DNA of 64,000 nucleotides, taken from NCBI GenBank assembly GCA_964618165.1, contig CAZTWW010000001.1, positions 499-64,498 of the forward strand, in the 5' to 3' direction. This stretch comes from an uncultured Candidatus Saccharibacteria bacterium (GTDB lineage: Bacteria > Patescibacteriota > Minisyncoccia > Phycocordibacterales > UBA918). Under the pieces are notes generated by a model. The model had not been told where the DNA came from. It saw only the letters and a program-made list of their open reading frames with translations, and did no database searches. Below, piece by piece: positions 1 to 64,000 of the stretch. Within the stretch, counting starts at the first letter, position 1. The number at the start of each line of letters is the position of its first letter. The position numbers and the translations under genes were made by a program.

Positions 1-3000
1 ATCTTATCCATACTGTCAATGGTGCAAACGAGCTCATACTCTGCGGAGTTGGTGCATGTGGTGATGCGCGACTTAAGATTAAGGCTGGCTCAACGTATCA
101 ACCGCTCACAAACAGTACTATTATTAATCTCCAAAATTACGGTCGACTAGCACTTGGTACTTCGACCTTGCGTGTAGCTGGTGCCTGGCAACAGTTAGGT
201 ACGTTTGTGACTGATACATCAACGGTAGTGTTTACCGCTACGTCTACGCCGTATACGCTCCAAAATGCGACTTCGTCGTTCTTCTTCCATAACGTGACTT
301 TTGGTGAGACGAGTGGTACTGCCACCTGGACTATCGATAAACCACTAAGTATCACTGGTACACTCAGCGTGATGCAGGGAACACTGGCGCGGGGTACTTC
401 AACGATGGCTATTGGTGGAAACCTGACGCTTGGTGCTAATGGTTTTGTGACTGGTATCGCGACGACAACATTTAATGGTACAGGCAGTAATACCTGGTCT
501 GATGCCAAGGCGAGTGCTTCAAGTACAAATGTCGGAAATGTCGTTATTGATGGTACGGCAAAAACCATTACGCTTGCAGGGAACGTGGCCGCTGAGTCAG
601 TTACTATCGGTACAGATGATACGCTTAACGCTTCAGGAAGTGGTTTTAACATTAATGTTGTTCGAGCCTGGACTAATAACAATCTTTTTGTTCCGCAGAC
701 TGGTACTGTTACTTTCATTGGGACTTCAACCGGTGTCATTGCTCGTGGCACCTCACCATTCAATAATCTTACCTTTGCGGGTGTTGGAGGAAATTGGTCA
801 TTTAGTACGTCAACTTTGGCGCTCAATGGTACACTCACAATTGCGACCGGTACGGTCACTCTACCGACTGGTACTACCACCATCGCCGGCTCTTTCCTCA
901 ACACTGGCGGGTCATTCGCACATAATAATGGTGAGGTACGTATGACAAGTGCTGTCGGCGGACGTACAATCACTCAACAGGCAGGTGTATTTACTAATGC
1001 CTTCTACGACTTAGTATTTACTGGCGGTGGTACTTGGAGTTATTCAGAAAGCGCAGCTACGACAACCCGTAATATGCTGATTCAGGCTGGTACAGTTACG
1101 CTCCCAAGTGGTCAGCTCACTGTCGGAGGTGAATTTGCAGTAACGGGTTCAGGCGCCTTTGCGCATAACAACGGTGAATTAGTGCTCCTTGTTACACAAA
1201 CCAACACACTGCGTACGAATGGTTCAGCGCTTAATAATGTTCGCACTCGTGGTGTCGGTTCGGGTTCATGGTACGGCTCAGGATGGGGAAGACGACTATC
1301 AATTACTGTACAAAGTTCGCAGGTACCAACCAACCTCTCTGACTTCCCGGTATACGTCAATCTCGCAAATCTCCCTGTTGAATTCTTTAATGGCGTCAAA
1401 GCTGATGGTGGAGATATTCGCATGACGACAAGTGACGGTGTCACTGAGGTGCCAGTAGAAGTTGTGTCGCTTAATACTGGGGCGAGAACTGGTGAATTGC
1501 ACTTTAGAGCTCCTTCGCTATCATCTACGACAAACTCAGTATTCTATATCTACTACAACAATCCAGCTGCTGCGACCAATACTGCTACTTCTACGTTTGG
1601 TCGCGCGAATGTGTGGAGTAATGGTTATGAGGCGGTGTACCACTTGGATACCAATCCTGCTTCTGCGATGCTTGACAGTACCCGCAATGCACGTAACCTG
1701 ACGCAGCTTGGTGGCATGAACAGCAGTGATGTGGTGGCTGGAGCAGTTGGAAATGGTATTGATTTTGACGGCGTTGATGATCGTCTTACTAACGCTGGCT
1801 TCGCCTGGCCAAATGCCTCTAACACCGTCACTGTGACAGCCTGGAATAATGTGACAGTGGCCGAAACAAAAGCTGCAAACCTCTTTGGATTCAATGAAAG
1901 TGGTGGTCAACGGTTTGCTACGCACGGACCATGGAGTGATTCAGTTTTGTATTGGGACTTTGGTACTGCAGGAGTACCAGGACGCGTGCAGACTGCGTAT
2001 AACTCATATCGCGATAAATGGACTCATGTCGCGCTCACTTCACCCGGTAACGGTGGAGGCAACATGAACATCTACCTCGACGGTGCATTTATTGCTGGCA
2101 GCGCTGCGAGTGATCCAACTGCCACCTTAACCGGATTTTTCCTTGGTAGCTTAGGTGCTGGACAATATCACGACGGTCGTATCGACGAATTCCGTATTGC
2201 CTCAGTTGTTCGCACCGCCGGTTGGATTGCTACTGAAGAGAATAATCAATCAAGCTCAACGGCGTTCTACACCGTGAGTGGAGAGGAGACGCAACGTATT
2301 CGCACGTTTGCTGATACAAATACAACTATCCTCGGCAATGTCGTCCTTGAAAATGGCGGTGATGCTATTTTCCCAAGTGGTGTACTGTCTGTTGGAGGTT
2401 CATTTGATAATAACGCTAACTTCACCTCAAATAATGGAACGGTGCGCTTCAATTCAATCGCTGGTAGTGAAACTATCGCTGCTGGATCATCAACCTTTGC
2501 TACCCTTGAGTTTAATGCGACTAGTGGAGACTTTGCTATTACCGAGCATGCAACAGCGACGGTAGCGGTTAATCTTGTGAATGCAGCAAGCTTTACACTC
2601 AGTAGCGGACTCTCGCTCACAGCGAGTGGCACCTTTACTCAGGTTATGTCTGGTGCAAGTACTACTTGGACTGGTTCGACGCTCCGTATCCTTGGTGCTG
2701 ATCAGACAATTCACGCTAAGACATTTGGTGGCGATGTCTACGGTACACTTGAGACCAACGGTGACACGGATGTGGCGATGTGGAACAGTAGTGCTACGAG
2801 CTATGTGACCGGTAGTACCTCATCTATCTATTCTCAAGATCATGCTGGCGTAGATGGAGACCTTAATATCTATGGTAATTATGTCCGGTCTACCGGTACT
2901 GAACACTGGTCGTGGGAGACTGACTTTGATGGTGTCTCGCTCGGCGTTGGTGCTCGTCAAGTCGATGTTCGTATTGCGACTGGTTCAACTATTGGATTTG

Positions 3001-6000
3001 TAAATGCTTCGTGGTCAATCCAAGGTACAACCTCAGCTACCACGACTGTTGCCAGTATTGCTGGAGCCTTTAGCGTGTCAGCTACTAATACTACCGTGAC
3101 CGGTCGATTCTTCAGCTTTGCCAATACGGATGCAAGTGGACTCCGACTCGTTTCATCAAGTACGGTGAGTGTGCTTGATGACGGTTTCTTCACAGTTGCT
3201 CCTGGTCAGACTGGTATTACGATGGATGGTACGACGGTCGGTACTAATCCAGCCAGACAGTTCAACCGCATTGGCTTTGCCACGACCACAGCCGGGGCTG
3301 CATCAAACGTCACCTTTACTGGTACGTCTACCACATTTGTGTGGTTCAGAAATGGTTCTGGTAATCTTTACGGAGAGGCGTTTGATGCTGGTGACTTGAA
3401 TCCGGGAGCCATTCGATTCGATGATAGTTCGTACCTCATCACGGTTTCTGGTCGTGTGCTTACCAATAATGGAAGTGGGGTACAAGGTGCACCAGTCTGT
3501 AACGGCACTACCCCAAATGTTCGTATTGTGGTTAACAATGGTTCGTTTACTGCTTCAACATCATGTAATGCTACGACGGGTGCGTATACATTTAACAACG
3601 TTGCATTCGTTGGTGATCCTGTGATCTCGGTATACCTCAATACCAATGGTGGCGTGCAGGGGAGTGTGGTGACAAAGACACCAACCGCCAACATCACAAA
3701 CCTCGATCTCTACACGAATCAGGTAATGATGCGACATGAGGGGGTCGTACCAATCGCAATTGCAGATCTTGTACAGTTTAATAATGCCTCTGACACTGAT
3801 ATGGGCTTTGTGGCAACGACGTCTCCAACAACAACACTGACGGTGTCTCCAGCACGTGGTTTGTTCATCTGGGCAAGTAGCACCTTCACGCCGGGTGGTC
3901 CAGTCACGCTCGCGGGTAATGCATCGACCAGTGCCTTTGAAGGATCACTCACGCTTGCTACTTCATCTCGCTTTATTGCTGAAGGCACGCAAACTCATAC
4001 CTTGGCTGGTCGCCTGGTGCTTGGTAGTAATGCCTCTATAACCGCTGCCTCCTCTACCTTTGTCTTTAATGCAACGACTACAGGCAAGAGTATCACCGGT
4101 TCAACAACTATAAACCTCCATAATGCATCCTTTACCGGGGTTGGTGGTGCCTGGAATATTACTGCACCGATTGTATTTACTGGTGACATGACGGTTGCAA
4201 CTGGTACCGTGACTGGTACAAGTAATCTGACCCTCACCAATGGTCAGCTTACCGGTAATGGAACACTTTCACTCGGTGGAGGTACAACTACTATTGCTCG
4301 CACTAATACACTTGGCGGTACGACACCTTGGACATTTGCGAATCTCGTCCTCGGCGATGGTTTAACGGTGGGTACAACCACCCGTGCTGCCAGCGCCACG
4401 ACGACGATTAGTGGACGCTTGACCATAGCAAATGCTCATACCCTCGCTGCTACGAGTGAAGCGTACGACTTTACTGGTACCGGTACGGTATTCCAAGTAA
4501 CTGGCACTTGGCAGCCAGGTTCAAGTCTCGTCCGCTACAGTGGAGCGAATGCTAATGTGCTCGGTACGAGCTACTATGACTTGTCTATCGGTGCGCTGGT
4601 AGGAAGTTCTACATTCACTGGTACAGGCTCTGGTATCCTCGTTGGTCGCAATCTCACCGTTGGTAACGGTACCGCGAGTAGTACCTTTAACGTGACGACA
4701 AGCGACCCAGTCGTAACCGTTCTTGGTGATGTTCTCATACAAAGTTCCTCAACATTGAGTGCGAGTGATATTGCGACCACTACAATTGCCGGTAGCTATG
4801 ACAACAACGGTCGATTCTTCGGTAATGGTGGCTTGGTGACCTTTACGGGTAGTGGATCACATACCATTGCTGCAGGCAGTTCGAGCTTGAGTCGTGTCAT
4901 CGTTGACGGTACTGGCTCGTTTACGCTGCCTGAGTCTGCTACAACAACCGTCAGTCTCATTCTCCAAAATCACAGTCTCTTTACGGTGGCAACCGGCACA
5001 ACACTCGCGGTGGCTGGCACTTTTGAGAACCGCCTTGGTGGTAGTGCCACTGTCTGGTCAGGTGCACTCTTTGCGCATGGTGGAGGCTCACTTACTATCA
5101 ATCAAAAGACTACGAGTGATGTGTACAGTACCTTGCGTGTTGCCAGTACGACTCGCGTGCGTATGTGGAATAGTACGAGTACCGTATATGATGCACAAGG
5201 CGGTATCTACTCACAAGATCATGCGGGTATTGATGGAGCGTTACGTATCTACGGTAACTTTAATGAAACCAGTGCTGCCGATCATTGGAGTTTTGAAACT
5301 GACTTCGATGGTACAACTCTTGGCACTTCTACTCGTCCAGTAACCGTAGCGTTTGCAAGCAATGCAACAGCTACCTGGAGTGGCGGTAGTCTCAGTGTTA
5401 TTGGAAGCACAAGTGCCTCTACAACCTTACAAAATCAAGGTTCCGGTACGTACCGGTTGGTGATTGGTGGCACTGCTACTGTTAACTTCAACCGGGTCGT
5501 TATCCGTGACACTACAGCTGCTGGTATCACCTTCACTGGTACTCCGACCGTGACCGATTTCTCACGTACTGACCATCTCATCAGAATCAATAGTGGTACT
5601 GCATTGACCGTAGGTGGTACGGTTATCAATGCGAACGAAGCGAAAAACTTTACGAATAATGTGTTTGCGCCTGATACCGGTGTCATTGGTGCAACGAACG
5701 TTACTGCTACTGGTACTGCAGTTAGTTCTTGGAGATTTACTAATCATACCGGCTCGATATCAGGTGAAGCATTTGATGTTGATCCAGCGGGTGATCCTGG
5801 ATACATCGTTTGGGATGATTCAGCGGCGCTGATTACCGTCAGTGGTAATGTGTACAGTGATGAGGGTGTTACCGTCTCACCAGTATGTGACGGGGTGACA
5901 AATAATATCGTTCTTCGGGTTGCTGGTTTGACTTCATATAGTACCAGTTGTAACGCGAGTACCGGTGCCTACAGCATCAGTAATGTTGCCTACAGTCCAC

Positions 6001-9000
6001 TTGATAGTCTCGTGGTCTATATTGATGGCGCGACACCAAAGGGTGCTCATGTCACGAAGTCACCAATTTCTTCAATCTCTAATCTCCACATTTACCACAG
6101 TCGAGTGATTGTCCGTCATGAAAATACCGACCCAATAACGATTGCTGATATGGCAGTATGGGATAGTAGTGATGATACAGATATTCCGTTCACTGCCGTA
6201 GATGCTGGTACTGATACATTGACGCTACCAGCTGACCGTAAGCTGATGGTGTGGACCAGTAAGACCTTTGCACCAAATGGTAATGTGACGATTTCTGGTG
6301 GCGGGGCAGGGGATGCGGTTGATGGTTCGTTTGAAGCCCTCGCTAATGCCCGTTTCCGTGGCCAAAACAGTGAGACACATACGATTGCCGGAAGCTTCGT
6401 CTTTGGTGCTGGTGCTGTCTATGAGGCTAATCAAGCAACCACAACATTCACCTCAACGGCCGCCGGACGTACTATTGATGTCAACGAGTCAGCGTTCGGG
6501 AATATCGCATTCACGGGTACTGGTTCATGGTCTATGAGTGATGCCACGCTCACGACACAACGCTCATTTACCCAGTCAGCAGGAACCGTAACGTTCGGTA
6601 GCGGCACGACCACAATCGGCGCGTCGTTCAATGCAACCGGCGGAACATTTACCATGAATGGAAGTGCACTTGTCTTTACGAGTACGAGTACCGGTAATAT
6701 TGTTCGGTTTGATGACTCAACTGTTCCAACCACCACGTTCTCGGGTGCGAGCGGTGCTTGGAGTATGACTGACACGAACGCGACGACAACCGGTAGCTTC
6801 TTTATCACCAACACCGGTGCGGTGACACTACCGAGTGGTAATCTTGGTGTGGGCGGTTCATTTGTGAACGCGAGTGGTACCGTGACGCATAATACGAGTG
6901 ACATCTATTTCACTGGTGCCGGGACACTTAGTTTGCGTGCTAATGGCTCCGACCTGTTTGCGGTTCGGAAGATTGGGGCTGGCACACTAACGATGACTGA
7001 GGGTAGTGTAACGCTCCGCGATGATCTGGCGGTAGCTTCGGGTACACTCATTGCTGCTACTAATACCTTGGCTGTCGGTGGTTCATTTACGGTAACGAAC
7101 GGCTTCTTTAATAATGCGACCGGTACGGTTCTTATGAATGCCACGACTGTTGGTAAGACGATTCAGGCCAGTACCAGTCCGTTCTATAACCTTAACTTCG
7201 GTAGCGCTTCAGGTGGCTGGACTTGGCAGAGTAATGCAACGGTTACGAATAATATGACAATTACCGCTGCAAACACCTTTACGAAAGAGTCTGGTACAAC
7301 CCTTACCGTTGGTGGTGTCTTTACCAATCTTGTTGGTGGTGCGCAAACGACCTGGAGTACTACGACGCTCCGGCTTATCGCCACCGATCCGTACACCATA
7401 AATACCAAGTCTGCTGGTGGTGATGTGTATGCTACCGTTGATATTCCATCGGCCGATATTCGAGTCTGGAATAGTAGCTTCAGTACCACTACAACGGGTC
7501 TCGGTGCATCACTCTATTCACAAGACAATGCAGCGGTTGATGGTCAGTTGGCTATCTATGGTGAGTTTACCGTTGCGACAACTACTGAACACTGGAGCTT
7601 TGCAACTGATTTTGACGGCACTGCCCTCACTGGCCCAAGTCAGCGCGCCGTATCAGTACTTTTCGCCTCAAGTGCTACCACGTCGGTTATCTCCGGTACC
7701 CTCAATGTAATTGGTGGTCCGTCGGCGACAACAACTATTGGCATTATTGGTACTGGTACCCACGCCCTCGCCGTATCAGGAGGTACCTTTAACGCCCAGT
7801 TCTACCGCTTCAATGCCCTTAATGCTACCGGCCTTTCATTCACTGGTTCTCCAACGATTACTACGTTGAGTAACGGTTTCTATCAGCTTGCGGTGAATGG
7901 CGGTACGCTTGTCCGCGTCACCGATACGGCACTTACCGCCAATGCATCAAAGATATTTACGGCAGTAGGATTTAATGCGACGAGTGGCTTGAGTGGTGTA
8001 AACGTAGCCCTCGTGGGTAGTACCAGTAATGCGTGGCGATTTAGTGGCTCGTACGGCACGCTCAGTGGTGAGGCGTTTGACGATGATGGTGTTGATGCCT
8101 GCGGCGCGATTCGCTTTGATAATAGTCTTTGTCTCCTTACCTCACAAACAGCTTTCCGTTGGCGCAGTGATGATGGGCTTGAAGGGGCGCCAAGTAGTGA
8201 ATGGTTTGATGCCTCATTTGACTACCGACAGCGTGTCCGTGTCCAAAACACAACCGGTACATCATTTAGCACAACCACACTGAAGATAGTTGTTCCGTAT
8301 GATAGTGCGATGCAATCGGACTTTGATGATATTCGCTTTACACTCGGCAATGGCTTGACCTTGGCTGATCACTGGCGAGAGCGGTTTACCGCGAGTACCG
8401 AAGCTACATTCTGGGTGGAGGTACCAAGCTTTGCGGCCTCATCTTACACGACTGTGTTTATGTATTACGGTAGTTCAACTGCAAGTTCAGCCAGCAATGC
8501 GAGTGCAAGCTTCGTCTTCGTGGATGACTTTGAAGACAATAACATTACAGAATATTCGGGCGATACTTCATTATTCCAGACTGATACGGCACCGGTATTT
8601 GCTGGTACGTATGCGCTTGAGGCATCAAATAAAACTGGTCGTACGACTGATGGTATTTACCGAACTGGTTCACTCGTCTCTCAGGGTCAAATCGTCCGCT
8701 ATATGCAGTACGTTGATACCACATCAGGTAGTACTGACGAGGGTTGTGTCATGTTTGGTGTTCAGGGTAACCAAAACCAGAATTATGGTGTGTGTCTTGA
8801 ACTCTTTGGAGTTGACCGTATCGCATTATCACGTGACGTTGACGATAATGATGTGTCAGGTACTGTCCTGGCGAGTACCACAGTGTCGTACACTACAGGT
8901 TGGTATGAGGTACAAATAGATTGGCAAACTAATAATCGTATTGATGTCTATCTCTATAATCCTTCAGGCGCATTGGTGGCTACTACCTCGGCCACCGACA

Positions 9001-10406
9001 GTAATTACACGAGCGGTGGTGTTGGGTATACGTTCTGGATCCAGAACGGTGCTTGGGATAGCTACACCGTGCGTGGTCGGGCGCCAGTGACACCGCCTGT
9101 CTTCTTTGGGGCCAAGCAGACGGATGGTGGCGCCACTTGGTTAGCAGCTCAAAATGCATCAGGTAGTGGTCTTCCTGGTTCAACTCGTCGACTCCGTATC
9201 GGTATCGAGAACTCAGGTCTCACGGTAACGGGTCAGACCTACCGTCTCCAGTATGCAGCGAAGGGTAGTGCGCTCACGTGTGAAGCTGTCAGTAGTGGTA
9301 GTTACACAGCGGTGCCAAATCAGGCGTCGTGTGGCTCGTCACCGGTTTGTATGCAGACATCAACGAATGTGACTGATGGTGGAGCGACTACAGACCTATT
9401 ATCTGGCATGAATGGGATGTACAGTGCTGGACAGACAGTTGAGAGTCCATCAAACATGACTGGTGGTATTACTATCAATCAAAATTACTACACCGAACTT
9501 GAATATGTAATTACTGCTACCGTGAATGCTTCTGACGCGTACTGCTTTAGAGTCGTGAACGACACTACACCGCTTGACTTCTATGCTGAAGTAGCAGAGC
9601 TTGGTCTAACCTTCGATCCAACTTTTGGACCAGTTGCCCTTAACAATGGTATGCCGATTGTATTAACTCCTGGAGCAACCACGACCGTGTATGCTACCGG
9701 TACAGTCACAGACTTCAATGGTGTGGCAGATCTCGTGGCGGGTACTTCAACCATCTACCGCAGCGGTGCTGGTGCGGCATGTACACCTGATAACAATAAT
9801 TGTTATGTTTCAACAGTCTCAAATGGTGGTTGTAACTTCACAAATTGTAGTGGTTCAACATGTACGCTTGAATGTCGAGCGGATATCTTCTTCCATGCTG
9901 ATCCAACCGACGACGGGGCGTATGCTGGGGAAGAGTGGCTTGCGTACCTTGAGGTGAATGACGTGAGTGGTGGGTATGACTTCGCGTCAGCGCTTGGAGT
10001 GGAACTACTCACATTGCGAGCCTTGACGGTCGATAATGGGATTAACTACGGTGCGCTTGAGCCAGCTAACAACACTGGTGCTTACAACGCAACGACAACG
10101 ATTGCTAACACTGGTAATGTAGCATTTGACATTGAAGTGGCTGGTACTGACCTCAGTGACGGTAGTTCATCGGTCATTCCTGCTACGGAGCAACGATTTG
10201 CAACTTCAACGTTCAACTATGCAGCCTGTGTCAGTTGTGCATCACTTTCAAGTACAACGCCGGTTGAACTAGCGGTCAACCTCGCAAAGCCAACAGCGCC
10301 TTCACCATTACCAGAAACGCCAATCTATTGGGGTATCGCGGTACCGCTCGGTATACGTAGTGCACCGCACTCTGGTATCAACGTCTTTACTCCAATTTCG
10401 CCGTAA
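1..10406 (+). CDS. Giant Thr/Ser-rich cell-surface protein, 5'-partial (at least 3,412 aa). It has beta-helix-like repeats, two DUF2341-like + LamG-like modules, CnaB/CarboxypepD_reg-like modules and a C-terminal WxL-like domain.
   Basis: The frame stays open from nt 3 to the listed start at 168 (a TTG) with no in-frame stop, so the gene continues upstream of the window. Residues are dominated by T/S/G/N with repeated 'NNGE...VGG.F' beta-helix-like units. A DUF2341-like segment 'GWGRRLSITVQSS..DFPVYVNL..GGDIRMT..VFYIYYNNPAA' is followed by a LamG-like segment ending 'GRIDEFRIASVVRTAGW'. The C-terminus is shared with three other proteins in the window. Stop TAA at 10404-10406. Confidence 0.9.
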   Translation, partial: LIHTVNGANELILCGVGACGDARLKIKAGSTYQPLTNSTIINLQNYGRLALGTSTLRVAGAWQQLGTFVTDTSTVVFTATSTPYTLQNATSSFFFHNVTFGETSGTATWTIDKPLSITGTLSVMQGTLARGTSTMAIGGNLTLGANGFVTGIATTTFNGTGSNTWSDAKASASSTNVGNVVIDGTAKTITLAGNVAAESVTIGTDDTLNASGSGFNINVVRAWTNNNLFVPQTGTVTFIGTSTGVIARGTSPFNNLTFAGVGGNWSFSTSTLALNGTLTIATGTVTLPTGTTTIAGSFLNTGGSFAHNNGEVRMTSAVGGRTITQQAGVFTNAFYDLVFTGGGTWSYSESAATTTRNMLIQAGTVTLPSGQLTVGGEFAVTGSGAFAHNNGELVLLVTQTNTLRTNGSALNNVRTRGVGSGSWYGSGWGRRLSITVQSSQVPTNLSDFPVYVNLANLPVEFFNGVKADGGDIRMTTSDGVTEVPVEVVSLNTGARTGELHFRAPSLSSTTNSVFYIYYNNPAAATNTATSTFGRANVWSNGYEAVYHLDTNPASAMLDSTRNARNLTQLGGMNSSDVVAGAVGNGIDFDGVDDRLTNAGFAWPNASNTVTVTAWNNVTVAETKAANLFGFNESGGQRFATHGPWSDSVLYWDFGTAGVPGRVQTAYNSYRDKWTHVALTSPGNGGGNMNIYLDGAFIAGSAASDPTATLTGFFLGSLGAGQYHDGRIDEFRIASVVRTAGWIATEENNQSSSTAFYTVSGEETQRIRTFADTNTTILGNVVLENGGDAIFPSGVLSVGGSFDNNANFTSNNGTVRFNSIAGSETIAAGSSTFATLEFNATSGDFAITEHATATVAVNLVNAASFTLSSGLSLTASGTFTQVMSGASTTWTGSTLRILGADQTIHAKTFGGDVYGTLETNGDTDVAMWNSSATSYVTGSTSSIYSQDHAGVDGDLNIYGNYVRSTGTEHWSWETDFDGVSLGVGARQVDVRIATGSTIGFVNASWSIQGTTSATTTVASIAGAFSVSATNTTVTGRFFSFANTDASGLRLVSSSTVSVLDDGFFTVAPGQTGITMDGTTVGTNPARQFNRIGFATTTAGAASNVTFTGTSTTFVWFRNGSGNLYGEAFDAGDLNPGAIRFDDSSYLITVSGRVLTNNGSGVQGAPVCNGTTPNVRIVVNNGSFTASTSCNATTGAYTFNNVAFVGDPVISVYLNTNGGVQGSVVTKTPTANITNLDLYTNQVMMRHEGVVPIAIADLVQFNNASDTDMGFVATTSPTTTLTVSPARGLFIWASSTFTPGGPVTLAGNASTSAFEGSLTLATSSRFIAEGTQTHTLAGRLVLGSNASITAASSTFVFNATTTGKSITGSTTINLHNASFTGVGGAWNITAPIVFTGDMTVATGTVTGTSNLTLTNGQLTGNGTLSLGGGTTTIARTNTLGGTTPWTFANLVLGDGLTVGTTTRAASATTTISGRLTIANAHTLAATSEAYDFTGTGTVFQVTGTWQPGSSLVRYSGANANVLGTSYYDLSIGALVGSSTFTGTGSGILVGRNLTVGNGTASSTFNVTTSDPVVTVLGDVLIQSSSTLSASDIATTTIAGSYDNNGRFFGNGGLVTFTGSGSHTIAAGSSSLSRVIVDGTGSFTLPESATTTVSLILQNHSLFTVATGTTLAVAGTFENRLGGSATVWSGALFAHGGGSLTINQKTTSDVYSTLRVASTTRVRMWNSTSTVYDAQGGIYSQDHAGIDGALRIYGNFNETSAADHWSFETDFDGTTLGTSTRPVTVAFASNATATWSGGSLSVIGSTSASTTLQNQGSGTYRLVIGGTATVNFNRVVIRDTTAAGITFTGTPTVTDFSRTDHLIRINSGTALTVGGTVINANEAKNFTNNVFAPDTGVIGATNVTATGTAVSSWRFTNHTGSISGEAFDVDPAGDPGYIVWDDSAALITVSGNVYSDEGVTVSPVCDGVTNNIVLRVAGLTSYSTSCNASTGAYSISNVAYSPLDSLVVYIDGATPKGAHVTKSPISSISNLHIYHSRVIVRHENTDPITIADMAVWDSSDDTDIPFTAVDAGTDTLTLPADRKLMVWTSKTFAPNGNVTISGGGAGDAVDGSFEALANARFRGQNSETHTIAGSFVFGAGAVYEANQATTTFTSTAAGRTIDVNESAFGNIAFTGTGSWSMSDATLTTQRSFTQSAGTVTFGSGTTTIGASFNATGGTFTMNGSALVFTSTSTGNIVRFDDSTVPTTTFSGASGAWSMTDTNATTTGSFFITNTGAVTLPSGNLGVGGSFVNASGTVTHNTSDIYFTGAGTLSLRANGSDLFAVRKIGAGTLTMTEGSVTLRDDLAVASGTLIAATNTLAVGGSFTVTNGFFNNATGTVLMNATTVGKTIQASTSPFYNLNFGSASGGWTWQSNATVTNNMTITAANTFTKESGTTLTVGGVFTNLVGGAQTTWSTTTLRLIATDPYTINTKSAGGDVYATVDIPSADIRVWNSSFSTTTTGLGASLYSQDNAAVDGQLAIYGEFTVATTTEHWSFATDFDGTALTGPSQRAVSVLFASSATTSVISGTLNVIGGPSATTTIGIIGTGTHALAVSGGTFNAQFYRFNALNATGLSFTGSPTITTLSNGFYQLAVNGGTLVRVTDTALTANASKIFTAVGFNATSGLSGVNVALVGSTSNAWRFSGSYGTLSGEAFDDDGVDACGAIRFDNSLCLLTSQTAFRWRSDDGLEGAPSSEWFDASFDYRQRVRVQNTTGTSFSTTTLKIVVPYDSAMQSDFDDIRFTLGNGLTLADHWRERFTASTEATFWVEVPSFAASSYTTVFMYYGSSTASSASNASASFVFVDDFEDNNITEYSGDTSLFQTDTAPVFAGTYALEASNKTGRTTDGIYRTGSLVSQGQIVRYMQYVDTTSGSTDEGCVMFGVQGNQNQNYGVCLELFGVDRIALSRDVDDNDVSGTVLASTTVSYTTGWYEVQIDWQTNNRIDVYLYNPSGALVATTSATDSNYTSGGVGYTFWIQNGAWDSYTVRGRAPVTPPVFFGAKQTDGGATWLAAQNASGSGLPGSTRRLRIGIENSGLTVTGQTYRLQYAAKGSALTCEAVSSGSYTAVPNQASCGSSPVCMQTSTNVTDGGATTDLLSGMNGMYSAGQTVESPSNMTGGITINQNYYTELEYVITATVNASDAYCFRVVNDTTPLDFYAEVAELGLTFDPTFGPVALNNGMPIVLTPGATTTVYATGTVTDFNGVADLVAGTSTIYRSGAGAACTPDNNNCYVSTVSNGGCNFTNCSGSTCTLECRADIFFHADPTDDGAYAGEEWLAYLEVNDVSGGYDFASALGVELLTLRALTVDNGINYGALEPANNTGAYNATTTIANTGNVAFDIEVAGTDLSDGSSSVIPATEQRFATSTFNYAACVSCASLSSTTPVELAVNLAKPTAPSPLPETPIYWGIAVPLGIRSAPHSGINVFTPISP
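1264..2270 (+). other. DUF2341-like domain followed by LamG/concanavalin A-like lectin domain (copy 1) inside the giant protein
   Basis: The translated motif is W.GSGWGRRLSI....DFPVYVNL....DGGDIRMT....YIYYNNP, then LDSTRNARNLTQ...GIDFDGVDDRLT...IYLDG...DGRIDEFRIAS. The order matches the known DUF2341 - LamG_3 architecture. Confidence 0.55.
2830..7620 (+). repeat. Three tandem super-repeats of about 2.35 kb (about 790 aa) within the giant ORF
   Basis: The near-identical motif 'HAG[VI]DG.L.IYGN...EHWS[WF]ETDFDG' recurs at nt ~2833, ~5218 and ~7510. CnaB-like segments 'GEAFD..D...I.[FW]DDS..LITVSG.V....GV...PVC.G.T.N' recur at ~3360, ~5760 and ~8070. Confidence 0.7.
8150..9100 (+). other. Second DUF2341-like + LamG-like module inside the giant protein
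   Basis: WRSDDG...WFDASFDYRQRVRVQNTTG...DFDDIRFT...TVFMYYGSS, then FVDDFEDNN...VFAGTYALEA...WYEVQIDW (a jelly-roll-like segment). Confidence 0.45.
9960..10403 (+). other. Shared WxL-like C-terminal domain (copy in the giant protein)
   Basis: The segment ...INYGALEPANNTG...NTGNVAFDIEVAG...IPATEQRFATSTFNYAA...ETPIYWGIAVPLG...SGINVFTPISP aligns with the C-termini of the ORFs ending at 16585, 20845 and 32970. Confidence 0.6.
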
Positions 10407-10415
10407 GAGAGTGCT

Positions 10416-11903
10416 ATGATTACGTTACTTATGCGACATGTACTTGTGTTATTGCTGTTCGTTCTTGGTGGACTGACACTGACTTCGGTCGTATTTGCAC
10501 AATCTGATGACACGCGTGCACCAGAAATTACGGGAGTGACCATCGCCTCAACCACCGAGACTTCAGTGACGATCACCTGGAAAACCAACGAAAACGCTGA
10601 TTCAGCAGTCAATTACAGCCTTGACCCAAATCTCGGCGTGGTACGTGTGCCAGTGGCAAATCGTACGACCCATTCCGTCACATTGGATAACCTCGAGCCG
10701 GGAAGGACGTACTACTTCCGTGTCGTCTCAGCTGATGCCGAGGGTAACCAAGGAATCTCAGCAGATTATAAAATTGATCTTGAAAGTGAAGCGACGAGCG
10801 AAAATAGTGGGGAAGGTACTGGTGTCGGACCAGGTGAGGTGCCACAAACACCCCAAGAAATCATTGAGCAAATTCAAGAAATTAATAATCCGCAACAACT
10901 TCAAGAGATTCTTAATGAGACCGTAAAGGCGATTCAGGGTATTACTGAGGATTTGACCATTGTCGGTCCGCCAACCGTTGTGCCGGAGACAACCTCAGCC
11001 CTGGTCTCATGGAGTACTGACCGACCAGCTAGTTCAGAGGTGCGATTCTCTAAAACTAATGGTTTTGATGGTACTAATTATGAATTTTCTCAATCATCCA
11101 CCGACGGTTCAGTTACTGACCACGAAATTCGTCTCATCGGCCTTGAGCCATTTACTGAGTATAGTTTTCAGGTACGTTCAACAGATGAGTATCAGATAAC
11201 TGGTGAAAGTCGTAACTTTACCTTCCGCACTAAAGCATCGCTTCCTGACATTCGAAATCTCCGTATCGTGAAGGTGGAGGAAAACGCAGCGACACTTGCC
11301 TGGGAAACGACGGTACCAGCCAAAGCGCTCATCGAATATCAGGATCTGACCACTGGTGGTCAAAACTCAGTCGGCCGCCCAACGCTCGCTACAACACACC
11401 AAATGCGCCTCTCAGACCTGACGCTAGGAACACGCTATGTTGCGTTTGTAATTGCTGAAAACTCTGGCGGGGACCGTGTTCGGAGTCAGCCGGTTCAATT
11501 CATTACGGTCCGTGATAATGCACCGCCACTTATCTCAAACGTGACAAACGAATCAACTATTTTCCCTGGTGGTGAATCGCGTATTCAGACAATTGTTGAG
11601 TGGAATACCGACGAACCAGCATCTTGTACGATGACCTATCGTGAAGGTGTAGCTGGTGGTGTTGATCCGGTTGTGCTTGAGAAAGAGGTGGTTGAGTACA
11701 ACACGAATCATGTTGAGGTAATTATCGACTTTGCTCCCGCGACTGTATACCAGTTTTGGCTTAATTGTACTGATGAAGCCGGCAATACTGTCCAGTCTGA
11801 GAACTTCGTACTCTTTACCCCAATTCAAGAAAAAAACATTATCGACTTGATCTTGGAGAACTTTGAGTCGACGTTTGGTTGGGTTAAAAACATCACAAAC
11901 TAG
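10416..11903 (+). CDS. Secreted protein with four fibronectin type III-like repeats (495 aa)
   Basis: N-terminal signal peptide LLLFVLGGLTLTSVVFA. Repeated units of the form 'P.I..V.....T.T.A.I.W.T...A.S.V.Y......Y.......H.V.L..L.P.T.Y.FRV.S.D..GN'. An acidic Q/E-rich linker lies between repeats 2 and 3. Confidence 0.8.
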   Translation: MITLLMRHVLVLLLFVLGGLTLTSVVFAQSDDTRAPEITGVTIASTTETSVTITWKTNENADSAVNYSLDPNLGVVRVPVANRTTHSVTLDNLEPGRTYYFRVVSADAEGNQGISADYKIDLESEATSENSGEGTGVGPGEVPQTPQEIIEQIQEINNPQQLQEILNETVKAIQGITEDLTIVGPPTVVPETTSALVSWSTDRPASSEVRFSKTNGFDGTNYEFSQSSTDGSVTDHEIRLIGLEPFTEYSFQVRSTDEYQITGESRNFTFRTKASLPDIRNLRIVKVEENAATLAWETTVPAKALIEYQDLTTGGQNSVGRPTLATTHQMRLSDLTLGTRYVAFVIAENSGGDRVRSQPVQFITVRDNAPPLISNVTNESTIFPGGESRIQTIVEWNTDEPASCTMTYREGVAGGVDPVVLEKEVVEYNTNHVEVIIDFAPATVYQFWLNCTDEAGNTVQSENFVLFTPIQEKNIIDLILENFESTFGWVKNITN

Positions 11904-11922
11904 AACTATTTCACTGACACAT

Positions 11923-11959
11923 TTCTTTGTTGTGCTTTAAAAATTTTGTTCACCGTACA
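11923..11959 (+). repeat. Conserved post-gene element TTCTTTGTTGT-N-GTTCACCGTACA (copy 1)
   Basis: An element of about 38 nt lies 20 nt after the stop of the Fn3 gene. A near-identical copy is at 18764-18802, after the dockerin gene. Confidence 0.6.
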
Positions 11960-12116
11960 ACATGTACGACTTACAAAATTTTTCTTGCATGCCTCGAACT
12001 GCATCCAGTGTAAAAGTTCTAGATGGTAGTTGTCAAAGGTGTAAACACAAGCATGGCGTAGTTTTGTATGTGGACTACACTCCAAAGTATTCACGAAGTA
12101 ATGCCATAATACAGAC

Positions 12117-13439
12117 ATGGCAAAGCCTCTCATTGTGTGCCGTGATTTGTCGATTATTTATAATAAAGGCAAATCCAATGAATTTCGTGCGCTCCAAAAC
12201 GTAAACACCGACATCTATGAAGGTGAGTATATTATTCTGTTTGGTGCATCTGGGTCGGGCAAGTCAACACTCATGTATTCGATTCAAGGATCACTCCCGC
12301 CGGGCGAGGGGACGCTCCTTATTCGTGGTGACGATATTTACTCGTATCCACCGAGTGAACGAGTGTACTTCCAGCGGTACGTGATGGGTATTATCTTCCA
12401 ATCCTTTAACCTGATTGGCTCACTCTCGGTGCTCGATAATGTCGCGCTCCCGATGATTTTTTGTAATGCTGACAAACAAACGCGCGATCGTCGCGCACAG
12501 TCACTCCTTGATCGCTTCGGCGTGGGGCATGTCTCTCATAAGATCCCAGCGATGCTCTCCGGTGGCCAGCAACAGCGTGTCTCGGTAGCACGCTCTATGG
12601 TGAATGATCCGAAGATTCTTCTTGCAGACGAGCCAACCGGTAACCTTGACTCCGTTTCTACCCAGCAGGTGATGGACAAAATTGACGAAATTAACACGTT
12701 CGATAGACGGACTATTATTATGGTATCGCACAACGCGGCTCATTTGTCATACGCACATCGCGTATATTACCTCAAAGATGGGGCGGTCGTGCGTGAAGTG
12801 GTGAATCCGCAACGCAAGCAGATTAAACCAGTCCGTGAAGGTGAGACCATTGTAACCGAGTTAGAGCAGCTCGCGCGCCTGTTTCCGTACGACTCAGTTG
12901 ATACGCTGCGTATCAAGAGTATGGTGAATTACTTAACTCAAGATTATACCTTTGACCAAATTCAGCGCCTTGAGCGTGCCATTGGCTTCTTTATCAAGGG
13001 TAAGATTGACCGTGATGCATTTATAAACGCGCTCGTCCTTCCGCTCGAGCGCGGGGGAGTAGAAATAGACGAAAATACCGCGCGTGAGATGGCGAAGCGC
13101 ACTGAGCGCATGATTCTCCAGTCTGATGACATCAGACGTTTTCGAGCAAAAAAAGACAATGACGGGGTCTTCTTTAGTCAGCATAAGCTCGCTGAGCGAC
13201 TTCGTGATCACCTCCTTGAGGTATATCGCCTCAAGCTCTCAAAAGAGCAAGATAATAATCTTGTAGAACTGGTTGCAGACCGTGTGACGGGTGTGACTGA
13301 TAGTGCGGAGTTTAATGTCCGACTCATGAACGGGGTTCGCAGTGGCGGCTTGGCTCTTACCGAAGGCGAAGCAGATGATATGACAAGATACTTTGAAAAG
13401 CTGATTGCCCAAGGGGTAGACGTCAGTTATAAAAATTAG
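12117..13439 (+). CDS. ABC transporter ATP-binding protein (MacB/LolD-type NBD) with a C-terminal extension of about 200 aa of unknown function
   Basis: Walker [11 protein letters not shown]-loop, ABC signature [14 protein letters not shown], Walker B LLADEPT and H-loop VSHN are all present. The ABC domain is about 230 aa of the 440 aa total. Confidence 0.9.
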
Positions 13440-13442
13440 TGT

Positions 13443-14651
13443 ATGCGTGTCCAGGATCTTGCTCAGCTTTCAACTCGAATGTTTAAGACGAACCCGCTTC
13501 GTACCTGGCTTACTATTCTTGGTATGGGAGTCGGGACGGGTGCGGTAGTTATTCTCGTCGGGCTTGGATTCGGGCTTCAGCAGATCATTCTTGAGCAGAT
13601 TGTGTTCGGTGAGACACTCCTCTCACTTGGTGTATCAGCCACCGGCGCGCAAAATCTCCGCCTTACTACCGAGACCGTCACGCAATTTGAAGAAATGCCA
13701 GAGGTTCTCGACGCTGCTCCGCTGGCACGCTTCCCGGCCCTCGTAACCTATAAGGGGCTGACTGGTAACGTGTTTATTCAAGGAGTAGAACCACCATACC
13801 TTCGGTATGCTGGTGTTTCCGCGACTGCTGGTGAGGTATTTACCGATGTTGATGCAGCTGATACCAGCAGTGTAATGCTGTCGCCGGCGGTATTAAAGCT
13901 CTTCGGGATTGAAGACGCAGAGAGTTTTGTGGGGGAGAAGGTGTCATTTCGTATACTCATTCCGGCAAATGATGGTACCGGCAACAACAACGAGGTGATT
14001 ATCGATAAAGAGTATACCGTTCGGGGTATCACGAAGGAGGAAGGTGTCCTTAATGCCATGATGATGCTCCCTGAACTCCGTAATTATGTTGGTATTGAGG
14101 AATTTGAGCGTATTCAGGTCCGTGTCGATACGAATGAAAATCTACCGATTGTCGAGACAAAGCTTATTGAGGAAGGGTACCGCGTGACTGCGCTCTCAAA
14201 GACTGTTGAACAGGCGTCAAAGATTTTCCAGGGTATTCAAGCAGTTTTGGCGACATTTGGTGGTATTGCCTTAGTGGTGTCGGCGATTGGTATGTTTAAC
14301 ACGATGACGGTGACACTCCTTGAGCGTACCAAAGAGATCGGTATTATGCGTACTATTGGTGCTTCTCCGAACGATGTAAAGTATCTCTTCGTGTCTGAGT
14401 CGGTAGTGGTAGGCTTTTTGGGTGGGGTGAGTGGGATAGTTATGGGGGTAGGACTTGGACTCACTATCAATCTTTTTTTGAATATTGTGGCGGGGCAGTT
14501 CGGTGGGCAAGCGGTAAAGCTCTTTTCATTCCCACTTGGGTTCTTGCTCTTCATTGCCCTCTTCTCAGCGGCGGTGGGGTACTTGACCGGTATCTTCCCA
14601 GCTCGTCGGGCCGCCAAGCTCAACCCGCTTGATGCGATTCGCTACGAATAA
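13443..14651 (+). CDS. ABC transporter permease, FtsX/MacB-like (402 aa)
   Basis: Starts 4 nt after the ATPase stop. It has an N-terminal TM helix, an extracytoplasmic domain of about 230 aa and three C-terminal TM helices, which is the FtsX/MacB topology. Confidence 0.8.
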   Translation: MRVQDLAQLSTRMFKTNPLRTWLTILGMGVGTGAVVILVGLGFGLQQIILEQIVFGETLLSLGVSATGAQNLRLTTETVTQFEEMPEVLDAAPLARFPALVTYKGLTGNVFIQGVEPPYLRYAGVSATAGEVFTDVDAADTSSVMLSPAVLKLFGIEDAESFVGEKVSFRILIPANDGTGNNNEVIIDKEYTVRGITKEEGVLNAMMMLPELRNYVGIEEFERIQVRVDTNENLPIVETKLIEEGYRVTALSKTVEQASKIFQGIQAVLATFGGIALVVSAIGMFNTMTVTLLERTKEIGIMRTIGASPNDVKYLFVSESVVVGFLGGVSGIVMGVGLGLTINLFLNIVAGQFGGQAVKLFSFPLGFLLFIALFSAAVGYLTGIFPARRAAKLNPLDAIRYE

Positions 14652-14710
14652 GTCTGTGCATAACTAGTGCATAACTGTCGTACCCTCCTATAAAATAAAG
14701 AGGTAAACGT

Positions 14711-16585
14711 ATGTTGTACAACAAAAATAATCTACCGCGGTATGTAGAGACCGCCGGTAAAATCACCATTTTATCAGCCTTAACTGGAGTATTGATTTTC
14801 ACCTTCATCTTTATTCTTAACATCGGTAAAACCGAGCTCCAGAAAGCCGAAGCGACATCAACCGCGACGACTACTCTCACTGTTCTTAACACGCCCCCAC
14901 AGTGGGAGATTGGTGAAGAAGGTCGTGAAGAGTTTGGTTCTTCCACGACCACACCAACTAACTCAGGTGATGTTGTCTCTTGGATTGGTCGAGCCACTGA
15001 CTCAAACGGCGCACCTTACTTCCTTATCATTTGTAGTAATAGTGCGACACCAACAGCTCAGCAGTCCACGACAACACTCGGAACCGCAGCGCCGATTTGT
15101 TCTGGCGGCGGTATCCGCTGGGCCGTTTCAACTTCTACCGTGAGTGGTGCACAGGCGCGTGCTGCTACAACCACGTTTGAAGGTGGTAACTTCCAGGAAT
15201 CTAATACCTGGTACGCCTGGGTGTGTGACGACGATCCGGTGAGTCCAAAGTGTAGTACAACATTCTCTCAGGGAACCAACGCCACGAACTCAAGTCCTTT
15301 TAACGTAAATCGTAGACCAATCTTCACCACTTTTGGTAATAATGGACCTGTTAATCCTGGCGGTACCATTACCTTCAATGCTACGGCAACCGATCCAGAC
15401 ATTGTAGACTTTGAAGATAATATTTACCTTGTTGTCTGTAGCCTTCCTTCATACAGTACAACCACGAACTCATGTGGTGCAGGAGACTTCATTGCCTCAA
15501 GTTCTCTCGGCGCCCTTCAAAATCCTACCGCTGCAACGAGTCTCGTAGCTATCATTCAGGACACGAGTTACAACGCCTATGGTTATGTCTATGACGAGCA
15601 TGGACACGAGGCACTGCTTGGAGCCCAGGGTACCAATACACCGTTTGTAGTTAATAACGTAGCACCAACAGTTTCGGGAGGTACTATTACACTTAATGGC
15701 GGTCTTGATATTACCCTCACAACACCTGGGGCGGAAACAACTGGCTTTACGCTCGAGTTCACTATCGCTGATGCAAATAGTTGTGATGCGGTCGGTGGTG
15801 GGCCTGCGGATGAGATTATTCGTCCGGTCGTCTCGATATTTAGAAGCTCACTAGGTACAACAACCTGTAACGGAGCTTTAGCTTACGATCCGAATCGCTG
15901 TTATGTAAGTGATGTTCCTACTTCTGTCTGGAATCTCGCATGTACAGCCTCTACCACCTCGTGTACCGGAGCGACTGATGATACGATTCAATATAATTGT
16001 ACGTTCCCACTTTGGTTCCTCGCTGATCCTACTGATGCAAGTTCACCATTTTCAGCTGAAGACTGGCGTGCTGGTGTAGCTGGAGTTGATGACGACCTTT
16101 CGACCGGTACAATGGCAACGTCGACGAGCGGACGAGAGCTCTTCAGTTTTGTAGCAATTGACTTGTTAACGCAAAACATTGCCTATACTGACCTTGAGCC
16201 TGGAACTGAGATGGCTAACTTGACTTCGTCTTCAACGCTTCGTGTGCTCGGTAACACCGGTATCAACCAGCTCCTCGGCGGAGATTCAATGTGTGACACC
16301 TACAGCATCAGTAATCCATGTCCTGTTTCGGGTACGTCAACTATTCCTCAAAGTGAGCAACGCTACGCAACTACAGCAGTAGCGTACGCAGCTGGTACAC
16401 CGCTTCAGCCTACTTCTACACCAGCACTGTTTGACATCCGTATCCCAAAACCAACTTCGACTTCAAGTCCGACACAGGATGAAACGTTCTGGGGTATCCG
16501 AGTTCCAGGTTCAATTACACGCGCGGGAGTATATACAGGTCGAAACACCTTTATGGGTGCGGTATCACCATCAGGAAGCTGGTAA
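14711..16585 (+). CDS. Secreted Thr/Ser-rich surface protein (624 aa) with the shared WxL-like C-terminal domain
   Basis: SD AAGAGG precedes the ATG. N-terminal signal anchor ILSALTGVLIFTFIFIL. The C-terminus '...IPQSEQRYATTAVAYAAG...ETFWGIRVPGS...GVYTGRNTFMGAVSP' is homologous to the C-termini of the 3,412-aa, 385-aa and 2,048-aa proteins. Confidence 0.8.
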   Translation: MLYNKNNLPRYVETAGKITILSALTGVLIFTFIFILNIGKTELQKAEATSTATTTLTVLNTPPQWEIGEEGREEFGSSTTTPTNSGDVVSWIGRATDSNGAPYFLIICSNSATPTAQQSTTTLGTAAPICSGGGIRWAVSTSTVSGAQARAATTTFEGGNFQESNTWYAWVCDDDPVSPKCSTTFSQGTNATNSSPFNVNRRPIFTTFGNNGPVNPGGTITFNATATDPDIVDFEDNIYLVVCSLPSYSTTTNSCGAGDFIASSSLGALQNPTAATSLVAIIQDTSYNAYGYVYDEHGHEALLGAQGTNTPFVVNNVAPTVSGGTITLNGGLDITLTTPGAETTGFTLEFTIADANSCDAVGGGPADEIIRPVVSIFRSSLGTTTCNGALAYDPNRCYVSDVPTSVWNLACTASTTSCTGATDDTIQYNCTFPLWFLADPTDASSPFSAEDWRAGVAGVDDDLSTGTMATSTSGRELFSFVAIDLLTQNIAYTDLEPGTEMANLTSSSTLRVLGNTGINQLLGGDSMCDTYSISNPCPVSGTSTIPQSEQRYATTAVAYAAGTPLQPTSTPALFDIRIPKPTSTSSPTQDETFWGIRVPGSITRAGVYTGRNTFMGAVSPSGSW

Positions 16586-16605
16586 AGGTATCGAGACATA
16601 GTTTC

Positions 16606-16648
16606 TGCAATGACCACCGTTATCCAAACGGTGGTCATTGCTTTTTAT
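16606..16648 (+). terminator. Intrinsic terminator after the 624-aa gene
   Basis: Hairpin GCAATGACCACCGT-tatccaa-ACGGTGGTCATTGC followed by TTTTTAT. Confidence 0.7.
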
Positions 16649-16677
16649 CAATAAGTTTTCGATAATAGAGGGACTGC

Positions 16678-17631
16678 ATGAAGGGAATTCTTCAAACGTC
16701 GCTACTACGTTCTTTGTGTTTGGTTGTTTTGTCGACAGTGGTCTTTTGGCCTGCCACAACTTTTGCCAGCTTTGGTATTACGCCTCCTTATGTACGCAAT
16801 ACGAGCCTGACCCGCAACTCTACCTACGAGCAGCAAATTCTTTTAGTACGGGGGAATCCTAACGAAGACCTGCGCGCAGAAATTACTATTGATGCACCAG
16901 AGATTCAGGACTGGATTGAGGTGGTAGAAGGAAACAATATCTCACTCCCTCGTGGTGAACAGAAGGTGCCAATGACCGTTCGTATTAAGGTCCCGGCAGA
17001 CGCAGACTTTGCAGACTACATGGGTAAGATCCGTATCCGTACGCTTCCAACTGATGAGGCTGCGGCTGAGGGTGTGGTGAGTATTAGTCTTGGTGCGCAG
17101 GTTGATATTGATCTATCAGTTATCGATAAGGTAATCGAAGATTTTCGAGTTCGAAAAATTACTATTAACGATCTCAATGAAGGTCGTAAGCTCGGCTGGC
17201 TCTATTTCCCGGGTAAGATTAATTTCGGCATGCTGATTGAGAATACCGGTAATGTTGACATCGCGCCGTCTAAGGTTGAGTTCCGCATCTATGACCGAGC
17301 TGGAGCCGTTCTCCTTGAGACCACCGAGCATACCGGCCGCATCAAAAAGATTGCTCCGTATGCGATTGAAGAGGTGACTGCTAATCTGCCCACTCGTCTT
17401 CCGGCCGGTAGTTACATTGCTCGTTACTCAATCTTTAATGGAGATGAGGTTAAGCAGGAAGGTGAGCTTAATTTGAGTATTCTTCCATACGGTACACTCC
17501 AGACTGCCGGGTACGGCTTCATGGGGCTCTCAATTGCGCATAAAGTATCTATCCTATTACCAATCTTTGCGCTTCTCATAACTATTCTGTACATTATCCA
17601 TAATCGACGCAGTCGTAAGACGCGAGCGTAG
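16678..17631 (+). CDS. DUF916-like cell-surface protein (317 aa) with N-terminal signal peptide and C-terminal TM anchor plus basic tail (paralog 1)
   Basis: SD GAGGGA precedes the ATG. Signal peptide LCLVVLSTVVFWPATTFA. The C-terminal TM helix ILLPIFALLITILYII is followed by HNRRSRKTRA. It is paralogous to the ORFs at 32972 and 33933. The architecture matches DUF916/WxL-interacting proteins. Confidence 0.7.
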   Translation: MKGILQTSLLRSLCLVVLSTVVFWPATTFASFGITPPYVRNTSLTRNSTYEQQILLVRGNPNEDLRAEITIDAPEIQDWIEVVEGNNISLPRGEQKVPMTVRIKVPADADFADYMGKIRIRTLPTDEAAAEGVVSISLGAQVDIDLSVIDKVIEDFRVRKITINDLNEGRKLGWLYFPGKINFGMLIENTGNVDIAPSKVEFRIYDRAGAVLLETTEHTGRIKKIAPYAIEEVTANLPTRLPAGSYIARYSIFNGDEVKQEGELNLSILPYGTLQTAGYGFMGLSIAHKVSILLPIFALLITILYIIHNRRSRKTRA

Positions 17632-17635
17632 ACAT

Positions 17636-18742
17636 ATGCTCAGTCGCTTATTCTTCATTGGTATCGTACTCTTGGTGCCACCATTCACTGTATTTGGTCA
17701 GGAGATCTACACTGCCACTACTACTATTAATCTCAGTATCTGTGGTAATAACGTGGTTGATACTGGTGAACAGTGTGATGTGCCGGGTGAGACCGGTCTA
17801 TACAGTACGACTATTGCTGGGCGACAGTGTAACGCACGGTGTGATTATGGTCCGTATTGTGGTGACGGGATTCTCCAGACTACATTTGGCGAAGAGTGTG
17901 ATGACGCGAATAATGACAGTGGTGACTTTTGTTCGGCTACCTGTACGATAGAGCCTGCTGGTTCTGGTGGAGGCGGTAGTTCTGGCGGTGGATCGGGTGG
18001 TGGTGGTTCAACCCGTGACTTAGGGGACACCTCAATTAGCGTGACCGGTCTTGGGTATCCAAATCAGCAGATCAATTTTCTCCTTGATACGAGAGCGGTA
18101 GGTTCCGTGCGGGCAAATAGCACTGGTCGTTTTGAATTTTCGACTAAAGCTTCTCCTGGTACCGCAACACTCGGTGTCTGGGCAAATGACTCAACTGGTG
18201 TTCGTTCAATTACGCTCAATAACACCTTTGATGTGACACAAGGTGCAGTGACTAATGTTAATGGACTTTTATTGCCGCCAACGTTGACACTCTCAAACAA
18301 TAAAGTTAGCCCTGGCAGTACGGTGACGATTAGTGGTCAAGCCGTTCCAAGTGCTCAGATTGAAATCCAGGTAGGAAACAGTAGTCTTCGCACGGAACGG
18401 ACGACGAGTGACGCAACGGGTCGCTATACGTTCCAGTTAAATACCTCCACGCTCCGTAATGCCGAGTATCCGATAAAAGCGCGATCAATCACTGGTACCG
18501 CGCCACTCCTCACGCAAAGTGGATATAGCTCGATTGCACAGCTATTTGTTGGTGTTGATGGTGCGCCGAGTTCACCGTCTGACTTGAGTCGAGACGGTAA
18601 GGTAAATCTCACCGACTTTTCGATTCTGATTTTCTGGTGGCAATCGGCCGGAGGTGATTCAAATCCGCCAGCTGATATCAATGGTAACGGTCGGGTGGGG
18701 TTGGAGGATTTTTCTATTCTCCTCTTCAACTGGACCGGCTAG
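17636..18742 (+). CDS. Secreted protein with Myxococcus-type Cys-rich repeats (DUF4215-like), Gly/Ser linker, Ig-like region and C-terminal dockerin-like domain (368 aa)
   Basis: Signal peptide. Cys-rich repeats CGNNVVDTGEQCD... and CGDGILQTTFGEECDDANNDSGDFCSATCTIE. Linker GSGGGGSSGGGSGGGGS. Two C-terminal dockerin repeats, DLSRDGKVNLTDFSILIF and DINGNGRVGLEDFSILLF. Confidence 0.75.
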   Translation: MLSRLFFIGIVLLVPPFTVFGQEIYTATTTINLSICGNNVVDTGEQCDVPGETGLYSTTIAGRQCNARCDYGPYCGDGILQTTFGEECDDANNDSGDFCSATCTIEPAGSGGGGSSGGGSGGGGSTRDLGDTSISVTGLGYPNQQINFLLDTRAVGSVRANSTGRFEFSTKASPGTATLGVWANDSTGVRSITLNNTFDVTQGAVTNVNGLLLPPTLTLSNNKVSPGSTVTISGQAVPSAQIEIQVGNSSLRTERTTSDATGRYTFQLNTSTLRNAEYPIKARSITGTAPLLTQSGYSSIAQLFVGVDGAPSSPSDLSRDGKVNLTDFSILIFWWQSAGGDSNPPADINGNGRVGLEDFSILLFNWTG

Positions 18743-18763
18743 AGTCTATTAATTACCTCCATC

Positions 18764-18802
18764 TTCTTTGTTGTACTTCGGTAAATTGTCGTTCACCGTA
18801 CA
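18764..18802 (+). repeat. Conserved post-gene element TTCTTTGTTGT-N-GTTCACCGTACA (copy 2)
   Basis: Lies 22 nt after the stop of the dockerin gene. It aligns with 11923-11959. Confidence 0.6.
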
Positions 18803-19647
18803 GGAAGTACGCCTCACAACAATTTCCTCGTACGCCTCGAATCTGGGGCCACTTACTTGACTCTAAGTGTTACAATGGCGAATTTTCGCGAGTGAGGCCT
18901 ATTCCTAATGGCCTCGTCCGCGTCTCTGCCTTACCTCGCACTCTACCAGTAGGGACTATTGCGAATTCTCGCGAGTAATGCGACCCCCAAGGGAGTATTA
19001 TCCTCGTACTACCACTTTGTTTCTTAGATTACTATCTGTCCGCCTCGAATACAGGGGTATTTAGTGGAGTCTAAACTCGTGACTTAACTTTTGATAGGTT
19101 CGCTATCTTTTGTAACATCGACAGCGAAAGGCGTAGTAGTGACGGAAGGAGAGTGTCACTAGTAATCACCGACGTCATTTTTGTGAGGGGTGGTGATAAT
19201 GGCCGAAGCAGAAGTCTAATACTCCATAATTTCTCATAAAATGCTTTTCAAGTTGTGTCGCTCTAGTACAAATGACGGGATTGAAACGCTGTTACTGGTC
19301 ACGAATGGTCGACACTTTCTATTTCCTAAAATGAGAAAAAATTTCATAATCTAACCTTTCTACTGGCAAAATATATGCACTGCGTAAATCCTCACTATTC
19401 TCTCGTGTAGTTAAAAATATTTTTGTGTATAAGTTTCCGTTTCGTAACCTCTATCAAGCTAGAATGAATAAGTACTAATGTTGGAGGTATCTCTTTAATG
19501 ATACTGCTAGCTCCCACCACGGAATGCTAGGGCACAACAGCCAGTGTTACGGCATTAGTATGCCTGTCACTCACTATGGGGAAGTGGGGTGGAGACCACA
19601 CCTCTGAGCGATGCAGGGTCGCGCTGTGCGTTGTTGTACTCAATTAT

Positions 19648-19675
19648 TTGATATACAACAGTGCCAGGCTAATAC
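19648..19675 (+). promoter_or_regulatory. Candidate sigma70-type promoter for the 385-aa gene
   Basis: TTGATA, 16-nt spacer, TAATAC, then 12 nt to the ATG at 19688. Confidence 0.35.
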
Positions 19676-19687
19676 AACGTAGAGAAC

Positions 19688-20845
19688 ATGAGTAGAACGA
19701 ATTCAACGTTCGGACTACTCCAAGCAGTGGCCTTTGTAGTTGGCCTTGCGATTCTTATTTGGTCGCTTGGTTTACCTGCATTCCGTTTTGCGGAGGCCGC
19801 AAATGTCAGATTAGTCAGTGATACACTGTCGGATTCAGCACCAAGTGTGCCATCAAATCACACCATCTCATTTGTTACACCATCAGGTGTTGCAAACGGT
19901 GAATCTATTGTTATCAACTTCTCAGAAGGACCGTTTGTCCTCGGGGCAGTCGCATTTGATGACGTAGACATTCGTGATGATGGAACGGATCTGTCAGTGG
20001 CAGCAGGTTGTGGTGGCACTGAAGAAGTTGGGTTTTCAACCTCTACCAATCAGATCACCCTTCAGTTTTGTCCTGGCGACGGGGCTTCATTACCTGCAAA
20101 TGGTACAACCACTATTGAGATCGGAACCAACGCCACCTTTGGTGCAACTGGTAACGCTCAGCTCACTAACCCTGGTGTAGGCTCATACGAGATCAACATC
20201 ACGGCTGGTTCGCAGGATAGTGGTGCTACGCGAGTAGCTATCATTTCTCCAGTTGTCGTTACTGCTGCTGTCGATACGAGCTTTACCTTTACGGTAGCTG
20301 GTCTCGGTGGTACAGGTGATGTCAACTCGGAGCCGATCACTGGTACGAGTACCGCTACTACCATTCCGTTTGGTACATTGACTGCGAACACTGCATCAAC
20401 TGCAGCACAGCAGCTTTCAGTGGCCACCAACGCAAGTTACGGATTTGCAGTAACGGTACAGGTTGATCAGCAACTGCTCTCATCAACTGGTGCTGACATT
20501 GACGGATTTATCGATGGTGCCTACACGTCAACTCCGGTTGCGTGGCAACCACCATCTGGTTCAATTAGTAATGAGAATTCATGGGGTCACTGGGGTATTA
20601 CCACAGAAGACGCCACGCTCACTGCTGGTTTGACCGACCCATTCAATGCGAGTTCAACCGGGCAGCTCTTCGTATCTGCCTCGACAACCCCAGTTGAAGT
20701 GTTTCGACACAATGGTCCATCTGACGGTACTACCGCTAATATCGGCCGTACCCGCGTTGGATACAAGGTTGAAATTTCACCGCTACAAGAAGCCGGTGAT
20801 GACTACAATGCAACGCTGACATACGTTGCGACACCAGTGTTCTAG
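19688..20845 (+). CDS. Secreted protein (385 aa) with the shared WxL-like C-terminal domain
   Basis: N-terminal hydrophobic signal LLQAVAFVVGLAILIWSLGLPAFRFAEA. The C-terminus '...TIPFGTLTAN...WGHWGITTEDATLTAG...RTRVGYKVEISP...DDYNATLTYVATPVF' is shared with the other three surface proteins. Confidence 0.8.
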   Translation: MSRTNSTFGLLQAVAFVVGLAILIWSLGLPAFRFAEAANVRLVSDTLSDSAPSVPSNHTISFVTPSGVANGESIVINFSEGPFVLGAVAFDDVDIRDDGTDLSVAAGCGGTEEVGFSTSTNQITLQFCPGDGASLPANGTTTIEIGTNATFGATGNAQLTNPGVGSYEINITAGSQDSGATRVAIISPVVVTAAVDTSFTFTVAGLGGTGDVNSEPITGTSTATTIPFGTLTANTASTAAQQLSVATNASYGFAVTVQVDQQLLSSTGADIDGFIDGAYTSTPVAWQPPSGSISNENSWGHWGITTEDATLTAGLTDPFNASSTGQLFVSASTTPVEVFRHNGPSDGTTANIGRTRVGYKVEISPLQEAGDDYNATLTYVATPVF

Positions 20846-20881
20846 TGAATATTGGTCCAAGCTTGGAGTAATACGCAAAAA

Positions 20882-20910
20882 TTCCCCCCACCACGGGGGA
20901 TTTTTGTTTG
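20882..20910 (+). terminator. Intrinsic terminator after the 385-aa gene
   Basis: Hairpin TCCCCCCA-cca-CGGGGGA followed by TTTTTGTTTG. Confidence 0.8.
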
Positions 20911-20955
20911 TGTAAAACAAGTCAATTCTTGTGCCTGTGCTTGTATACTAATCAT

Positions 20956-21975
20956 ATGTTACGGATTGTTTTTGTCCTCGGACTCTTTCTTTGTGCGCTA
21001 CCCGCACAAGCTGCAACCCTATACATTGATCCACCACAACCAACCCTCAATCGTGGTGATGCCGTAACGCTCGCGGTGCGGGTTGATACCGATGAGGCGG
21101 CAGGTGAGTGTATTAATGCTATTGATGGTGTTATTACCTATAGTGATGGTATTAACCCGGTCGATATATCGCTTGGTGAATCAATTCTTCCAGTCTGGGT
21201 AGAACAACCAACCATCGATAAAGAGAATCGTCGCATCACGTTTGCCGGTGGTATTCCAAACGGCTACTGTGGGCGTGTTGAAGGCGATCCGCGGTTAACG
21301 AACGTTATTGCAGAACTCGTATTTCGGGCGCCTGGTCTTACTGTCGGTGGTGATGAGCCAAACAATACCGCTAGTGTTTCGTTTGCACCAGAGACGAACG
21401 TTTATCTAAATGACGGCTTTGGTAGCATTGCGCCATTATCGACACTTGGCGCAGAAATTACCCTGACACAAGCACTTGGTTCTGAAATTGTTGATGTGTG
21501 GCGTGAGGATATTAATGCAGACACGGTCCCGCCGGAAGAGTTTTCGATTACACTCGAACGTGATGAGTTTGCGTTTGAGCAGAAGTACTACATCGTATTT
21601 AACACCACTGATAAACAAACCGGGATTAGTCATTACGAGGTAATTGAAGAAGCCCCACAAGACGCTCGTCTCTTCTCATTTGGTGCCGCCACCGCTCCAT
21701 GGGAGCGAGCTCGTAGCCCATATGTGCTGAAAGATCAGACGCTTAAAAGCACCATACGAGTTCGGGCTATCGATAAAGCCGGTAATGAATACGTAGCCAC
21801 ACTTGCACCGCAGAATGCCAGTCGATTCTCGGTAACTGACTATATGTTGATTGGAGGAGCTACACTGCTCGCGGCCCTCATTATTGGTGTCACCGTATGG
21901 TTTGCTCGTCGCCGTCGCCGCAACATAGCGATGACTACCGGTGTAATGCCAGATGATAAGACAGATATCGTATGA
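20956..21975 (+). CDS. Membrane-anchored cohesin-like protein (340 aa) with signal peptide, cohesin-like beta-sandwich and C-terminal TM helix plus RRRRR stop-transfer
   Basis: I chose the internal ATG at 20956 (MLRIVFVLGLFLCALPAQA) because it lies just downstream of the terminator. Cohesin-like segment ATLYIDPPQPTLNRGDAVTLAVRV...INAIDGVITYSDGINPVDISLG...ITFAGG...VIAELVFRAPG. C-terminal TM helix LIGGATLLAALIIGVTVWFARRRRRN. Confidence 0.65.
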   Translation: MLRIVFVLGLFLCALPAQAATLYIDPPQPTLNRGDAVTLAVRVDTDEAAGECINAIDGVITYSDGINPVDISLGESILPVWVEQPTIDKENRRITFAGGIPNGYCGRVEGDPRLTNVIAELVFRAPGLTVGGDEPNNTASVSFAPETNVYLNDGFGSIAPLSTLGAEITLTQALGSEIVDVWREDINADTVPPEEFSITLERDEFAFEQKYYIVFNTTDKQTGISHYEVIEEAPQDARLFSFGAATAPWERARSPYVLKDQTLKSTIRVRAIDKAGNEYVATLAPQNASRFSVTDYMLIGGATLLAALIIGVTVWFARRRRRNIAMTTGVMPDDKTDIV

Positions 21976-23690
21976 AAAAGCTAATTGTTCTTACCTTTGT
22001 TCTTTTGAGTTTTTTGGTAGCTGATAGCGTGTTGGCTTCCACGCTCAGTCTCTCGCCAGCAACTGGCGTTTATACGACGGGTAGTACGTTTACCGTACGT
22101 GTTACTGTTAATACGAAAGGGGCGCCTATCAATGCGGCTGATGGTACGTTGTCGTTTAATCCGAAAGAGCTCCAGGTGGTGTCGGTATCCCGTGGGTCAT
22201 CAATTTTCAACCTCTGGACAACTGAACCAACCTTCTCAAATAGTGCCGGCACTATCTCATTTAGTGGCGGGTCACCGACTGGATACACTGGTAGCGGTGG
22301 TACGATTATGTCGGTTACGTTCCGTACTCTTGGAGCCGGCTCACCGCGGGTGAGTATGACCAATGGTTCAGTTCTCGCTGCTGATGGTCGAGGTACAAAT
22401 GTCCTCACAACGATGGGAAGTGGAGCGTATACGGTATCAGCTGTTGCCGACACCCCAATCCCTGAAGCAATTGTTGAATTTGTCCCGCCAGCGAATACTC
22501 CAGCTGCACCAAAAATCATCTCAGAGACCCACGGTGACGGTACGGGGTGGTCAAAAGAGCGTACCGCGCGACTCTCATGGACAGTTCCGGGTGATGTGAC
22601 AGCAGTCCGTACCCTGCTTGATGAAAATCCGACTTCAATCCCGACCAAAGTCTATGATTCACCAATTCGTGATATCACCATCGATGATTTGCCAGATGGT
22701 ATATCGTATTTCCATATACAGTTCAAAAACGATGAAGGGTGGGGCAGGGTAGCGCACTATCGACTGGCTGTTGACTCTTCAGCGCCACAAGGATTTGTCG
22801 TGATGTTGGCCCCTGATAGCAATCTCGCAAATCCGACCCAAACTCTTATCGCTACCACCACCGATACTCTTGGTGCCCCAATCAAAACCTTCAAGATACG
22901 AGTGAACAATGGTGAGGAGATTATCCAAGAGAATACTGCTGCTGGACAAATTAAGCTAGAAAATCTTTCGCCTGGACAGCAGGTGGTAGATGTGGAGGCA
23001 GTTGATGCAGCTGGCAACACGGTTGAGACCTCATTCACTTTTGAGATTGAAGCATTTGAGGCACCACGTTTTACTGATGTGCCGGCTATTGTTAATTCAG
23101 GAGTGATTCCAGTGATTACCGGAACCACAAGACCAAAGTCATCAGTTAAGGTTGTGCTGTCATTGGCTGGAGCGTCACCAATTGAGTACACGGTGACTGC
23201 TCAAGACGACGGAACCTTCCGTTTTGTGCCTGATGCAAAGCTAGTCGATGGTGTTTACAAAGTGTCTGCTCAAGCGACCGATGAGTTTGGCGCCATGAGT
23301 GAGTTGTCGAGTGAGATAAGCTTCGTTGTCCAGCCATCAGGGTTTGTACGTATTGGTGGTATCTTGATTAGCTTCCTCTCAATTATTGTGCCACTCATTG
23401 CACTCTTATTCCTCACTGCTTTTACTTGGTTCTTCTTCCTCGCTCGGTATCGTACCTGGCGAAGGAAGGTGGCGAGAGAAAGTGGTGAGGTGATGTCTGC
23501 ACTCCATGAGCAGTTTAGACAACTCTCTACGGTTATTGACGAACACGAAGAAAAGCTCCAGTCATCACGAAAGACTAAGAAACTCACTGCCGCCGAAGAA
23601 GCTCTCATCACTGATCTCCGTACTGTTCTGAGAGGTGCAGAGTCGGTAGTTGAAAAGGAGGTGAAAGATGTTACTGATTTAACCGATTAA
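21972..23690 (+). CDS. Membrane-spanning cohesin-like protein (572 aa) with N-terminal cohesin-like domain, Ig-like regions, TM helix and cytoplasmic coiled-coil tail
   Basis: ATGA start/stop overlap with the upstream gene. Signal peptide. Cohesin-like segment LSLSPATGVYTTGSTFTVRVTVNT...INAADGTLSFNPKELQVVSVS...SIFNLW...ISFSGG...IMSVTFRTLGAG. TM helix IGGILISFLSIIVPLIALLFLTAFTWFFFLA followed by RYRTWRRK and a charged helical tail. Confidence 0.65.
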   Translation: MKKLIVLTFVLLSFLVADSVLASTLSLSPATGVYTTGSTFTVRVTVNTKGAPINAADGTLSFNPKELQVVSVSRGSSIFNLWTTEPTFSNSAGTISFSGGSPTGYTGSGGTIMSVTFRTLGAGSPRVSMTNGSVLAADGRGTNVLTTMGSGAYTVSAVADTPIPEAIVEFVPPANTPAAPKIISETHGDGTGWSKERTARLSWTVPGDVTAVRTLLDENPTSIPTKVYDSPIRDITIDDLPDGISYFHIQFKNDEGWGRVAHYRLAVDSSAPQGFVVMLAPDSNLANPTQTLIATTTDTLGAPIKTFKIRVNNGEEIIQENTAAGQIKLENLSPGQQVVDVEAVDAAGNTVETSFTFEIEAFEAPRFTDVPAIVNSGVIPVITGTTRPKSSVKVVLSLAGASPIEYTVTAQDDGTFRFVPDAKLVDGVYKVSAQATDEFGAMSELSSEISFVVQPSGFVRIGGILISFLSIIVPLIALLFLTAFTWFFFLARYRTWRRKVARESGEVMSALHEQFRQLSTVIDEHEEKLQSSRKTKKLTAAEEALITDLRTVLRGAESVVEKEVKDVTDLTD

Positions 23691-23691
23691 C

Positions 23692-24375
23692 ATGACAGAA
23701 AAACTGACTACAAAAAACATCGCAATTACACTTATCACTGTTATCGTAATTACAGTTGTTGCATCACGCTATATCAAAGCTGAGGTGAGTGAAGCGCTTC
23801 GTGATACTGAAGACACAGTGCGTGGTCAAATTGCGATTCAAACTGAACGGGTGCGAACAATTGCTGACGCCACAAAACTCAATCAAGGTGACGATGTAGC
23901 AACGTCTCTCGTGCTTGATTGTTCTGGTGATAATCGTCTCAAGTTTGATAGGTTGCTTGATAAGTTATCTGCTGATATCACTCGAACCGAGCTACTTGAA
24001 CTCGATAGTATTTTTCCAGATTGTGCAAACTACACTGCTGAGATAAAAAACATCATGGCAGCACGTCTCTTGCAAGAAGTAGAAATATTTGATCAGCATA
24101 AACAGCTCCTTGATAAACTCCGTGTTGAAGATGAATCTGTTGCGGCTAAAATTGACTTATGGAAGCGTGTTGCCGAAGGTGAGCAGAACGCGGCAAAACA
24201 ATACAGACAGTTGGTCAGCTTACAACGAGATATTATTCGTACGCTACTGGCAGGTAAGTCCAAAGATTCAGCTGAAATTAAGGCAATACTCACACAAGTC
24301 ACTAATGTAAAGAATGAAATGACAGTTACCCGCTCACAAATTGAAAATGTCCGTGCCGAGCTTGCGGCTTTATGA
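23692..24375 (+). CDS. Membrane-anchored coiled-coil protein (227 aa), unknown function
   Basis: Starts 2 nt after the previous stop. N-terminal TM helix IAITLITVIVITVVAS. The remainder is heptad-rich helical sequence. Confidence 0.65.
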   Translation: MTEKLTTKNIAITLITVIVITVVASRYIKAEVSEALRDTEDTVRGQIAIQTERVRTIADATKLNQGDDVATSLVLDCSGDNRLKFDRLLDKLSADITRTELLELDSIFPDCANYTAEIKNIMAARLLQEVEIFDQHKQLLDKLRVEDESVAAKIDLWKRVAEGEQNAAKQYRQLVSLQRDIIRTLLAGKSKDSAEIKAILTQVTNVKNEMTVTRSQIENVRAELAAL

Positions 24376-25130
24376 TGCAACTTTTACGTACTATTCTTGA
24401 GAAACTAGCACCAAGCTTTTTTCTCCGTAATACGAAGACAATTCATTATGCATTCTCGCTCCTGCTTCTCATGGCATTTGCGGTGGGAGTGGCGAGCGTA
24501 GTTGGTTCAGAGCGAACGAGCATTCTCATTGAATCATCAGTAGAGACGGTAGTTGAGAATGATTTATTCTCAATTCGTGTCTATGCGGTGGCAACCACAC
24601 CGGTTAATGCGGTGTCTTTATCGATAGCGACACCATCAGAGTTTGTTGAGGTGATGGGTGTTGATAGAGGGGAGTCAGTTATCACCCTCTGGACGAATGA
24701 GCCAAAAGTTGAGGGTGGGGTAGTAACCCTCGAAGGCGGAACGTACCGCCGAGGTTTTGTAGGGAAACACCTGATCGCAACAATCAATCTAAAAGCAAAG
24801 AAGAATGGGCAGGCAACAATTGTAGCAACTGATGCTAATCTACTTGCGGGCGATGGGCGTGGGACGGTGGTAGCAACAGATATATCGAAAGCTAAACGTA
24901 GTCTGTCGATAGGAACAAAGTCTACCGACGGGGAACAGGTAACGTTTGATGCAGCGGTTGTTATTGTGACTGACCTTGATGGAGATGGAGCGGTCTCACT
25001 CAGTGATATATCTACTTTTATGGGAGAGTGGATACGTCAGAACAATCGCTATGATTTTAATAATGATGGAGCAATGACTTTTAAAGACTTCTCGATTCTT
25101 CTGGCTAACTACTTTAAGTCCGCCTCTTAG
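24372..25130 (+). CDS. Adaptor-like protein carrying both a cohesin-like and a dockerin-like domain (252 aa)
   Basis: ATGA overlap with the upstream gene. N-terminal TM/signal FSLLLLMAFAVGVASVVG. Cohesin-like segment FSIRVYAVATTPVNAVSLSIATPSEFVEVMGVDRGESVITLW...VTLEGG...LIATINLKAKKNGQATIV. C-terminal dockerin repeats TDLDGDGAVSLSDISTFM and DFNNDGAMTFKDFSILLANY. Confidence 0.7.
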   Translation: MMQLLRTILEKLAPSFFLRNTKTIHYAFSLLLLMAFAVGVASVVGSERTSILIESSVETVVENDLFSIRVYAVATTPVNAVSLSIATPSEFVEVMGVDRGESVITLWTNEPKVEGGVVTLEGGTYRRGFVGKHLIATINLKAKKNGQATIVATDANLLAGDGRGTVVATDISKAKRSLSIGTKSTDGEQVTFDAAVVIVTDLDGDGAVSLSDISTFMGEWIRQNNRYDFNNDGAMTFKDFSILLANYFKSAS

Positions 25131-25168
25131 TTAGTGTTGATAACCAATCGGGAGTCTTGACAGTACAC

Positions 25169-25177
25169 TGGTATTAT
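25169..25177 (+). promoter_or_regulatory. Extended -10 element TGGTATTAT upstream of the 25219 gene
   Basis: TGnTATTAT lies 41 nt upstream of the ATG, with TTGACA immediately upstream but too close (9 nt) to serve as its -35. Confidence 0.3.
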
Positions 25178-25218
25178 ATGTGTACTGGAACTGTTGTATC
25201 ACCATCAGTCCAATTACG

Positions 25219-26757
25219 ATGAAACAAATACCAGCCCATACACAAAAAGTAACACTCACTACAGTGAGGCAGCCAATTGGTCTTTACCGTTTGGTATTTC
25301 AGAGTGTGTGGTCAAGTTTGTTCGTCATTCTCCTCATCACCTCTTTCTTCCTTCAGACATTTGAGCGAGCGCTCGCAAATGAAGTTGTCGAAGAGTCTGC
25401 TACTTCGCTGTCGCCACTCATTACTGACGACTTGATAGAAAGAGTTGAATCAGATGCGGTACCGATTGCGATAGAGCGTGCAGAAACACCAACAGAAGAT
25501 GTTCTGATACCACCAGAGATAACCGAAGCTGAACCGGTTAATCAACCGGATCCAACGACTATTCCGATTGATACTTCACCACCGCCACCACAGATTGAAG
25601 ATGGTAATTCAGTACCCGAATCGCCTCCTGATATAGGCACTACAACGCTTGACGAAACTCTGACAGAGGAAATCTCTCCAGAGTCTTTGCTCGTAGATAC
25701 TGGTACAAGTACGCCGACTCTGACCGTCGAAAGCGATCAAATGATTCAGTTTAATAAAAATAATTGTGTAGCCGTTGAGGATGGCTCATTCTACTGTCAA
25801 AAAGCCTCTACCTCGGTAGCGGTGGCAGATGAAGGCCTCTATAGTCTTCCGGACGCTGATGGTGATCTTGAGATTTACCTGAAGCGTGCTGGTGAACTTA
25901 CCCAGCTGACACAGAATACTGTTGATGACGCGTCACCGTATTACGATCCTGCATCAGATACGATTGTGTGGCATCGTGTTATAGATGAGCGGTATCAGAT
26001 CATGGTTATGGATGTAGCCTCTGGTGAGGAGACACAGCTTACCGATACTTCGACTAACAATATGGAGCCGTTTCGTTCGGATAACATAATTGTGTGGCAG
26101 CATTGGGAGAATAATGCCTGGCAAATTATGTTCTTTGATGGACAGACCATTGCTCAACTTACCGACACTGTTGAACACAATCTTGCACCGGTCGTCCGTA
26201 ATGGCTTGGTAGTTTGGCATCGAATCACGAATGGTGTGAAGACAATTGAGGTCTACGATATTTCCACCGCCTCCTTTATGACTATTGAAGATGAGGGTGG
26301 TGGAACGGTTACTAATCCGCGTATGGTGCTTGTGTTTGATTCGACTATGGATAACGGTGATACTGTGACAAAGGGCTATGACCTTGTCACAGGTGAGATT
26401 ACTGAGTTTGAAGCAGAACCAGCCCCACTACCAGAAGAAATTCCAACTCCTGATCCAATTGAGGAAGCGAGGGCACTAGTCCAGTCAAAGTCGACTGGTC
26501 GTGAGTCTGGTGAAAATATTGACACTGATTTAACTGGTTCTACAACGCCGATGATTGATCCGCCTATAGATGCCGTGACGTCAAGTTCAAGTTTCACAGC
26601 CGGAACAACATTAACACTTGACCTGAGTTCAGCGACGTCAAGTATAGTGACAGAGTTACCACAGGTAGCACCACTCCCTGCAGATTATATTACTGATGTT
26701 GTGATACCTCCGTATCAAGCGACATCTTCTCAGGATATCGATACTGTGGTGGAGTAG
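25219..26757 (+). CDS. Membrane-anchored protein (513 aa) with acidic Pro/Glu/Thr-rich linker and beta-propeller-like repeats (TolB/PD40-like)
   Basis: I chose the internal ATG at 25219. TM helix LFVILLITSFFL. An acidic linker of about 120 aa. Repeats of the form '..IVW[HQ]...~...QI...D..~G...QLTDT....~P.....' occur 4-5 times. Confidence 0.6.
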   Translation: MKQIPAHTQKVTLTTVRQPIGLYRLVFQSVWSSLFVILLITSFFLQTFERALANEVVEESATSLSPLITDDLIERVESDAVPIAIERAETPTEDVLIPPEITEAEPVNQPDPTTIPIDTSPPPPQIEDGNSVPESPPDIGTTTLDETLTEEISPESLLVDTGTSTPTLTVESDQMIQFNKNNCVAVEDGSFYCQKASTSVAVADEGLYSLPDADGDLEIYLKRAGELTQLTQNTVDDASPYYDPASDTIVWHRVIDERYQIMVMDVASGEETQLTDTSTNNMEPFRSDNIIVWQHWENNAWQIMFFDGQTIAQLTDTVEHNLAPVVRNGLVVWHRITNGVKTIEVYDISTASFMTIEDEGGGTVTNPRMVLVFDSTMDNGDTVTKGYDLVTGEITEFEAEPAPLPEEIPTPDPIEEARALVQSKSTGRESGENIDTDLTGSTTPMIDPPIDAVTSSSSFTAGTTLTLDLSSATSSIVTELPQVAPLPADYITDVVIPPYQATSSQDIDTVVE

Positions 26758-26826
26758 TTTCTCTACAATAAAAGCGTGGTCTCGTAACCCTGAACGTGCG
26801 AGAATAAAGGCATGTGGAGGTTTCCC

Positions 26827-29800
26827 ATGTCTTTTTTCTGTGACTGCAGGCGACCAGTGGCTTTGCTGTTGCTGGTGGTGACGTTTGGTCTCAATCTCAC
26901 TATTCTTGAGTATGTGACTTGGCCACAGTTCGCTGAGGCAGCGGTTGTAACGGTTGATGCCACCGTAAGTCTCGATGCTAACGCCTTTTTCTTTGGTGGC
27001 TCACAAACAGTTTTCGTTTCTGATCAGGTGGGGTATAAGTTTTATCCTGATAGTACCGGGCAGTGTGTGTATAGTAAAACCACTAATGGTGCAGTGAGTT
27101 GGAATACTCCTGTTATTGTGGATGCGCAGACTGACTGCGCCAGTATTTCTGTATGGTATGACCAGTGGACACCAAATGATTACGGTACTTATATCCATAT
27201 CGCAACTATGGATACAGCTGCTGCAACCGATCGTCTTTACTACAATCGCCTCGATACCACCAATGATTCATTACTCCTTGGTACTACTCCAGTGGTGACG
27301 AGTAGTAACTCAGGCCAAGGCGGTACGTTTGTGTCTGGTACCAATAGCGTAACTGTTACAAAGAGTACCAGTAATGAAGTGTTCATGGCTGTCTCAGATG
27401 CAACTGATTCGTTTGTGGTTCGCTGTTCTACAAACTGTAACTTGACCACTGGCTGGACCGAAGCGGGGACGGCCTTTATGGACCTTGATAATGATTGGAA
27501 TATACTCATGCCCGTTTCATCTGGCGGTGTACTCCTCATTAACCGCGACATTAGCCTTGATGATATCAGATCACGCTTTTGGAATGGTTCGTCGTGGTCA
27601 GTGAGTTGGACTAATGTCGATACGAATGCAGTAGAGAATGCGACCTATGACGTGAGTATGGCAGCGGTAATTGATCATACCAATGGCGACATTTATCTAG
27701 CCTATGGAGCCGATCACGATAACTACACGACCCTCGACCACGACATCCGTACGGCTAAGTTTTCTTCTGGATCTTGGACTGGTACGACAGCTGTGTTTAC
27801 TAATCGTGCGCTCCGTGGACTCCATACCGTTGCGATTGCACTTGATACCAATACGAGTACTGTCTATGTTGCATACATCCTCCGCACGACACCAGGCACC
27901 GCGACGACCGGTAACGTGTACTGGGCTACATCTACCTCAGCAATGTCTGCCTGGAGTGCAGAGCGTGGACCAGTTAATATCACCGCTGGAGATCTTCGTG
28001 GACTTGACCTCAACCTCATGAGTGATGAGCGTATCTATGTGACGTGGCAGGACCCGGCTCCAGACGATATCTTTGGTGAAACTTTAGCAGATATTGCACC
28101 AATAACGAAGTTGACTGCAAGTGGTACCCCAAGTACGACCATTGTTGCGAGTACCAGCAATGCGTATGTGGGTGGTAAGTTTGTTATACGTGAGAGTGTC
28201 ACAAGTCGTAATTTGACCGATATACTCTTTACTGAACGTGGGACTATAGCGGCTGATACAGCGCTCGCAAATGTGCGCTTGCGCTATGACCTTGATACGA
28301 CCGCGCCATATGATTGTGCGAGTGAGTCATATGCTGGTACCGAACCACAATACGGCCTTACCGATACCGATGGCTTCTCAAGCACTAACGGTACTGTCTC
28401 GTTTGCTGGGCTCGTGAATATTTCTCCAACCCAAGCCTTTTGTGGGTATGTTGTACTCGACGTGCTTGATAGCGCCCTTGATGGAGATACGCTAGCGATA
28501 TCTGTTGAAACGCCGAATACTCACGTACTGGTGACTGGGGGTGTACTCGTGTCTCCAGCTGGTCCAGTTCGGTTTGCGACTTCAACCTTAATTCAAAATG
28601 ATGAGTTGACCCAAACCAGTTACCATTGGCGTAATGACAATGGTACTGAAGCTGCGGCTACCTCAGCTACTGGTGGTATAGCGAATACTCCGATTGCTGC
28701 GATTCTTCCTAATGTACCCCGTCGACTTCGTCTTCAGGTCTCAAACGAGGGTAGTCTCACGAGTCCAGCGACCGCCTTTCGTCTTGAGTATGCAGAGGCT
28801 ACTCCAACCTGTGATGGAGCAACTGGATGGACAGACGTTGGGGCAACGAATGATGCCTGGAATATGTCACTCTCAGCTAACCTCACTGAAGGAGCCAATA
28901 CAACCAATATCGCAGTGGCAACTGGAGGTGTGGCTGATGAGAATACTACTTTCCTGACCCCGAACGGTGGTGTTCGAGAGTCCTCGTCTCAAACTGGTTC
29001 ATTGACGTTATTAAACACTAACTTTGTTGAACTTGAGTATTCTATCGTGGCGTCAACCTCAGCCTCTGAGGGGTCGACGTACTGTTTTCGAGTTACCAAT
29101 GCCGGAACACCTCTGCCGGTATATACCCAGTATCCGGCTGCTACCATTGCGGCGGACGTGTCGGTCTCTGCCAGTGGCACCCAAGCGACATCACTTGTAA
29201 TTCCTTCAACGGTACAACATGTTGGAGGACAGTTTGTACTTCGTGAAAATACCAGTAATCGTAATATTACGAGTATTATGATTACAGAGAATGGTACCGT
29301 TGACGGTGCTGTTGGTTTAGATAACATCCAGCTCCGCTATGATCTTGATACCACCGCACCGCAAAACTGCGCGAGCGAAACCTATGCTGGTACTGAGGCG
29401 CAATTTGGAGTAACTGATACAGATGGATTTTCGGGTGCTAATGGTACGTCAACCTTTACGGGTACATTAGCGGTTTCAACTACTTCCACCGTCTGTCTCT
29501 ATGTGGTATTTGATGTAACCGGCTTGGCAGTAAATGGTGAGACGGTACAAATCGAAATTAATTCACCGGCGAACGATGTACAGGTGAGTACCGGTTCGGT
29601 GTCACCATCTACACCAATAGCACTCGCTGGTACGACAACGCTTGCTGGTGCGGTGATGACCCAAACTGGCTACCATTGGCGTAATAATGACGGTGGTGAA
29701 GCTACTTCGACTTCTGCCACAGTAGGGACAGAAAACACTATATTAACAGAGCATCTTGCGAACAGCCCAATCCGTCTTCGTTTAGCACTCTCAAATGAAG

Positions 29801-32800
29801 GTGCTGCTACATCTGTTGCATCCACCTACCGTCTTGAGTTTGGTCCACGGGTAACAACGTGTGATGCAGTGAGTGTCTGGACACCGGTCGGTGATGCGGC
29901 TGATGACTGGAATATGTTTGATTCGCCAGCGCTCATTAATGGTGCAAACACGACAAATATCGCTGTCGCTACTGGTGGAGTTACTGATCCAAATCCCACA
30001 TTCATTGTTGCTAATTCCGGTGTTCGTGACACTACTTCCACATCGTCGAGTCTCACTATCAGTACGACCGAATTTGCTGAGCTTGATTTTAGTATTACCT
30101 CGACGAATATCACCGCCTTTAATACAACCTATTGTTTCCGACTCACGGCTGAGGGTCGTCCGCTTCAGACCTATACACAGTATGCGCAACTCACGACCGC
30201 ACCGAAGCGTGACTACAAAGTGCAACGGGGTGTGACGGTGGTCGCGGGTCTGACGCAGACACTTACGGCTGGTGTTGATTACACTGCACCGAGTGCGTCA
30301 TCAACCGCATTTGTGCGCATTACTGATACGCATCATACCCCGCCAGGACGCACCACTGCTGGTGGTGGTGCACAAAACGCTGACGACTACACGGCCTACA
30401 TCAGTAATCCAACGAATATCACCACAAGCTTCACTATCTCGCGCCCACCAGCAGCGACGGGTAACACTCGCGTGACCTGGGAAATAGTCGAGTTTATTGG
30501 TGATGCTGGTACGGATAACGAAATGATTGTTCGCGGTGGTGGTGCAGTGAACTTTGCCTCCGCATCGACGAGTGCAACTGGTACGACAGTCTCTGGTATA
30601 GCCGATGATGCTGATGTGGTCGTCTATATCACTGGAATAGAGAACCGCGATATCGCGCGCAACCTCTTTTATGCACAGCAAGTGACCGCTGAGTGGGATG
30701 CGACAAATGATAGACCAATCTTTCGTCGTGGAGCCGGTGGAGCGATTATTAATGTTAGCTATGCGGTGGTTGAGTACACGGGTATAAACTGGCGCGTGCA
30801 ACGGGTCGAGCATACGTATGCCTCATCGACTGTAGTAGAGACAAAGCCAATCGATCCAGTAAATAGCTTAGCTCGTACCTTTATTCATACCCAAAAGCGC
30901 ATGGGGGCACTTGGTAACGTCAACAACTTTGGTCACGAGGTCTGGTTATCGAGTATAGGACAAGTGTCGTTCAATCTTGAACCAGCAGCTACTACTCCAA
31001 CTGGCCATGTATCGGTAGCGTGGGTAATTGAGAACCAACAAACGAGTGCTGGTGCCATGAAAGTGCAGCGTACCAATGGTACGACAAACGCGGGCACTGA
31101 GCCGGTAACACTAAGTATTTCACTCTTTACTCCGATTGAGTCAACTAATAATGCATCTATCTTCGGTATGTCGCGAGTAGTTGGTGCGAACACTAACTTC
31201 CCGCTTGTAAATGCTGGTCTTCGTATTACCGGCACCTCTACGTTTGAACTGTGGCGTAGTGAGGCTTCCGCTGAAATGACCTACCGAACAGAGGTGGTCG
31301 AGTGGCCAGTGAGTGGGCTTGCAGTGCGCCAAAACTACTATCGTTTTTATGTTGATAATAATGCACTAACGCCAGCTGATCCATGGCCACCTGGTCCTGT
31401 TGATGTTGGTGAAAATAGTCCGATTACGGCACTTGATGAACCACTTGGCGAGAGTGAGGTTGTGCGCCTCCGAATGTCACTACGAGTAGCTAACGCTATT
31501 TTGCCTGCTGGTCTTTATGATTTTAAACTACAATACGGCCTCCGAGTGACGTCTTGTAGTAGTGTCGGGACCTGGACTGACCTTGGTGCAGCCGGTGGTT
31601 CTGGTGCATGGCGCGGCTACGCTGCTACTGGCACTACCGATGGCACAGCACTCAGTATTAATCCACCTGATAGTGGCGACTTGCTCATTTCTGTCTCAGA
31701 TAGAGCTGGTAGTCTTGAGGAAGAGAATCAAAGTCCAGCTAACCCATATTTGGTTAACCCAGGAGAGGACCTCGAGTATGACTGGTATGTGCAACATAAC
31801 GGAGCGCTTTCTCGTAATACATACTGTTTCCGCATGGTTCGTAGTGATGGAACTCCACTCGATGGCTACCTCAACTATCCGCAGCTTCGTACTGCTGGGT
31901 ACGCACCTCAAACTAAAAATTGGCGCTTTTACGAAGATGCAGAACTTGAGACACCACTTTCACCACTATCTAGTGAAAATATCTCACCAATTGAAATTCA
32001 AAATCAAAACGTGATTGCACTTCGTGTGACGGTCGGTGAACGCAAGAATGTAACTGGGCAGAATGTGAAGTTCCGATTGCAATACGATGAAGATCCGAAC
32101 TTCACCAATCCAAAAGAGTTAGCAGCTACCTCGACCTGTACTGCTACCTCCACCTGGTGTTATGCCGATGGTGGTGGGGTAGATAATGCGACGATTACCA
32201 CTAAGGTGCTCTCAGACGCCGATTCATGCACAGCATCAGTTGGTAATGGCTGTGGTACGCACAATGAGAGTCCAACGTTTGTTCCAGGCTTTACCCATCA
32301 GCCAAGTGCCAATAAAGAGTTTGCCTTTTATATCCGTCATGCGGCTGCTCGTGCTGGTGCGGTCTACTACTTTAGACTGTATGAAGTGTTTGAAGACGTC
32401 CCTGTCCCGGTCGCGAGTGGGGAAGTTACACCAAGTCTCGTGGCAGAGACAGCTAAGCTCACACTTACGATTAATGGGCTTCCAAGTGGTACCACGACCG
32501 CAGGTATTACGACTACTGCTTCCTCAACGCCATCAACGGTGGCATTTGGCTCACTGCCGCTCAATACCGATGTGTATGCAGCGCATCGGATTGCGGTGAC
32601 GACGAATGCCACGGAGGGCTATCGGGTATTAGCATTTGCTCGGCAACAGCTCCTTAATGTGTATGGTACAGCGATTCCATCGGTGACCGGTACTAATGCG
32701 GTACCAACTGCGTGGTCGGTCGGTTGTAGTTTGAGCGCGTCTGGTTGTGTTGGGTACCACGCAACTGATGCTGTCCTTTCTGGCGGCTCAACCCGCTTTG

Positions 32801-32970
32801 CGGCACTTGATACGTATGCCGGACTTCATACGACACCGGCTGAAGTCATGTACAACCCTATACCAGCGAATGATGTTCATGATATTGTATATCGAGTTCG
32901 CGTTGGATCGACCCAGCCGGCAGGTAATTACGAAACCGAAATCGTCTATATTGCTATCCCTACCTACTAG
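26827..32970 (+). CDS. Giant surface protein (about 2,048 aa) with N-terminal BNR/Asp-box-like beta-propeller, repeated modules of about 170 aa shared with the 3,412-aa protein, and the WxL-like C-terminal domain
   Basis: GGAGG sits 6 nt before the ATG at 26827 (the ORF track lists 26812). Signal anchor VALLLLVVTFGLNL. BNR-like motifs S.T.NGAVSW and FSSGSWTG. The module motifs 'YHWRN[DN][DN]G...RLRL..SNEG...YRLE[YF]...C....W..VG...W......T.....TNIAVATGG........ELE[YF]SI......YCFR' occur at least twice in full, plus two more divergent copies. C-terminus ...NYETEIVYIAIPTY. Confidence 0.85.
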   Translation: MSFFCDCRRPVALLLLVVTFGLNLTILEYVTWPQFAEAAVVTVDATVSLDANAFFFGGSQTVFVSDQVGYKFYPDSTGQCVYSKTTNGAVSWNTPVIVDAQTDCASISVWYDQWTPNDYGTYIHIATMDTAAATDRLYYNRLDTTNDSLLLGTTPVVTSSNSGQGGTFVSGTNSVTVTKSTSNEVFMAVSDATDSFVVRCSTNCNLTTGWTEAGTAFMDLDNDWNILMPVSSGGVLLINRDISLDDIRSRFWNGSSWSVSWTNVDTNAVENATYDVSMAAVIDHTNGDIYLAYGADHDNYTTLDHDIRTAKFSSGSWTGTTAVFTNRALRGLHTVAIALDTNTSTVYVAYILRTTPGTATTGNVYWATSTSAMSAWSAERGPVNITAGDLRGLDLNLMSDERIYVTWQDPAPDDIFGETLADIAPITKLTASGTPSTTIVASTSNAYVGGKFVIRESVTSRNLTDILFTERGTIAADTALANVRLRYDLDTTAPYDCASESYAGTEPQYGLTDTDGFSSTNGTVSFAGLVNISPTQAFCGYVVLDVLDSALDGDTLAISVETPNTHVLVTGGVLVSPAGPVRFATSTLIQNDELTQTSYHWRNDNGTEAAATSATGGIANTPIAAILPNVPRRLRLQVSNEGSLTSPATAFRLEYAEATPTCDGATGWTDVGATNDAWNMSLSANLTEGANTTNIAVATGGVADENTTFLTPNGGVRESSSQTGSLTLLNTNFVELEYSIVASTSASEGSTYCFRVTNAGTPLPVYTQYPAATIAADVSVSASGTQATSLVIPSTVQHVGGQFVLRENTSNRNITSIMITENGTVDGAVGLDNIQLRYDLDTTAPQNCASETYAGTEAQFGVTDTDGFSGANGTSTFTGTLAVSTTSTVCLYVVFDVTGLAVNGETVQIEINSPANDVQVSTGSVSPSTPIALAGTTTLAGAVMTQTGYHWRNNDGGEATSTSATVGTENTILTEHLANSPIRLRLALSNEGAATSVASTYRLEFGPRVTTCDAVSVWTPVGDAADDWNMFDSPALINGANTTNIAVATGGVTDPNPTFIVANSGVRDTTSTSSSLTISTTEFAELDFSITSTNITAFNTTYCFRLTAEGRPLQTYTQYAQLTTAPKRDYKVQRGVTVVAGLTQTLTAGVDYTAPSASSTAFVRITDTHHTPPGRTTAGGGAQNADDYTAYISNPTNITTSFTISRPPAATGNTRVTWEIVEFIGDAGTDNEMIVRGGGAVNFASASTSATGTTVSGIADDADVVVYITGIENRDIARNLFYAQQVTAEWDATNDRPIFRRGAGGAIINVSYAVVEYTGINWRVQRVEHTYASSTVVETKPIDPVNSLARTFIHTQKRMGALGNVNNFGHEVWLSSIGQVSFNLEPAATTPTGHVSVAWVIENQQTSAGAMKVQRTNGTTNAGTEPVTLSISLFTPIESTNNASIFGMSRVVGANTNFPLVNAGLRITGTSTFELWRSEASAEMTYRTEVVEWPVSGLAVRQNYYRFYVDNNALTPADPWPPGPVDVGENSPITALDEPLGESEVVRLRMSLRVANAILPAGLYDFKLQYGLRVTSCSSVGTWTDLGAAGGSGAWRGYAATGTTDGTALSINPPDSGDLLISVSDRAGSLEEENQSPANPYLVNPGEDLEYDWYVQHNGALSRNTYCFRMVRSDGTPLDGYLNYPQLRTAGYAPQTKNWRFYEDAELETPLSPLSSENISPIEIQNQNVIALRVTVGERKNVTGQNVKFRLQYDEDPNFTNPKELAATSTCTATSTWCYADGGGVDNATITTKVLSDADSCTASVGNGCGTHNESPTFVPGFTHQPSANKEFAFYIRHAAARAGAVYYFRLYEVFEDVPVPVASGEVTPSLVAETAKLTLTINGLPSGTTTAGITTTASSTPSTVAFGSLPLNTDVYAAHRIAVTTNATEGYRVLAFARQQLLNVYGTAIPSVTGTNAVPTAWSVGCSLSASGCVGYHATDAVLSGGSTRFAALDTYAGLHTTPAEVMYNPIPANDVHDIVYRVRVGSTQPAGNYETEIVYIAIPTY

Positions 32971-32971
32971 T

Positions 32972-33958
32972 ATGAAAGCACTACTCATCTGTCTCGCACT
33001 ATTTATTACCGTACCGCAGTTTGTATTGGCAAACAGTTATAGTGTGACACCGCTTGTGATAGAGCGCGATGTGTCAGCGCGAGACATGCTCGAGGAGACC
33101 ATTAAGGTGACCAATACTGGCACGGTACCGGTGAAGATATTTCCGTCGGTCAATGCCATTACGCTTGGTGAAGATGGTTCGATTGAGGAGTTTATTGCGC
33201 CGGTTATGACCGATCAGACGACAAATGTTGCAAGTTGGCTCGCTATCTCTCGCGCTCGGATAGAGCTTGCTCCCGGTGAAACGAAGCGTATCCCACTTTC
33301 AATTACCATCAATCCCCAGGCAGTTCCGGGTGAGTACTATGCGCTTATTGGGTTTGGGAGTGGCGATAAGCGTGATGAAGCAGAGGCTGCAGTCATGGCA
33401 GGTCGCGCACCTGGTGTGACGGTCCGTCTCGCGATAGCTGATAAGAAAAACGAATACCTTCGACTGCATTCATTTGTGGTCGACCGCTTTGTCACCAATC
33501 CAGCTGAGAGCCTCGTGCGCTACGAGCTTGAAAATATCGGGGACACCCCAATATCACCAAAAGGTGAGATTATTATTTACGATGTGCGTGGTAAGGAGGT
33601 TGGAGCAGTATCCGTAAATGATGCTGGTGAAGTACTCGAGCCGAGTACTCGTCGAGAGTTTTCAGCAACACTACCCGCTACCGGTATTTATGGTCGTCAC
33701 AAAGCTTTTCTTAATCTTGAGTATGGTAGTACCCAGCGAGCAAATTTGTACGACACTACCTTTTTTACCGTAGTACCGATTCTTTATATTATGATTGCCT
33801 TTGGGGTGCTCCTCTTAACCACCCTTATACTCACGCTTTTGTATATCTTTAAGCAGCGTCGACACCATCATGTCGATGATGAGTCAGTCGCAATGTATAT
33901 CCGCGATGGGGTTCATAGTGATCTAAAAGACCATGACATCAATCTTAAACACAATTAA
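32972..33958 (+). CDS. DUF916-like cell-surface protein (328 aa), paralog 2, with C-terminal TM anchor and His/Arg-rich tail
   Basis: The ATG at 32972 lies 2 nt after the stop of the giant gene. The ORF track's alternative start at 32747 would overlap 226 bp, so I rejected it. Signal peptide ALLICLALFITVPQFVLA. The motif 'APGETKRIPLSITINPQAVPGEYYALIGF' is paralogous to 'PPQQTATIPLQVNVPDNAAPGGHYAAVLIG' in the next gene. C-terminal TM helix FGVLLLTTLILTLLYIF followed by KQRRHHH. Confidence 0.7.
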   Translation: MKALLICLALFITVPQFVLANSYSVTPLVIERDVSARDMLEETIKVTNTGTVPVKIFPSVNAITLGEDGSIEEFIAPVMTDQTTNVASWLAISRARIELAPGETKRIPLSITINPQAVPGEYYALIGFGSGDKRDEAEAAVMAGRAPGVTVRLAIADKKNEYLRLHSFVVDRFVTNPAESLVRYELENIGDTPISPKGEIIIYDVRGKEVGAVSVNDAGEVLEPSTRREFSATLPATGIYGRHKAFLNLEYGSTQRANLYDTTFFTVVPILYIMIAFGVLLLTTLILTLLYIFKQRRHHHVDDESVAMYIRDGVHSDLKDHDINLKHN

Positions 33959-35564
33959 ATACTCGTTAGTCGCTATTTGTATAGGGATACCGTTTTACAC
34001 GCTTGCGCAACAACCAGACACGCAAACACTCACGGTGTCACCAACACTGTTTGAAATGCGGGCCGAGCCAGGTCAGGCCTGGACGAGTGAGCTCCGCGTC
34101 ATTAATGCCAATAATTATGAAATTACGGTATACCCAGAGCCGGTAAACTTCGCACCACTTGGTGAAGATGGTCGAGGTGACCTCATCCCTATCATGAGTG
34201 AAGAAACTGGCGGTCAAACGCTTGCTGAGTGGATCACGGTACCTGTCGAACCGGTTGTAATCCCACCGCAACAAACGGCCACCATACCGCTTCAGGTGAA
34301 TGTGCCGGATAACGCTGCTCCTGGTGGACACTACGCCGCCGTCCTTATCGGTACAAAGCCTCCAACAGAGGGTCGGCAAGCATCACAGGTTCAGACTGCA
34401 CAGTATGTAACCTCACTATTCTTTGTTCGTGTTGCGGGAGATGTGCGTGAGGTGGCTGATATTCGTGAGTTTACAACTGAGCCCTCGGTTGTCCAACGTC
34501 CTGAGGTGACACTCTCGCTTCGGTTTGAAAACACGGGTAATGTCCACGTACAACCCCAGGGAGATATTAAGATTTTAAATATGTGGGGACAGGAGCGAGG
34601 TCTTATTCCAATCAATCATCAAACCCACTTCGGTAATGTCCTACCTGATAGTGTTCGAAAATTTACATTCACCTGGAAAGGGGATACAGCACTTTATGAT
34701 ATTGGTCGTTACAAAGCGGTGGCAACACTGGGGTATGGCGTTGAAGGCAAGCAATTTGTGACGAGTACGACATACTTTTGGATTATTCCGTACACGACAA
34801 TTTTCCTCACGATTATTCTTGTGGTGGCAGTTATTAAAATCGGTGCGTGGCTCATTCGTCGATACATCGAGCGCATGCTTGCCCTCTCAGGAGTTTCTCC
34901 AGACACACGTCCATATGTACCACAACATATGCGTACTGGTACACTAGATTCGAAGACTGTTGTCATGCGTGGCAATTCTTATCAACGAGCAACGGCACCG
35001 GTGCGTGCGGGTTTCCTTGATATCCTGAAATCATGGCAAGCGGGAACTACCGTTAAGATGCGCCTCAAGTCACTCTTCCGTACGCTTCGTCATTACGCGA
35101 AGCTAATAGGAGCCTTCATCGTTGTGCTGCTAGCCTTTGTGGCAATTACCTATGTCATCGCGAGTATTATGAAAGAAGACACGCACTTTGAAGTTGCTAT
35201 CAATAGTCCTGGAGCCGACGTGGTTATGTCATCTGAAGAAATCTCATACAACGAGTTAAAGCTAGACGAAACATTCCCAGAAGAAAAAATAGCCACACCA
35301 CCAATTACCGTTGTAAACGCGAGCGGCAAGGTGGGTGCTGGTGCTCGTACGCAGATCGCTCTTGAGAAGGCTGGCTATAGCGTCTACGATCTTGATACTG
35401 ATGAGAGTCGCCAAGATGAGCGCACGATAATCGTGTACTCTGCTAAGGATCAAGAACTGGCACTGACGCTTAGCCGTCTCCTGACTGGAGCACTCCTCTC
35501 GGCACGTGAAGGTGAGGAGAATAGTATTATCATCTATGCTGGGAGCGACAGCCTCTCACGCTAG
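33933..35564 (+). CDS. DUF916-like protein (543 aa), paralog 3, with two TM helices and a C-terminal LytR_C-like domain
   Basis: Overlaps the previous gene by 26 nt. Signal peptide LVAICIGIPFYTLA. DUF916-like ectodomain. TM1 IIPYTTIFLTIILVVAVIKIGAWLI. TM2 LIGAFIVVLLAFVAITYVIASI. C-terminal segment VVNASGKVGAGARTQIALEKAGYSVYDL...TIIVYSAKDQELALTLSRLL, which resembles the LytR_C domain of LCP proteins. Confidence 0.7.
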   Translation: MTSILNTIKYSLVAICIGIPFYTLAQQPDTQTLTVSPTLFEMRAEPGQAWTSELRVINANNYEITVYPEPVNFAPLGEDGRGDLIPIMSEETGGQTLAEWITVPVEPVVIPPQQTATIPLQVNVPDNAAPGGHYAAVLIGTKPPTEGRQASQVQTAQYVTSLFFVRVAGDVREVADIREFTTEPSVVQRPEVTLSLRFENTGNVHVQPQGDIKILNMWGQERGLIPINHQTHFGNVLPDSVRKFTFTWKGDTALYDIGRYKAVATLGYGVEGKQFVTSTTYFWIIPYTTIFLTIILVVAVIKIGAWLIRRYIERMLALSGVSPDTRPYVPQHMRTGTLDSKTVVMRGNSYQRATAPVRAGFLDILKSWQAGTTVKMRLKSLFRTLRHYAKLIGAFIVVLLAFVAITYVIASIMKEDTHFEVAINSPGADVVMSSEEISYNELKLDETFPEEKIATPPITVVNASGKVGAGARTQIALEKAGYSVYDLDTDESRQDERTIIVYSAKDQELALTLSRLLTGALLSAREGEENSIIIYAGSDSLSR

Positions 35565-35606
35565 GTGTATACTTAGGGTACCTTTATTTGGTAATCACAA
35601 AAACCT

Positions 35607-36080
35607 ATGCGTCAAAGAGAAATTATCTTAGTCTGCGGTTTACTCGGAGCAATCGTACTCGGGATGTTTACCTACACCTACCTAGCCAAGCAGCAGCCAG
35701 CCCCAGTTGTGTCTGAGCCGGTCGCCGAAACTCCTACCCCAAGCCCACTTATTTCTCGAATCGAAGCCAAGCACTTCTATCGTGATGGTGTTCATACTAT
35801 AGTAGGCGAAGTCATGATGCCGACACCGTGTGATCTGTTGACCTACGAGTCACGGGTAGCTGAATCGCTCCCGGAGCAAGTCACCTTCCAGTTTGACGTC
35901 ATTAACAACAGTGAGATGTGTGCCCAGGTGATGACACCGCAGCGCTTTATGGTGAGTGCTACTGCGAGTGAGGCAGCAAATCTCTCCGCCACCTTTGCAG
36001 GGACTCAAATTGAGCTCAATTTGGTTGAAGCTGCACCGAATGAGACACTCGAGGATTTCGAGCTCTACTTTAAGGGATAG
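35607..36080 (+). CDS. Membrane-anchored hypothetical protein (157 aa)
   Basis: N-terminal TM helix ILVCGLLGAIVLGMFTYTYL. No recognisable motif. Confidence 0.65.
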   Translation: MRQREIILVCGLLGAIVLGMFTYTYLAKQQPAPVVSEPVAETPTPSPLISRIEAKHFYRDGVHTIVGEVMMPTPCDLLTYESRVAESLPEQVTFQFDVINNSEMCAQVMTPQRFMVSATASEAANLSATFAGTQIELNLVEAAPNETLEDFELYFKG

Positions 36081-36086
36081 ATTGTC

Positions 36087-36653
36087 ATGGATGCTCGATC
36101 GTACAAACGCACCACCATCATTTTTCTCGTTGTCATGGCAGCGGTGATTCTGGCTGCGGCATGGTTTACCTATGACACGGTCACTGAGCGTCAGGATATA
36201 GCCAGTGATGCCGGACTCGCGTTTATTGGTGAAGAAAACAATCCAAATCGTTATACCAGTATTACCGGTGCACCAGTCTCAATATCAGAAGCAGTTGGGA
36301 GCCAAAAGCTCTACGTCAATTCGTGGGCTAGCTGGAGTCCGTTAAGTCGAGACGAACTGATTGCACTTAATGAAATTGCTGGTGAGTACAAAGACCGAGG
36401 AGTCACGTTTATTGCCCTAAACCGTAAAGAACCAAAAGAACAGGCAGAACGCTATCTCACCACCTTACCACCGCTTGATAACCTCCAGATTGTGATTGAC
36501 ACGGAAGATCACTTCTATAGTCGCTCAGGTGGCTATGCCATGCCAGAGACAATTACCTATAACGAAGATGGCACTCTCGTGCGTCATGAACGTAACCCAC
36601 AAACCAAAGAGCAAATGCGGATTCTCATTGATGAGCTCTTAGCTGCTGAGTAA
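36087..36653 (+). CDS. Thioredoxin-fold TlpA/ResA-like protein lacking the CxxC motif (188 aa)
   Basis: N-terminal TM helix. The segment 'KLYVNSWASWSPLSRDELIALNEIAGEYKDRGVTFIALN' matches the TlpA/AhpC-TSA family pattern 'W..WC.PC', but the CxxC is replaced by S-W-S-P. Confidence 0.6.
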   Translation: MDARSYKRTTIIFLVVMAAVILAAAWFTYDTVTERQDIASDAGLAFIGEENNPNRYTSITGAPVSISEAVGSQKLYVNSWASWSPLSRDELIALNEIAGEYKDRGVTFIALNRKEPKEQAERYLTTLPPLDNLQIVIDTEDHFYSRSGGYAMPETITYNEDGTLVRHERNPQTKEQMRILIDELLAAE

Positions 36654-36702
36654 GTTGTACACGGTATCAGAACAACTTTGTCACACATTACGGTGGCTTT
36701 TC

Positions 36703-36711
36703 TGGTATAGT
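36703..36711 (+). promoter_or_regulatory. Extended -10 element TGGTATAGT 8 nt upstream of the AI-2E transporter ATG
   Basis: A TGnTATAnT-type motif. The short distance to the start codon implies a leaderless or near-leaderless mRNA. Confidence 0.4.
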
Positions 36712-36719
36712 TTTGCTAT

Positions 36720-37775
36720 ATGGCTCGAGGGAGAATTATCGAGTATACCTTTTTCTTTAGTACGCTGGCGCTCGTTGGTTATATTGCGTGGCAAATATTT
36801 TTTCCGTTTCTGACGGCACTTGCCCTATCTGCGATAACCGTCATTATCTGTTATCCAATGTACCGCTTTATCTTGCGGTTCATTACGAGACAGAATCGAA
36901 CCCTGGCGGCACTGCTGGCTACCTTGGTAGTGTTTTGTGCAGTGGTGACTCCGGTCTCACTTGTTTCCACCCTCCTCGTAAACGAATTTGTTTCCTTTTA
37001 TCGCTCACTAGAGTCGACTGGTCAGCTTCCAATCGATACGATGATGACCGGTGTTGAAACAACCATCCAAACCTACATACCAACTTTTGATCTTAATCTC
37101 TCGGCCCAGATCCGTGAGAGTGTCTCGTGGTTTGCAGGCAATCTCGGTACTATCTTCGCCGGTACACTATCTGTTGTATTCACGTTCCTGATTGCTATGC
37201 TCGGATCATTCTATCTCTTCAAAGACGGTGAACGACTCGTTGCGTGGATGGTATCAGTTAGTCCACTGAAGGATACGGAAGACAAGGTTATTATGGATAG
37301 AATTGCTCGTTCTATTCGCTCGGTGGCGACTGGCACCGTGCTCGTCGCTATCCTCCAGGGTGTTGCAGCAGCCCTTGGTTTTTCTATCTTTGGTATCGAT
37401 AGACCTATCCTCTGGGGTACGATTGGTGCGCTCGGTGCACTCCTTCCTGGCTTTGGTACAGCAACGATTATGGTGCCAGCGGTTGGTTACCTTATCTACA
37501 TTGGAGAGTTTGGACCGGCAGTAGGTCTGGCTGTCTGGGGTATTGCGACGATGGTCATTGTCGACAACTTTATCAGTCCGTATCTCATGAGTCGAGGTAA
37601 TAATCTCCATCCGTTTGTAGTACTCCTCTCAGTACTTGGTGGTATTTCACTGTTTGGACCAATTGGCTTTATTATTGGTCCGGTGATGGTGAGTCTCTTT
37701 ATGGTACTCTTAGAGCTCTACAGTCTCTATGTGTCTGATGATAGATTGACCCCAACACGTAAAGCAAAGCGCTAA
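36720..37775 (+). CDS. AI-2E family transporter (PerM/UPF0118-like permease), 351 aa
   Basis: Eight predicted TM segments. Conserved region 'IFGIDRPILWGTIGALGALLPGFGTATIMVPAVGYL' is typical of the AI-2E/PerM family. Confidence 0.8.
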   Translation: MARGRIIEYTFFFSTLALVGYIAWQIFFPFLTALALSAITVIICYPMYRFILRFITRQNRTLAALLATLVVFCAVVTPVSLVSTLLVNEFVSFYRSLESTGQLPIDTMMTGVETTIQTYIPTFDLNLSAQIRESVSWFAGNLGTIFAGTLSVVFTFLIAMLGSFYLFKDGERLVAWMVSVSPLKDTEDKVIMDRIARSIRSVATGTVLVAILQGVAAALGFSIFGIDRPILWGTIGALGALLPGFGTATIMVPAVGYLIYIGEFGPAVGLAVWGIATMVIVDNFISPYLMSRGNNLHPFVVLLSVLGGISLFGPIGFIIGPVMVSLFMVLLELYSLYVSDDRLTPTRKAKR

Positions 37776-37776
37776 T

Positions 37777-38211
37777 ATGATAGACAAGAATCAAATTGAG
37801 ACAATATTGAAAACTAATGGTATTCATCCAACTGCGCCTGATGAGGTTATTCGTTCTGTCCTCATTAGTGCCCGCTGGAACGACAATGATGTCGATACTG
37901 CCCTCATGGTTCTTAAAGAGAATACTGCGACAAATACCAGTCACGTTGATACGCTCCATCGTGTTTTTCATACTGATGAAAAGCTCTCGCCAGCAGACAT
38001 TAGTGCTATGTTGGGAGTAAAGGTGGCCATTGATGATAGTGACCTCAAAGATCTCCAAGCTGAACGTCGTCGAATCGAGAAGACTCAGATGCGTGCCTCT
38101 CTTATCCTGGCTTTCAGTATCGTGCTATTTGGGTTAACCTATCTATTGTATGTCGAAAAAGCTGGAGTTTTCCACCCGTCAGAAAATCCTCCTGTATCTC
38201 AGCCTCGCTAG
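37777..38211 (+). CDS. Hypothetical protein with C-terminal TM helix (144 aa)
   Basis: The ATG lies 2 nt after the upstream stop. TM helix LILAFSIVLFGLTYLLYV near the C-terminus. Confidence 0.6.
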   Translation: MIDKNQIETILKTNGIHPTAPDEVIRSVLISARWNDNDVDTALMVLKENTATNTSHVDTLHRVFHTDEKLSPADISAMLGVKVAIDDSDLKDLQAERRRIEKTQMRASLILAFSIVLFGLTYLLYVEKAGVFHPSENPPVSQPR

Positions 38212-39226
38212 TGCTGGGGTTGTACTTTTACTTATTCAGCTGTTTATTCCTGCCACCATCGTTACAGAAGTCACCTTTGACTCCCAAGTCCTAGAAGTAA
38301 CCCCAGTTCTTCCACCACCTCCAAAACCGCTAGTCATAAACTTTACCGGCGACATTATGCTCGGGCGACATGTCGAGGTGCTGCTCAACCGACATGGGCA
38401 TGGGTATGTGCGTGCGAGCAGTTCGCCTCTCTTACCACCCGCAGATGCGACGGTGGTAAACTTTGAAAGCGCAGTCGCCCTCCCGCACATCTCAACTCCG
38501 TCTGGTGGTATGCGCTTTTCGACTGATGTACGACATATCGCGCTCTTGCGCTCACTTGGGGTGACACACGCATCGTTGGCGAATAATCATGGACGCGATT
38601 ACGGACGTGATGGTCTTATGAATGCGTACAATGCTCTGGCGGATGAGCAGATAATCGCTTTTGGTGACCCAGTTTTGGTTGCTACCTCATCTCTCGTCAT
38701 TATTCCTGGTGAGATAGACACTGTTGGTGTGATTGGGATCCATACACTTTTTGGTATGCCGGACGTTGAGACACTCGGCACACTCATGACTGCTCTCATC
38801 GCCTCAAGCACGTATCAGGTGGCATATATCCATTGGGGTAATGAGTATGAGCTCGTTCATAGTGGAGCTCAGTCTGCCTTTGCTCGTCGATTGATTGGAC
38901 TTGGTGTCGATGCGATTATTGCCCACCATCCCCATGTGGTTCAGGATATACAGCTCATTGATGGTGTGCCAGTATTTTACTCACTCGGCAACTTTATCTT
39001 TGATCAGTACTTTAGCGATGATGTGCGTGAAGGTATGAATCTAACACTCACGCTTGCTACTACTACCGCAGCGTTTACTATCATTCCGCACGCACAGTGT
39101 GCGCTCGCAGTACCGTGTCCTCGTGATGCCACTTCAACAACGCGCTTCCTCGCAGCACTCGCAGACAGAAGTGAACCATCACTTCGAGAGCAAATAATGG
39201 CTCAAACTATCACTATTTCACGCTAG
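38150..39226 (+). CDS. CapA/PgsA-like metallophosphatase (poly-gamma-glutamate/capsule biosynthesis family), membrane-anchored
   Basis: N-terminal TM helix, then 'INFTGDIMLGRHV', 'HASLANNHGRDYG', 'IIAHHPHVVQ' and 'GNFIFDQYFSDD', which match the CapA calcineurin-like phosphoesterase motifs. The start at 38150 overlaps the previous ORF by 62 nt, so the true start is uncertain. Confidence 0.65.
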   Translation: MSKKLEFSTRQKILLYLSLASAGVVLLLIQLFIPATIVTEVTFDSQVLEVTPVLPPPPKPLVINFTGDIMLGRHVEVLLNRHGHGYVRASSSPLLPPADATVVNFESAVALPHISTPSGGMRFSTDVRHIALLRSLGVTHASLANNHGRDYGRDGLMNAYNALADEQIIAFGDPVLVATSSLVIIPGEIDTVGVIGIHTLFGMPDVETLGTLMTALIASSTYQVAYIHWGNEYELVHSGAQSAFARRLIGLGVDAIIAHHPHVVQDIQLIDGVPVFYSLGNFIFDQYFSDDVREGMNLTLTLATTTAAFTIIPHAQCALAVPCPRDATSTTRFLAALADRSEPSLREQIMAQTITISR

Positions 39227-39280
39227 TGGTTGCACGATAGCGGTCACCATCGTACTATTAGTACTACTAACTTTTTGTGT

Positions 39281-39823
39281 ATGTTTTCTAAGATAGAAAT
39301 TGCTGGTATTGCCCTCAGTGTCACCGCGATGACCGGTGCTCTCTATTTGATTACCAAAGACGACAGCAAGGTGGTTGTAAATGTTAATGATCAGATGGCA
39401 CAATCGGGTATGGTCTTTGTGTCTGATGAGGGTGACCCTGAAGCTAATCTCCGTAGCGCTATCATCAATGCAGCAGACGCAACTGGTAATCTCTCGAAGC
39501 TTGTGGTCGATGACGTGGTCATCGGTACCGGAGCTGAGGCAGCGGTAGGAGACACGGTAACCGTTCACTACATCGGAACACTCCAGAATGGTCAGGAGTT
39601 CGATAACTCAAATAAGCGCGGTGAGGCCTTCACATTCACCCTCGGCGAGAATAAGGTGATTGCCGGTTGGGAAGAGGGTATTCTTGGTATGAAGGCTGGA
39701 GGCAAGCGTATCCTCGTGATTCCGGCTGATAAGGCCTATGGTGCGAAGGGGTACGGCCCAATCCCTGGTGGAGCCAACCTGGTCTTCGCGATAGATCTCC
39801 TTGAGATTAAGTCAGGTAAATAA
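39281..39823 (+). CDS. FKBP-type peptidyl-prolyl cis-trans isomerase with N-terminal membrane anchor
   Basis: 'GDTVTVHYIGTLQNGQEFDNS...AFTFTLGENKVIAGWEEGILGMKAGGKRILVIPADKAYGAKG...GANLVFAIDLLEI' is the canonical FKBP domain. I chose the internal ATG at 39281 (MFSKIEIAGIAL...). Confidence 0.85.
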   Translation: MFSKIEIAGIALSVTAMTGALYLITKDDSKVVVNVNDQMAQSGMVFVSDEGDPEANLRSAIINAADATGNLSKLVVDDVVIGTGAEAAVGDTVTVHYIGTLQNGQEFDNSNKRGEAFTFTLGENKVIAGWEEGILGMKAGGKRILVIPADKAYGAKGYGPIPGGANLVFAIDLLEIKSGK

Positions 39824-39828
39824 GAAGA

Positions 39829-39856
39829 AGGCCCGGAGTTAATCCGGGCTTTTTCG
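39829..39856 (+). terminator. Intrinsic terminator after the FKBP gene
   Basis: Hairpin GCCCGGAGTTAATCCGGGC followed by TTTTTCG. Confidence 0.8.
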
Positions 39857-39894
39857 TGCAGATTTCTCCAAATACGCTATACTCGAACCCATCT

Positions 39895-41142
39895 ATGTCA
39901 CAGCGACCAGTATGGTTTGAAACCGAGGCTACCAGCACTAAGAATCTCGCTCGAGCGGGGGTTATTCATACACCACATGGTGATATTCATACACCAGCGT
40001 TTGTAGTGGTGGGTACCAAGGCCTCGGTCAAATCCCTCATGCCTGAGGATCTTACCCAGTACGTGGGGAACGAGGTAACACTCGCGAATACCTACCACCT
40101 TTTCCTCCAGCCAGGACATGAGGTCATTAAAGCTGGTGGGGGACTCAATGAATTTGCCAAGTGGCAGACACCGACCATGACCGACTCAGGCGGATTCCAG
40201 GTGTTTAGTCTTGGCGCTGCCTTCGGAAAAGGGGTGACCAAGTTCGCCAAAGGCGAGGTCGAGGAGACTGATGAGCTCCCGGTCAAGAAAGGGCTCAATG
40301 TGTACAGTCAGAAGTACGCCGAAGATCACGGCAAGCTCTGTATCATTGATGAAGAAGGGGTGACCTTCACCTCACATCTTGATGGCTCGATGCATCGCTT
40401 CACCGCCGAGCGGAGTATCGATATTCAGCATGCCATTGGGGCAGATATTATTGTTGCGTTTGATGAATGTACGAGCCCAACTGCGGATTATGAATACCAA
40501 AAAGAGGCAATGGACCGTACGCACCGCTGGGCGAAGCGAAGCATCCTCGCCCATAAGCAAAATTACGAAGCCTTAAAGAAGCAAGGTCTCTACGGCGTCA
40601 TTCAAGGTGGTCGTTTTATGGACTTACGGCAGGAGAGTGCTCGTGTGCTCTCCGATATGGATTTTGATGGTTTTGGGATTGGCGGTAGCTTCAGTAAAGA
40701 GGATCTCGGAGACTCGCTTAAGGTAGTGAATGAGATTCTTCCAGACGATAAACCACGACACCTCCTTGGTATTGGTGAACCAGAGGATATTGTGCAGGGT
40801 ATCCTCCAGGGTTGCGATACCTTTGACTGTGTCGCTCCAACCCGCATTGGTCGCACTGGCACGATTTACGTGCATACCGGTAACATGGTGACGACACCAT
40901 GTGGTACTTTTACCTACCCAGAGACTAAGAAGCTCAATCTCCGCAATGCCCAGTACGTTAACGACCATACGCCACTCGATCCACTCTCAACTGGCTATGT
41001 CGCGCAGAAGTACACGAAGGCCTATGTCGCACACCTCTTCCGGGCTGGTGAGATTCTCGGACCACACCTCGCCTCAATCCATAACCTCAACTTCATCGTC
41101 AACTTCACAAAGAATTTACGCGAACAGCTTCTTCAAAAGTAG
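39895..41142 (+). CDS. tgt: Queuine tRNA-ribosyltransferase (Tgt) homolog that lacks the CxCxxC zinc-site cysteines
   Basis: 'TPAFVVVGTKASVKSL', 'TDSGGFQVFSL', 'HAIGADIIVAFDECT', 'LYGVIQGG' and 'LLGIGEPEDI' match Tgt. At the position where I expect the zinc-binding CxCxxC, the sequence reads 'PLDPLSTGYVAQKYTKAYVAHL'. The start could instead be 39856. TATACT lies about 12 nt upstream. Confidence 0.8.
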   Translation: MSQRPVWFETEATSTKNLARAGVIHTPHGDIHTPAFVVVGTKASVKSLMPEDLTQYVGNEVTLANTYHLFLQPGHEVIKAGGGLNEFAKWQTPTMTDSGGFQVFSLGAAFGKGVTKFAKGEVEETDELPVKKGLNVYSQKYAEDHGKLCIIDEEGVTFTSHLDGSMHRFTAERSIDIQHAIGADIIVAFDECTSPTADYEYQKEAMDRTHRWAKRSILAHKQNYEALKKQGLYGVIQGGRFMDLRQESARVLSDMDFDGFGIGGSFSKEDLGDSLKVVNEILPDDKPRHLLGIGEPEDIVQGILQGCDTFDCVAPTRIGRTGTIYVHTGNMVTTPCGTFTYPETKKLNLRNAQYVNDHTPLDPLSTGYVAQKYTKAYVAHLFRAGEILGPHLASIHNLNFIVNFTKNLREQLLQK

Positions 41143-41223
41143 CTATAGGATAACCTCAAAAAGTTGAAGCCGGCTTGAGTTTGTGGGTTTATATTTTGAG
41201 TCTAGCGCGGTATACTCAGCAGC

Positions 41224-43368
41224 ATGATATTTGACCTCTCAACCGAAAAGACGCCGGCGGGCGATCAGCCACAGGCGATTGAACGTCTCGTTGCTGGTGT
41301 CCGCGCCGGGAAGCGTCACCAGACGCTGCTTGGTGTCACTGGCTCTGGTAAGACCTTCACGGGAGCGAATGTTATCGCACAGATCGAGAAGCCAACCCTC
41401 GTCATAGCCCACAATAAGACCCTGGCTGCTCAGCTCGCGCAAGAGTACCGTGATTTTTTCCCGAACAATGCCGTCCATTACTTCGTTTCGTACTACGACT
41501 ACTACCAGCCAGAGGCATATATGCCGACGAGCGATACCTACATCGAAAAAGAAGCGCAAATCAATGAGGAGATTGATCGTCTCCGTCACGCCTCAACTCA
41601 GGCTCTCCTTACCCGACCAGATGTGATCATAGTGGCATCAGTATCGTGTATCTACGGTCTCGGCTCGCCAGTAGAGTACGAGAAGAAGCACAAGAAGATT
41701 GAACGAGGCTTTCCTATTACGCGGACAGATATGCTCCGTCTCCTTATCGATATGTACTTTGAGCGGACAAATGCCGATCTTACGCCGGGGCAGTTCCGTG
41801 CTATTGGAAATACGGTTGAAATCATGCCGACGAATGAACGGGTTATTGTCCGCCTTGGGTACCAGGGGGCAGCCGTCTCCTCAATCACGAAGATTGATGC
41901 GGTGACGCGTGAGATTATTGCCGAGCTCGACGTTTTCTTCCTCTTCCCAGCCAAGCACTTCGTCTCACCTGAAGACGAGCGTAAGGTGGCATATGAGGAT
42001 ATCAAGCTTGAGCTTGAAGAACAGCTGAAGAAATTCAAAGCTGAAGGTAAGCTTCTCGAAGCGGAGCGTCTTCGTCGGCGCACCGAGCACGATCTCGCGC
42101 TTATTCGAGAGGTCGGATACTGTAACGGTATTGAGAATTATTCACGACACTTTGATCGGCGAAAGCCGGGTGAGGCGCCGTACACGCTCATCGACTATTT
42201 CCCGCATCTCCCCGATGGTACACCAGACTTCCTCACCATTATCGATGAGTCTCACGTAACCCTGCCACAGATTGGTGGTATGTATGCTGGTGACCGTAGT
42301 CGTAAGGATACCCTGGTCGACTTTGGATTCCGTCTTCCGAGCGCAGTTGATAATCGTCCGCTTAAGTTTGAAGAATTTGAAGCCAAGATTGGTGAGTGCA
42401 TCTATACGTCAGCGACACCCGGCAAGTATGAGTTCGAGCATTGTTGTCCGATTGGTGCAGTCGGCGAAGGGAAGCAGAGTAAGAGTGGTACTGAGAGTCA
42501 AGCAGCCTACTTCCGTGGAGTAGATATCAATCGCTGTGTGGCAGAAGGCGATGTGGTTGAACAGATTATCCGCCCGACTGGGCTTATTGACCCCTATATC
42601 GATATGCGCCCAGTGACCGAGAAGGGTGATTACCCAGGTCAGATTAAAGACTTCATTGAAGAATCGGTGAAGGTCATTGCTGGTGGCGCTCGTGTTCTCA
42701 CGACTACGCTCACTAAGAAGATGGCAGAAGATCTCTCCGAGTTCCTCACCGAACGTGGTATCAAGACGAAGTATATCCATAGCGATGTAGAGACCCTTGA
42801 GCGTATCGAGACCCTCACTGATTTCCGTAAAGGGAAGTTTGATTGTCTCGTGGGGGTTAACCTCCTCCGTGAAGGACTCGACCTCCCTGAGGTAGAGCTC
42901 GTCGCAATTCTTGATGCCGATAAAGCGGGCTTCCTCCGCAGTGAGACCGCGCTCATTCAGACTATCGGTCGTGCTGCCCGTAACGTAAATGGACGCGTCA
43001 TTCTCTATGCTGATGAGATGACTGATGCGCTCACCTACGCGGTCAATGAAACTAACCGTCGTCGTAGCCTCCAGATGACCTACAACGAAAAGCATGGCAT
43101 CACCCCTAAGACTATTGCGAAGGAGATTAAATCAATTGCCGACCAGCTCCGTACCCAGCACGATGAGACGGTTGATACGATGCTCAAGGTCGATATGGAG
43201 CTCTTCAAGCGAAATCCCGCCAAGGTCCTCAAGGAGAAACGTCAGCAGATGGCAGATGCTGTCTCTATCCTCGATTTTGAAACAGCCGCTATCATCCGCG
43301 ACGAAATTGCCTACCTTGAAGCCGAAGCCGCCGGCAAAACCAAAAAATCAAAGAAAACCCTTATGTAA
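41224..43368 (+). CDS. uvrB: Excinuclease ABC subunit B (UvrB)
   Basis: 'LLGVTGSGKTFT', beta-hairpin region, helicase motifs 'DESHVT' and 'TATPG', and a C-terminal UVR motif 'LDFETAAIIRDEIAYLE'. 714 aa. Confidence 0.95.
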   Translation: MIFDLSTEKTPAGDQPQAIERLVAGVRAGKRHQTLLGVTGSGKTFTGANVIAQIEKPTLVIAHNKTLAAQLAQEYRDFFPNNAVHYFVSYYDYYQPEAYMPTSDTYIEKEAQINEEIDRLRHASTQALLTRPDVIIVASVSCIYGLGSPVEYEKKHKKIERGFPITRTDMLRLLIDMYFERTNADLTPGQFRAIGNTVEIMPTNERVIVRLGYQGAAVSSITKIDAVTREIIAELDVFFLFPAKHFVSPEDERKVAYEDIKLELEEQLKKFKAEGKLLEAERLRRRTEHDLALIREVGYCNGIENYSRHFDRRKPGEAPYTLIDYFPHLPDGTPDFLTIIDESHVTLPQIGGMYAGDRSRKDTLVDFGFRLPSAVDNRPLKFEEFEAKIGECIYTSATPGKYEFEHCCPIGAVGEGKQSKSGTESQAAYFRGVDINRCVAEGDVVEQIIRPTGLIDPYIDMRPVTEKGDYPGQIKDFIEESVKVIAGGARVLTTTLTKKMAEDLSEFLTERGIKTKYIHSDVETLERIETLTDFRKGKFDCLVGVNLLREGLDLPEVELVAILDADKAGFLRSETALIQTIGRAARNVNGRVILYADEMTDALTYAVNETNRRRSLQMTYNEKHGITPKTIAKEIKSIADQLRTQHDETVDTMLKVDMELFKRNPAKVLKEKRQQMADAVSILDFETAAIIRDEIAYLEAEAAGKTKKSKKTLM

Positions 43369-43372
43369 CAGT

Positions 43373-43400
43373 GCCCTCCCTAGGCCGGTCCTAGGGAGGG
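43373..43400. repeat. Palindromic element CCCTCCCTAGG-ccggt-CCTAGGGAGGG (copy 1)
   Basis: A perfect 11-bp-arm hairpin lies 5 nt after the uvrB stop. A near-identical copy is at 44036-44062. Confidence 0.7.
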
Positions 43401-43440
43401 TGTTTACAGTAACAGTAACGTACAAAAACTAACTATTACT

Positions 43441-43581
43441 ATGCGACCATATCATAAGTCATCATATGTGGGAGGGATTGCGTTCGGACTGGTATTTATC
43501 GGAATTATTTTTGGCTTTAAAGGTGTTGTTATTGCTGTAAGTATTATAATTTTTCTTATGTACCGAGCATTTAAGAGGTGA
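43441..43581 (+). CDS. Possible 46-aa hydrophobic miniprotein (MRPYHKSSYVGGIAFGLVFIGIIFGFKGVVIAVSIIIFLMYRAFKR)
   Basis: I translated this ORF manually. It has a single TM helix and a basic C-terminus and lies between the two palindromic elements. No SD is present, but TATTACT directly precedes the ATG, so it could be leaderless. Speculative. Confidence 0.3.
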   Translation: MRPYHKSSYVGGIAFGLVFIGIIFGFKGVVIAVSIIIFLMYRAFKR

Positions 43582-43687
43582 GTTGATAACATGCAAGAAG
43601 CATAGCTGTTGCTAAAATAGACTGCTAGCAATTGAGCATTGTCTTAAAATACGTTACAGTACTTTTGGATATAAAGGAGGTATAATC

Positions 43688-43996
43688 ATGACCACACTGA
43701 CTCATCGTGGACTTATCTTGGCAGGTATTGGTCGAGAGGTGGACTGGAGGCGTCGCTACCGGACACTCGTCCATATGTCTGTCCGACACACGATATTCTG
43801 TCGGACCCGGATTGGTCTACCGGCGCCTACCTACCAGCAAGTCAAAGTGATGCTTCGTCGTCATGCGATGTTCTATTTTGGTGTCGGTACCTTGCGTGAA
43901 TGGCTGGTCGAAATGCGTGCGAATCGTGATTACTTTGAACACTGTGAGAGTTTTCCGAATGCTGCCGACGACGACCTCATACTGTCTAACGACTAG
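43688..43996 (+). CDS. Hypothetical protein (102 aa), Arg-rich, unknown function
   Basis: A strong SD AAGGAGG plus TATAAT lie upstream. An intrinsic terminator follows at 44006-44038. Confidence 0.6.
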   Translation: MTTLTHRGLILAGIGREVDWRRRYRTLVHMSVRHTIFCRTRIGLPAPTYQQVKVMLRRHAMFYFGVGTLREWLVEMRANRDYFEHCESFPNAADDDLILSND

Positions 43997-44005
43997 CATC
44001 TAAAG

Positions 44006-44038
44006 CACCCGGGTAATTACCCGGGTGTCGTCTTTACC
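44006..44038 (+). terminator. Intrinsic terminator after the 102-aa ORF
   Basis: Hairpin CACCCGGGTAATTACCCGGGTG followed by a TCGTCTTTA U-tract. Confidence 0.7.
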
Positions 44039-44062
44039 TCCCTAGGCCGGTCCTAGGGAAGG
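44036..44062. repeat. Palindromic element CTCCCTAGG-ccggt-CCTAGGGAAGG (copy 2)
   Basis: Its 22-nt core is identical to the copy at 43373-43400. Together the two copies bracket the small-ORF cassette between uvrB and uvrA. Confidence 0.7.
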
Positions 44063-44155
44063 TTTGCTGCTTTTTATAATGACTGCTGTCTGCTATACTC
44101 ATACCTATAAACCACTACCACCGTGCAGTGGCGTTTCGTATATTTATTGGGGTAA

Positions 44156-46810
44156 TTGTTGACTATGGCACAAGACAAAAAAGGTGACGGGAAGAAGGTC
44201 ATACGGACCAATATGGACGATCGGTCACAAAAGATCATCGTGCGTGGTGCTCGTACCCACAACCTCAAGGACATCACAGTCGAAATGCCACGTGGTGCCA
44301 TGGTCGCTATTACCGGGCCATCTGGCTCTGGTAAGTCTTCACTCGCGTTTGACACCATCTTTGCGGAGGGGCAACGTCGCTATGTTGAATCGCTCTCACC
44401 ATATGCTCGCCAATTTCTCAACAAAATGCAGAAGCCTGATGTCGATGAGATATCTGGTCTCTCACCAGCTATCTCGATTGACCAGAAGTCGGCGAGTCGT
44501 AATCCACGCTCAACAGTGGCGACCATTACCGAAATCTACGACTACCTCCGTATCCTCTACGCGCGTGTCGGGCAACCGTACTGTCTTGATGTTGATGTCC
44601 CGATCCAGAAGATGTCTCAGGACGAAATCCTTCGGGTTGTCCTTGATTCTATCGAGTCTAAAGAGGTGAAGAGTGCCACGAAAGCCCAGTCACAAAAGGT
44701 GATGGGGATTGAGGTCTCGAAGGGACGGGTGGTGGTGTTTGCACCAGTGGTGGTCGGACGTAAGGGTGAGTACTATCAACTTCTTTATGATCTCCTTGGT
44801 AAAGGCTTTGAAACGATTAAAGTGGACGGGGAAGTGAAGCAACTCCGTGAACGGATTGAGCTGTCAAAAACGAAACGACATGACATCGATGTACTCATCG
44901 ACGAGATTTATGTGAGTGAATTCACCGATGATCCGAAAGGTTCGCGTGAACGTCTCTCAGAGGCAGTCGAGGTCGCCTTAGGTCTTGCCAATGGTCTTGT
45001 TAAAATCGAGTCGCCAGACGGTACCTCACGCATGCTCTCGGCGAAGTTTATTTGTCCAGTTGATGGGTCATCGTTCCCTGAGGTAGAACCTCGTCTCTTC
45101 TCGTTTAACTCACCGTATGGTGCTTGTCCTGAGTGTAACGGACTCGGTGTGGTTGGTATCTTCCAGAGTGATGTCTGTCCGGTCTGTGAAGGGGCACGAC
45201 TCCGTAAAGAAGCACTTCGTGTCTACCTCGGTGGTAGCGACAAATCACTTGGTATCAATATCGTGCAGTTCACTGCGATGACCGTCAAGGAAGCGACGAA
45301 GTTCATTGAGGAACTGAAACTCACGAAGCATCAGCAAGAAATCGCCTGGCCGGCACTACGTGAAGTTATCGAACGCCTCGAGTTCATGAATAATGTTGGT
45401 ATTGAGTATCTTACCCTTGATAGACGAGCTAACACGCTCTCCGGTGGCGAGGCGCAACGTATTCGTCTCGCGTCTCAGCTTGGATCGGGCCTCGTGGGTG
45501 CGCTGTATGTGCTTGATGAGCCGACTATCGGCCTCCATCAGCGCGATAACGACCGCCTCATCAAGACACTCACCGAACTCCGTGACCTCGGTAACACCAT
45601 CATCGTGGTTGAACACGATGAAGACACGATCTATGCCTCAGACTACATCGTCGACATTGGCCCTGGCGCCGGCGTGCATGGAGGTAACGTGGTGGTCTCT
45701 GGTTGGCTTGAGGACCTCCTTAAAGCGAAGAAGAATGACTCTGGCTCATCGACCTTGGCCTACCTGCGACACGAAAAGAAGATTCAGATACCAGACCGCC
45801 GAGATAGCGAAAAAGGCTCTATCAAAATAAAAGGAGGAAAAGCCTTTAATATCAAGAATCTCAATGTCGATATCCCGCTCGGACGCCTCATCTGTGTCAC
45901 CGGTGTATCTGGTTCGGGTAAGTCGACCTTCATGTACGAAATAGTCGATAAGAACCTTAAGGCTCGCCTCGAGAAAAAGTACCGCAGTCCAAAGACGTAC
46001 AACTGTTCATCGTTTACCGGGACTGAGTACCTCGGTCGCTCAATCCTCATTGACCAATCACCAATTGGTCGTACGCCACGCAGTAACCCAGCGACATACA
46101 CTGGCTCCTTCTCGCACATCCGTGACCTCTTTGCCGCCACTGGCGAGGCCCGTGCACGCGGGTGGAAGCCCGGCCGCTTCTCGTTTAACGTGAAGGGTGG
46201 TCGCTGTGAAGCGTGTCAGGGTAATGGAGAGATTGCGGTAGAGATGCACTTCCTCCCGACCGTGTTTGTGGAGTGTGATGTGTGTGAGGGTAAGCGCTTC
46301 ACGAAGGAGACACTTGAGGTCACCTACCGCAAAAAGAATATCCACCAAATCCTCGAGATGACCATTGAGGAGGCGTATGAATTCTTCAAAGATGTTCCAG
46401 CCATCGAGGAGCGCCTCAAAACCCTCCTCGATGTCGGACTCTCGTACCTGAAGCTTGGTCAGAGTGCGACCACGCTCTCTGGCGGTGAGGCACAGCGTGT
46501 AAAGATTGCGTCTGAGCTCTACAAACCACATACGCAGAAGACCCTCTACATGCTTGATGAGCCTACCATTGGTCTCCACTACGATGATGTCCGTAAACTC
46601 ATTGAGATTCTCCAAGAGCTCGTGAATAAGGGGAATACGGTGATGGTGATTGAGCACAACCTCGACCTCGTGAAGTGTGCCGACTACATCATCGATATTG
46701 GCCCTGAAGGTGGCGCTGGTGGCGGTGAAGTCATCGCCAAAGGGACACCCGAGCAAGTGGCCGAAAATCCGAAGTCTCATACCGGTAAATACCTTAAGAA
46801 CGTGCTCTAG
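44156..46810 (+). CDS. uvrA: Excinuclease ABC subunit A (UvrA)
   Basis: Two ABC modules ([10 protein letters not shown] and [10 protein letters not shown]; [12 protein letters not shown] and [12 protein letters not shown]), zinc-finger cysteines (CPVDGS...CPEC; CEACQG...CDVC) and the C-terminal 'HTGKYL'. A TATACT -10 lies at 44094-44099. Confidence 0.95.
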
Positions 46811-46821
46811 GTCTCATAAGC

Positions 46822-46856
46822 AAAACCACCGCGTCACGAGACGTGGTGGTTTTGTT
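46822..46856 (+). terminator. Intrinsic terminator after uvrA
   Basis: Hairpin AAAACCACCGCGTC-acgag-ACGTGGTGGTTTT (one mismatch) followed by GTT. Confidence 0.7.
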
Positions 46857-46932
46857 ATACACGAGCTGATTGTTGCGCTTCAAAAAGACGGGAGTACAAT
46901 GCACCACGGAAACAGTGAAAGGGGGATACAAG

Positions 46933-47085
46933 ATGACCCAAGCCGGTGACAACGAGGAACCTGAGCGCCAGAAGCGTGAAAAGTCGAAGCAGCAGCAGGG
47001 AGAAGATTCGACCAAGCAGTCCGAAACATCCTCCAAGAATGACCGCGAGCAGATGAATGAATACATCCGCCAGCTGTATGGCTGA
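46933..47085 (+). CDS. Small highly charged protein (50 aa), unknown
   Basis: SD GAAAGGGGGAT lies 7 nt upstream of the ATG at 46933. The protein is Lys/Glu/Gln-rich. The terminator at 47181-47212 (GCCCGCCAG-cttgt-CTGGCGG + TTTT) lies downstream. Confidence 0.45.
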   Translation: MTQAGDNEEPERQKREKSKQQQGEDSTKQSETSSKNDREQMNEYIRQLYG

Positions 47086-47180
47086 GCTCATGCAGTCTCA
47101 ATCGACACCGCCACCCGATCCACGTGGTCGTGACGTTGTACCCACCCACGCTACCTATGAACGTGGCTGATACGAAACGA

Positions 47181-47212
47181 AGCCCGCCAGCTTGTCTGGC
47201 GGTTTTCCTTTA
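47181..47212 (+). terminator. Intrinsic terminator
   Basis: GCCCGCCAGcttgtCTGGCGG followed by TTTTCCTTT. Confidence 0.7.
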
Positions 47213-47267
47213 TCCATATAAATCGTTATGCTAGTCTATAGATAGTCGACCAGATACGGAGGGTGTC

Positions 47268-47450
47268 ATGAAGTACCTGCGGTACATGGTAGCGAGTTCT
47301 TTCTATCTCACTTTTATTGGCTGCTTATTACTCGGTTCTGTCTCGCTTTCTACCGGCGGGAAAGAGTTCTTTGATGGAGTACTGTACTTTATCTTGGCAT
47401 TTATTGCTCTTGCTGCTGGTGTAAAGATTACAAACAAGCAGAACGACTAA
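47268..47450 (+). CDS. Small two-TM membrane protein (60 aa)
   Basis: SD ACGGAGGGTG precedes the ATG. Two hydrophobic helices. The terminator at 47449-47483 follows immediately. Confidence 0.5.
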   Translation: MKYLRYMVASSFYLTFIGCLLLGSVSLSTGGKEFFDGVLYFILAFIALAAGVKITNKQND

Positions 47451-47483
47451 CCGCCCCAGCACCGATGATTGGGGCGGTTTTTG
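47449..47483 (+). terminator. Intrinsic terminator
   Basis: CCGCCCCAGCAccgatgaTTGGGGCGG followed by TTTTTGATTT. Confidence 0.8.
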
Positions 47484-47487
47484 ATTT

Positions 47488-47496
47488 GTGGTAGAG
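47488..47496 (+). promoter_or_regulatory. Extended -10 element TGGTAGAGT 7 nt upstream of the uvrC ATG
   Basis: A TGnTAnAnT motif. The spacing implies a leaderless uvrC transcript. Confidence 0.4.
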
Positions 47497-47503
47497 TACC
47501 CGT

Positions 47504-48739
47504 ATGACAAAAGGAGACCTCAAAGCCCTCGCGCTCCCGGACACCCCTGGGGTGTATTTTTTCCTTGGCCCACAAGAGCAGATTCTTTATATTGGGAAGG
47601 CGACTTCGCTCAAGAACCGTGTCCGTAGCTACTTCGCGAGTGATATCAAAGAGAAACGCTCTGAGCTCATTGAAAACATGGTTACTGAGGCGGTGACAGT
47701 ATCAGTCACTGAGACTGAGAGTGTGCTTGAGGCACTTATTCTTGAGACGAATCTCATCAGGACACACAAGCCGCGGTACAACACTCGTAGTAAAGACGAT
47801 AAGTCATACAATCACCTCGTGATTACGAACGAAGAATGGCCACGCGTTCTCGTCGTTCGAGGCAAAGACCTCACCGAAAAGTTTACTGAAAAGGAAATTA
47901 AATATCACTTCGGACCGTTTCCGAGTGGCAGTCTCTTGCGCGAGGCGCTTAAGATTGTCCGTCGCCTCTTTCAGTTCTATGACACCAAGGAGCCGGTCGG
48001 GTTTGAACGGACCAAGCTTGCCCGTGGTAAAGTCGATTTTAATCGTCAGATTGGTCTCTATCCAAATCACACTGATAAGCCGCTGTACGACCGTACCATT
48101 AGGCACCTGAAGCTCTTCTTTGAAGGTAAAAAGCGCCAGATTATCACCGAGCTCACGAAGGATATGCTCAAAGAAGCAAAAGCCGAGCGATTCGAAATGG
48201 CAGCCAAGATTAAAAAGCAAATCTTCGCCCTTGAGCATATCCAAGATATCGCACTCATCAAAGCTGAGCGTGCTACCGCTCGCACTGGCCAGACACTCCG
48301 CATTGAGGCATACGATATCGCGCATATGGACGGCCAGGATATGGTTGGTGTCATGACGGTGGTTGAAGGGAGCGAGCCACAAAAGGATGGCTACCGCAAA
48401 TTCAAAATAAAGACACTCAAAGACGCCAACGACCCCGCGGCTCTCAAAGAGGTGTTAACGAGACGTCTCGCGCACCCAGAGTGGCCGTTTCCAAATATCA
48501 TCGTAGTTGACGGCAACGAGATTCAGAAGCGCGTCGCCGAGCTTATTCTTGCCGAGCATTCGCTCCTTATACCGGTCGTAGCAGTCGTCAAAGACGATAA
48601 GCACAAGGCAAACCGTATCCTCGGCCCACAGGCACTCATTGAGGCGCATCGTCTCGAGATACTCCACGCCAACGCCGAATCACACCGCTTTGCCATCAAC
48701 TTCTTCCGCACCAAGCAACGCAAGCGCTCGCTATCTTAG
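47504..48739 (+). CDS. uvrC: Excinuclease ABC subunit C-like (short UvrC, 411 aa) with GIY-YIG + UVR + RNase H-like endonuclease region, lacking the C-terminal (HhH)2 domain
   Basis: GIY-YIG motifs 'GVYFFLGPQEQILYIGKATSLKNRVRSYF' and 'ETNLIRTHKPRYN'. UVR motif 'FEMAAKIKKQIFALEHI'. Second nuclease region 'RIEAYDIAHMDGQDMVGVMTVVEGSEPQKDGYRKFKIK...IIVVDGNEIQ'. The protein ends without helix-hairpin-helix motifs. Confidence 0.8.
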   Translation: MTKGDLKALALPDTPGVYFFLGPQEQILYIGKATSLKNRVRSYFASDIKEKRSELIENMVTEAVTVSVTETESVLEALILETNLIRTHKPRYNTRSKDDKSYNHLVITNEEWPRVLVVRGKDLTEKFTEKEIKYHFGPFPSGSLLREALKIVRRLFQFYDTKEPVGFERTKLARGKVDFNRQIGLYPNHTDKPLYDRTIRHLKLFFEGKKRQIITELTKDMLKEAKAERFEMAAKIKKQIFALEHIQDIALIKAERATARTGQTLRIEAYDIAHMDGQDMVGVMTVVEGSEPQKDGYRKFKIKTLKDANDPAALKEVLTRRLAHPEWPFPNIIVVDGNEIQKRVAELILAEHSLLIPVVAVVKDDKHKANRILGPQALIEAHRLEILHANAESHRFAINFFRTKQRKRSLS

Positions 48740-48803
48740 TAATGTTGTAGATGTATCACCGTAGGTATATAGTAATGCTGGAATCAAATAGAGGAGTTCA
48801 TGA

Positions 48804-49436
48804 ATGACCAATAGCCCAAAGCAGAGCAGACGTGTGTCACTGCCAAATAGACGAACAGGGTACACGCAGTCGGTCGTTATCTCTGGTCACAAGATTCATC
48901 TTCGGACCGGAGAGTATGGTGATGGAAAGCTTGGCGAGATAATTATTGATACGGAGAAAGAAGGTGCGCTTGTTCGTAATCTCCTTATCAATTTTGCCAA
49001 GTCAGTCTCTCTTGGTCTTCAGCACGGTGTTCCGCTTGAAGCCTTCGTCAGAGCTTTTACCTTCACTCGATTCGAGCCGGCAGGAGTAGTTGAGGGGAAT
49101 GACTCAGTGACTCAAACGACGTCAATTCTTGACTATGTGTTCAAAGAATTGGCGATCAGCTATCTTGGTCGGACTGACCTCAGCAATCAAGGTCTTCCGC
49201 CAATTGATTCTGATGTAAAGCCGACGAAGTCGCCACAGTCTGTCTCGAGTGGGTTCGTGCGACAGATGCTTGATGATATTGCATCGCAAGCTAGAGCGAC
49301 AGTGATACCTTTGTCGACCGCAAAAGGCAAAAGACAGTCAAAAGCAAAACAGTCTGTCCATACCACCTGCACAAAGTGTGGTCAGACAATGATTGGTGAC
49401 GGAAGCAGCCATATATGCTCCAGATGCGACGGCTAA
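48804..49436 (+). CDS. Stand-alone NrdJb/TSCPD-like protein (C-terminal domain of class II ribonucleotide reductase), 210 aa, with a Cys-rich tail
   Basis: '[81 protein letters not shown]...[15 protein letters not shown]' matches the C-terminal TSCPD region of B12-dependent RNRs. The tail CTKCGQ...CSRCDG carries four Cys. No NrdJa-like gene is adjacent. Confidence 0.55.
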
Positions 49437-49532
49437 ATCGAACACAACACCAAAGCGAGCAGGTAACCCTGCTCGCTTTTGTATACATGATTTCAATACT
49501 CGCAATGTATTTATGGTAAACTGTAGCTACGT

Positions 49533-50504
49533 ATGACTAAAAAGCGTGTCGCGGTATTGCGTGGTGGTCCGAGTACCGAGTATGACGTCTCGATGCAGAC
49601 GGGAGCCGGTGTGATTGCTGCGCTCAATCGCCTTGGGTATCACGTTATTGATATCCCGGTTTCGAAGCAAGGTGAGTGGATTATCGACGGACGCGTAAAA
49701 TCACCAGATAAGGCACTCCTGACAACCGACGTCGTATTTATTGCGATGCACGGCGCCTATGGTGAAGACGGCACCGTCCAGCGTATCTGTGAGCGACACC
49801 ATATCCCATTTACCGGCAGTAGCTCGTTTCCTTCCAGTGTCGCTTTTAACAAAGACGTCACAAAGCGCGCTTTGCGCGAAGTGCTCCCGAAAATGCCGAA
49901 GCACGTCCGTGTGACGCGTGAGCATGAACGTGACCTCCTCGAGGTCGTAAAGGTGGTCGAACGGAGCTTTGGCCCAGAGTATGTCGTAAAGCCGTCTCGT
50001 AATGGCTCATCCCATGGTGTCACCATGACTGGTGGTGGAGCGAGCCTCCTCAAAGCCGTTCATACCGCACTTCGTGATCATGATGAGTGTCTTGTTGAGG
50101 AGCGTATCCGTGGTGTTGAGGCAACCTGCGCCATTCTCGAGGATTTCCGTGACACGAGTCACTACGTTTTGCCACCGATTGAGATTGTCCCGCCACAGAA
50201 TCGTGAGTTTTTTGACCTGGAGTCAAAGTACAATGGTACCACTGCCGAAATCTGCCCCGGACGGTTTAGTTACGAAGAAAAACAACGTATTGCCGACCTC
50301 GCGCTCCTCGTCCACCAGACCCTTGGCCTCACGCAATACTCACGTACCGATTGTATCGTCCGTGATGGTGAGGTGTACTTCCTTGAGGTAAACACGCTTC
50401 CTGGTCTTACGAGCGAATCACTCTTCCCGAAGGCTGCCGCGGCGGTTGGACTCCCGTTTGACGCACTCATCGACCATCTCATTAAAACGGCTCGTGTATA
50501 CTAG
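49533..50504 (+). CDS. ddl: D-alanine--D-alanine ligase
   Basis: 'VAVLRGGPSTEYDVSMQTG', 'IAMHGAYGEDGTVQ' and an ATP-grasp C-terminal half 'EVNTLPGLTSESLFPKAA'. 323 aa. TGGTAAACT lies 10 nt upstream. Confidence 0.9.
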   Translation: MTKKRVAVLRGGPSTEYDVSMQTGAGVIAALNRLGYHVIDIPVSKQGEWIIDGRVKSPDKALLTTDVVFIAMHGAYGEDGTVQRICERHHIPFTGSSSFPSSVAFNKDVTKRALREVLPKMPKHVRVTREHERDLLEVVKVVERSFGPEYVVKPSRNGSSHGVTMTGGGASLLKAVHTALRDHDECLVEERIRGVEATCAILEDFRDTSHYVLPPIEIVPPQNREFFDLESKYNGTTAEICPGRFSYEEKQRIADLALLVHQTLGLTQYSRTDCIVRDGEVYFLEVNTLPGLTSESLFPKAAAAVGLPFDALIDHLIKTARVY

Positions 50505-50863
50505 TGATCATGGAGAAGCGTTCTACCAAAACCAAAAAGAAATCAGCTACGCCGACACTCTCACGCGTAGAAAAAAAGCGTATTACGCGCCTCGGTGAGC
50601 ACTGGTCACTTGATGCCAAAGAACGTCACCTCACTGCCACCTTTACCTTTCCAAATTACCTCGACGCACTTATGTTCGTCACCCGTATCTCAGTCCACGC
50701 TGAGGTGCATCGTCACCACCCTGAGGTGTGTCTTTCTTACGGAAAGGTGGTGGTGACGCTCACCACGCACGAGGCCAAAACCGTGACCACGCTCGATATC
50801 GAGCTCGCTGAGGCAATTGAACGCGTGCTATCCACGCAGAACCGCACCCGTACACACGTGTAA
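50504..50863 (+). CDS. Pterin-4-alpha-carbinolamine dehydratase (PCD/DCoH)
   Basis: 'W......L...F.F.NYLDALMFVTRISVHAEVHRHHPEVCLSYGKVVVTLTTHEA' carries the conserved [EH]HHP motif. The start overlaps the ddl stop. Confidence 0.8.
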   Translation: MIMEKRSTKTKKKSATPTLSRVEKKRITRLGEHWSLDAKERHLTATFTFPNYLDALMFVTRISVHAEVHRHHPEVCLSYGKVVVTLTTHEAKTVTTLDIELAEAIERVLSTQNRTRTHV

Positions 50864-50883
50864 CAGGGTATACTACACGTATA

Positions 50884-51494
50884 TGAATTTAGAAGGTACC
50901 AAACACGAAAAGGCTGTACTCGTAATCGTAGCCTACATTATTGGATTCACCTCAGGCTTCATTGCTTTTGGGGTGGCAAACTTATCATCTAACAATCAAG
51001 TTGCTGAAATCCCTCCAGTAACCACCGGTTGGCCAGAGGGCTACATGCCACCAACCGAGATGCCACCAATGGAGACTATGGAGATGGAGGCAATGCCGTT
51101 GCCAGATGAGGCAGCCTACTACCAGGACGGCAAGCTCTATGCCACGGTCGGTGCTGAGCGTTTTGTGCTCTCGCTCCACTCAGAGATTATGCCAACGGAG
51201 AATGTTGAAGGCTTTTCAACCCAGGGCATTCACGAAAACCTCCCGAAGTACGCCGCTTCAGCTGATGGTCGCTACGTATACTTCTGTGAACAGCAGACCA
51301 CCGATCCAGAGTGCACCAGCTTTATCTTTGATGTAGCGAAAAGTGTCATTCAGCCAGTATCAATTGATGGCGAGCGCCTTATTACTCCAAACGAGGTAGC
51401 TGAAGATGCTCGCTGGGAGGGTGATCGCATCGTCATTGGTTCATACACCTCAGACGCAATGGATACCCCGTGGAAGGTAGCCCTCGCACAGTAG
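50884..51494 (+). CDS. Membrane-anchored hypothetical protein (203 aa)
   Basis: I chose the internal ATG at 50884 (GGGTATACT lies 9 nt upstream). TM helix AVLVIVAYIIGFTSGFIAFGV. Confidence 0.6.
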
Positions 51495-51563
51495 TCTCCT
51501 TGACTCTGACACTAAATCTGCGTATTATATGGACCAGCTTGCGATTGTCGCGATCGCAAACTT

Positions 51564-51639
51564 GGGCCTGTAGCTCACTTGGTAGAGCGCCTCATTTGCA
51601 CTGAGGAGGCAGCGGGTTCGAATCCTGTCAGGTCCACCA
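51564..51639 (+). tRNA. tRNA-Ala (anticodon TGC)
   Basis: Cloverleaf: acceptor stem GGGCCTG/CAGGTCC with G3:U70, D-arm GCTC-ACTTGGTA-GAGC, anticodon stem CCTCA/TGAGG with loop TTTGCAC, T-arm with TTCGAAT loop, encoded CCA 3' end. Confidence 0.9.
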
Positions 51640-51646
51640 CCGTAAT

Positions 51647-51685
51647 ATAAAACACCACCATTAAGTAATGGTGGTGTTTTATATT
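51647..51685 (+). terminator. Intrinsic terminator after the tRNA
   Basis: Perfect hairpin AAAACACCACCA-ttaagtaa-TGGTGGTGTTTT followed by ATATT. A second hairpin AGCAAGCAATAAGTATTGCTTGC follows at 51687-51709. Confidence 0.8.
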
Positions 51686-51729
51686 AGCAAGCAATAAGTA
51701 TTGCTTGCGTACGGTGGTGGAAGGCGGAG

Positions 51730-52020
51730 ACATGTTTTCGAGCTACTAGCGAGAAAACGGTCGAGCCGGGGTCGAGAACACTTAGTAGATTGAGAACGCA
51801 GTGAATCAATCTACTTAGTGATTCGTGACCACATCGGCGTACTACATTTGAACAGGATGAGAACCGAGGTGCGGCGAAGCCCGCAGACGAGTTTACGAGT
51901 CGAGGACCGCACCGAGTGGGGGTCGAGCGAATGAGCTAGATTATGAGTGAAACGAAATAATCTAGCCATGAGAGTGACCGAATCGTGTTAGGTCTTAGAA
52001 ACTCGTGACCACATCGCTAC
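51730..52020. repeat. Non-coding region with two hairpin + direct-repeat units (TCGTGACCACATCG x2), candidate island junction downstream of the tRNA
   Basis: Hairpin ACTTAGTAGATTGA..TCAATCTACTTAGT + GATTCGTGACCACATCGGCG (~51780-51840). Hairpin GCTAGATTAT..ATAATCTAGC + ...AAACTCGTGACCACATCGCTAC (~51940-52020). Confidence 0.55.
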
Positions 52021-52025
52021 CAAAA

Positions 52026-52058
52026 AATAAAACAAAACCCCGATGCCAGACCGGGGTT
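52026..52058 (-). terminator. Intrinsic terminator for the minus-strand gene 52077-52598
   Basis: Minus-strand reading: AACCCCGGTCTGGCATCGGGGTT followed by TTGTTTT. Confidence 0.75.
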
Positions 52059-52076
52059 CTGCCGGTGACATCAGGG

Positions 52077-52598
52077 TTATTCCTTTTCGATGAGTGCATT
52101 CAGTCGTGAGATGTATTCCTCAAGTGCAGCTCTCGAGAGAGTTTCCACTTTCTTGTCGAGAGTGGAGTGTTGTTGCTTGATTATTTGATCAAGCTGCAGC
52201 ATGGCGTTGTTGTAGGTGGTAAGTGCCAGCCGTTCTTCTTCGTAGAATTTCCTCACCTCATCATATGTTGAGATAAGTGCCCTGATTCCGTCCCAGTTGC
52301 CCCGATATTCTGCTTCAAGCACGAGGATGAAGAGATCGAGACTAGCCCTCCGAAGCCTATCTAACGATTGATCCTGAGATCTATAGTACGCTTCTTCGGC
52401 TTCGGTAATTGCCTCCAGTCTGGCGGCTATCTCCCAGTCTGCCTTGATTTGCGAAAGACGACTCTCGTAATCCGCATGAATCTGGCGGATGGTAGTCTCA
52501 TCCGCAACAGCAGGGAAGGAGAGGCCGACTAAGACGGCGATGGCAATTAGACTCCGAAAGAACATTGTGAACTCCTGTTGTTCGTTGCTTGCACACAA
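52077..52598 (-). CDS. Secreted coiled-coil protein (173 aa), unknown
   Basis: Signal peptide MFFRSLIAIAVLVGLSFPAVA. The rest is helical and Glu/Arg/Leu-rich. This is one of only three minus-strand genes with good support. Confidence 0.65.
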   Translation of the reverse strand: MCASNEQQEFTMFFRSLIAIAVLVGLSFPAVADETTIRQIHADYESRLSQIKADWEIAARLEAITEAEEAYYRSQDQSLDRLRRASLDLFILVLEAEYRGNWDGIRALISTYDEVRKFYEEERLALTTYNNAMLQLDQIIKQQHSTLDKKVETLSRAALEEYISRLNALIEKE

Positions 52599-52675
52599 TA
52601 CGACTAATATACCGCTGTGTCAATACATTTCTATATAAAGTAAAAGGCCCGCGAACTCGTCGCAGGCCCTTCCTC

Positions 52676-52936
52676 TTAAAACGTCACCGGCTCTCTTCTG
52701 TTTGAATTGATGATGTCGATGCAGAGCACTATCTTCGGTAACGGACGTGGCTCATGTTCTGGTCCACCCCAACCGCTAGGATCAGGTCCTTTAATGACGT
52801 CGCCATCTTCGCATTCATAATCACACACCTCAAGCTCAATGCCTGCAAACGCACCTTTCGTGGTTGAGACCACGATTTCCGTTTCGCCATCAAGCCCAAG
52901 GGCAGTGATTGCTTGGAGCAAATCTTTGATTTTCAT
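52676..52936 (-). CDS. Hypothetical acidic protein (86 aa)
   Basis: Clean ORF in the intergenic space. A hairpin GGCCCGCGAACTCGTCGCAGGCCC lies downstream on the minus strand. Function unknown. Confidence 0.4.
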   Translation of the reverse strand: MKIKDLLQAITALGLDGETEIVVSTTKGAFAGIELEVCDYECEDGDVIKGPDPSGWGGPEHEPRPLPKIVLCIDIINSNRREPVTF

Positions 52937-53009
52937 GGGAACCCCGCTTTTTCCTCAGCCGTATAGTACATGCCCCAGATTGTCTGTCCAGTCTTGGTAT
53001 ACTACGAGT

Positions 53010-53402
53010 ATGACCAAGACTGAGCTTACGACTATTATCACGAGTATTCAAAAGCGTCGGGTACAGTATCAGCAACGTCTGAACGAACTCCACCGTCTTA
53101 TTCGCGAAATCGAAGGAGACACGGTATTTAAGGAACAAGCCTTTCATGAGTACCAAGCTCTTTTAACAGAGGCAACCACTGTCCATTTTGACTACACGAA
53201 GCACCTCCGCCACTACTATCCAATTGTAAAGCTCGCAAAAGACTGTCTCACCACCGATAAGGTCATCTCAGACACCCTCGCCACACTCCTCAATGAGCAC
53301 TACACGATGATTATGTCGTTTACTGAGACACACATGCGTGATGTGGAGGAATACACCGCCCTCCTTGCTGAAGGCTATGAGCTTCAGCTCGAACAGCTCT
53401 AA
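53010..53402 (+). CDS. Hypothetical helical protein (130 aa)
   Basis: I chose the ATG at 53010 because TGGTATACT lies 7 nt upstream (52995-53003). The ORF track's start at 52839 is an upstream alternative codon. Confidence 0.55.
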   Translation: MTKTELTTIITSIQKRRVQYQQRLNELHRLIREIEGDTVFKEQAFHEYQALLTEATTVHFDYTKHLRHYYPIVKLAKDCLTTDKVISDTLATLLNEHYTMIMSFTETHMRDVEEYTALLAEGYELQLEQL

Positions 53403-53432
53403 ACCCTGCACACCACGACGTTTCTCCCTACT

Positions 53433-53738
53433 ATGACACCCACCACCATCACGCTCCTCATACTGCTTGTTGTGAATATGGTCACATTCATGGTGGTTGC
53501 ACACGACAAACACAAAGCAATGAAGCGTGGTGAGGTAGAGCGTACACCTGAAGGTCTCATATTCTTTTCGGCCGCTGCCTTCGGAGCCCTTGGTGCTTAC
53601 CTCGCGATGATTATCTTCCGCCACAAGACCCGGAAGTGGTATTTTCAGATTGGGATACCGCTCCTCATCATCCAGAATATCGCCACCCTCTATTGTCTCG
53701 CGCTCCTCTGGCCGAGTGTGAGTCTTTATTTCTCATAA
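53433..53738 (+). CDS. DUF1294 family membrane protein (101 aa)
   Basis: 'AHDKHKAMKRGEVERTPEGLIFFSAAAFGALGAYLAMIIFRHKTRKWYF' matches the DUF1294 signature (DK..A....RIPE..L.....GG..GA.....FRHKT.K). Confidence 0.7.
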   Translation: MTPTTITLLILLVVNMVTFMVVAHDKHKAMKRGEVERTPEGLIFFSAAAFGALGAYLAMIIFRHKTRKWYFQIGIPLLIIQNIATLYCLALLWPSVSLYFS

Positions 53739-53748
53739 TCATATCTCT

Positions 53749-54309
53749 ATGAAAAAACTATCACGCACCGAACAAGCAACGCTCAAGAACCTCAAGCAGC
53801 AGCTCACTACCCTCGAATCAAACCTTCTGACCGCGAAGCGTAAAGAAGGTATCGACGACAACCTCACCATCAAGGTAAAGAAGAATAAAGCCAACTACAG
53901 CAAAACGAAGCGCAACGGTGCCAAGGATACAGTCGAGGGGACGTTCTTCATCCTCCTCACCGTAACGGCAAAGGCCAATACCATCTATGTACCGATCTCA
54001 ATGGCGTCCGGCAAGAAGCAGGCTGGCTTCATGTACCAGATAGAGGGGACAGACACCGGCGCTATCGGGCGAGCGAGTGTCGATAGCCGAGGCGAGGGGG
54101 TGAAGGAGGTGACTGTCGGCACCATTGTCTATGCCATGATCCCACCAAAGATGACAGCTGAATTCAGGATAAATGTCACCATCGGTGGCCGGGTCGGCCA
54201 GACGTACAACATTGTCATCAACCGTATCAACTACAAGCTCAGTCTCGACGACACCCGCTACCAGCAGTACTTGAAGCCAATTGTGTCTGATAGTGTGAAG
54301 TTTAGCTAA
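53749..54309 (+). CDS. Hypothetical protein (186 aa)
   Basis: CATAAT lies 9 nt upstream. No recognisable motif. Lys-rich N-terminus. Confidence 0.55.
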   Translation: MKKLSRTEQATLKNLKQQLTTLESNLLTAKRKEGIDDNLTIKVKKNKANYSKTKRNGAKDTVEGTFFILLTVTAKANTIYVPISMASGKKQAGFMYQIEGTDTGAIGRASVDSRGEGVKEVTVGTIVYAMIPPKMTAEFRINVTIGGRVGQTYNIVINRINYKLSLDDTRYQQYLKPIVSDSVKFS

Positions 54310-54331
54310 TCTTCTCATTCCACTACGACAG

Positions 54332-54340
54332 TGGTACTAT
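54332..54340 (+). promoter_or_regulatory. Extended -10 element TGGTACTAT 6 nt upstream of the MazG-like ATG
   Basis: A TGnTAnnAT motif. Same architecture as the other near-start -10 elements. Confidence 0.35.
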
Positions 54341-54346
54341 GGAAAT

Positions 54347-54694
54347 ATGGATTCAAATGACAGACTAACAATTCTAAGTGAGAGAATAAAGACTTTTTGT
54401 TCTGAGCGTGAGTGGTCACAATTCCATGACCCAAAAAATCTAGCTATCTCTCTACAACTTGAAGCATCTGAAGTGTTAGAGCTGTTTCAGTGGACAAAAG
54501 ATAATCAAGTAAAGTCTGGTAAAGAAGCAAGTATCTCAGAGGAGGTTGCAGACGTTTTTTACTGGTTATTAATGCTTGCTAACCACTATAATATTGATTT
54601 AGTAGAAGCATTAAACTCTAAGATGGATATAAATGAAATTAAGTATCCAGTCAATAAGTCTAAAGGAGTTTCAACAAAATATACTGACCTATGA
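54347..54694 (+). CDS. MazG-like nucleoside triphosphate pyrophosphohydrolase (115 aa)
   Basis: 'LTILSERIKTFCSEREWSQFHDPKNLAISLQLEASEVLELFQW' ... 'EEVADVFYWLLMLANHYNIDLVEAL' is the all-alpha MazG/dCTPase-like fold with its EExxE/D motifs. AT-rich coding sequence. Confidence 0.75.
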   Translation: MDSNDRLTILSERIKTFCSEREWSQFHDPKNLAISLQLEASEVLELFQWTKDNQVKSGKEASISEEVADVFYWLLMLANHYNIDLVEALNSKMDINEIKYPVNKSKGVSTKYTDL

Positions 54695-56550
54695 TTGTTT
54701 ATGAAGCTACGGCTGCAAAGTTTATAGAAGATGTTGATTCAAACAACATTATTTCCGAAATTGAGAAAGCATTTCGAAGTAAGCTAGGTCGTGGAATACC
54801 ACCAAGTGAAATCTCTGCCTACTCAAACTCTTTACCGCACATGGAAAGAGTAGTGAGAAGATCAGGTGTACCTTCTGATTGTGGTATTCTAATAGAATAT
54901 AAAATTCCTCTTACTAACTTCAGAATTGATTTTGTTATATCAGGTGAAGACGACAATGGAAACAAAAATTTCGTAATTGTTGAGTTAAAACAGTGGCAGA
55001 AAGCTGACATTGCAGAGGGTGATGGATTAGTAGAGGCGTTTACCGGCAATGCTTTAAGAACGGTGACACATCCTAGTTACCAAGCATCACGTTATAAAGA
55101 TTATATATGTGATTTTAATGAAGTGTTTTATACAGGTTCTGTAAAAGCATACTCGTGTGCTTACCTACATAACTATGAAGAAAAGAGAGTTGAACCACTT
55201 TTAGATTCACGCTATAGCAAAGTTACCGAAGAGACACCTATTTATTTCAGAGACGATCAATCAAAACTCCAGGAGTTTATAAAGAAGTATGTTAAACAGG
55301 GTAAAGGAATGGATATCCTTTACCATGTAAATAATGGGAGGATTAAACCTTCAAAAAAACTTATTGACCATGTCTCAAGCATGTTTGAAGGTAACAGCAA
55401 TTACATTCTTTTAGATGAACAAAAGGTAGCATTCGAAACAGCTAGAAAGATTGCAAATCAGCAATTAAAGAACGTTGTTATCATAAAGGGTGGTCCTGGT
55501 ACAGGGAAGTCTGTTATATCAGTAAATCTGGTTAGCGCACTACTGAAAGATAACTTAAATGCGATTTTCGTAGCGCCAAACTCGTCGTTTAGAAATGCCT
55601 TGGTGAAGCGGCTTACTCAAAACCATCCAAGGCAACGTATAAACAATATATTCAAAGGCTCGGCTTCGTTTTATGACACCGCAGAAAACGAATTCGACGT
55701 GCTCGTCGTAGACGAAGCGCATCGGCTAAAAGCAAAGGGTGCATTTATGTACAAAGGTGTTAACCAAGTACTAGATGTTATTAAATCTGCACAGACTTCA
55801 ATCTTCTTCATAGATGACAATCAGGCAGTAAGACCAGAAGATATAGGTTCTGTAGAGTCAATTAAGAAAATTGCTGAGTCTCTTGATGTAAATGTTACTG
55901 AGTTAGAGCTTTCGGCACAATTTCGCTGTGCGGGAGCTGATGGCTATCTTAACTGGCTTGATGATGTCTTACAAATTAGGGAAACAGCTAATTACGATGG
56001 TTGGGACAAAAAGAGTTTTGATTTTAGGATATGTGAAAATCCTAATGAACTTCGTGATGAAATAAATAGGAAGTCAGAAGAAGGTTTCAATAGTCGCATT
56101 TTAGCTGGTTACGCTTGGGACTGGACTCCAGCCGGAAGAGGTAATGAAAATGCAGAAGTTAATGACATTTGCATTCCTGAGTTTGATTTTAAAATGCCTT
56201 GGAACTCAAGACGAGTGGGTACAACCTGGGCCATAGAAGATGCTGGTAAAAATCAAATTGGTTGTATTCATACATCGCAAGGCTTAGAGTTTGATTATGT
56301 AGGAGTGATTGTCGGTCTCGACCTGCAATATGATCAACAGTTATCAATGTATTTAACCAAGCATGAACAATATAAAGATAAGCTTGGTAAGAAAGGCTTA
56401 AGAGATAAACCGGAAGAACTTAATAAACTTGTTCGAAATATATATAAAGTGTTAATGTCTCGTGGAATGAAAGGTTGTTATGTGTATTTCATGGATAAAG
56501 AAGTAGAAAATTACTTTAAATCTAGATTAGGAACTGTAAAAGATGTGTAA
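54691..56550 (+). CDS. DUF2075 (SLFN-like P-loop ATPase/helicase) protein with N-terminal PD-(D/E)xK nuclease-like domain (619 aa)
   Basis: ATGA overlap with the MazG-like gene. N-terminal 'FRIDFVISGEDDNGNKNFVIVELKQWQ' has a D...E-x-K arrangement. Walker A 'GGPGTGKSVISVNLV'. Walker B/DEAH-like 'VLVVDEAHRL'. 'SAQFRCAG'. 'IHTSQGLEFDYVGVIVG', a helicase motif VI-like segment. AT-rich. Confidence 0.75.
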   Translation: MIVYEATAAKFIEDVDSNNIISEIEKAFRSKLGRGIPPSEISAYSNSLPHMERVVRRSGVPSDCGILIEYKIPLTNFRIDFVISGEDDNGNKNFVIVELKQWQKADIAEGDGLVEAFTGNALRTVTHPSYQASRYKDYICDFNEVFYTGSVKAYSCAYLHNYEEKRVEPLLDSRYSKVTEETPIYFRDDQSKLQEFIKKYVKQGKGMDILYHVNNGRIKPSKKLIDHVSSMFEGNSNYILLDEQKVAFETARKIANQQLKNVVIIKGGPGTGKSVISVNLVSALLKDNLNAIFVAPNSSFRNALVKRLTQNHPRQRINNIFKGSASFYDTAENEFDVLVVDEAHRLKAKGAFMYKGVNQVLDVIKSAQTSIFFIDDNQAVRPEDIGSVESIKKIAESLDVNVTELELSAQFRCAGADGYLNWLDDVLQIRETANYDGWDKKSFDFRICENPNELRDEINRKSEEGFNSRILAGYAWDWTPAGRGNENAEVNDICIPEFDFKMPWNSRRVGTTWAIEDAGKNQIGCIHTSQGLEFDYVGVIVGLDLQYDQQLSMYLTKHEQYKDKLGKKGLRDKPEELNKLVRNIYKVLMSRGMKGCYVYFMDKEVENYFKSRLGTVKDV

Positions 56551-56590
56551 AAGCAGTTGCAAGTCCGCTCATTATGATCAATGATCAGGA

Positions 56591-56788
56591 ATGACTAAAG
56601 TAAAATATTTACGACACCAGTGTCAGCACTGTGGGTCAGAATCGAAACTTTTAGAAACAATTATTGATGATGAATTTATTTGGGATGATACATCTAAACA
56701 GTATCAACCACACCAATATACGGACTGTTTTGAGCATACTGGTAAAGAGCGTTGTGCTAGATGTCAGCAAGACTGGACTGGGGTATGA
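56591..56788 (+). CDS. Zinc-ribbon miniprotein 1 (65 aa; CxxC...CxxC)
   Basis: 'CQHCGSES...CARCQQ'. AT-rich. Lies 40 nt after the DUF2075 stop. Confidence 0.5.
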   Translation: MTKVKYLRHQCQHCGSESKLLETIIDDEFIWDDTSKQYQPHQYTDCFEHTGKERCARCQQDWTGV

Positions 56789-56973
56789 ATCAACGAATAT
56801 ATTGTTGTAAATGTAAGCTGAAGCTTGAGTATATTGTTTTACGTCAGGTTGAAGAAGTGTTTTATAAGTATGACATAGTTACTAATCAGCTCAGTGATTA
56901 TCACGGAGACGGCTCAGTTATTACGAGTGATTACAAGTGTCCATTTTGCAACACATCACAAACGCTAGATTAG
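56785..56973 (+). CDS. Zinc-ribbon miniprotein 2 (62 aa; CCKCK...CPFC)
   Basis: ATGA overlap with miniprotein 1 (ATG at 56785). 'YCCKCKLKLEY...YKCPFCNTSQ'. Confidence 0.5.
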   Translation: MNQRIYCCKCKLKLEYIVLRQVEEVFYKYDIVTNQLSDYHGDGSVITSDYKCPFCNTSQTLD

Positions 56974-57055
56974 TGTTAATCATCGAGAAATCACTTTACA
57001 ACCCCTCAATCCTTCGGTACTGTTCACGCTAGAGTGTGAGGAAGGGGAGGGTCAG

Positions 57056-57556
57056 ATGACAAACACACAGGCTGAAGTCGAGGCTATCGACGATGAGATA
57101 CTCAAACGGTATGCCGGGTATGGGCGTCTCATGGGGTGGAGTGTCGGGTATTATGACCGGACACTGATGCTCGATGTCCCTGGCAATAGTGGGGCAGTGC
57201 GACTGCAGGTGTTCACGAAACCGAATGCGGAGCTCGTTTGTCACCAGGTCGACCTGCTCGTAATCGATATGAGACGTGTGACGATTCTCCTTCAGTTCAT
57301 GAACTGCTGGAATGATCATACGTGGTTCGGTAACCTGGTGTTTAATCCGGACACTGGGTATGTCTCGTGGCGGTATGGTCTCGCCATTAACCAGCGGTAT
57401 GGTGTCACCGATGGGCAGGTGTCCAAGATCGCCTACACGGCCACAGAAGCGGTGGTCTCAGCGATGCCAGCGCTCTATCTCATTCGTGACACCGAGTGTG
57501 ACCTTGAGACCATTCTGATTCAGATGGCACGTCAGGATGGACATCTCGTGAACTGA
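57056..57556 (+). CDS. Hypothetical protein (166 aa), possibly a YbjN-like fold
   Basis: SD GGAGGG lies upstream. GC-rich again. Weak resemblance to the YbjN/putative sensory-transduction-regulator family. The terminator at 57560-57592 follows. Confidence 0.5.
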   Translation: MTNTQAEVEAIDDEILKRYAGYGRLMGWSVGYYDRTLMLDVPGNSGAVRLQVFTKPNAELVCHQVDLLVIDMRRVTILLQFMNCWNDHTWFGNLVFNPDTGYVSWRYGLAINQRYGVTDGQVSKIAYTATEAVVSAMPALYLIRDTECDLETILIQMARQDGHLVN

Positions 57557-57559
57557 AAG

Positions 57560-57592
57560 ACGACCGCGGTGGCGACACCGCGGTTTTTCTCT
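57560..57592 (+). terminator. Intrinsic terminator
   Basis: ACCGCGGTGGCGACACCGCGGT followed by TTTTTCTCT. Confidence 0.8.
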
Positions 57593-57622
57593 GCCTCGTG
57601 TCGTGGTACGATATCGCGTATT

Positions 57623-58039
57623 ATGGAAATTGAATTTGAGGCGTTGCACCTCCTCTCGCTCGCGTTTGTAGCGGTGGTTATCATACTCGCTGATAGTGAC
57701 GGGGTGGCGTATCTCCGTGGGAAGAAGGAGACGCTCAAGGCTGGGAAGGTGCGCCTCCTTCATAATCTCGCATGGGTCGGGCTCGGGCTCATGGCAGTGA
57801 CCGGTATTGGGCTTATTGCTGAACACCCTGATGTTGTCACCGAAAGTGCCTTTATGGTCAAGATGCTCATGGTGCTCGCACTCTTTGTGAACGGCTTTGT
57901 CATCGGGCAACTGGCGAAGCTCTCGACCGCGACACCGTTTAGACTCCTTTCACCCCGCCAGAAGATGATGATCCTCGCCTCTGGGGCAGTATCCATCTCC
58001 TGCTGGATAGGAGCTGCCATGATTGGCTTTCTCATTTAG
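57623..58039 (+). CDS. Four-TM membrane protein (138 aa), unknown
   Basis: I chose the ATG at 57623 because the ORF track's start at 57569 lies inside the upstream terminator. Hydrophobic helices throughout. Confidence 0.55.
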   Translation: MEIEFEALHLLSLAFVAVVIILADSDGVAYLRGKKETLKAGKVRLLHNLAWVGLGLMAVTGIGLIAEHPDVVTESAFMVKMLMVLALFVNGFVIGQLAKLSTATPFRLLSPRQKMMILASGAVSISCWIGAAMIGFLI

Positions 58040-58413
58040 TACCAGGAGCGTGATTGCAATTGGGTCACAGGAAGCGCATACTTCTCAGTGACGGCAGGGT
58101 GAGGGTGCATTCAACTGTCCCCACCACACTTGCAGGCAGTCTCGCTTTGCCGTCACCGAGGAGACATCCTTTTCATCAAACTTGCTCCGTCATGTACGGA
58201 GCTTCTTTTTTATCAACTTGCAGGGTAGGTGAGTGCATGTTACGTTTATAGTCCTGATAGCAGTCGCGAACGACACCTCCTCCCCGGAGATGCTTGGCCG
58301 CAGCGTTTGTGATTGTTATCAGGACCTTGACCTGAGTACTTAAACCCGAGCCATAGGCGAGGGTTTCTTTTTATATATTGCTGACACATCGAAAAAATGG
58401 TACTGTAACAGTG

Positions 58414-58522
58414 ATGGTAGGGGTGTATACCCCCCTTAGACTGTCCGACTCAATCACTCCTACCAGACACTGCTCTGAAACTGCCTCAACCTGACCCCGC
58501 CCACAAGGTGGGGTCTTTTTTA
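58414..58522 (+). ncRNA. Candidate small RNA (about 110 nt): extended -10 promoter, internal hairpin, intrinsic terminator
   Basis: TGGTACTGT at 58398-58406. Then hairpin AGGGGTGTATACCCCCCT. Then the terminator ACCCCGCCCACAAGGTGGGGT + TCTTTTTT (58495-58522). No convincing ORF in the 470-bp gap between 58039 and 58538. Confidence 0.3.
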
Positions 58523-58531
58523 TGGTATAGT
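58523..58531 (+). promoter_or_regulatory. Extended -10 element TGGTATAGT 6 nt upstream of the CPBP protease ATG
   Basis: Same motif and spacing as at 36703 and 62613. Confidence 0.4.
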
Positions 58532-58537
58532 CGCAGT

Positions 58538-59065
58538 ATGAGGCGACTCGTAGCGTATATCTCTCACCTCGCAGACCCAAATCCGTATCATGCAAATGAA
58601 TGGGCGTATTACCGCTTGCCGGCACTGGTCATCGTGATTGATGTAGTACTGTCAATTGGGTTGGCGGTTGTGTTTAGTGTGACCGATACAATCGAACCAG
58701 TCGAGCCGATCGGGGTACCGATTCTCTCGCTCTGGTTTATTCCGTTTCTTCTCCTTGTATCAACGATTGAAGAGCTCTTATTCCGGATTATACCGCTCTC
58801 TATCGCCATGAGTGCGAGTGAACGAAAGATTATGCATGTGCTTACCGCACTCATCGCCGCCATGCTCTTTGGCTACGTGCATGGTGGGTGGGCGAATGTG
58901 CCCCTCCAGGGGATTGGTGGCTTTCTCTATGGACTCCTCTTTATCCGCTACGCGCGGGGTGGCGAAGCCTTCTTAGAGGCAAGTATCGTCGTGATAATGA
59001 TGCATACGGCCTTTAATGGATTGATTGGGATGATTGCGCTCCTCGGTGGTGAGACCATGTTTTAA
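58538..59065 (+). CDS. CPBP family intramembrane glutamic protease (CAAX protease/Abi-like), 175 aa
   Basis: Motif 1 'EELLFRIIPL', motif 2 'FGYVHG', motif 3 'HTAFN', in a multi-TM protein. I chose the ATG at 58538 (MRRLVAYISHL...). Confidence 0.75.
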   Translation: MRRLVAYISHLADPNPYHANEWAYYRLPALVIVIDVVLSIGLAVVFSVTDTIEPVEPIGVPILSLWFIPFLLLVSTIEELLFRIIPLSIAMSASERKIMHVLTALIAAMLFGYVHGGWANVPLQGIGGFLYGLLFIRYARGGEAFLEASIVVIMMHTAFNGLIGMIALLGGETMF

Positions 59066-59118
59066 GTAGATTGTGCAGTCTTTTATCAGGCAGTCTTCTT
59101 TGGTAAGCTAGGAAGCCT

Positions 59119-60228
59119 GTGAAGCGTATTCTATTGAGTCTTGTTGCTATTGGTATCGTGATTAGCGCGGTTGTTGTCGTGCGTGGTGTGCCAAGTGCCA
59201 TGACACTCCCGTTTAGTGCCACTGAGGAGGATTTTGATAATGAACCAGTTGAACTCCTTGATGCGGAGACGATACGCGTCGGGCAGGGTGGGTGGTATAC
59301 CATCGCGGAGCTGGCCTCCTATAAGCGGCCAGAAGGCCCACTCCGGGTCGGGGTACAGATTGGACACCTTGATAACGATAAGGTACCAGAAGAATTGAAG
59401 GCACTCACAGCGAATACCGGCGCAAGCTTCGGTACGGTAACTGAGCGCGAGCTCATGAAGCAAATTGGCGAGAAGGTACGGGTTGAACTTGAGGCGCGTG
59501 GTGTCGTGGTGGATGTCCTCCCAGCGACGGTACCGCCGAAGTATGAGGCTGACGCCTTCATTGCGCTCCATGCTGATGGTAACCAGAATCGTCGGGCACG
59601 CGGTTTTAAGATTGCAGGACCTCGTCGGGATTATTCTGGCCTCTCTGAGCGTCTAGTCTCGAGTCTCACCACCGCCTACGCCTCGACCACGAAGCTCCCG
59701 TTTGATGACACCATTACCCGTCGAATGACGGCGTACTACGCCTTTAACTGGCCACGCTATGAGCACGCGATACACCCGTTCACCCCAGCCGCGATAGTAG
59801 AGACAGGGTACGTCACCGACGCCGTTGATAGAGCCTTCCTCATTAACCAGCAAGATGTCATCGCCACGGCGATTGCGGACGGCGTTATGGACTTCCTTGC
59901 AACAGAACGAACACCAAATCCACCAGCCGGCTCCCTTGAGATACCAAGCATGCCACTCTCAGGCACCGTTGTCTGTGCACCAATCCGCGCTGACCGTGGT
60001 GGTACCACCACACCAGAATGTGTCCCGGGCCTTAAGACCAGTGACGGTACCCACTACCTCCTTGAGCCAAAGGAGCGAATAGCGACCACCTCACTACCGT
60101 TTACCACGACGGTACGTGGGCGCTACGTACCAGCCAACACACTCCCGAACTACTTCTGGTTCCCATATGAGGTACGTGGCTTCATTATGGAGAGCGAGAT
60201 TGCGACGGTTACCGTTGCACCTTTATAG
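59119..60228 (+). CDS. Secreted N-acetylmuramoyl-L-alanine amidase-like protein (Amidase_3-like), 369 aa
   Basis: GTG start at 59119, with TGGTAAGCT 9 nt upstream. Signal peptide. 'LRVGVQIGHLDN', 'ELMKQIGEKVRVELEARGVVVDVL' and 'ADAFIALHADGNQNRRARGFKIAG' resemble the MurNAc-LAA His/Glu/His arrangement. Confidence 0.55.
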   Translation: MKRILLSLVAIGIVISAVVVVRGVPSAMTLPFSATEEDFDNEPVELLDAETIRVGQGGWYTIAELASYKRPEGPLRVGVQIGHLDNDKVPEELKALTANTGASFGTVTERELMKQIGEKVRVELEARGVVVDVLPATVPPKYEADAFIALHADGNQNRRARGFKIAGPRRDYSGLSERLVSSLTTAYASTTKLPFDDTITRRMTAYYAFNWPRYEHAIHPFTPAAIVETGYVTDAVDRAFLINQQDVIATAIADGVMDFLATERTPNPPAGSLEIPSMPLSGTVVCAPIRADRGGTTTPECVPGLKTSDGTHYLLEPKERIATTSLPFTTTVRGRYVPANTLPNYFWFPYEVRGFIMESEIATVTVAPL

Positions 60229-60242
60229 TATCGAGGCAAGAG

Positions 60243-60272
60243 AAAAGGCGCCTGGTGGGCGCCTTTACTTTA
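60243..60272. terminator. Bidirectional intrinsic terminator between convergent genes
   Basis: AAAGGCGCCTGGTGGGCGCCTTT flanked by A- and T-runs. Confidence 0.75.
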
Positions 60273-60731
60273 ACATTGCTCTGCGTCTGCATGTTTGATA
60301 ATCAGCAACATACCGTCTTGGTGACGCACCCGCCAGAAGTTCCTACCCCAAAAGGGGAACTCACTATTGCCGGGTACAATAAGCGGAGACACTTTCTCTT
60401 TTGTCAGAATACGCCGATTCTCGAGCATGAAGGCTTCGACTCGGTGCAGATCTTTAGATGGTACACTCGATATTGACCAAGCAGAACCGAACCAAAGAAA
60501 GCAGCGTATGAAAAACTTCCGATTAGCCGGTGTACCCGGACGGTAGAGACACTCCTCAAGACGCGATATGAGACGGTCTTCTTGTCGATCGCTCTCACAG
60601 TTAACGATATGGATCAGTTTCTGGTCCTCAAAGAACAACCTCGATGAGAGCGGATCTTCCGTGGTAATGTTCGTGCTTGCTTGTCCGACATAGACGATGT
60701 TGTTGTCGACTATCGGCATCTTGACGTTCAT
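60270..60731 (-). CDS. Hypothetical protein (153 aa)
   Basis: Strong SD AAAGGGGG 6 nt upstream of the ATG on the minus strand. Convergent with the amidase-like gene. No recognisable motif. Confidence 0.5.
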   Translation of the reverse strand: MNVKMPIVDNNIVYVGQASTNITTEDPLSSRLFFEDQKLIHIVNCESDRQEDRLISRLEECLYRPGTPANRKFFIRCFLWFGSAWSISSVPSKDLHRVEAFMLENRRILTKEKVSPLIVPGNSEFPFWGRNFWRVRHQDGMLLIIKHADAEQC

Positions 60732-60849
60732 GGTAAACCCCCTTTGTTTTCCGTCGTGATTATGCCAGCAAATAGCATAAGTGCAAGGAATCCACGACCT
60801 CAGAAGAGAGTGATGCAGTCATATTAGACAAAAGTGCTACTATACATGA

Positions 60850-61581
60850 ATGGATACCACTGAACCACACGAAGCTCAGCCAACTACGATTTCTAACAAT
60901 CGCTATGAATCGCTCAATCGTGTCACCACGCTTTCGAAGTACCTTGCGCTCACACTGTTTGTAGCATTACCGTTTATTGGTGGGTATGTCGGGTATCAGC
61001 TCTCTGCATCGACACATGTCTCGATGCTGTATGAGTCTCCAAGCAACGTTGTGGTGCCTGTGGAGATATCGACACCAACTACAGCCGTCTCTTCTGATGC
61101 ATATACTTCGTGGTCGCTCCAGCAGTCATTCCAGATACCATTGTCTGGTGACACTTCTCTGATTGGAACGCTGCAGTTTGGTGCGATGGGAAGTGTCGGT
61201 GAAGCAATGATTGATGCCCCATTGTCTGCTATTAAAGTCGATGCTGCTGCCAGAACAATACATGCCGATGAAGGAGGTATTCCGCTCCTCACCGTGCATG
61301 AGTATTCAGGTAGCACTACCATGCGAGATTTCATAGCTACACTTATCTTGCCTATTATGACCATGTCTGAAAGCTGTACCATGGAAACGGTCACCACTAA
61401 GGAAGGGAACATTTACTACAGTTTTGTCGGAACACTAGAAGATAATGCTTGTCCGGAACGTATGCAGTTTGTGCAACTAAACAACTATGTAGCGGTTATA
61501 TGGTACACCCCAGTTGATCCAGAATCTGCTCGCATTGACGCCACTAGCCTGCGCCTCACATCACCGACCCTACTGCAATAG
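60850..61581 (+). CDS. Membrane-anchored or secreted hypothetical protein (243 aa)
   Basis: TM helix LALTLFVALPFIGGYVGY. No recognisable motif. Confidence 0.6.
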   Translation: MDTTEPHEAQPTTISNNRYESLNRVTTLSKYLALTLFVALPFIGGYVGYQLSASTHVSMLYESPSNVVVPVEISTPTTAVSSDAYTSWSLQQSFQIPLSGDTSLIGTLQFGAMGSVGEAMIDAPLSAIKVDAAARTIHADEGGIPLLTVHEYSGSTTMRDFIATLILPIMTMSESCTMETVTTKEGNIYYSFVGTLEDNACPERMQFVQLNNYVAVIWYTPVDPESARIDATSLRLTSPTLLQ

Positions 61582-61639
61582 TATGTCTATAAACGCGTAC
61601 CTTAGTTGTTGCATATCTCTGTAATACGTGGTTTTATAC

Positions 61640-61895
61640 AGAGGCGGAGGCTACTTGCCGCACTCGTTACTAACACTAGTACACCAGTGAATTTGGTACG
61701 TAGCCTCCGTAAGTTTGTTCTTTACGGAGGTATATAAAAATGAAAACAAACATTTCAATTGTTCTTTTTATTGATAAGTACGGTGTGGTACACACCACAA
61801 GGCAGGGCTGCATACAGGCAAACATGCAGTAATCACGCGGGGTAACCCGCCTGATAGGGCGCTCGGGAATGAAACCACCGAGCGCCTTTTCATAT
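61640..61895. other. Highly structured non-coding region (candidate ncRNA or riboregulator) ending in a terminator-like hairpin
   Basis: Nested stems GGAGGCTAC/GTAGCCTCC and CTCCGTAAG/CTTTACGGAG. Then four consecutive hairpins: GTGGTacacACCAC, CTGCATacaggcaaacATGCAG, GCGGGgtaaCCCGC and GGCGCTCGGgaatgaaaccaCCGAGCGCC + TTTTCAT. Confidence 0.35.
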
Positions 61896-62101
61896 GCTTG
61901 AAATATCAAAAATATGTGGTCTCGGTGCATTCGAGAAAGTGACGAAAATGGGTGTATCCTGATACCGACATGACGGTCTGTCAAAGGTGTGGTATGGGTG
62001 ATCGGTGCGATAATAGTATTATTTTAAGCCATATTTTGAGTATCCGGTAATCATGTGCTTTGGCTTTGTCAACTTGCCGGCCAGAACGGTGGTGGTAGTA
62101 T

Positions 62102-62545
62102 GTGCATATGGAAAGCATCTTTAATCGTCATACTGATCTCGCGACCGGTATCAAAAATCACCTTCAGACACTGCGTCGGGAGGAACAGCGATTACAGGTT
62201 CGATTGCTCGCGGTCGACCGCTGCCAGCGTGTCATTAAGACCCTCCAACTTGATGCCGATGGGGCAGAGGAAGGGGAGGATGAGTTCAGCGAAGCGCTCG
62301 CGAACGTCGAGGCCATCAAGTACGACCTCACGACCTACCTCCGTCAGCTTCGTGACCGGATTGTGCATATTGAGCGTGGTGTCTCACAGATATACAGTCT
62401 CGAGCAGAATCCGAGTGCACAGACGTTTGCCCTCTATATTGAGGAAGATGCCCGCCTCTGCGCGCGCGATGTCCTCGTTGCACGCGAAGGCTACGATGAA
62501 CTCATCGAGAACATCCAAGCCCTCAGTCACCTCCGCGACCAGTAA
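62102..62545 (+). CDS. Hypothetical helical protein (147 aa)
   Basis: The composition is protein-like. The terminator at 62551-62577 (GCCCCGATGTGGGGT + ATTTTTTG) follows. I rejected the overlapping frame at 62055. Confidence 0.6.
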   Translation: MHMESIFNRHTDLATGIKNHLQTLRREEQRLQVRLLAVDRCQRVIKTLQLDADGAEEGEDEFSEALANVEAIKYDLTTYLRQLRDRIVHIERGVSQIYSLEQNPSAQTFALYIEEDARLCARDVLVAREGYDELIENIQALSHLRDQ

Positions 62546-62612
62546 CGAAAATGCCCCGATGTGGGGTATTTTTTGATTCGGTTATCATAGTATTGAATAG
62601 TAGATATTTTTA

Positions 62613-62621
62613 TGGTATAGT
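62613..62621 (+). promoter_or_regulatory. Extended -10 element TGGTATAGT 8 nt upstream of the ATG at 62630
   Basis: Identical to the 9-mer at 36703 and 58523. Confidence 0.4.
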
Positions 62622-62629
62622 AGGAATAC

Positions 62630-63283
62630 ATGAACAAATTCCAACCAGGCGGTTTGCGTAATCGCCGTGATGATATAGGCGGACGACCACGTGGCGATAT
62701 CAATAGTTACGCCCCGAAGAGTCGCCAAGGAGGCGGTAAGCCAGGCTTTAAGAAGAGCTTTGGCGACCGTGGGAGTAAGCCATTTGGCCGAAATGAGCGC
62801 GATCGTGACACTCGACCACCAATGAAGTCGTATGATGCGATTTGTACCAGTTGTGGTGCCAAGTGTGATGTACCATTCCGCCCAGACGGCACGAAGCCAG
62901 TACTCTGTCGGGATTGCTTTAGTAAGAAGAATGCGAGCGCAACCAACATGGCCGGGCACCCAGAGCGATTCACTCGTACTGAGCGTCAAGGCCACTCTCG
63001 TGACACGTCATACGGCGAGAAGCACGCGCCAGCCGGTGTCTCAAAAGAGCAATACGACCTCCTCGTTGCCCAGCTCACCACGCTAGAGGCGAAGGTGTCA
63101 CAGATTCTCGAGCTCGTCCTTGCTTCAGAAAAACTTGTGACTAATCTGCCTGAACTGACCGTCGAGGCGCCTGTGGCAGCTAAAAAGAAGACAGCTGCCA
63201 AAAAGGCTCCTACTAAGAAAGCGGCTCCGAAGAAGGTGGCAGTAAAGAAAGTAACAAAGAAGGCGACAAAAAAGACAAAGTAA
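62630..63283 (+). CDS. Zinc-ribbon protein with Arg/Gly-rich N-terminus and Lys/Ala-rich histone H1-like C-terminal tail (217 aa)
   Basis: 'CTSCGAKCDVPFRPDGTKPVLCRDCF' gives CxxC-x17-CxxC. The C-terminal tail reads 'AAKKKTAAKKAPTKKAAPKKVAVKKVTKKATKKTK'. A hairpin ACACCCGGCAAAG-actatgt-CTTTGCCGGGTGT follows at 63301-63333. Confidence 0.65.
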   Translation: MNKFQPGGLRNRRDDIGGRPRGDINSYAPKSRQGGGKPGFKKSFGDRGSKPFGRNERDRDTRPPMKSYDAICTSCGAKCDVPFRPDGTKPVLCRDCFSKKNASATNMAGHPERFTRTERQGHSRDTSYGEKHAPAGVSKEQYDLLVAQLTTLEAKVSQILELVLASEKLVTNLPELTVEAPVAAKKKTAAKKAPTKKAAPKKVAVKKVTKKATKKTK

Positions 63284-63391
63284 CAACCAAAATGAACGAC
63301 ACACCCGGCAAAGACTATGTCTTTGCCGGGTGTGTCTGTACGTAGCGGAATAGTATGTTATAGTTTTGCCGGACTGAACGAGGGGGTCTAA

Positions 63392-63844
63392 ATGACAACA
63401 GATGTGCATGAACAGGACAGTGTGTTGCAGTCGCTCTATGGAAACAACCTGAGGCGAGTACCCATCGCACGAGCTACAAGTTTGGCAGCGTACGAACTGG
63501 TAGACACTGATATTCGTGTCATTCTCCGACACGATCCTGAGTACCCGATACCGGTACTGGTAATGATTCATCAGGGTGGTCTCGAACGAAAGGACATGTG
63601 TCGTTGGCGCAAACCGAATCTTGGTGCCGCAGAAGAAGAGTTTCGTGGGTGGCCAACGCACTTTCTTTGGCTCCATAGTCGTGTAGGTGAACCGACACGA
63701 CTGTTTATCATTGAGGTGGTTAGAGAGGGTTCAATTCCAAAACTGAGAGAAATCAAAGAGCTCGATGATAAGCGTCCAAAAGAATTCATCTGGTTCTATT
63801 CTCATATACAGGCGAGATTGCTTGAATACAACTGGGTGCGCTGA
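63392..63844 (+). CDS. Hypothetical protein (150 aa)
   Basis: The terminator GCCCCGACACGTGCGGGGC + TTTTTCTT lies at 63852-63880. No recognisable motif. Confidence 0.55.
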   Translation: MTTDVHEQDSVLQSLYGNNLRRVPIARATSLAAYELVDTDIRVILRHDPEYPIPVLVMIHQGGLERKDMCRWRKPNLGAAEEEFRGWPTHFLWLHSRVGEPTRLFIIEVVREGSIPKLREIKELDDKRPKEFIWFYSHIQARLLEYNWVR

Positions 63845-63851
63845 CACCTTA

Positions 63852-63880
63852 GGGCCCCGACACGTGCGGGGCTTTTTCTT
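63852..63880 (+). terminator. Intrinsic terminator
   Basis: GCCCCGACACGTGCGGGGC followed by TTTTTCTTG. Confidence 0.8.
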
Positions 63881-63905
63881 GTCTGCTATACTCGGCGCAA
63901 TTGCA

Positions 63906-64000
63906 TATGGTAAACCTTGATGATTATCACTACGTATTGCCACCAGAATTGATTGCCCATGAGCCAGCCTCACCACGTGAGTCGGCCAAGCTCTTGGTCT
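63906..64000 (+). CDS. queA: S-adenosylmethionine:tRNA ribosyltransferase-isomerase (QueA), 3'-partial
   Basis: N-terminus 'MVNLDDYHYVLPPELIAHEPASPRESAKLLV' matches the QueA N-terminal consensus (LSDFDFELPEELIAQ.P...R..SRLL). The ORF runs off the window. A TATACT -10 lies 13 nt upstream. Confidence 0.8.

What the first reader, a model, noticed from the sequence alone, without database searches (positions are those of the whole stretch)
11923..18802. Conserved 38-nt element immediately downstream of two surface-protein genes
After the Fn3 gene the sequence is TTCTTTGTTGTGCTTTAAAAATTTTGTTCACCGTACAACATGTACGAC. After the dockerin gene it is TTCTTTGTTGTACTTCGGTAAATTGTCGTTCACCGTACAGGAAGTACGCC. Both start about 20 nt after the stop codon, share TTCTTTGTTGT and GTTCACCGTACA cores, and precede unusually long non-coding stretches (213 bp and 945 bp). 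This could be a transcript 3'-end processing or stability element, a protein-binding site or the 5' end of an sRNA.
Basis: seen in the sequence. Interest (0 to 1): 0.5.

Follow-up and report, generated by a model that had tools for sequence, protein, structure and literature searches.

The report
Stop-codon hairpin repeat of Paceibacteria
The two look-alike 38-nt stretches are the cores of a conserved, roughly 125-nt hairpin that starts at the stop codon of many unrelated genes in a group of ultra-small bacteria, has been kept by selection, and matches no catalogued RNA family.

Summary
Both motif copies are where stated, and none is expected by chance. The unit is larger than reported: a 120-135-nt imperfect hairpin on the gene strand, whose base overlaps the upstream stop codon.

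I found about 20 non-identical copies in Paceibacteria/Patescibacteria genomes. They follow nine different genes: Fn3, DUF4215-dockerin, ABC ATPase, FtsX, a 630-aa protein, ftsA, hisS-like, brkB-like and RNR. All are co-oriented with the upstream gene.

- **Structure:** stems covary (18 of 23 core pairs change on both sides; 92% paired against 27-48% in slid controls). G·U outnumbers A·C 44 to 17, so the sense strand folds.
- **Selection:** the core is 90-95% identical between genomes whose four-fold degenerate sites are saturated (33-40%).
- **Presence:** other relatives have short empty spacers at the same junctions.
- **Not a terminator:** it has no T-run, and in one relative it lies upstream of a canonical terminator.
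- **Not catalogued:** no Rfam family matches.

Best reading: a selected 3'-UTR RNA hairpin, REP/ERIC-like in lifestyle, probably protein-recognised, that protects or processes mRNA 3' ends. A selfish REPIN-like repeat is the main rival. Function is inferred, not shown.

The parts
10416..11903 (+). Host gene of copy A (Fn3 / purple-acid-phosphatase-N-like surface protein). Its TAG stop (11901-11903) is paired in the base of the hairpin.
   Evidence: ORF list, Pfam, fold.
11900..12022 (+). Copy A, full hairpin (123 nt). Outer stem about 11900-11916 with 12006-12022. P1a TTC 11923-11925 with GAA 11996-11998. P1b 11931-11935 with 11987-11991. P2 11939-11949 with 11973-11983. 4x4 loop TCAC/ACTT. 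P3 CGTAC 11954-11958 with GTACG 11964-11968.
   Evidence: Inverted repeats. MFE -36.1 kcal/mol with outermost pair 3 nt inside the stop codon. z = -3.25 for the inner 96 nt.
11921..12000 (+). Copy A, conserved core matched by the covariance model.
   Evidence: R2 gives 92.3 bits, E = 2.5e-22. The reverse strand scores only 21 bits.
12102..12110 (+). Promoter-like extended -10 (TGCCATAAT) ending 6 nt before the ATG of the ABC gene (12117). It places copy A upstream of the next gene's promoter, in the 3' UTR of the Fn3 gene.
   Evidence: Read from the sequence. The same TGTGTCATAAT-about-10-nt-ATG arrangement occurs in relatives. The promoter function is inferred.
17636..18742 (+). Host gene of copy B (DUF4215 / Big_7 / dockerin protein). 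Its TAG stop (18740-18742) is paired in the base of the hairpin.
   Evidence: More than 1,700 homologues, one named by NCBI as from Candidatus Paceibacteria.
18738..18868 (+). Copy B, full hairpin (131 nt). Outer stem 18738-18746 with 18859-18868. P0b CCTCCA 18755-18760 with TGGGG about 18844-18848. Then the core helices as in copy A.
   Evidence: Orthologous copies in L007, L008, L014 and L003 are 90-95% identical in the core.
18762..18843 (+). Copy B, conserved core.
   Evidence: R2 gives 100.3 bits, E = 1.7e-24.
19011..19074 (+). Decayed partial third copy. It keeps a CTTTGTT-like 5' motif and a 3' arm GTCCGCCTCGAATACAGGGG...GGAGTCTAA, and lacks the apical P2-P3 part.
   Evidence: Direct repeat 19038-19074, 73% identical to 18830-18866. 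R2 E = 3.1. The region has no significant fold (z = -0.14).

Best explanation
The two sites are members of an old, dispersed family of about 125-nt structured elements in Paceibacteria (Patescibacteria/CPR).

**Proposed mechanism.** Each copy is transcribed as the start of the 3' UTR of the gene it follows. It folds on the sense strand into one long irregular hairpin:
- a variable outer stem of about 20 bp whose first pairs include the stop codon;
- a 3-bp UUC/GAA helix;
- a conserved 5x4 internal loop (UUYGU / CCUC);
- a 5-bp helix, then a variable 10-11-bp helix;
- a conserved 4x4 loop (UCAC / NCUC);
- an almost invariant CGUAC/GUACG helix with a variable cap.

I propose it acts at the RNA level as a 3'-end structure. 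It would be a barrier to 3'-to-5' exonucleases, a defined processing site for a double-strand-specific nuclease, or both. The two similar pyrimidine-rich internal loops and the invariant apical helix would be the recognition surface for a still unknown protein. Because the base of the helix contains the stop codon, each terminating ribosome must open it, which could couple translation to the fate of the mRNA.

**Shown:** the family exists; the sense strand folds; stems covary; the position at the stop codon is fixed; there is purifying selection at the locus; and the element is neither a canonical terminator nor a catalogued RNA.

**Inferred:** that it is transcribed; the stabilising or processing role; and the protein partner.

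The confidence of 0.45 applies to the full mechanistic statement. That it is a selected, sense-strand structured element I put at about 0.85.
For: - **Not chance:** 2 exact matches in the window, 0 expected.
- **Family:** copies found by pattern scans and by the covariance model R2. There are 24 hits (23 distinct), all on the gene strand.
- **Fixed position:** in 15 copies folded with their flanks, the outermost pair lies -6 to +4 nt from the end of the stop codon and the hairpin spans 119-135 nt in 13 of them (143 and 149 nt in L021_Fn3 and L023_ABC). The third base of the stop codon covaries with its partner (TAG with CTA, TAA with TTA).
- **Covariation:** 92% of cells are paired against 27-48% when partners are slid. 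18 of 23 pairs change on both sides, and 0 of 500 shuffles reach this.
- **Folding strand:** G·U/U·G 44 against A·C/C·A 17. R2 scores 92-100 bits on the + strand against 18-21 bits on the - strand.
- **Locus-level selection:** the core is 90-95% identical among the window, L007, L008 and L014. Four-fold degenerate sites of the adjacent gene are 33-40% identical, against 26% expected by chance, and the spacer just downstream cannot be aligned. Orthologous copies show compensatory changes in the outer stem (CCTCCA/TGGGG against ACCCTA/TAGGGT).
- **Age:** copies within one genome are as diverged as copies between genomes (51-78%), so the family is old rather than a recent burst.
- **Placement in the 3' UTR:** in L018 the order is stop, element, canonical terminator, promoter, next gene. 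In L010 the element sits between convergent genes, attached to the upstream one. Copy A lies upstream of a promoter-like TGCCATAAT that ends 6 nt before the next ATG.
Against: - There are no expression data, so transcription, 3' ends and cleavage are all untested.
- ssDNA hairpins also tolerate G·T, so the strand asymmetry does not separate RNA from single-stranded DNA.
- Relatives L017 and L019 have short empty spacers at the same junctions, L024 has no model match there although its Fn3 and ABC spacers are 177-182 nt, and L015 has a decayed copy. The element is therefore dispensable at any one locus.
- Homologous copies after unrelated genes must have spread somehow, and another small repeat (family 3) is inserted inside some copies at a fixed point. 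Both fit a mobile-element ecology.
- Nearly all sampled genes lie on one strand, so orientation relative to transcription cannot be separated from orientation relative to replication.
- The A7 alignment was fitted to the model, which inflates the pairing counts somewhat.
Confidence: 0.45

Rival explanations
1. A selfish, non-autonomous palindromic repeat (REPIN-, PATE- or MITE-like). It would be mobilised as single-stranded DNA by a transposase encoded elsewhere. It would be tolerated only right at stop codons, because the short spacers are otherwise filled by promoters. It would have no host function.
For: - It is a dispersed homologous family after unrelated genes.
- Orthologous junctions are filled in some relatives and empty in others.
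- It forms mosaics with other repeat families in the same spacers, and family 3 is nested inside it.
- Many copies are bracketed by TA...TA.
- Strand bias could reflect replication-strand-specific ssDNA insertion.
- Spacers in relatives are 26-63 nt, with a -10 box about 10 nt before the ATG. That leaves little room except at the stop codon.
Against: - The outer arms are not conserved in sequence and instead covary, the opposite of transposase-bound terminal inverted repeats.
- Copies within a genome are only 51-78% identical.
- Orthologous copies are 90-95% identical where synonymous sites are saturated, which a neutral insertion cannot explain.
- There is no conserved GTAG, and no transposase or integrase domain in any ORF I scanned in the window or loci (and the Pfam columns).
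- There were 0 hits in viral contigs.
Confidence: 0.2
2. An unconventional, factor-dependent transcription terminator or insulator that stops read-through from one gene into the next gene's promoter.
For: - It sits between the stop codon and the next promoter.
- In L010 it fills the gap between convergent genes.
- Each gene in the cluster appears to have its own near-leaderless promoter, so insulation would be useful.
Against: - No copy has a T-run after it.
- The same organism uses textbook terminators: 16607-16641, a 15-bp stem followed by TTTTT, conserved in all relatives.
- In L018 a canonical terminator follows the element in the same spacer, which would make the element redundant as a terminator.
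Confidence: 0.15
3. A translation-linked regulator. By sequestering the stop codon in a stable helix it would slow termination or ribosome recycling, or trigger stalling and rescue, and so tune the output of the upstream gene. This is what has been reported for E. coli REP sequences within about 15 nt of a stop codon (from my own knowledge: Liang, Rudd and Deutscher 2015).
For: - The helix base lies -6 to +4 nt from the stop codon in 15 of 15 folded copies.
- The third base of the stop codon covaries with its pairing partner.
Against: - The conserved internal loops and the invariant apical helix are not needed for a simple steric effect.
- In a compact genome, stop-codon pairing may only mean that the helix extends as far as coding constraint allows.
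- No data bear on protein output.
Confidence: 0.1
4. A double-stranded DNA binding site (operator-like palindrome) for a dimeric regulator.
For: The arms CGTAC...GTACG form an inverted repeat with invariant sequence.
Against: - The spacing between the half-sites varies from 3 to 6 nt.
- The long stems covary rather than keeping their sequence.
- The strong G·U over A·C asymmetry and the strand-specific model scores point to a folded single strand.
Confidence: 0.03

Closest known systems
REP / BIME / REPIN elements of proteobacteria
   Same: Dispersed extragenic hairpin repeats placed just after genes, often in mosaics with other motifs. They are known (from my own knowledge) to stabilise upstream mRNA and, when close to a stop codon, to affect translation. 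They are present or absent between relatives.
   Different: REPs are 20-40 nt with a conserved GTAG, occur in tens to hundreds of near-identical copies, and are tied to a RAYT transposase. Here the unit is about 125 nt with no GTAG. Copies are 51-78% identical within a genome. Conservation sits in internal loops while stems covary. No RAYT was seen, although whole genomes could not be searched.
ERIC/IRU (enterobacteria) and Correia/NEMIS (Neisseria) elements
   Same: Imperfect palindromes of about 100-150 nt in transcribed intergenic regions that fold into long RNA hairpins. They are reported (from my own knowledge) to be RNase targets that change the stability of flanking mRNA. Their size (ERIC is about 127 nt) and TA-flanked ends look alike.
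   Different: Those families keep a whole-length consensus with conserved terminal inverted repeats and occur in both orientations. Here the terminal arms vary and covary, orientation is uniform, and the start is fixed at the stop codon.
Phage T7 RNase III processing sites and chloroplast 3' inverted repeats
   Same: This is the closest functional analogy for the proposed mechanism. They are intercistronic or 3'-UTR hairpins with a conserved internal loop, which define and protect mRNA 3' ends rather than terminate transcription (from my own knowledge).
   Different: There is no sequence relation. Cleavage or protection has not been tested for this element.
Intrinsic (Rho-independent) terminators
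   Same: A hairpin directly after a gene.
   Different: It has no U-tract, is 3-4 times longer, has conserved loops, and coexists with a canonical terminator in the same spacer.
Integron attC sites
   Same: A structure-conserved, sequence-variable hairpin starting at the stop codon of a cassette gene and folded from one strand.
   Different: It has no RYYYAAC/GTTRRRY core sites in the right places and no integrase among the ORFs I scanned with Pfam. Its host genes are core housekeeping genes in conserved synteny (ftsA-ftsZ, hisS), not cassettes.

Membership tests
Any Rfam 15 RNA family | A covariance-model match at the gathering score, or any match at E <= 10 | tested here: not met
   At the gathering score the window gives only tRNA-Ala. 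E-value scans of both sites give only noise (mir-1294 E = 3.4; snR31 E = 2.2). Seven related loci give nothing.
Intrinsic terminator | A GC-rich hairpin followed directly by a U/T-run | tested here: not met
   No T-run follows any copy. The scan of 10300-20000 reports a canonical terminator at 16607-16641 but none at the elements. In L018 a canonical terminator lies downstream of the element.
MITE (for example IS630/Tc1-derived) | Terminal inverted repeats conserved in sequence among copies | tested here: not met
   The outer arms differ between sites (GAAC.., GAGTC.., GTGTC.., TCTGG.., AGCTT..) but stay complementary.
MITE (for example IS630/Tc1-derived) | Target-site duplication (TA) flanking the element | tested here: inconclusive
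   Many copies read TA[..]TA, but this equals pairing of the stop codon with the 3' arm. L014 and the hisS copy lack it. Empty sites are too diverged to reconstruct.
MITE / REPIN | Many near-identical copies within a genome (recent amplification) | tested here: not met
   The five copies in L018 are 51-73% identical to each other. Window copies A and B are 73% identical. Only partial genomes were sampled.
MITE / REPIN | Filled and empty states at orthologous sites | tested here: met
   L018 has copies after five consecutive genes and L023 after three. L017 and L019 have 26-103-nt spacers at the same junctions, without a copy. The lineages compared are saturated at synonymous sites, so these are old gains or losses.
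REP / REPIN | Conserved 5' GTAG tetranucleotide and an associated RAYT (Y1 transposase) gene | tested here: inconclusive
   GTAG is not conserved; the 5' context is CTAG, GTAG, ATAG, TTAG, CTAA or TTAA. No transposase domain was found in the ORFs I scanned or in the Pfam columns. Whole genomes could not be searched.
Integron attC | R''/R' core sites (RYYYAAC ... GTTRRRY) and a nearby IntI integrase | tested here: not met
   The ends carry no such boxes in the required order (sequence). No integrase domain was found in the window ORFs I scanned with Pfam. Host genes are syntenic core genes.
Structured RNA (generic criterion) | Compensatory base changes that keep the helices, above controls | tested here: met
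   18 of 23 pairs change on both sides, 87 such cells, 92% paired against 27-48% when slid, and 0 of 500 shuffles reach this. The independent MAFFT alignment gives 91% paired against 28-47%.
RNase III-type processing site / 3'-UTR stabiliser | Cleavage or a protected 3' end mapped in vivo or in vitro | not testable with these tools
   No transcriptome or biochemical data are available here.

The most novel reading that the evidence does not exclude
This is a previously undescribed RNA class specific to Patescibacteria. It would be a protein-recognised (or possibly self-processing) 3'-UTR module that sequesters the stop codon and sets mRNA 3' ends, in organisms whose RNA-decay machinery is almost unstudied. 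It would sit within a small ecosystem of at least three unannotated structured repeat families that occupy the same post-stop-codon slots and insert into one another at fixed points.
Probability: 0.25. Interest if true: 0.75.

Novelty: new variant of a known kind. Interest (0 to 1): 0.55.

Why it matters
Patescibacteria (CPR) make up a large share of bacterial diversity, yet almost nothing is known about how they end, process or stabilise their transcripts. Their genomes are usually described as streamlined and poor in repeats. This element combines three things: nucleotide conservation far above synonymous sites, clear covariation, and a fixed position at the stop codon of both housekeeping and surface-protein genes. 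That makes it a concrete, testable handle on post-transcriptional control in these organisms, through metatranscriptome 3'-end mapping, RNase assays and protein pull-downs. It is also a marker for annotating gene ends. The neighbouring repeat families and their nested insertions suggest an undescribed layer of small mobile or modular RNA elements in these tiny genomes.

Tried and rejected
- **Chance repeat:** rejected (and relatives).
- **Known RNA family:** no Rfam match at the gathering score or at E <= 10.
- **tRNA or tmRNA-like:** ARAGORN finds only tRNA-Ala at 51564.
- **Coding extension or read-through peptide:** the frame after the TAG of copy A stays open for 41 codons. The shared motif is in a different frame in copy B, which hits TAA after 13 codons (read from the sequence). 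Rejected.
- **TAG-specific recoding (PYLIS-like):** TAG is the commonest stop in the window (19 of 39), and copies after TAA exist. Rejected.
- **DGR target hairpin:** the host genes include ftsA, hisS and RNR, and their C-termini are unrelated. Rejected.
- **CsrA site:** the GGA in the apical loop of copy B is not conserved in other copies. Rejected.
- **K-turn or hammerhead-like cores:** I compared them by eye with the conserved loops and found no match, and no Rfam ribozyme hit.
- **Phage origin:** 0 hits in viral contigs.
- **More diverged copies in the window:** models R1 and R2 with filters off find only the two copies and a decayed remnant.
- **L012 from the metagenome scan:** a GC-rich chance match inside coding DNA, not recognised by R2.
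- **Literature:** searches for the motif strings, and for Patescibacteria combined with REP, MITE or REPIN, found nothing relevant.
- **RNAalifold register UUYG/CGAA for P1a:** replaced by UUC/GAA, which shows double changes.


Full report
**1.

The gapped pattern TTCTTTGTTGT-N(10-20)-GTTCACCGTACA matches the window exactly twice, at 11923-11959 and 18764-18802, both on the + strand. None of 100 dinucleotide-preserving shuffles contained a match.

The upstream ORFs are an Fn3/purple-acid-phosphatase-N protein (10416-11903) and a DUF4215/Big_7/dockerin protein (17636-18742). The following spacers are 213 and 945 nt.

Aligning the two sites shows that similarity runs over about 80 nt at 85% identity. 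It ends in a second shared block, CGCCTCGAA. Each site is also bracketed by a long inverted repeat whose 5' arm starts at the stop codon: 11895-11916 with 12006-12027, and 18740-18766 with 18839-18865.

**2. Anatomy**

Every copy folds into the same irregular hairpin:
- **P0:** outer stem of about 20 bp, variable in sequence, including the stop codon.
- **P1a:** a 3-bp helix UUC/GAA, separated from P0 by a 1-2-nt loop on each side.
- **First internal loop:** conserved, 5' UUYGU against 3' CCUC.
- **P1b:** 5 bp.
- **Junction:** short and variable.
- **P2:** 10-11 bp, variable in sequence.
- **Second internal loop:** conserved 4x4, UCAC against NCUC.
- **P3:** CGUAC/GUACG, almost invariant.
- **Cap:** 3-6 nt, variable.

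The two internal loops resemble each other. The 23-sequence consensus is acUuCuUuGUug..AaanunnnnuUCAcCGUACaa.naaGUACGnCUcac...CUugnncgcCu.c.GaA.

**3. Related copies elsewhere**

- **Genome collection.** L007 and L008 follow orthologues of the dockerin gene. L009 lies between ftsA and ftsZ.
- **Metagenome scan.** A scan with the 3' half of the motif found four more real copies: L010 after a brkB-like gene and facing a convergent gene; L011 after a class II ribonucleotide reductase; L013, an orthologue of site A; and L014, an orthologue of site B. L012 is a chance hit in GC-rich coding DNA.
- **Covariance model.** Model R2, built from 11 copies, found a second copy in L009 right after a hisS-like gene. 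It found no further intact copy in the 64-kb window.
- **Syntenic relatives.** The dockerin protein has more than 1,700 homologues, one of which NCBI names as from Candidatus Paceibacteria. I fetched eight syntenic loci spanning 66-84% protein identity. R2 finds five copies in L018, one after each of the Fn3, ABC, FtsX, 630-aa and dockerin genes. It finds three in L023, one in L021 and one in L022, and none in L015, L017, L019 or L024.
- **Empty and altered sites.** At the same junctions L017 and L019 have spacers of only 26-103 nt. L015 carries a decayed copy after the dockerin gene and a different repeat family after the other genes.

In total there are 24 hits (23 distinct), at nine different gene junctions. 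All are on the strand of the upstream gene.

**4. Position**

I folded 15 copies with their flanks. The outermost pair lies between -6 and +4 nt from the last base of the stop codon. The hairpin spans 119-135 nt, apart from two copies where the MFE adds extra outer pairs.

The core starts 17-25 nt after the stop codon in all but one copy, where it starts at 32 nt. The partner of the third stop-codon base changes with it: TAG pairs with CTA, and TAA with TTA. TAG itself is not special. It is the commonest stop in the window, at 19 of 39.

**5. It is a folded single strand, the sense strand**

- On the model-independent MAFFT alignment of 11 copies, 91% of pair cells are standard pairs, against 28-47% when partners are slid.
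- On the 23-sequence alignment, 18 of 23 pairs change on both sides, 87 cells do so, and 92% are paired. No shuffle in 500 reaches this. That alignment is fitted to the model, so the figures are somewhat generous.
- The UUC/GAA register for P1a shows double changes (UAC/GUA, UGC/GCA, GCC/GGC). The alternative register proposed by RNAalifold does not.
- G·U/U·G cells outnumber A·C/C·A cells 44 to 17. One U·G pair is present in 17 of 23 copies.
- R2 scores 92-100 bits on the + strand and 18-21 bits on the - strand.

This rules out a duplex-DNA operator. It does not by itself separate RNA from single-stranded DNA.

**6. It is under purifying selection at the locus**

Between the window and L007, L008, L015 or L017, four-fold degenerate sites of the dockerin gene are 29-40% identical. 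For the ABC gene the figure is 32-40%, and 26% is expected by chance. Neutral sites are therefore saturated.

Even so, the 82-nt core at the dockerin site is 90-95% identical among the window, L007, L008 and L014. The outer stems differ by compensatory changes. The spacer immediately downstream cannot be aligned.

Copies within one genome are as diverged from each other (51-78%) as copies in different genomes. The family is therefore old, and each copy is maintained. It is not a recent burst of a selfish repeat.

**7. What it is not**

- **Not catalogued:** no Rfam 15 family matches at any threshold I tried. No tRNA-like gene is present.
- **Not a canonical terminator:** no copy has a T-run. 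The organism has a textbook terminator at 16607-16641, conserved in all relatives. In L018 the order is stop, element, canonical terminator, promoter, next gene. That places the element inside a 3' UTR.
- **Not a leader of the next gene:** copy A lies upstream of a promoter-like TGCCATAAT that ends 6 nt before the next ATG. In L010 the downstream gene is convergent.
- **Not a classic MITE, REP or attC:** the terminal arms are not conserved in sequence, there is no GTAG or attC core box, and the ORFs I scanned show no transposase, integrase or reverse-transcriptase domain.
- **Not phage-borne:** no hit in viral contigs.

**8. Most likely mechanism, and rivals**

The evidence shows a selected, sense-strand, stop-codon-anchored hairpin with sequence-specific loops. 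That is the signature of a protein-recognised RNA structure in a 3' UTR.

By analogy with REP stabilisers, ERIC and Correia hairpins, T7 RNase III sites and chloroplast 3' inverted repeats (all from my own knowledge), I propose that it protects or defines the 3' end of the upstream mRNA. Because the stop codon is in the helix, it may also link that to translation. This step is inferred.

The main rival is a REPIN-like selfish repeat moved as ssDNA. In its favour:
- homologous copies sit after unrelated genes;
- relatives differ in which junctions are filled;
- another small repeat is nested inside some copies.

That rival does not explain the locus-level conservation or the covarying, non-conserved termini. 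The two views can be combined: an element that once spread and was then retained for a host function.

**9. Novelty**

The kind of element is known: dispersed extragenic hairpin repeats at gene ends. This family is not in Rfam, and I found no paper that links Patescibacteria to such repeats. Its strict start at the stop codon, uniform orientation, loop-centred conservation and strong selection make it a distinct variant.

Noticed in passing
window 18866-18945 (+); also L015 after 3522, 5184 and 6815; L021 5072-5484 and 6692-7060; L022 11110-12029: A second unannotated repeat family ('family 2'): ACAATGGCGAATTTYCGYGAG - stem - CCTATTCCTAATGG - stem - TCCRCGTCTCTC. The window copy lies directly after element B and folds with z = -3.7. 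In L015 it occupies the same post-stop-codon slots that family 1 fills in other genomes. No Rfam match.
   Followed up: partly
L018 8829-8919 and about 11190 onward; L023 about 6460-6700; L021 about 5225-5345; L015 about 3630 onward: A third repeat ('family 3'): TTCTTACAGAAGCTGTCCACTCATT ... AATGAGTCTTGCGAAA - hairpin - CTCAC. It is inserted inside family-1 copies at one fixed point, between the 3' strand of P1b and CCTCGAA, and both halves of family 1 are still present. It is also inserted inside the loop of family 2 (CCTATT|...|CTCATGCC). This looks like site-specific insertion just 5' of CCTMR. It is absent from the window.
   Followed up: partly
window 19420-19690 (+): A promoter-like TTTGTGTATAAGTTTC followed by a leader of about 230 nt before the 385-aa gene (19688). 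The block is conserved (long identical runs in the alignment) in L007 and L008 although synonymous sites are saturated and the middle of the spacer cannot be aligned. It is a candidate structured leader or small RNA. No Rfam hit at E <= 10.
   Followed up: partly
window 16607-16641 (+): A canonical intrinsic terminator (15-bp stem GCAATGACCACCGTT.../...AACGGTGGTCATTGC followed by TTTTT) after the 624-aa gene. It is conserved at the same place in all eight syntenic relatives.
   Followed up: yes
window 12102-12119; L017 about 5790-5806; L019 about 5705-5722; L021 and L023 spacers: Extended -10-like boxes (TGTGTCATAAT or TGCCATAAT) end only 6-13 nt before the ATG of the ABC and FtsX genes. Each gene may therefore have its own promoter and a leaderless or near-leaderless mRNA.
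   Followed up: no
L022 3970-4140: The last 32 nt or so of the Fn3 gene (TTTGGTTGGGTTAAGAATATMACAAAYTAR) are duplicated on both sides of an insert of about 125 nt. The insert carries a GGTTCCAGAACTTTC... hairpin and a canonical terminator. The old stop codon and its family-1 copy are displaced about 130 nt downstream. Similar GTTCCAG...CTGGAAC hairpins occur after the dockerin gene in L019 and L023.
   Followed up: no
window 19011-19074 (+): A decayed partial family-1 copy inside the 945-nt spacer. It keeps the 3' arm and the CGCCTCGAA block and has lost the apical part.
   Followed up: partly
window 18700-18742, against L007 and L008: The last seven codons of the dockerin gene (CTC CTC TTC AAC TGG ACC GGN) are identical at synonymous sites in three genomes, while all six codons before them differ. 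The constrained region may extend about 20 nt into the coding sequence.
   Followed up: no
window 168-35564 and the syntenic loci L015-L024: A conserved gene cluster found across all the syntenic Paceibacteria relatives fetched (66-84% identity). It encodes a giant 3,400-7,800-aa DUF2341 protein, then Fn3, MacB-type ABC/FtsX, DUF4215-dockerin, cohesin and another protein of about 2,050 aa. It resembles a cell-surface, cellulosome-like assembly.
   Followed up: no

Follow-up and report, generated by a model that had tools for sequence, protein, structure and literature searches.

A probable membrane-tethered cohesin-dockerin set in a conserved surface-protein locus of Paceibacteria

Four adjacent genes, P5 to P8, together with the nearby gene g07, probably encode a cohesin-dockerin set of the non-cellulosomal kind, from which a Paceibacteria (Patescibacteria/CPR) cell would build a protein platform tethered to its cytoplasmic membrane, on the outer face. 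The set is most likely a plug-and-socket kit for the assembly of cell-surface proteins and not for cellulose digestion; the modules of the locus would pair with each other. The genes P5-P8 form the core of a strictly syntenic locus of approximately 15 genes, located at about 10.4-35.6 kb of the window (the whole 64-kb stretch of DNA that was analysed), and almost all products of this locus are surface proteins without annotation. Positive for the locus were 378 species-level Patescibacteria genomes (GTDB species), and both gene set and gene order were kept in 83 of the 83 loci examined; the locus is among the most conserved large gene clusters of Paceibacteria. An initial annotation had described a four-gene operon plus one outlier, a description that did not hold because the genes are embedded in this larger syntenic arrangement.

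All four genes lie on the forward strand: P5 at 20956-21975 (339 aa), P6 at 21972-23690 (572 aa), P7 at 23692-24375 (227 aa) and P8 at 24372-25130 (252 aa). Direct reading of the sequence identified ATGA overlaps at the P5/P6 junction (gtATGAaa at 21972) and at the P7/P8 junction (ttATGAtg at 24372), which suggests translational coupling at these two sites, and a 1-nt gap between P6 and P7 (TAA-c-ATG, 23688-23694). The overlaps reported initially were thus correct, whereas the reported gap of 2 nt was not. P7 had been counted as one of four cohesin- or dockerin-like genes; P5, P6 and P8 retained this assignment, but P7 carries neither module and did not fit any family in Pfam or NCBIfam. Anchored by an N-in signal-anchor helix (flanking charges +1.7 and -0.4), it is a type II membrane protein whose ectodomain of about 200 aa is helical. 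The ectodomain contains two cysteine residues, C76 and C110, that are invariant among the orthologs, and is probably disulfide-bonded. Relatives carry a gene of the same size at the P7 position.

In P5 and P6, both type I membrane proteins, a distal N-terminal cohesin is borne on a stalk of one (P5) or three (P6) Ig-like domains. In P5, the signal peptide is followed by a divergent cohesin (residues ~20-175, nt 21013-21480) with the invariant cysteines Cys52 and Cys105, an Ig-like domain (residues ~190-285), a C-terminal TM helix (nt ~21838-21903) and an Arg-rich cytoplasmic tail. P6 consists of a signal peptide, a cohesin (residues 22-158, nt 22035-22445), three Ig-like domains, one of which is a Big_13 domain (Pfam, E 9.1e-15), a TM helix (nt ~23352-23441) and a conserved tail of about 80-90 aa (nt 23442-23687) with the motif SRKTKKLT; this tail, initially proposed to be a coiled coil, is cytoplasmic by charge. 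More than 1143 homologs of P6 were found, and the best 120 are full length at an identity of at least 50%. The TM helices, which had been proposed to follow the cohesin in both proteins, are supported by hydropathy and positive-inside charge in 45 orthologs each.

The cohesin of P6 matched Pfam Cohesin (PF00963) over model positions 10-130 of 139 with E 5.9e-9 and 36.7 bits, above the gathering score of 24.1. P5 gave no Pfam Cohesin match, and one of its 38 orthologs did (E 0.008); the P8 protein of the window likewise had no match, and 12 of 40 orthologs matched (best E 1.4e-7). The membership of P5 and P8 is therefore based on homology to P6 and on fold. BLASTP connected P5 to P6 (E 6e-15), P8 to P6 (E 8e-12) and P8 to P5 (E 2e-4), and comparisons between family profiles of the cohesin-like domains yielded 99.3% (E 2e-20) and 98.9% (E 3e-17). 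The motifs INAIDGVITY in P5 and INAADGTLSF in P6 were read from the sequence, and the three paralogs have INA.DG, S.F.LW..EP, GG.P.GY.G and DG.GT in common. The fold is a nine-stranded jelly-roll beta-sandwich superposable on solved cohesins. Together, these results bear out the N-terminal cohesin-like domains first proposed for P5 and P6; structure comparison found cohesins and not an unrelated Ig-like family.

P8, a type II membrane protein, combines a membrane-proximal cohesin (residues 48-183, nt 24513-24920) with a C-terminal dockerin (residues 198-250, nt 24963-25121) on a short, variable linker. Its N-in TM anchor (nt ~24447-24512) is indicated by an N-flank charge of +3.6 in 45 orthologs and by a helix spanning residues 23-42 in the AF2 model (pLDDT 82.9). 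P8 is thus membrane-anchored and not the free adaptor it was first taken for, and with this anchor all four products P5-P8 are membrane-tethered; their ectodomains are all predicted on the outer side of the membrane. The top matches of the P8 model in a Foldseek search against the PDB were all cohesins (4dh2_A, E 4.5e-9; 2vo8, TM 0.83; 2xdh, TM 0.81). In the dockerin region the model contains two long helices (210-222 and 237-251) and a short one (225-227) with pLDDT 81-86. The Ca loops DLDGDGAVSLSD and DFNNDGAMTFKD are both recognisable in 74 of 75 orthologs, 70 of them with the strict pattern and 4 with one substitution; the exception, ortholog L047, is truncated after the first loop. Against Pfam Dockerin_1, P8 scored 20.9 bits, just below the gathering score of 22.9, and 35 of 40 orthologs matched at E<0.01 (best 5.8e-6). 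Other searches gave NCBIfam dockerin_GC (E 1.3e-4) and, as the best single-sequence match in the PDB, the dockerin 2y3n_B. A cohesin-like domain and a C-terminal tandem dockerin are accordingly combined in P8, as had been suggested.

The second dockerin belongs to g07 (17636-18742, forward strand), a secreted protein of 368 aa in which a signal peptide, a Cys-rich acidic repeat (DUF4215 / myxo_disulf_rpt), a Gly/Ser linker and Ig-like domains precede the C-terminal module. Matches were obtained to DUF4215 (E 3.8e-7) and Big_7 (E 1.8e-6) in Pfam and to myxo_disulf_rpt (E 5.9e-11) in NCBIfam. The C-terminal dockerin previously assigned to this Cys-rich protein was confirmed by a score of 23.6 bits against Dockerin_1 (PF00404), above the gathering score, and by two F-hand Ca loops, DLSRDGKVNLTD and DINGNGRVGLED, within the module (residues 312-368, 18569-18739, forward strand). 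A syntenic ortholog of g07 is present in 53 loci, and both loops are recognisable in all 53; across the g07 and P8 orthologs, some deviate from the strict pattern by a single substitution. The nearly invariant module is the most conserved of the locus (mean pairwise identity 0.86), as expected for an interface. When the coding frames of these proteins were scanned with a regular expression for the 12-residue Ca loop (D-x-[DN]-x-[DN]-G-x-[IVM]-x-x-x-[DE]), exactly four loops were recovered, at 18581 and 18674 in g07 and at 24972 and 25053 in P8, the same four as quoted initially. The duplicated 12-residue Ca loop plus helix of dockerin F-hands, in a module of approximately 60 residues, was thus found in the C-terminal repeats.

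This leads to the question whether the two module types bind each other. It is unlikely, in our judgement, that they do not pair, with the cohesin folds being beta-sandwich heads, carried on membrane stalks, that have a structural role or bind a ligand (for example, peptidoglycan, glycan or a host surface) and the C-terminal modules as generic EF-hand-type Ca-binding stabilisers. The P8 family profile gave a slightly lower E-value with Entamoeba EF-hand Ca-binding proteins (4e-5) than with a dockerin (4e-4), and EF-hand_1 was matched by 39 of 40 P8 orthologs. Many non-cellulosomal cohesin or dockerin modules are, moreover, reportedly without known partner. The divergence of P5 beyond the reach of Pfam Cohesin, the P8 dockerin score under the gathering threshold and the tally of three cohesins to two dockerins in the locus would likewise count against pairing. 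However, the loop starts are spaced by 31 residues in g07 and 27 residues in P8, and this loop-helix-loop-helix arrangement without an entering E-helix fits dockerin F-hands and not EF-hand pairs. Furthermore, both module types occur together in one tightly conserved locus and neither is found elsewhere in the 64-kb window; the extreme conservation of the g07 dockerin and the motifs kept across the three cohesin paralogs also argue for pairing.

A polysaccharide-degrading role would make the set a minimal cellulosome-like complex, which is hardly credible here despite the presence of cohesin and dockerin modules. Domain searches covering the proteins of the locus and window detected no glycoside hydrolase, as noted initially, and likewise no CBM, lyase or carbohydrate esterase domain. 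Dockerins are carried only by the Cys-rich/Ig-like g07 and the cohesin protein P8, and each cohesin carrier has a single cohesin, with no multi-cohesin scaffoldin. The cellulosome is thus effectively refuted for the window. Like the cellulosomal scaffoldins of C. thermocellum (OlpA/OlpC/SdbA) and A. cellulolyticus (ScaA/ScaB), the proteins described here present cell-bound cohesins that would capture dockerin partners; P8 resembles adaptor scaffoldins in having both modules, and its top Foldseek match, 4dh2, is the OlpC cohesin. In contrast to these scaffoldins, anchoring is by TM helices and not by SLH domains or sortase, only one cohesin is present per protein, enzymes and CBM are missing, and the 'adaptor' P8 is itself membrane-bound. 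Also among the closest known systems are the non-cellulosomal pairs represented by the Archaeoglobus fulgidus cohesin (2xdh) and the Clostridium perfringens toxin/glycosidase modules (2vo8, 2jh2, 2w1n). Unlike these, the present set has cohesin carriers that are integral to the membrane, some as type I and some as type II proteins, and dockerin carriers that lack enzyme domains, and it lies inside a conserved Patescibacteria surface-fibre locus. A non-cellulosomal cohesin-dockerin set is thus of a known kind, whereas its surface-fibre-locus context is previously undescribed.

That context includes two further secreted proteins with a shared module. The 385-aa pilin-like protein g08 (19688-20845, forward strand) matched the CPR Pam pilin C-terminal domain (NCBIfam NF058581) with E 2.5e-6 and 27.6 bits, below the cutoff of 55 and over model positions 3-40 of 148; 17 of 22 orthologs also matched at E<0.01, and the profile of g08 gave nothing significant against the PDB. 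The whole of g08 is homologous to the C-terminal 387 residues of the 2052-aa protein g14 (26812-32970, forward strand; hhalign of g08 1-385 against g14 1666-2052, 99.4%, E 4e-21), which had no match in Pfam or NCBIfam. Three other secreted proteins, g06 (16678-17631, forward strand; two domains), g15 (~32983-33958) and g16 (33933-35564), are WxLIP/DUF916-like paralogs; g06, the one examined for it, has a C-terminal TM anchor. By hhalign, g06 is related to g15 with E 2.8e-49, and g16 to g15 and g06 with 99.7% and 85%, respectively; the similarity to g06 lies in the N-terminal part of g16, a protein that comprises WxLIP_PGBD (a marginal 27.4 bits, gathering score 27.3) and LytR_C. Sequence searches with this family gave no PapD match. 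Always syntenic and 83-85% identical between loci is a MacB/LolCE-type ABC transporter (12117-14651, forward strand) consisting of a 440-aa ATPase and a 402-aa FtsX/MacB_PCD permease. It matched ABC_tran, MacB_PCD and FtsX in Pfam, and its best NCBIfam matches, DarD, LolD, FtsE and MacB, were all below cutoffs.

WxL or Csc clusters of Firmicutes encode small and large WxL proteins plus a DUF916/WxLIP membrane protein, and the small g08 and large g14, with their common C-terminal module, are similarly encoded with DUF916/WxLIP-like membrane-anchored proteins. In contrast to such clusters, no Pfam WxL domain was found, with E up to 1 for g08 and up to 0.01 for g14, and no LPXTG protein is present. 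We know of no WxL cluster with a cohesin-dockerin set. The Pam pilus system, known from the CPR groups Saccharimonadia and Microgenomatia, works by donor-strand exchange and comprises the pilins PamA/B, the membrane-anchored PapD/FimC-like chaperones PamC/D and the anchor PamR, with no cohesin, dockerin or ABC component reported (bioRxiv 10.64898/2026.03.03.709456). Shared with it would be the nature of a CPR-specific surface-filament locus in which the pilins are exported by Sec and the accessory proteins are anchored in the membrane, among them paralogs with C-terminal TM helices (as in g06); the suggested link to Pam pili rests on the partial, sub-threshold model match of g08. The 2052-aa protein, the MacB-type transporter and the cohesin-dockerin set are additions of the present locus.

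The likeness to Pam raises the possibility, which we regard as quite improbable, that the proteins with cohesin folds anchor and assemble a pilus or fibre, in the manner of PamR or an usher-like platform, and engage g08/g14 by beta-strand complementation, with a minor role for the dockerins. P5, with two beta-sandwich domains and a C-terminal TM helix, shares its gross layout with PamR; the genes lie directly downstream of g08 and of a terminator-like GC hairpin with T-run (20883-20900, forward strand, from a consensus scan), and chaperone-like membrane-anchored paralogs are encoded in the locus. Yet the predicted models are complete, confidently folded cohesin sandwiches and not truncated Ig folds in need of a donor strand, P5, P6 and P8 have no detectable homology to g08, and two strictly conserved dockerins would be left unexplained.

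For the favoured cohesin-dockerin platform, the two Ca-dependent dockerins would plug into the cohesins, expectedly at the 8-3-6-5 sheet by which cohesins bind dockerins. The g07 dockerin may tether g07 non-covalently to P5 and/or P6, and that of P8 may cross-link its carrier to a further subunit with a cohesin, so that a hetero-oligomeric platform would form. As the four genes always lie within the same 15-gene locus, this platform would most likely serve the surface fibre or adhesin apparatus encoded there and be unrelated to polysaccharide degradation. Its task could be to keep the accessory protein g07 at the base of the fibre, or to anchor and organise the assembly site. The membrane-anchored surface-assembly system envisaged initially is thereby retained with respect to modules, anchoring and absence of enzymes, and revised with respect to the free adaptor and the self-contained operon. 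More tentatively, the locus could encode a new surface-filament machine of Paceibacteria. Its Pam-like donor-strand pilins would be g08 and the giant g14, assembled with WxLIP-like chaperones of the membrane and a mechanotransducing ABC transporter of the MacB type, and the P5/P6/P7/P8 cohesin-dockerin platform would fasten the filament base or the accessory adhesin g07 to the membrane.

Three cohesins and two dockerins make six module pairs, so that the wiring of the complex is approachable without culturing the organism; pairs orthogonal to the clostridial ones would enlarge the set of components for designer protein assemblies. Among uncultured ultra-small bacteria, Paceibacteria rank with the most abundant. 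The locus broadens cohesin-dockerin biology to include carriers anchored by TM helices in a setting that resembles a pilus system and, if the filament machine proves true, would hold the first cohesin-dockerin modules integral to pilus or fibre biogenesis.

The four plus-strand genes P5 (20956-21975, 339 aa), P6 (21972-23690, 572 aa), P7 (23692-24375, 227 aa), and P8 (24372-25130, 252 aa) were read directly in the sequence. The ATGA start/stop overlaps described in the initial annotation are present at P5/P6 and P7/P8, but its 2-nt gap between P6 and P7 is a single base (TAA c ATG). After P8 come ~50-90 nt without a gene, and a terminator-like hairpin with a 6-7 bp GC stem and a T-run (20883-20900) lies directly after the pilin-like gene g08 (19688-20845), ahead of P5. 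Because of the overlaps, the 1-nt spacing, the flanking hairpin, and the downstream gap, P5-P8 look like a single translationally coupled block. This hairpin would yield high expression of the pilin and low expression of assembly factors, a pattern typical of pilus operons. Another terminator-like hairpin, with a 15-bp stem (16607-16641), follows the gene of a 624-aa protein upstream.

P6 matches nearly the whole Pfam Cohesin model (E 5.9e-9, 36.7 bits, gathering score 24.1), and also matches Pfam Big_13. P5 and P8 gave no Pfam Cohesin match as single sequences; both are paralogous to the N-terminal domain of P6 according to BLASTP (E 6e-15 for P5, 8e-12 for P8) and to hhalign of their family profiles against P6 (99.3%, E 2e-20 and 98.9%, E 3e-17, respectively). 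Single-sequence and profile HMMER searches of the PDB sequences with P5, P6, and P8 did not detect cohesins, the sole scoring region being the dockerin/EF-hand part of P8; a fold comparison was needed. Ortholog alignments (A1-A3) were built, and P8 and P5 were modelled by AlphaFold2 (pLDDT 82.9 and 80.1). The top-ranked Foldseek matches of the P8 model in the PDB were cohesins, including two non-cellulosomal ones, 2xdh from Archaeoglobus fulgidus (TM 0.81) and 2vo8 from Clostridium perfringens (TM 0.83). By the Pfam match of P6, the paralogy, and the Foldseek matches of P8, the cohesin-like domains first proposed for P5, P6, and P8 do not fall into an unrelated Ig-like family. The second domain of P5 is Ig-like and homologous to one P6 domain, and the P5 cohesin has two invariant cysteines in the ortholog alignment. 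For some of these proteins, the automatic annotation already reads "cohesin domain-containing protein."

A six-frame search for 12-residue Ca loops returned exactly four loops of interest, at 18581, 18674, 24972, and 25053, the same that had previously been quoted as dockerin loops; the sole extra match is unrelated and lies inside a helicase gene. Against Pfam Dockerin_1 (gathering score 22.9), the Cys-rich secreted protein g07 (17636-18742) scored above the threshold with 23.6 bits and P8 just below it with 20.9 bits. The P8 orthologs matched Dockerin_1 in 35/40 cases, Cohesin in 12/40, and EF-hand_1 in 39/40. Among PDB sequences, EF-hand Ca-binding proteins and a Bacteroides cellulosolvens dockerin receive similar scores from the P8 family profile, so that dockerin and EF-hand are inseparable by sequence alone. 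The arrangement is loop-helix-loop-helix, with 27-31 residues between loop starts and no entering helix, and the AlphaFold2 model of P8 has two long helices and a short one in this region; both the spacing and the modelled helices are consistent with a dockerin. The module is kept in all 53 g07 orthologs of expected length and in 74 of 75 for P8; one P8 ortholog (L047) is truncated after the first loop. Both loops follow the strict pattern in 40/53 g07 and 70/74 P8 orthologs, the others being one substitution off. In a domain-wise comparison the g07 dockerin was the most conserved module of the locus, and with only 13 common loci this comparison is not discriminating for which dockerin suits which cohesin.

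For each protein, hydropathy and the charge of the helix flanks were averaged across 45 orthologs. In P5 and P6 the TM helix is C-terminal and its cytoplasmic flank is strongly positive (+3.9 and +4.2), as expected from the membrane anchoring originally assigned to them; in P7 and P8 a signal-anchor helix lies at the N-terminus, preceded by a positive flank (+1.7 and +3.6). Helix positions and flank charges therefore predict that all four proteins are membrane-bound with outward ectodomains. P8, initially regarded as an adaptor with both module types, is by its N-terminal anchor a membrane-anchored cohesin-dockerin protein and not a soluble adaptor. The cytoplasmic tail of P6 (~80-90 aa) is conserved (SRKTKKLT.AE ... 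VEKE..DV). P7 carries neither cohesin nor dockerin and has a helical ectodomain with two invariant cysteines; it represents a family without known domain that has an N-terminal anchor and is always encoded between cohesin genes. Searches of Pfam and NCBIfam with the proteins P5, P7, g01, g05, and g14 gave no match apart from DUF2341.

With module identities and predicted membrane topologies established, the cohesins and dockerins co-occur and are strictly co-conserved. The Ca-loaded dockerins of g07 and P8 would bind the cohesins of P5, P6, or P8. Such binding would tether secreted g07 to the membrane and cross-link the membrane proteins into a platform serving the fibre/adhesin apparatus of the locus. 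That cohesins and dockerins do not pair at all, and act as structural and Ca-binding modules, is rather unlikely in our judgement.

More than 1100 relatives of P6 were found, and the best 120 are full length at 50-73% identity and, where named, belong to Paceibacteria, Kaiserbacteria, Pacebacteria, or Patescibacteria. When each GTDB species was scanned through one genome, 378 genomes were positive, and the 80 loci retained are all from Patescibacteria MAGs. The gene order is identical in 83/83 loci examined, as far as each contig extends: fn3 protein, ABC ATPase, FtsX/MacB permease, 624-aa protein, g06, g07, g08, P5, P6, P7, P8, g13, g14, g15, and g16. Thus, the four genes are linked as first described, but by this shared order they form the core of a ~15-gene, ~25 kb syntenic locus (10416-35564) and not a self-contained system. 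Upstream of the locus lies the gene of a 3412-aa protein with DUF2341 (168-10406).

The ABC pair (12117-14651) is of the MacB/LolCDE/FtsEX mechanotransmission type. No other part of the locus is as well conserved: the pair is 83-85% identical across loci, its neighbours ~50%. About 200 residues of the 440-aa ATPase lie outside the ABC domain and match no family. The gene after P8, g13 (25180-26757, true start probably the ATG at 25220), gave weak matches to TolB-like beta-propeller repeats in NCBIfam (E 1e-6 to 1e-7, below cutoffs); the N-terminal half of its product is long, acidic, rich in Pro, and of low complexity.

Secreted g08 (385 aa) gave a partial, sub-threshold match to the NCBIfam C-domain model NF058581, "CPR Pam pilus system pilin subunit" (E 2.5e-6, 27.6 bits, cutoff 55), which recurs in 17/22 of its orthologs. 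In g14 (26812-32970, 2052 aa), the final 387 residues are homologous to g08 in its entirety (E 4e-21). Together with the pilin-model match, this suggests a putative filament with one major subunit and a giant one acting as tip or adhesin. The secreted proteins g06 (16678-17631), g15 (~32983-33958), and the N-terminal part of g16 (33933-35564) are paralogs; g06, the one examined for TM helices, has a C-terminal anchor by hydropathy and charge. The g15 ORF start as listed (32747) overlaps g14, and the real start is probably after 32970. g16 has a marginal WxLIP_PGBD/DUF916 match and LytR_C at its end, and g06 orthologs gave just scattered weak Ig-like matches in Pfam. Profiles of g08 and g06 found nothing significant in the PDB; a CfaE fimbrial match (E 0.66) was too weak to count as evidence.

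The Pam pilus is known from a 2026 cryo-EM study of a Saccharimonadia bacterium; its two-domain pilins are linked by donor-strand exchange, PamC/D are membrane-anchored PapD-like chaperones, PamR is a membrane-anchored two-domain terminator, and homologs occur mainly in Saccharimonadia and Microgenomatia (bioRxiv 10.64898/2026.03.03.709456). Cohesin, dockerin, ABC transporters, and Paceibacteria go unmentioned in that paper. Given the pilin-model match of g08 and the g06/g15/g16 paralogs, the locus may be a distant, larger relative of this surface-filament system, a weak link drawn from sequence. Possibly g06, g15, and g16 correspond to the Pam chaperones, which are membrane-anchored, or to the WxL-interacting proteins of Firmicutes. 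The cohesin-fold proteins might be pilus anchors working by strand complementation, which we consider quite improbable.

The g07-g08 gap (18743-19687) is non-coding and 945 nt long, unusual for compact CPR genomes, with a median of 526 nt in 53 relatives; it probably serves as promoter or leader for a gene with high expression. Over the last ~270 nt of the gap, identity to the closest relatives is ~79%, and this stretch showed no significant structure (z -1.25) and no Rfam match. In related genomes, further intergenic spacers of the locus contain a ~56-nt piece of the gap (18872-18934) at 79-86% identity (860-915 and 2485-2540 in L001), which may be a small repeated intergenic element. Elsewhere, a low-GC patch (54000-56600, 0.395 against ~0.48-0.50 outside it) contains a Schlafen group 3-like DNA/RNA helicase gene (54691-56550, Pfam E 8.7e-92) that may be a horizontally acquired defence gene, and a tRNA lies at 51564-51636.

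A mini-cellulosome, hardly credible to us, is ruled out for the window because no carbohydrate-active enzyme domain occurs anywhere in it, in line with the lack of glycoside hydrolases already reported. Literature searches on cohesin/dockerin with CPR, Patescibacteria, or Parcubacteria found no account of the locus and no paper on such modules in surface systems of Patescibacteria; what they returned were surveys of rumen and biogas and a paper on giant genes in Omnitrophota. Non-cellulosomal cohesins and dockerins have long been known. What sets the present case apart is the anchoring of cohesin carriers by TM helices, a membrane-bound protein with both modules (P8), a dedicated non-enzymatic dockerin cargo, and the placement of the cohesin-dockerin set in a pilus-like locus that also encodes a MacB-type transporter.

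Follow-up and report, generated by a model that had tools for sequence, protein, structure and literature searches.

Two giant proteins encoded in a 64,000-nucleotide stretch of DNA from an uncultured Candidatus Saccharibacteria bacterium (hereafter the window) share a repeated module. It belongs to a widespread family of probably extracellular domains, some 175-190 residues long, that had so far gone without a name. The family is new but its kind is familiar, probably that of Ig-like stalk or split domains. A considerable part of all bacterial diversity falls to the Patescibacteria (CPR). Those in culture are found attached to other microorganisms, and the giant surface proteins of the group, suspected to serve this attachment, are almost entirely unannotated. 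With the domain defined, about 2,900 protein clusters become accessible and expression constructs can be given boundaries; the family would be easy to add to domain databases.

The first giant, pA, is a surface protein of 2,052 aa (positions 26,812-32,970, forward strand like all features below, taken from the open reading frame list and translation). Its order is a signal-like hydrophobic N-terminus, a head of about 400 aa, the succession X-Y-X-Y in which Y is the module, a middle part of about 370 aa, Y-Y and a C-terminal domain of 170 aa. The second, pB (3,412 aa), has a long, repetitive N-terminal part, and its frame is open to nucleotide 3, where the window edge cuts it. Over its entire length pA has no Pfam or NCBIfam match, and head and C-terminal domain belong to no recognisable family in Pfam at E ≤ 10. 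A WxL-like nature of the C-terminal domain and a BNR propeller in the head, which this search did not bear out either, are leads only; for the propeller, BLASTP to a BNR insert gave no better than E 0.007. A full-length orthologue of pA is 50% identical, and the architecture is kept in full-length orthologues across dozens of genomes. Among 80 related loci, collected by a genome scan with an alignment of the last module copy (A4) plus the C-terminal domain and hence biased to pA orthologues, A4 was found in all 80, and in 73 of them homologues of both downstream genes, one being the WxLIP_PGBD and LytR_C gene, come after the pA gene.

A six-frame profile scan of the window returned exactly five copies of the module and none besides, so that the repeat described in both giants by the initial annotation is real and lies where it had been placed. 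Scores were obtained with a profile of 68 relatives from other organisms containing no window sequence. Copies A1 (28,603-29,157; 180.3 bits, i-E 3e-57) and A2 (29,653-30,207; 165.9 bits) are unsplit and belong to subtype I. A3 (31,321-31,902; 160.5 bits, and 98 bits against a profile of subtype I only) represents subtype II, with a YRFY start, E-Y-D-W and YCFR. A4 (31,903-32,454; 87.5 bits), which directly adjoins the conserved C-terminal domain, represents subtype III, with four Cys, WCYADGGG...GCGTHNE and YYFR; profiles lacking both window sequences and subtype III still gave it 49-63 bits. The single pB copy, B1, has a scan envelope of 9,102-9,617 (113.9 bits). Pairwise BLASTP links A1 to A2 (52% identity, E 3e-58), A1 to the part of B1 downstream of an insert (33%, E 5e-19), A2 to A3 (30%, E 3e-14) and A3 to A4 (23%, E 2e-4); A1 and A4 show no significance by pairwise BLASTP alone.

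Both proteins are strongly biased in composition (Thr/Ser/Ala/Gly-rich), and the resemblance of the copies might on that account be a compositional artefact. We give this explanation practically no chance and regard it as refuted by the window-free profiles and the shuffle controls: the maximum among 200 shuffles per copy was 8.0 bits, the real copies reach 87-180 bits in pA and 114 bits in pB, and the remaining parts of pA and pB stay at or below 1.5 bits. Moreover, independent profiles pick up every copy and a confident fold is predicted. The check proposed with the initial annotation, to align the copies, build an HMM and search the databases, was carried out and gave an alignment beyond chance. 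The five copies are homologous and form a single family, united by a common signature and by one confidently predicted fold.

At E ≤ 1e-3 the family counts 2,876 cluster representatives (clustering at 50% identity), and at E ≤ 1e-30 it counts 330; its hosts belong mainly to the Patescibacteria. Relatives contain up to 21 matched stretches per protein, occur in host proteins of up to 7,591 aa and have N_methyl motifs of prepilins or domains of multihaem cytochromes; viral contigs scanned with an A1-type alignment yielded no relative. The module is promiscuous, being carried by thousands of otherwise unrelated proteins. This bears on the proposal that pA and pB are mosaic relatives: they do share the module, but such a link is weakly meaningful for a promiscuous domain, and nothing else detectable is common to them. 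That the module could not be assigned to a named family was borne out, as the pA copies, the pB copy and 73 family members have no Pfam gathering-score or NCBIfam match and PDB sequence profile searches with the five-copy, 73-sequence and A4-plus-C-terminal-domain alignments found nothing. No paper with the motif WRNDDG turned up in a full-text literature search.

Across 455 domains the conserved columns are R-L-R, [FY]-x-L-[QE]-[YF], a Cys, a Trp, E-x-[ED], Y-C-F-R and L..Y..YP, with R41, E138 and Y154-x-F156-R157 forming a near-invariant signature; family-wide conservation also extends to the Trp in columns 74 and 86 and to the D-G in columns 96-97. Most motifs listed in the initial annotation are thus family-wide columns. 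Its TNIAVATGG, by contrast, is specific to the A1/A2 subtype, and the WRNDDG start it gave for all copies is missing in A3 (YRFY) and A4 (WRFY). Within a subtype the loops show strong conservation (TNIAVATGGV.D.N.TF is one example), and invariant residues of the A1 type include T100, T101, N102, I103, G108, G109, D112, T116 and F117.

Of the 455 domains, 273 have a Cys in both column 68 and column 155, 174 have one in neither, and eight have one in a single column of the two. This almost perfect co-variation (Fisher test, uncorrected for phylogeny) implies a disulfide, which in most members would connect the Y-C-F-R strand with the loop that follows strand 3. Every copy in the window has an even number of Cys, and the pair of A1 is, by Cys count, module residues 70 and 161.

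AlphaFold2, run on a 73-sequence alignment led by A1, returned an all-beta model with seven main strands (pLDDT 97.7, pTM 0.92); a model from a shallow 15-sequence alignment (pLDDT 61.6) was set aside. The predicted fold is a seven-stranded Ig-like beta-sandwich plus two long loop excursions, one after strand 1 and one of about 60 residues between strands 3 and 5. Its structural neighbours are all Ig-like (E-set type), namely CARDB, DUF11/CLIPPER, macroglobulin MG, CnaB-type pilin and Fn3-like domains of GH3 enzymes. The earlier guess of a lectin-like or jelly-roll repeat finds no support in this comparison, and there is no lectin or carbohydrate-binding-module (CBM) family match. Foldseek searches of PDB and viral structures returned nothing at E ≤ 1e-3, the top match in PDB being 9ifr (E 7e-3, TM 0.28-0.36).

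The module might instead be a divergent member of a named Ig-like family (CARDB, Fn3, DUF11/CLIPPER or Big_x) that the profiles missed, and hence nothing new. Apart from the position of 9ifr at the head of the Foldseek list, what speaks for this are sub-threshold CARDB matches: the CARDB HMM hit none of the five window copies and three of the 68 relatives at E ≥ 0.011, that is, three of 73 members with a best E of 0.011. Fn3 (PF00041) is absent from pA and pB at E ≤ 1 and from the families that the 73 module sequences match at E ≤ 0.1, the same library detecting fn3 in the neighbouring gene at 10,416-11,903, and DUF11 has no Pfam match among the 73 sequences. No member reaches any Pfam gathering score, the family owns its near-invariant signature, and an isopeptide domain would need a conserved Lys or Asn column, of which the family has neither. 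We therefore consider membership in a named family improbable. An isopeptide cross-link, an idea taken from the pilin and CLIPPER neighbours, was rejected on the same columns (maximum 0.43 for Lys and 0.47 for Asn in 455 domains). The initial annotation had itself named Fn3 or CARDB as the identification that would make the module mundane; the module does share the Ig-like seven-stranded sandwich of CARDB at the level of the predicted fold, but at the family level no gathering-score match places it there.

B1 differs from the pA copies in that, on strong sequence evidence, it is probably split. The initial annotation had started it at about nucleotide 9,120, yet its first strand (FRWRSDDG, matching profile positions 3-14) probably lies at 8,130-8,186, upstream of an insert of about 315 residues (8,187-9,128) that separates it from the rest of the module (9,129-9,617; GATW..., profile positions 15-176, four Cys, 113.9 bits, i-E 4e-36 in the window scan). 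The insert consists of DUF2341 (Pfam, E 2e-16) and a second beta-rich domain, maybe ConA-like, which matches SO2946-like_C at E 1.8e-4, under that family's cut-off; the orthologue P0159 is named "DUF2341/Concanavalin A-like" by JGI. When strand 1 was spliced in silico to the downstream part, the score rose from 113.9 to 134.7 bits (+20.8) and coverage extended to positions 3-176, consistent with an upstream strand that completes the sandwich. The same arrangement is seen in P0159 (66%) and in P0137 (54% identity to pB over first strand and insert). Among the 150 best proteins, all 17 orphan "YRWRNDDG"-type motifs are followed, 174-679 residues downstream, by a module that starts late (position 8-23), and 13 of these 17 modules start at position 12 or later and extend as far as the module's C-terminus. 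Of 485 C-complete modules, 41 lack strand 1. In relatives the split recurs at one loop with at least six types of insert, including a BNR_2 propeller, DUF2341 with Laminin_G_3 and several of no known type.

The reading that we favour as probable is that the module is a stalk unit, also able, as a split domain, to project a binding domain. Unsplit copies, among them all four of pA, would act as stalk or extender units in a protein at the cell surface. In a split copy the chain would exit the sandwich just past strand 1 (...WR[NS]DDG-x-E), form the inserted domain (in pB, DUF2341 and the second domain), re-enter at G-A-T-W... and finish the sandwich. The split module would then act as a companion domain projecting a probable ligand-binding domain sideways off the fibre, as in RTX adhesins. 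We infer an extracellular stalk and display function, with the inserts as the likely ligand binders; a surface context is suggested by the signal-like N-terminus of pA, by the conserved downstream genes and by the prepilin motifs or cytochrome domains of relatives. Counting against a stalk, pA has four copies only, interleaved with other domains, and is not a long homogeneous stalk.

The strong loop conservation within subtypes also means that the module itself could bind something. It might be the ligand-binding unit proper, similar to a lectin or CBM, with the apical excursions as the site and the three subtypes bound to different ligands. The excursions are indeed the main difference among subtypes I, II and III and yet are well kept inside each, and the Trp and D-G columns noted above are conserved family-wide. 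We nevertheless find this alternative doubtful, because neither sequence nor structure matches a lectin or CBM family, the best-matching structures are Ig domains of the stalk type, as many as 21 tandem copies in one protein are typical of stalks, and separate domains of recognised binding types (BNR and LamG) are found inserted in the module time and again. Extending the preferred stalk and split-domain reading, one may speculate, though we consider it less likely than not, that the module is a display scaffold: a disulfide-stapled Ig-like host with a fixed "socket" loop after strand 1, into which ultrasmall episymbionts and some other bacteria repeatedly plugged different binding or enzymatic heads, the exchange of inserts helping to set the hosts or surfaces to which they attach. 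The heads would be the BNR propeller, DUF2341-LamG and several unassigned folds.

Several known systems resemble the module. CARDB (PF07705; PDB 3idu) is likewise a seven-stranded Ig-like sandwich of prokaryotic cell-surface proteins, but is shorter (about 100 residues) and has neither the excursions nor the R-L-R / E-x-E / Y-C-F-R signature. DUF11/CLIPPER (PDB 9ifr; bioRxiv 10.1101/2025.04.25.650565), the best Foldseek match in PDB, serves in tandem as a stalk unit in bacterial and archaeal fibrillar adhesins and is, like the module with its putative disulfide, a covalently stabilised sandwich; it has a CnaA-like fold and a Lys-Asn isopeptide bond where the module has a co-varying Cys pair. 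As for the criteria of fibrillar adhesins, copy number reaches 21 in relatives and four in pA, and the WxLIP_PGBD and LytR_C partner gene is present in the 73 of 80 loci. With more than 3,400 aa, DUF2341 and a repetitive N-terminal part, pB is of the same kind as the giant DUF2341/FhaB proteins of Patescibacteria, for which host adhesion has been inferred (PMC11809585); that study counts FhaB and DUF2341 domains only and, in the passages considered, describes neither the module nor a DUF2341 nested inside it.

A close parallel is provided by RTX adhesins such as AhLap, MpIBP and FrhA, giant surface proteins that likewise contain repeated Ig-like sandwiches (PMC12077191, and Graham et al, 2024, Proteins 92:933, cited therein). 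In these adhesins a ligand-binding domain emerges from an Ig-like split domain once its first strand has been formed (PMC12077191), the same path of exit after strand 1, ligand-binding domain and return that the sequence suggests for the split module, and their inserts are of lectin or CBM type, as here. The module differs in having no detectable sequence relation to the RTX Ig-like domains, in its length of about 180 residues with long excursions, in the putative disulfide and in its hosts, mainly Patescibacteria with a Gram-positive-type envelope. Neither HemolysinCabind nor any further RTX family of Pfam has a match in pA or pB. The module would work like a split domain, but pA and pB are not RTX adhesins. 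An orphan WRNDDG motif, an insert and GATW together give a sequence rule for candidate ligand-binding domains, and the split-domain rule has already been productive in RTX adhesins.

Two giant proteins encoded in the window, pA (26812–32970, + strand; 2,052 aa) and pB (168–10406, +; 3,412 aa as listed), share a module of about 170–190 residues. The reading frame of pB is open to nt 3, so that the protein is cut off by the window edge. Four copies lie in pA (A1, 28603–29157; A2, 29653–30207; A3, 31321–31902; A4, 31903–32454) and one, B1, in pB (9102–9617, with its first strand within 8130–8186). Pairwise BLASTP connects A1 with A2 (52% identity, E 3e-58), A1 with B1 (33%, E 5e-19), A2 with A3 (30%, E 3e-14) and A3 with A4 (23%, E 2e-4); by this method alone, A1 and A4 show no significant match. 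To avoid circularity, we scored the copies with a profile of 68 non-redundant domain sequences from other organisms (window-free profile), which gave 180, 166, 160 and 87.5 bits for A1 to A4 and 113.9 bits for the pB copy. A4, the weakest copy, reached 49–63 bits with profiles excluding both the window sequences and its own subtype. Because shuffled copies scored at most 8 bits and the remaining parts of pA and pB at most 1.5 bits each, the similarity is real and a composition effect is ruled out. BLASTP, the window-free profile and these controls confirm the initial annotation, which had placed at least four copies in pA and one in pB, and the copies align beyond chance. Its description of the giants as mosaic relatives holds for the shared module and does not extend to a deeper kinship, as pA and pB have no detectable similarity beyond it.

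The module alternates in pA with a second duplicated module, X (~165 aa; 28102–28602 and 29158–29652, +; pattern ...VGG.F.[IL]RE...RN[IL]T...L.YDLDT..P.[DN]CASE.Y.GTE...), whose copies share 48% identity (E 4e-54). X has no Pfam match and, at 1.5 bits, no relation to the studied module. In the N-terminal head of pA (26929–28101, +; aa 40–430), Asp-box-like motifs (e.g. YSKTTNGAVSW) recall BNR propellers; nothing in Pfam matches the head, and BLASTP against a relative's BNR_2-positive insert gives E 0.007 only. pB carries three super-repeats of ~790 aa (aa 713–1500, 1510–2290 and 2292–2675; 35–41% identity) within 3–8130 (+; aa ~713–2675). Pfam reports two DUF2341 stretches in this protein, an earlier, unsplit one lying, as the sequence suggests, at about aa 385–460.

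The module fits no named family, as had been proposed. Pfam-A gave zero matches in pA and only DUF2341 in pB, NCBIfam matched neither protein, and a Pfam scan of 73 module sequences taken singly returned no consistent family, CARDB appearing below threshold in three of them (best E 0.011). Profile searches against all PDB sequences gave no match. Among 1.84 billion cluster representatives, an exhaustive HMMER search found 2,876 proteins at E<=1e-3; 1,466 of them pass E<=1e-10 and 330 pass E<=1e-30. Single proteins contain as many as 21 matched stretches, and the longest has 7,591 aa. With A4 and the C-terminal domain of pA as seed, a genome scan returned 80 loci. Most carry titles of Patescibacteria MAGs (Paceibacteria, Kaiserbacteria, Nomurabacteria, 'Saccharibacteria'), whereas the title is only 'bacterium' or 'uncultured bacterium' for several and 'Acidimicrobiales' for one. 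The family extends beyond Patescibacteria: one relative (P0015; locus L081, 8001–15611) has 13 tandem copies; its MAG bears the label Chloroflexota, and pabABC-like genes and a prepilin-motif gene lie beside it. Two other relatives' proteins carry 10 copies with a prepilin N_methyl motif at the N-terminus (P0017) and seven copies fused to multihaem cytochrome (MtrC-like) domains (P0052).

With 15 aligned sequences, structure prediction yielded a model of low quality (pLDDT 61.6); with 73 sequences the result was very confident, at pLDDT 97.7 and pTM 0.92, all five models exceeding 97 in pLDDT. The resulting all-beta model has seven main strands (residues 2–11, 40–48, 57–65, 86–88, 130–134, 140–150 and 160–166) and two long excursions (residues 12–39 and ~66–129). 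Its structural neighbours include alpha-2-macroglobulin MG domains, CnaB-type pilin domains, Fn3-like domains of GH3 enzymes and CLIPPER, and because of them the predicted fold is a familiar superfold, Ig-like rather than lectin-like or jelly-roll as initially guessed. A known superfold is thus recognisable in the model, although Pfam names no family. Foldseek gave no hit at E<=1e-3 against the PDB (TM <=0.40) or viral models; by these and the PDB profile searches, the family is without a close solved relative.

Across 455 aligned domains (profile numbering), the near-invariant signature consists of R39 (397 domains), R41 (449), L59 (409), E138 (418), Y154 (426), F156 (423), R157 (439) and Y169 (402). 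Cysteines at columns 68 and 155 co-vary, with both present in 273 domains, neither in 174 and one alone in eight (Fisher p 2e-117, without correction for phylogeny). Those eight probably represent subtype III, which is rich in Cys and includes A4; A4 carries four cysteines, one of them at column 68 and none at column 155 (YYFR). The Cys count is even in all five window copies. We infer a disulfide between the Y-C-F-R strand and the loop that follows strand 3, which would fit an extracellular domain. Isopeptide chemistry as in the CLIPPER and pilin neighbours was rejected, since the family domains have neither a conserved Lys nor a conserved Asn column. Three subtypes are told apart chiefly by the long excursion: I (257 domains, including A1, A2 and B1), II (167, including A3) and III (31, including A4). 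That the excursions are subtype-specific yet well conserved speaks for the main rival to our interpretation, namely that the module itself binds ligands through them. We favour a role of the unsplit copies as stalk or extender units.

In pB, the family profile matches from position 15 onward only. The copy had been correctly assigned to this protein and its boundaries are corrected here, since strand 1 sits far upstream: SQTAFRWRSDDGLEG, at aa 2663 (nt 8154) and ~325 residues before the remainder, matches profile positions 3–14 exactly. When this segment is spliced in silico onto GATWLAAQ..., the score climbs from 113.9 to 134.7 bits (coverage of positions 3–176), and in three dimensions the strand would complete the fold. 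Within the insert of ~315 residues, DUF2341 (E 2e-16) is accompanied by a second beta-rich domain, which matches SO2946-like_C weakly. Judged by sequence, the split recurs in the family and is not peculiar to pB. Among the 150 best-scoring proteins, 118 strict WRNDDG-type motifs begin a complete module, and each of 17 orphan motifs is followed, 174–679 residues on, by a module starting late (profile position 8–23), 13 of which start at position >=12 and run to the module's C-terminal end; strand 1 is missing in 41 of 485 C-complete modules. The break site is constant, between DDG-x-E and (G)ATW, the loop that immediately follows the model's strand 1. What is inserted there varies widely: a BNR_2 propeller, DUF2341+Laminin_G_3, the pB type (common to two relatives' proteins, P0159 with 66% and P0137 with 54% identity), two unrelated kinds of ~180 residues, two repeat-rich and possibly propeller-like kinds, and a Gly-rich one. 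Such split copies may act as companion domains that keep an inserted domain, one that probably binds ligands, at a distance from the protein axis.

A relative's protein, P0021, is a full-length orthologue of pA (50% identity over ~2,030 residues); related loci carry four copies in 36 cases and five in six, and the last copy with the C-terminal domain, the pair used as scan seed, is found in all 80. A4 and the 170-aa C-terminal domain (31903–32967, +) form the most conserved part of pA; by eye this domain is WxL-like, a likeness backed by no Pfam or PDB match. Homologues of both downstream genes (32747–33958 and 33933–35564, +) occur in 73 of the 80 loci, and one of the two encodes a WxL-interacting peptidoglycan-binding domain (WxLIP_PGBD) with LytR_C. 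ORF 32747–33958 shares 224 nt with the end of pA, so it probably begins further downstream than listed. Upstream, genes at 17636–18742, 21972–23690 and 24372–25130 (+) encode Cohesin (with Big_13) and dockerin-type domains, with homologues in 14–34 of the 80 loci; the genome carrying them appears to be patescibacterial. The signal-like N-terminus of pA, the WxLIP_PGBD+LytR_C partner and the cohesin/dockerin-type neighbours point to a location in the cell envelope or on the surface. Otherwise the window consists of ordinary chromosomal sequence (TGT, UvrA/B/C, Ddl). The region 52000–56600, where G+C falls to 0.44 versus ~0.48–0.50 elsewhere, holds a Schlafen-group-3-like helicase gene (54691–56550) and several ORFs without family; it could represent a mobile or defence island.

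The module forms a new sequence family whose kind, the Ig-like repeat of giant surface proteins, is well known; it is distinguished by its long excursions, an optional putative disulfide and a fixed insertion socket. The find holds no conceptual surprise; it is useful for annotation in a region of protein space that is very dark, and for tracking down the binding domains of CPR surface proteins. pB belongs with the giant DUF2341-bearing Patescibacteria proteins of PMC11809585, whose passages on these proteins infer adhesion and do not describe the module. The same arrangement of split domains is established in RTX adhesins, whereas here it is proposed from sequence; in RTX adhesins, split domains now serve to find binding domains (PMC12077191).
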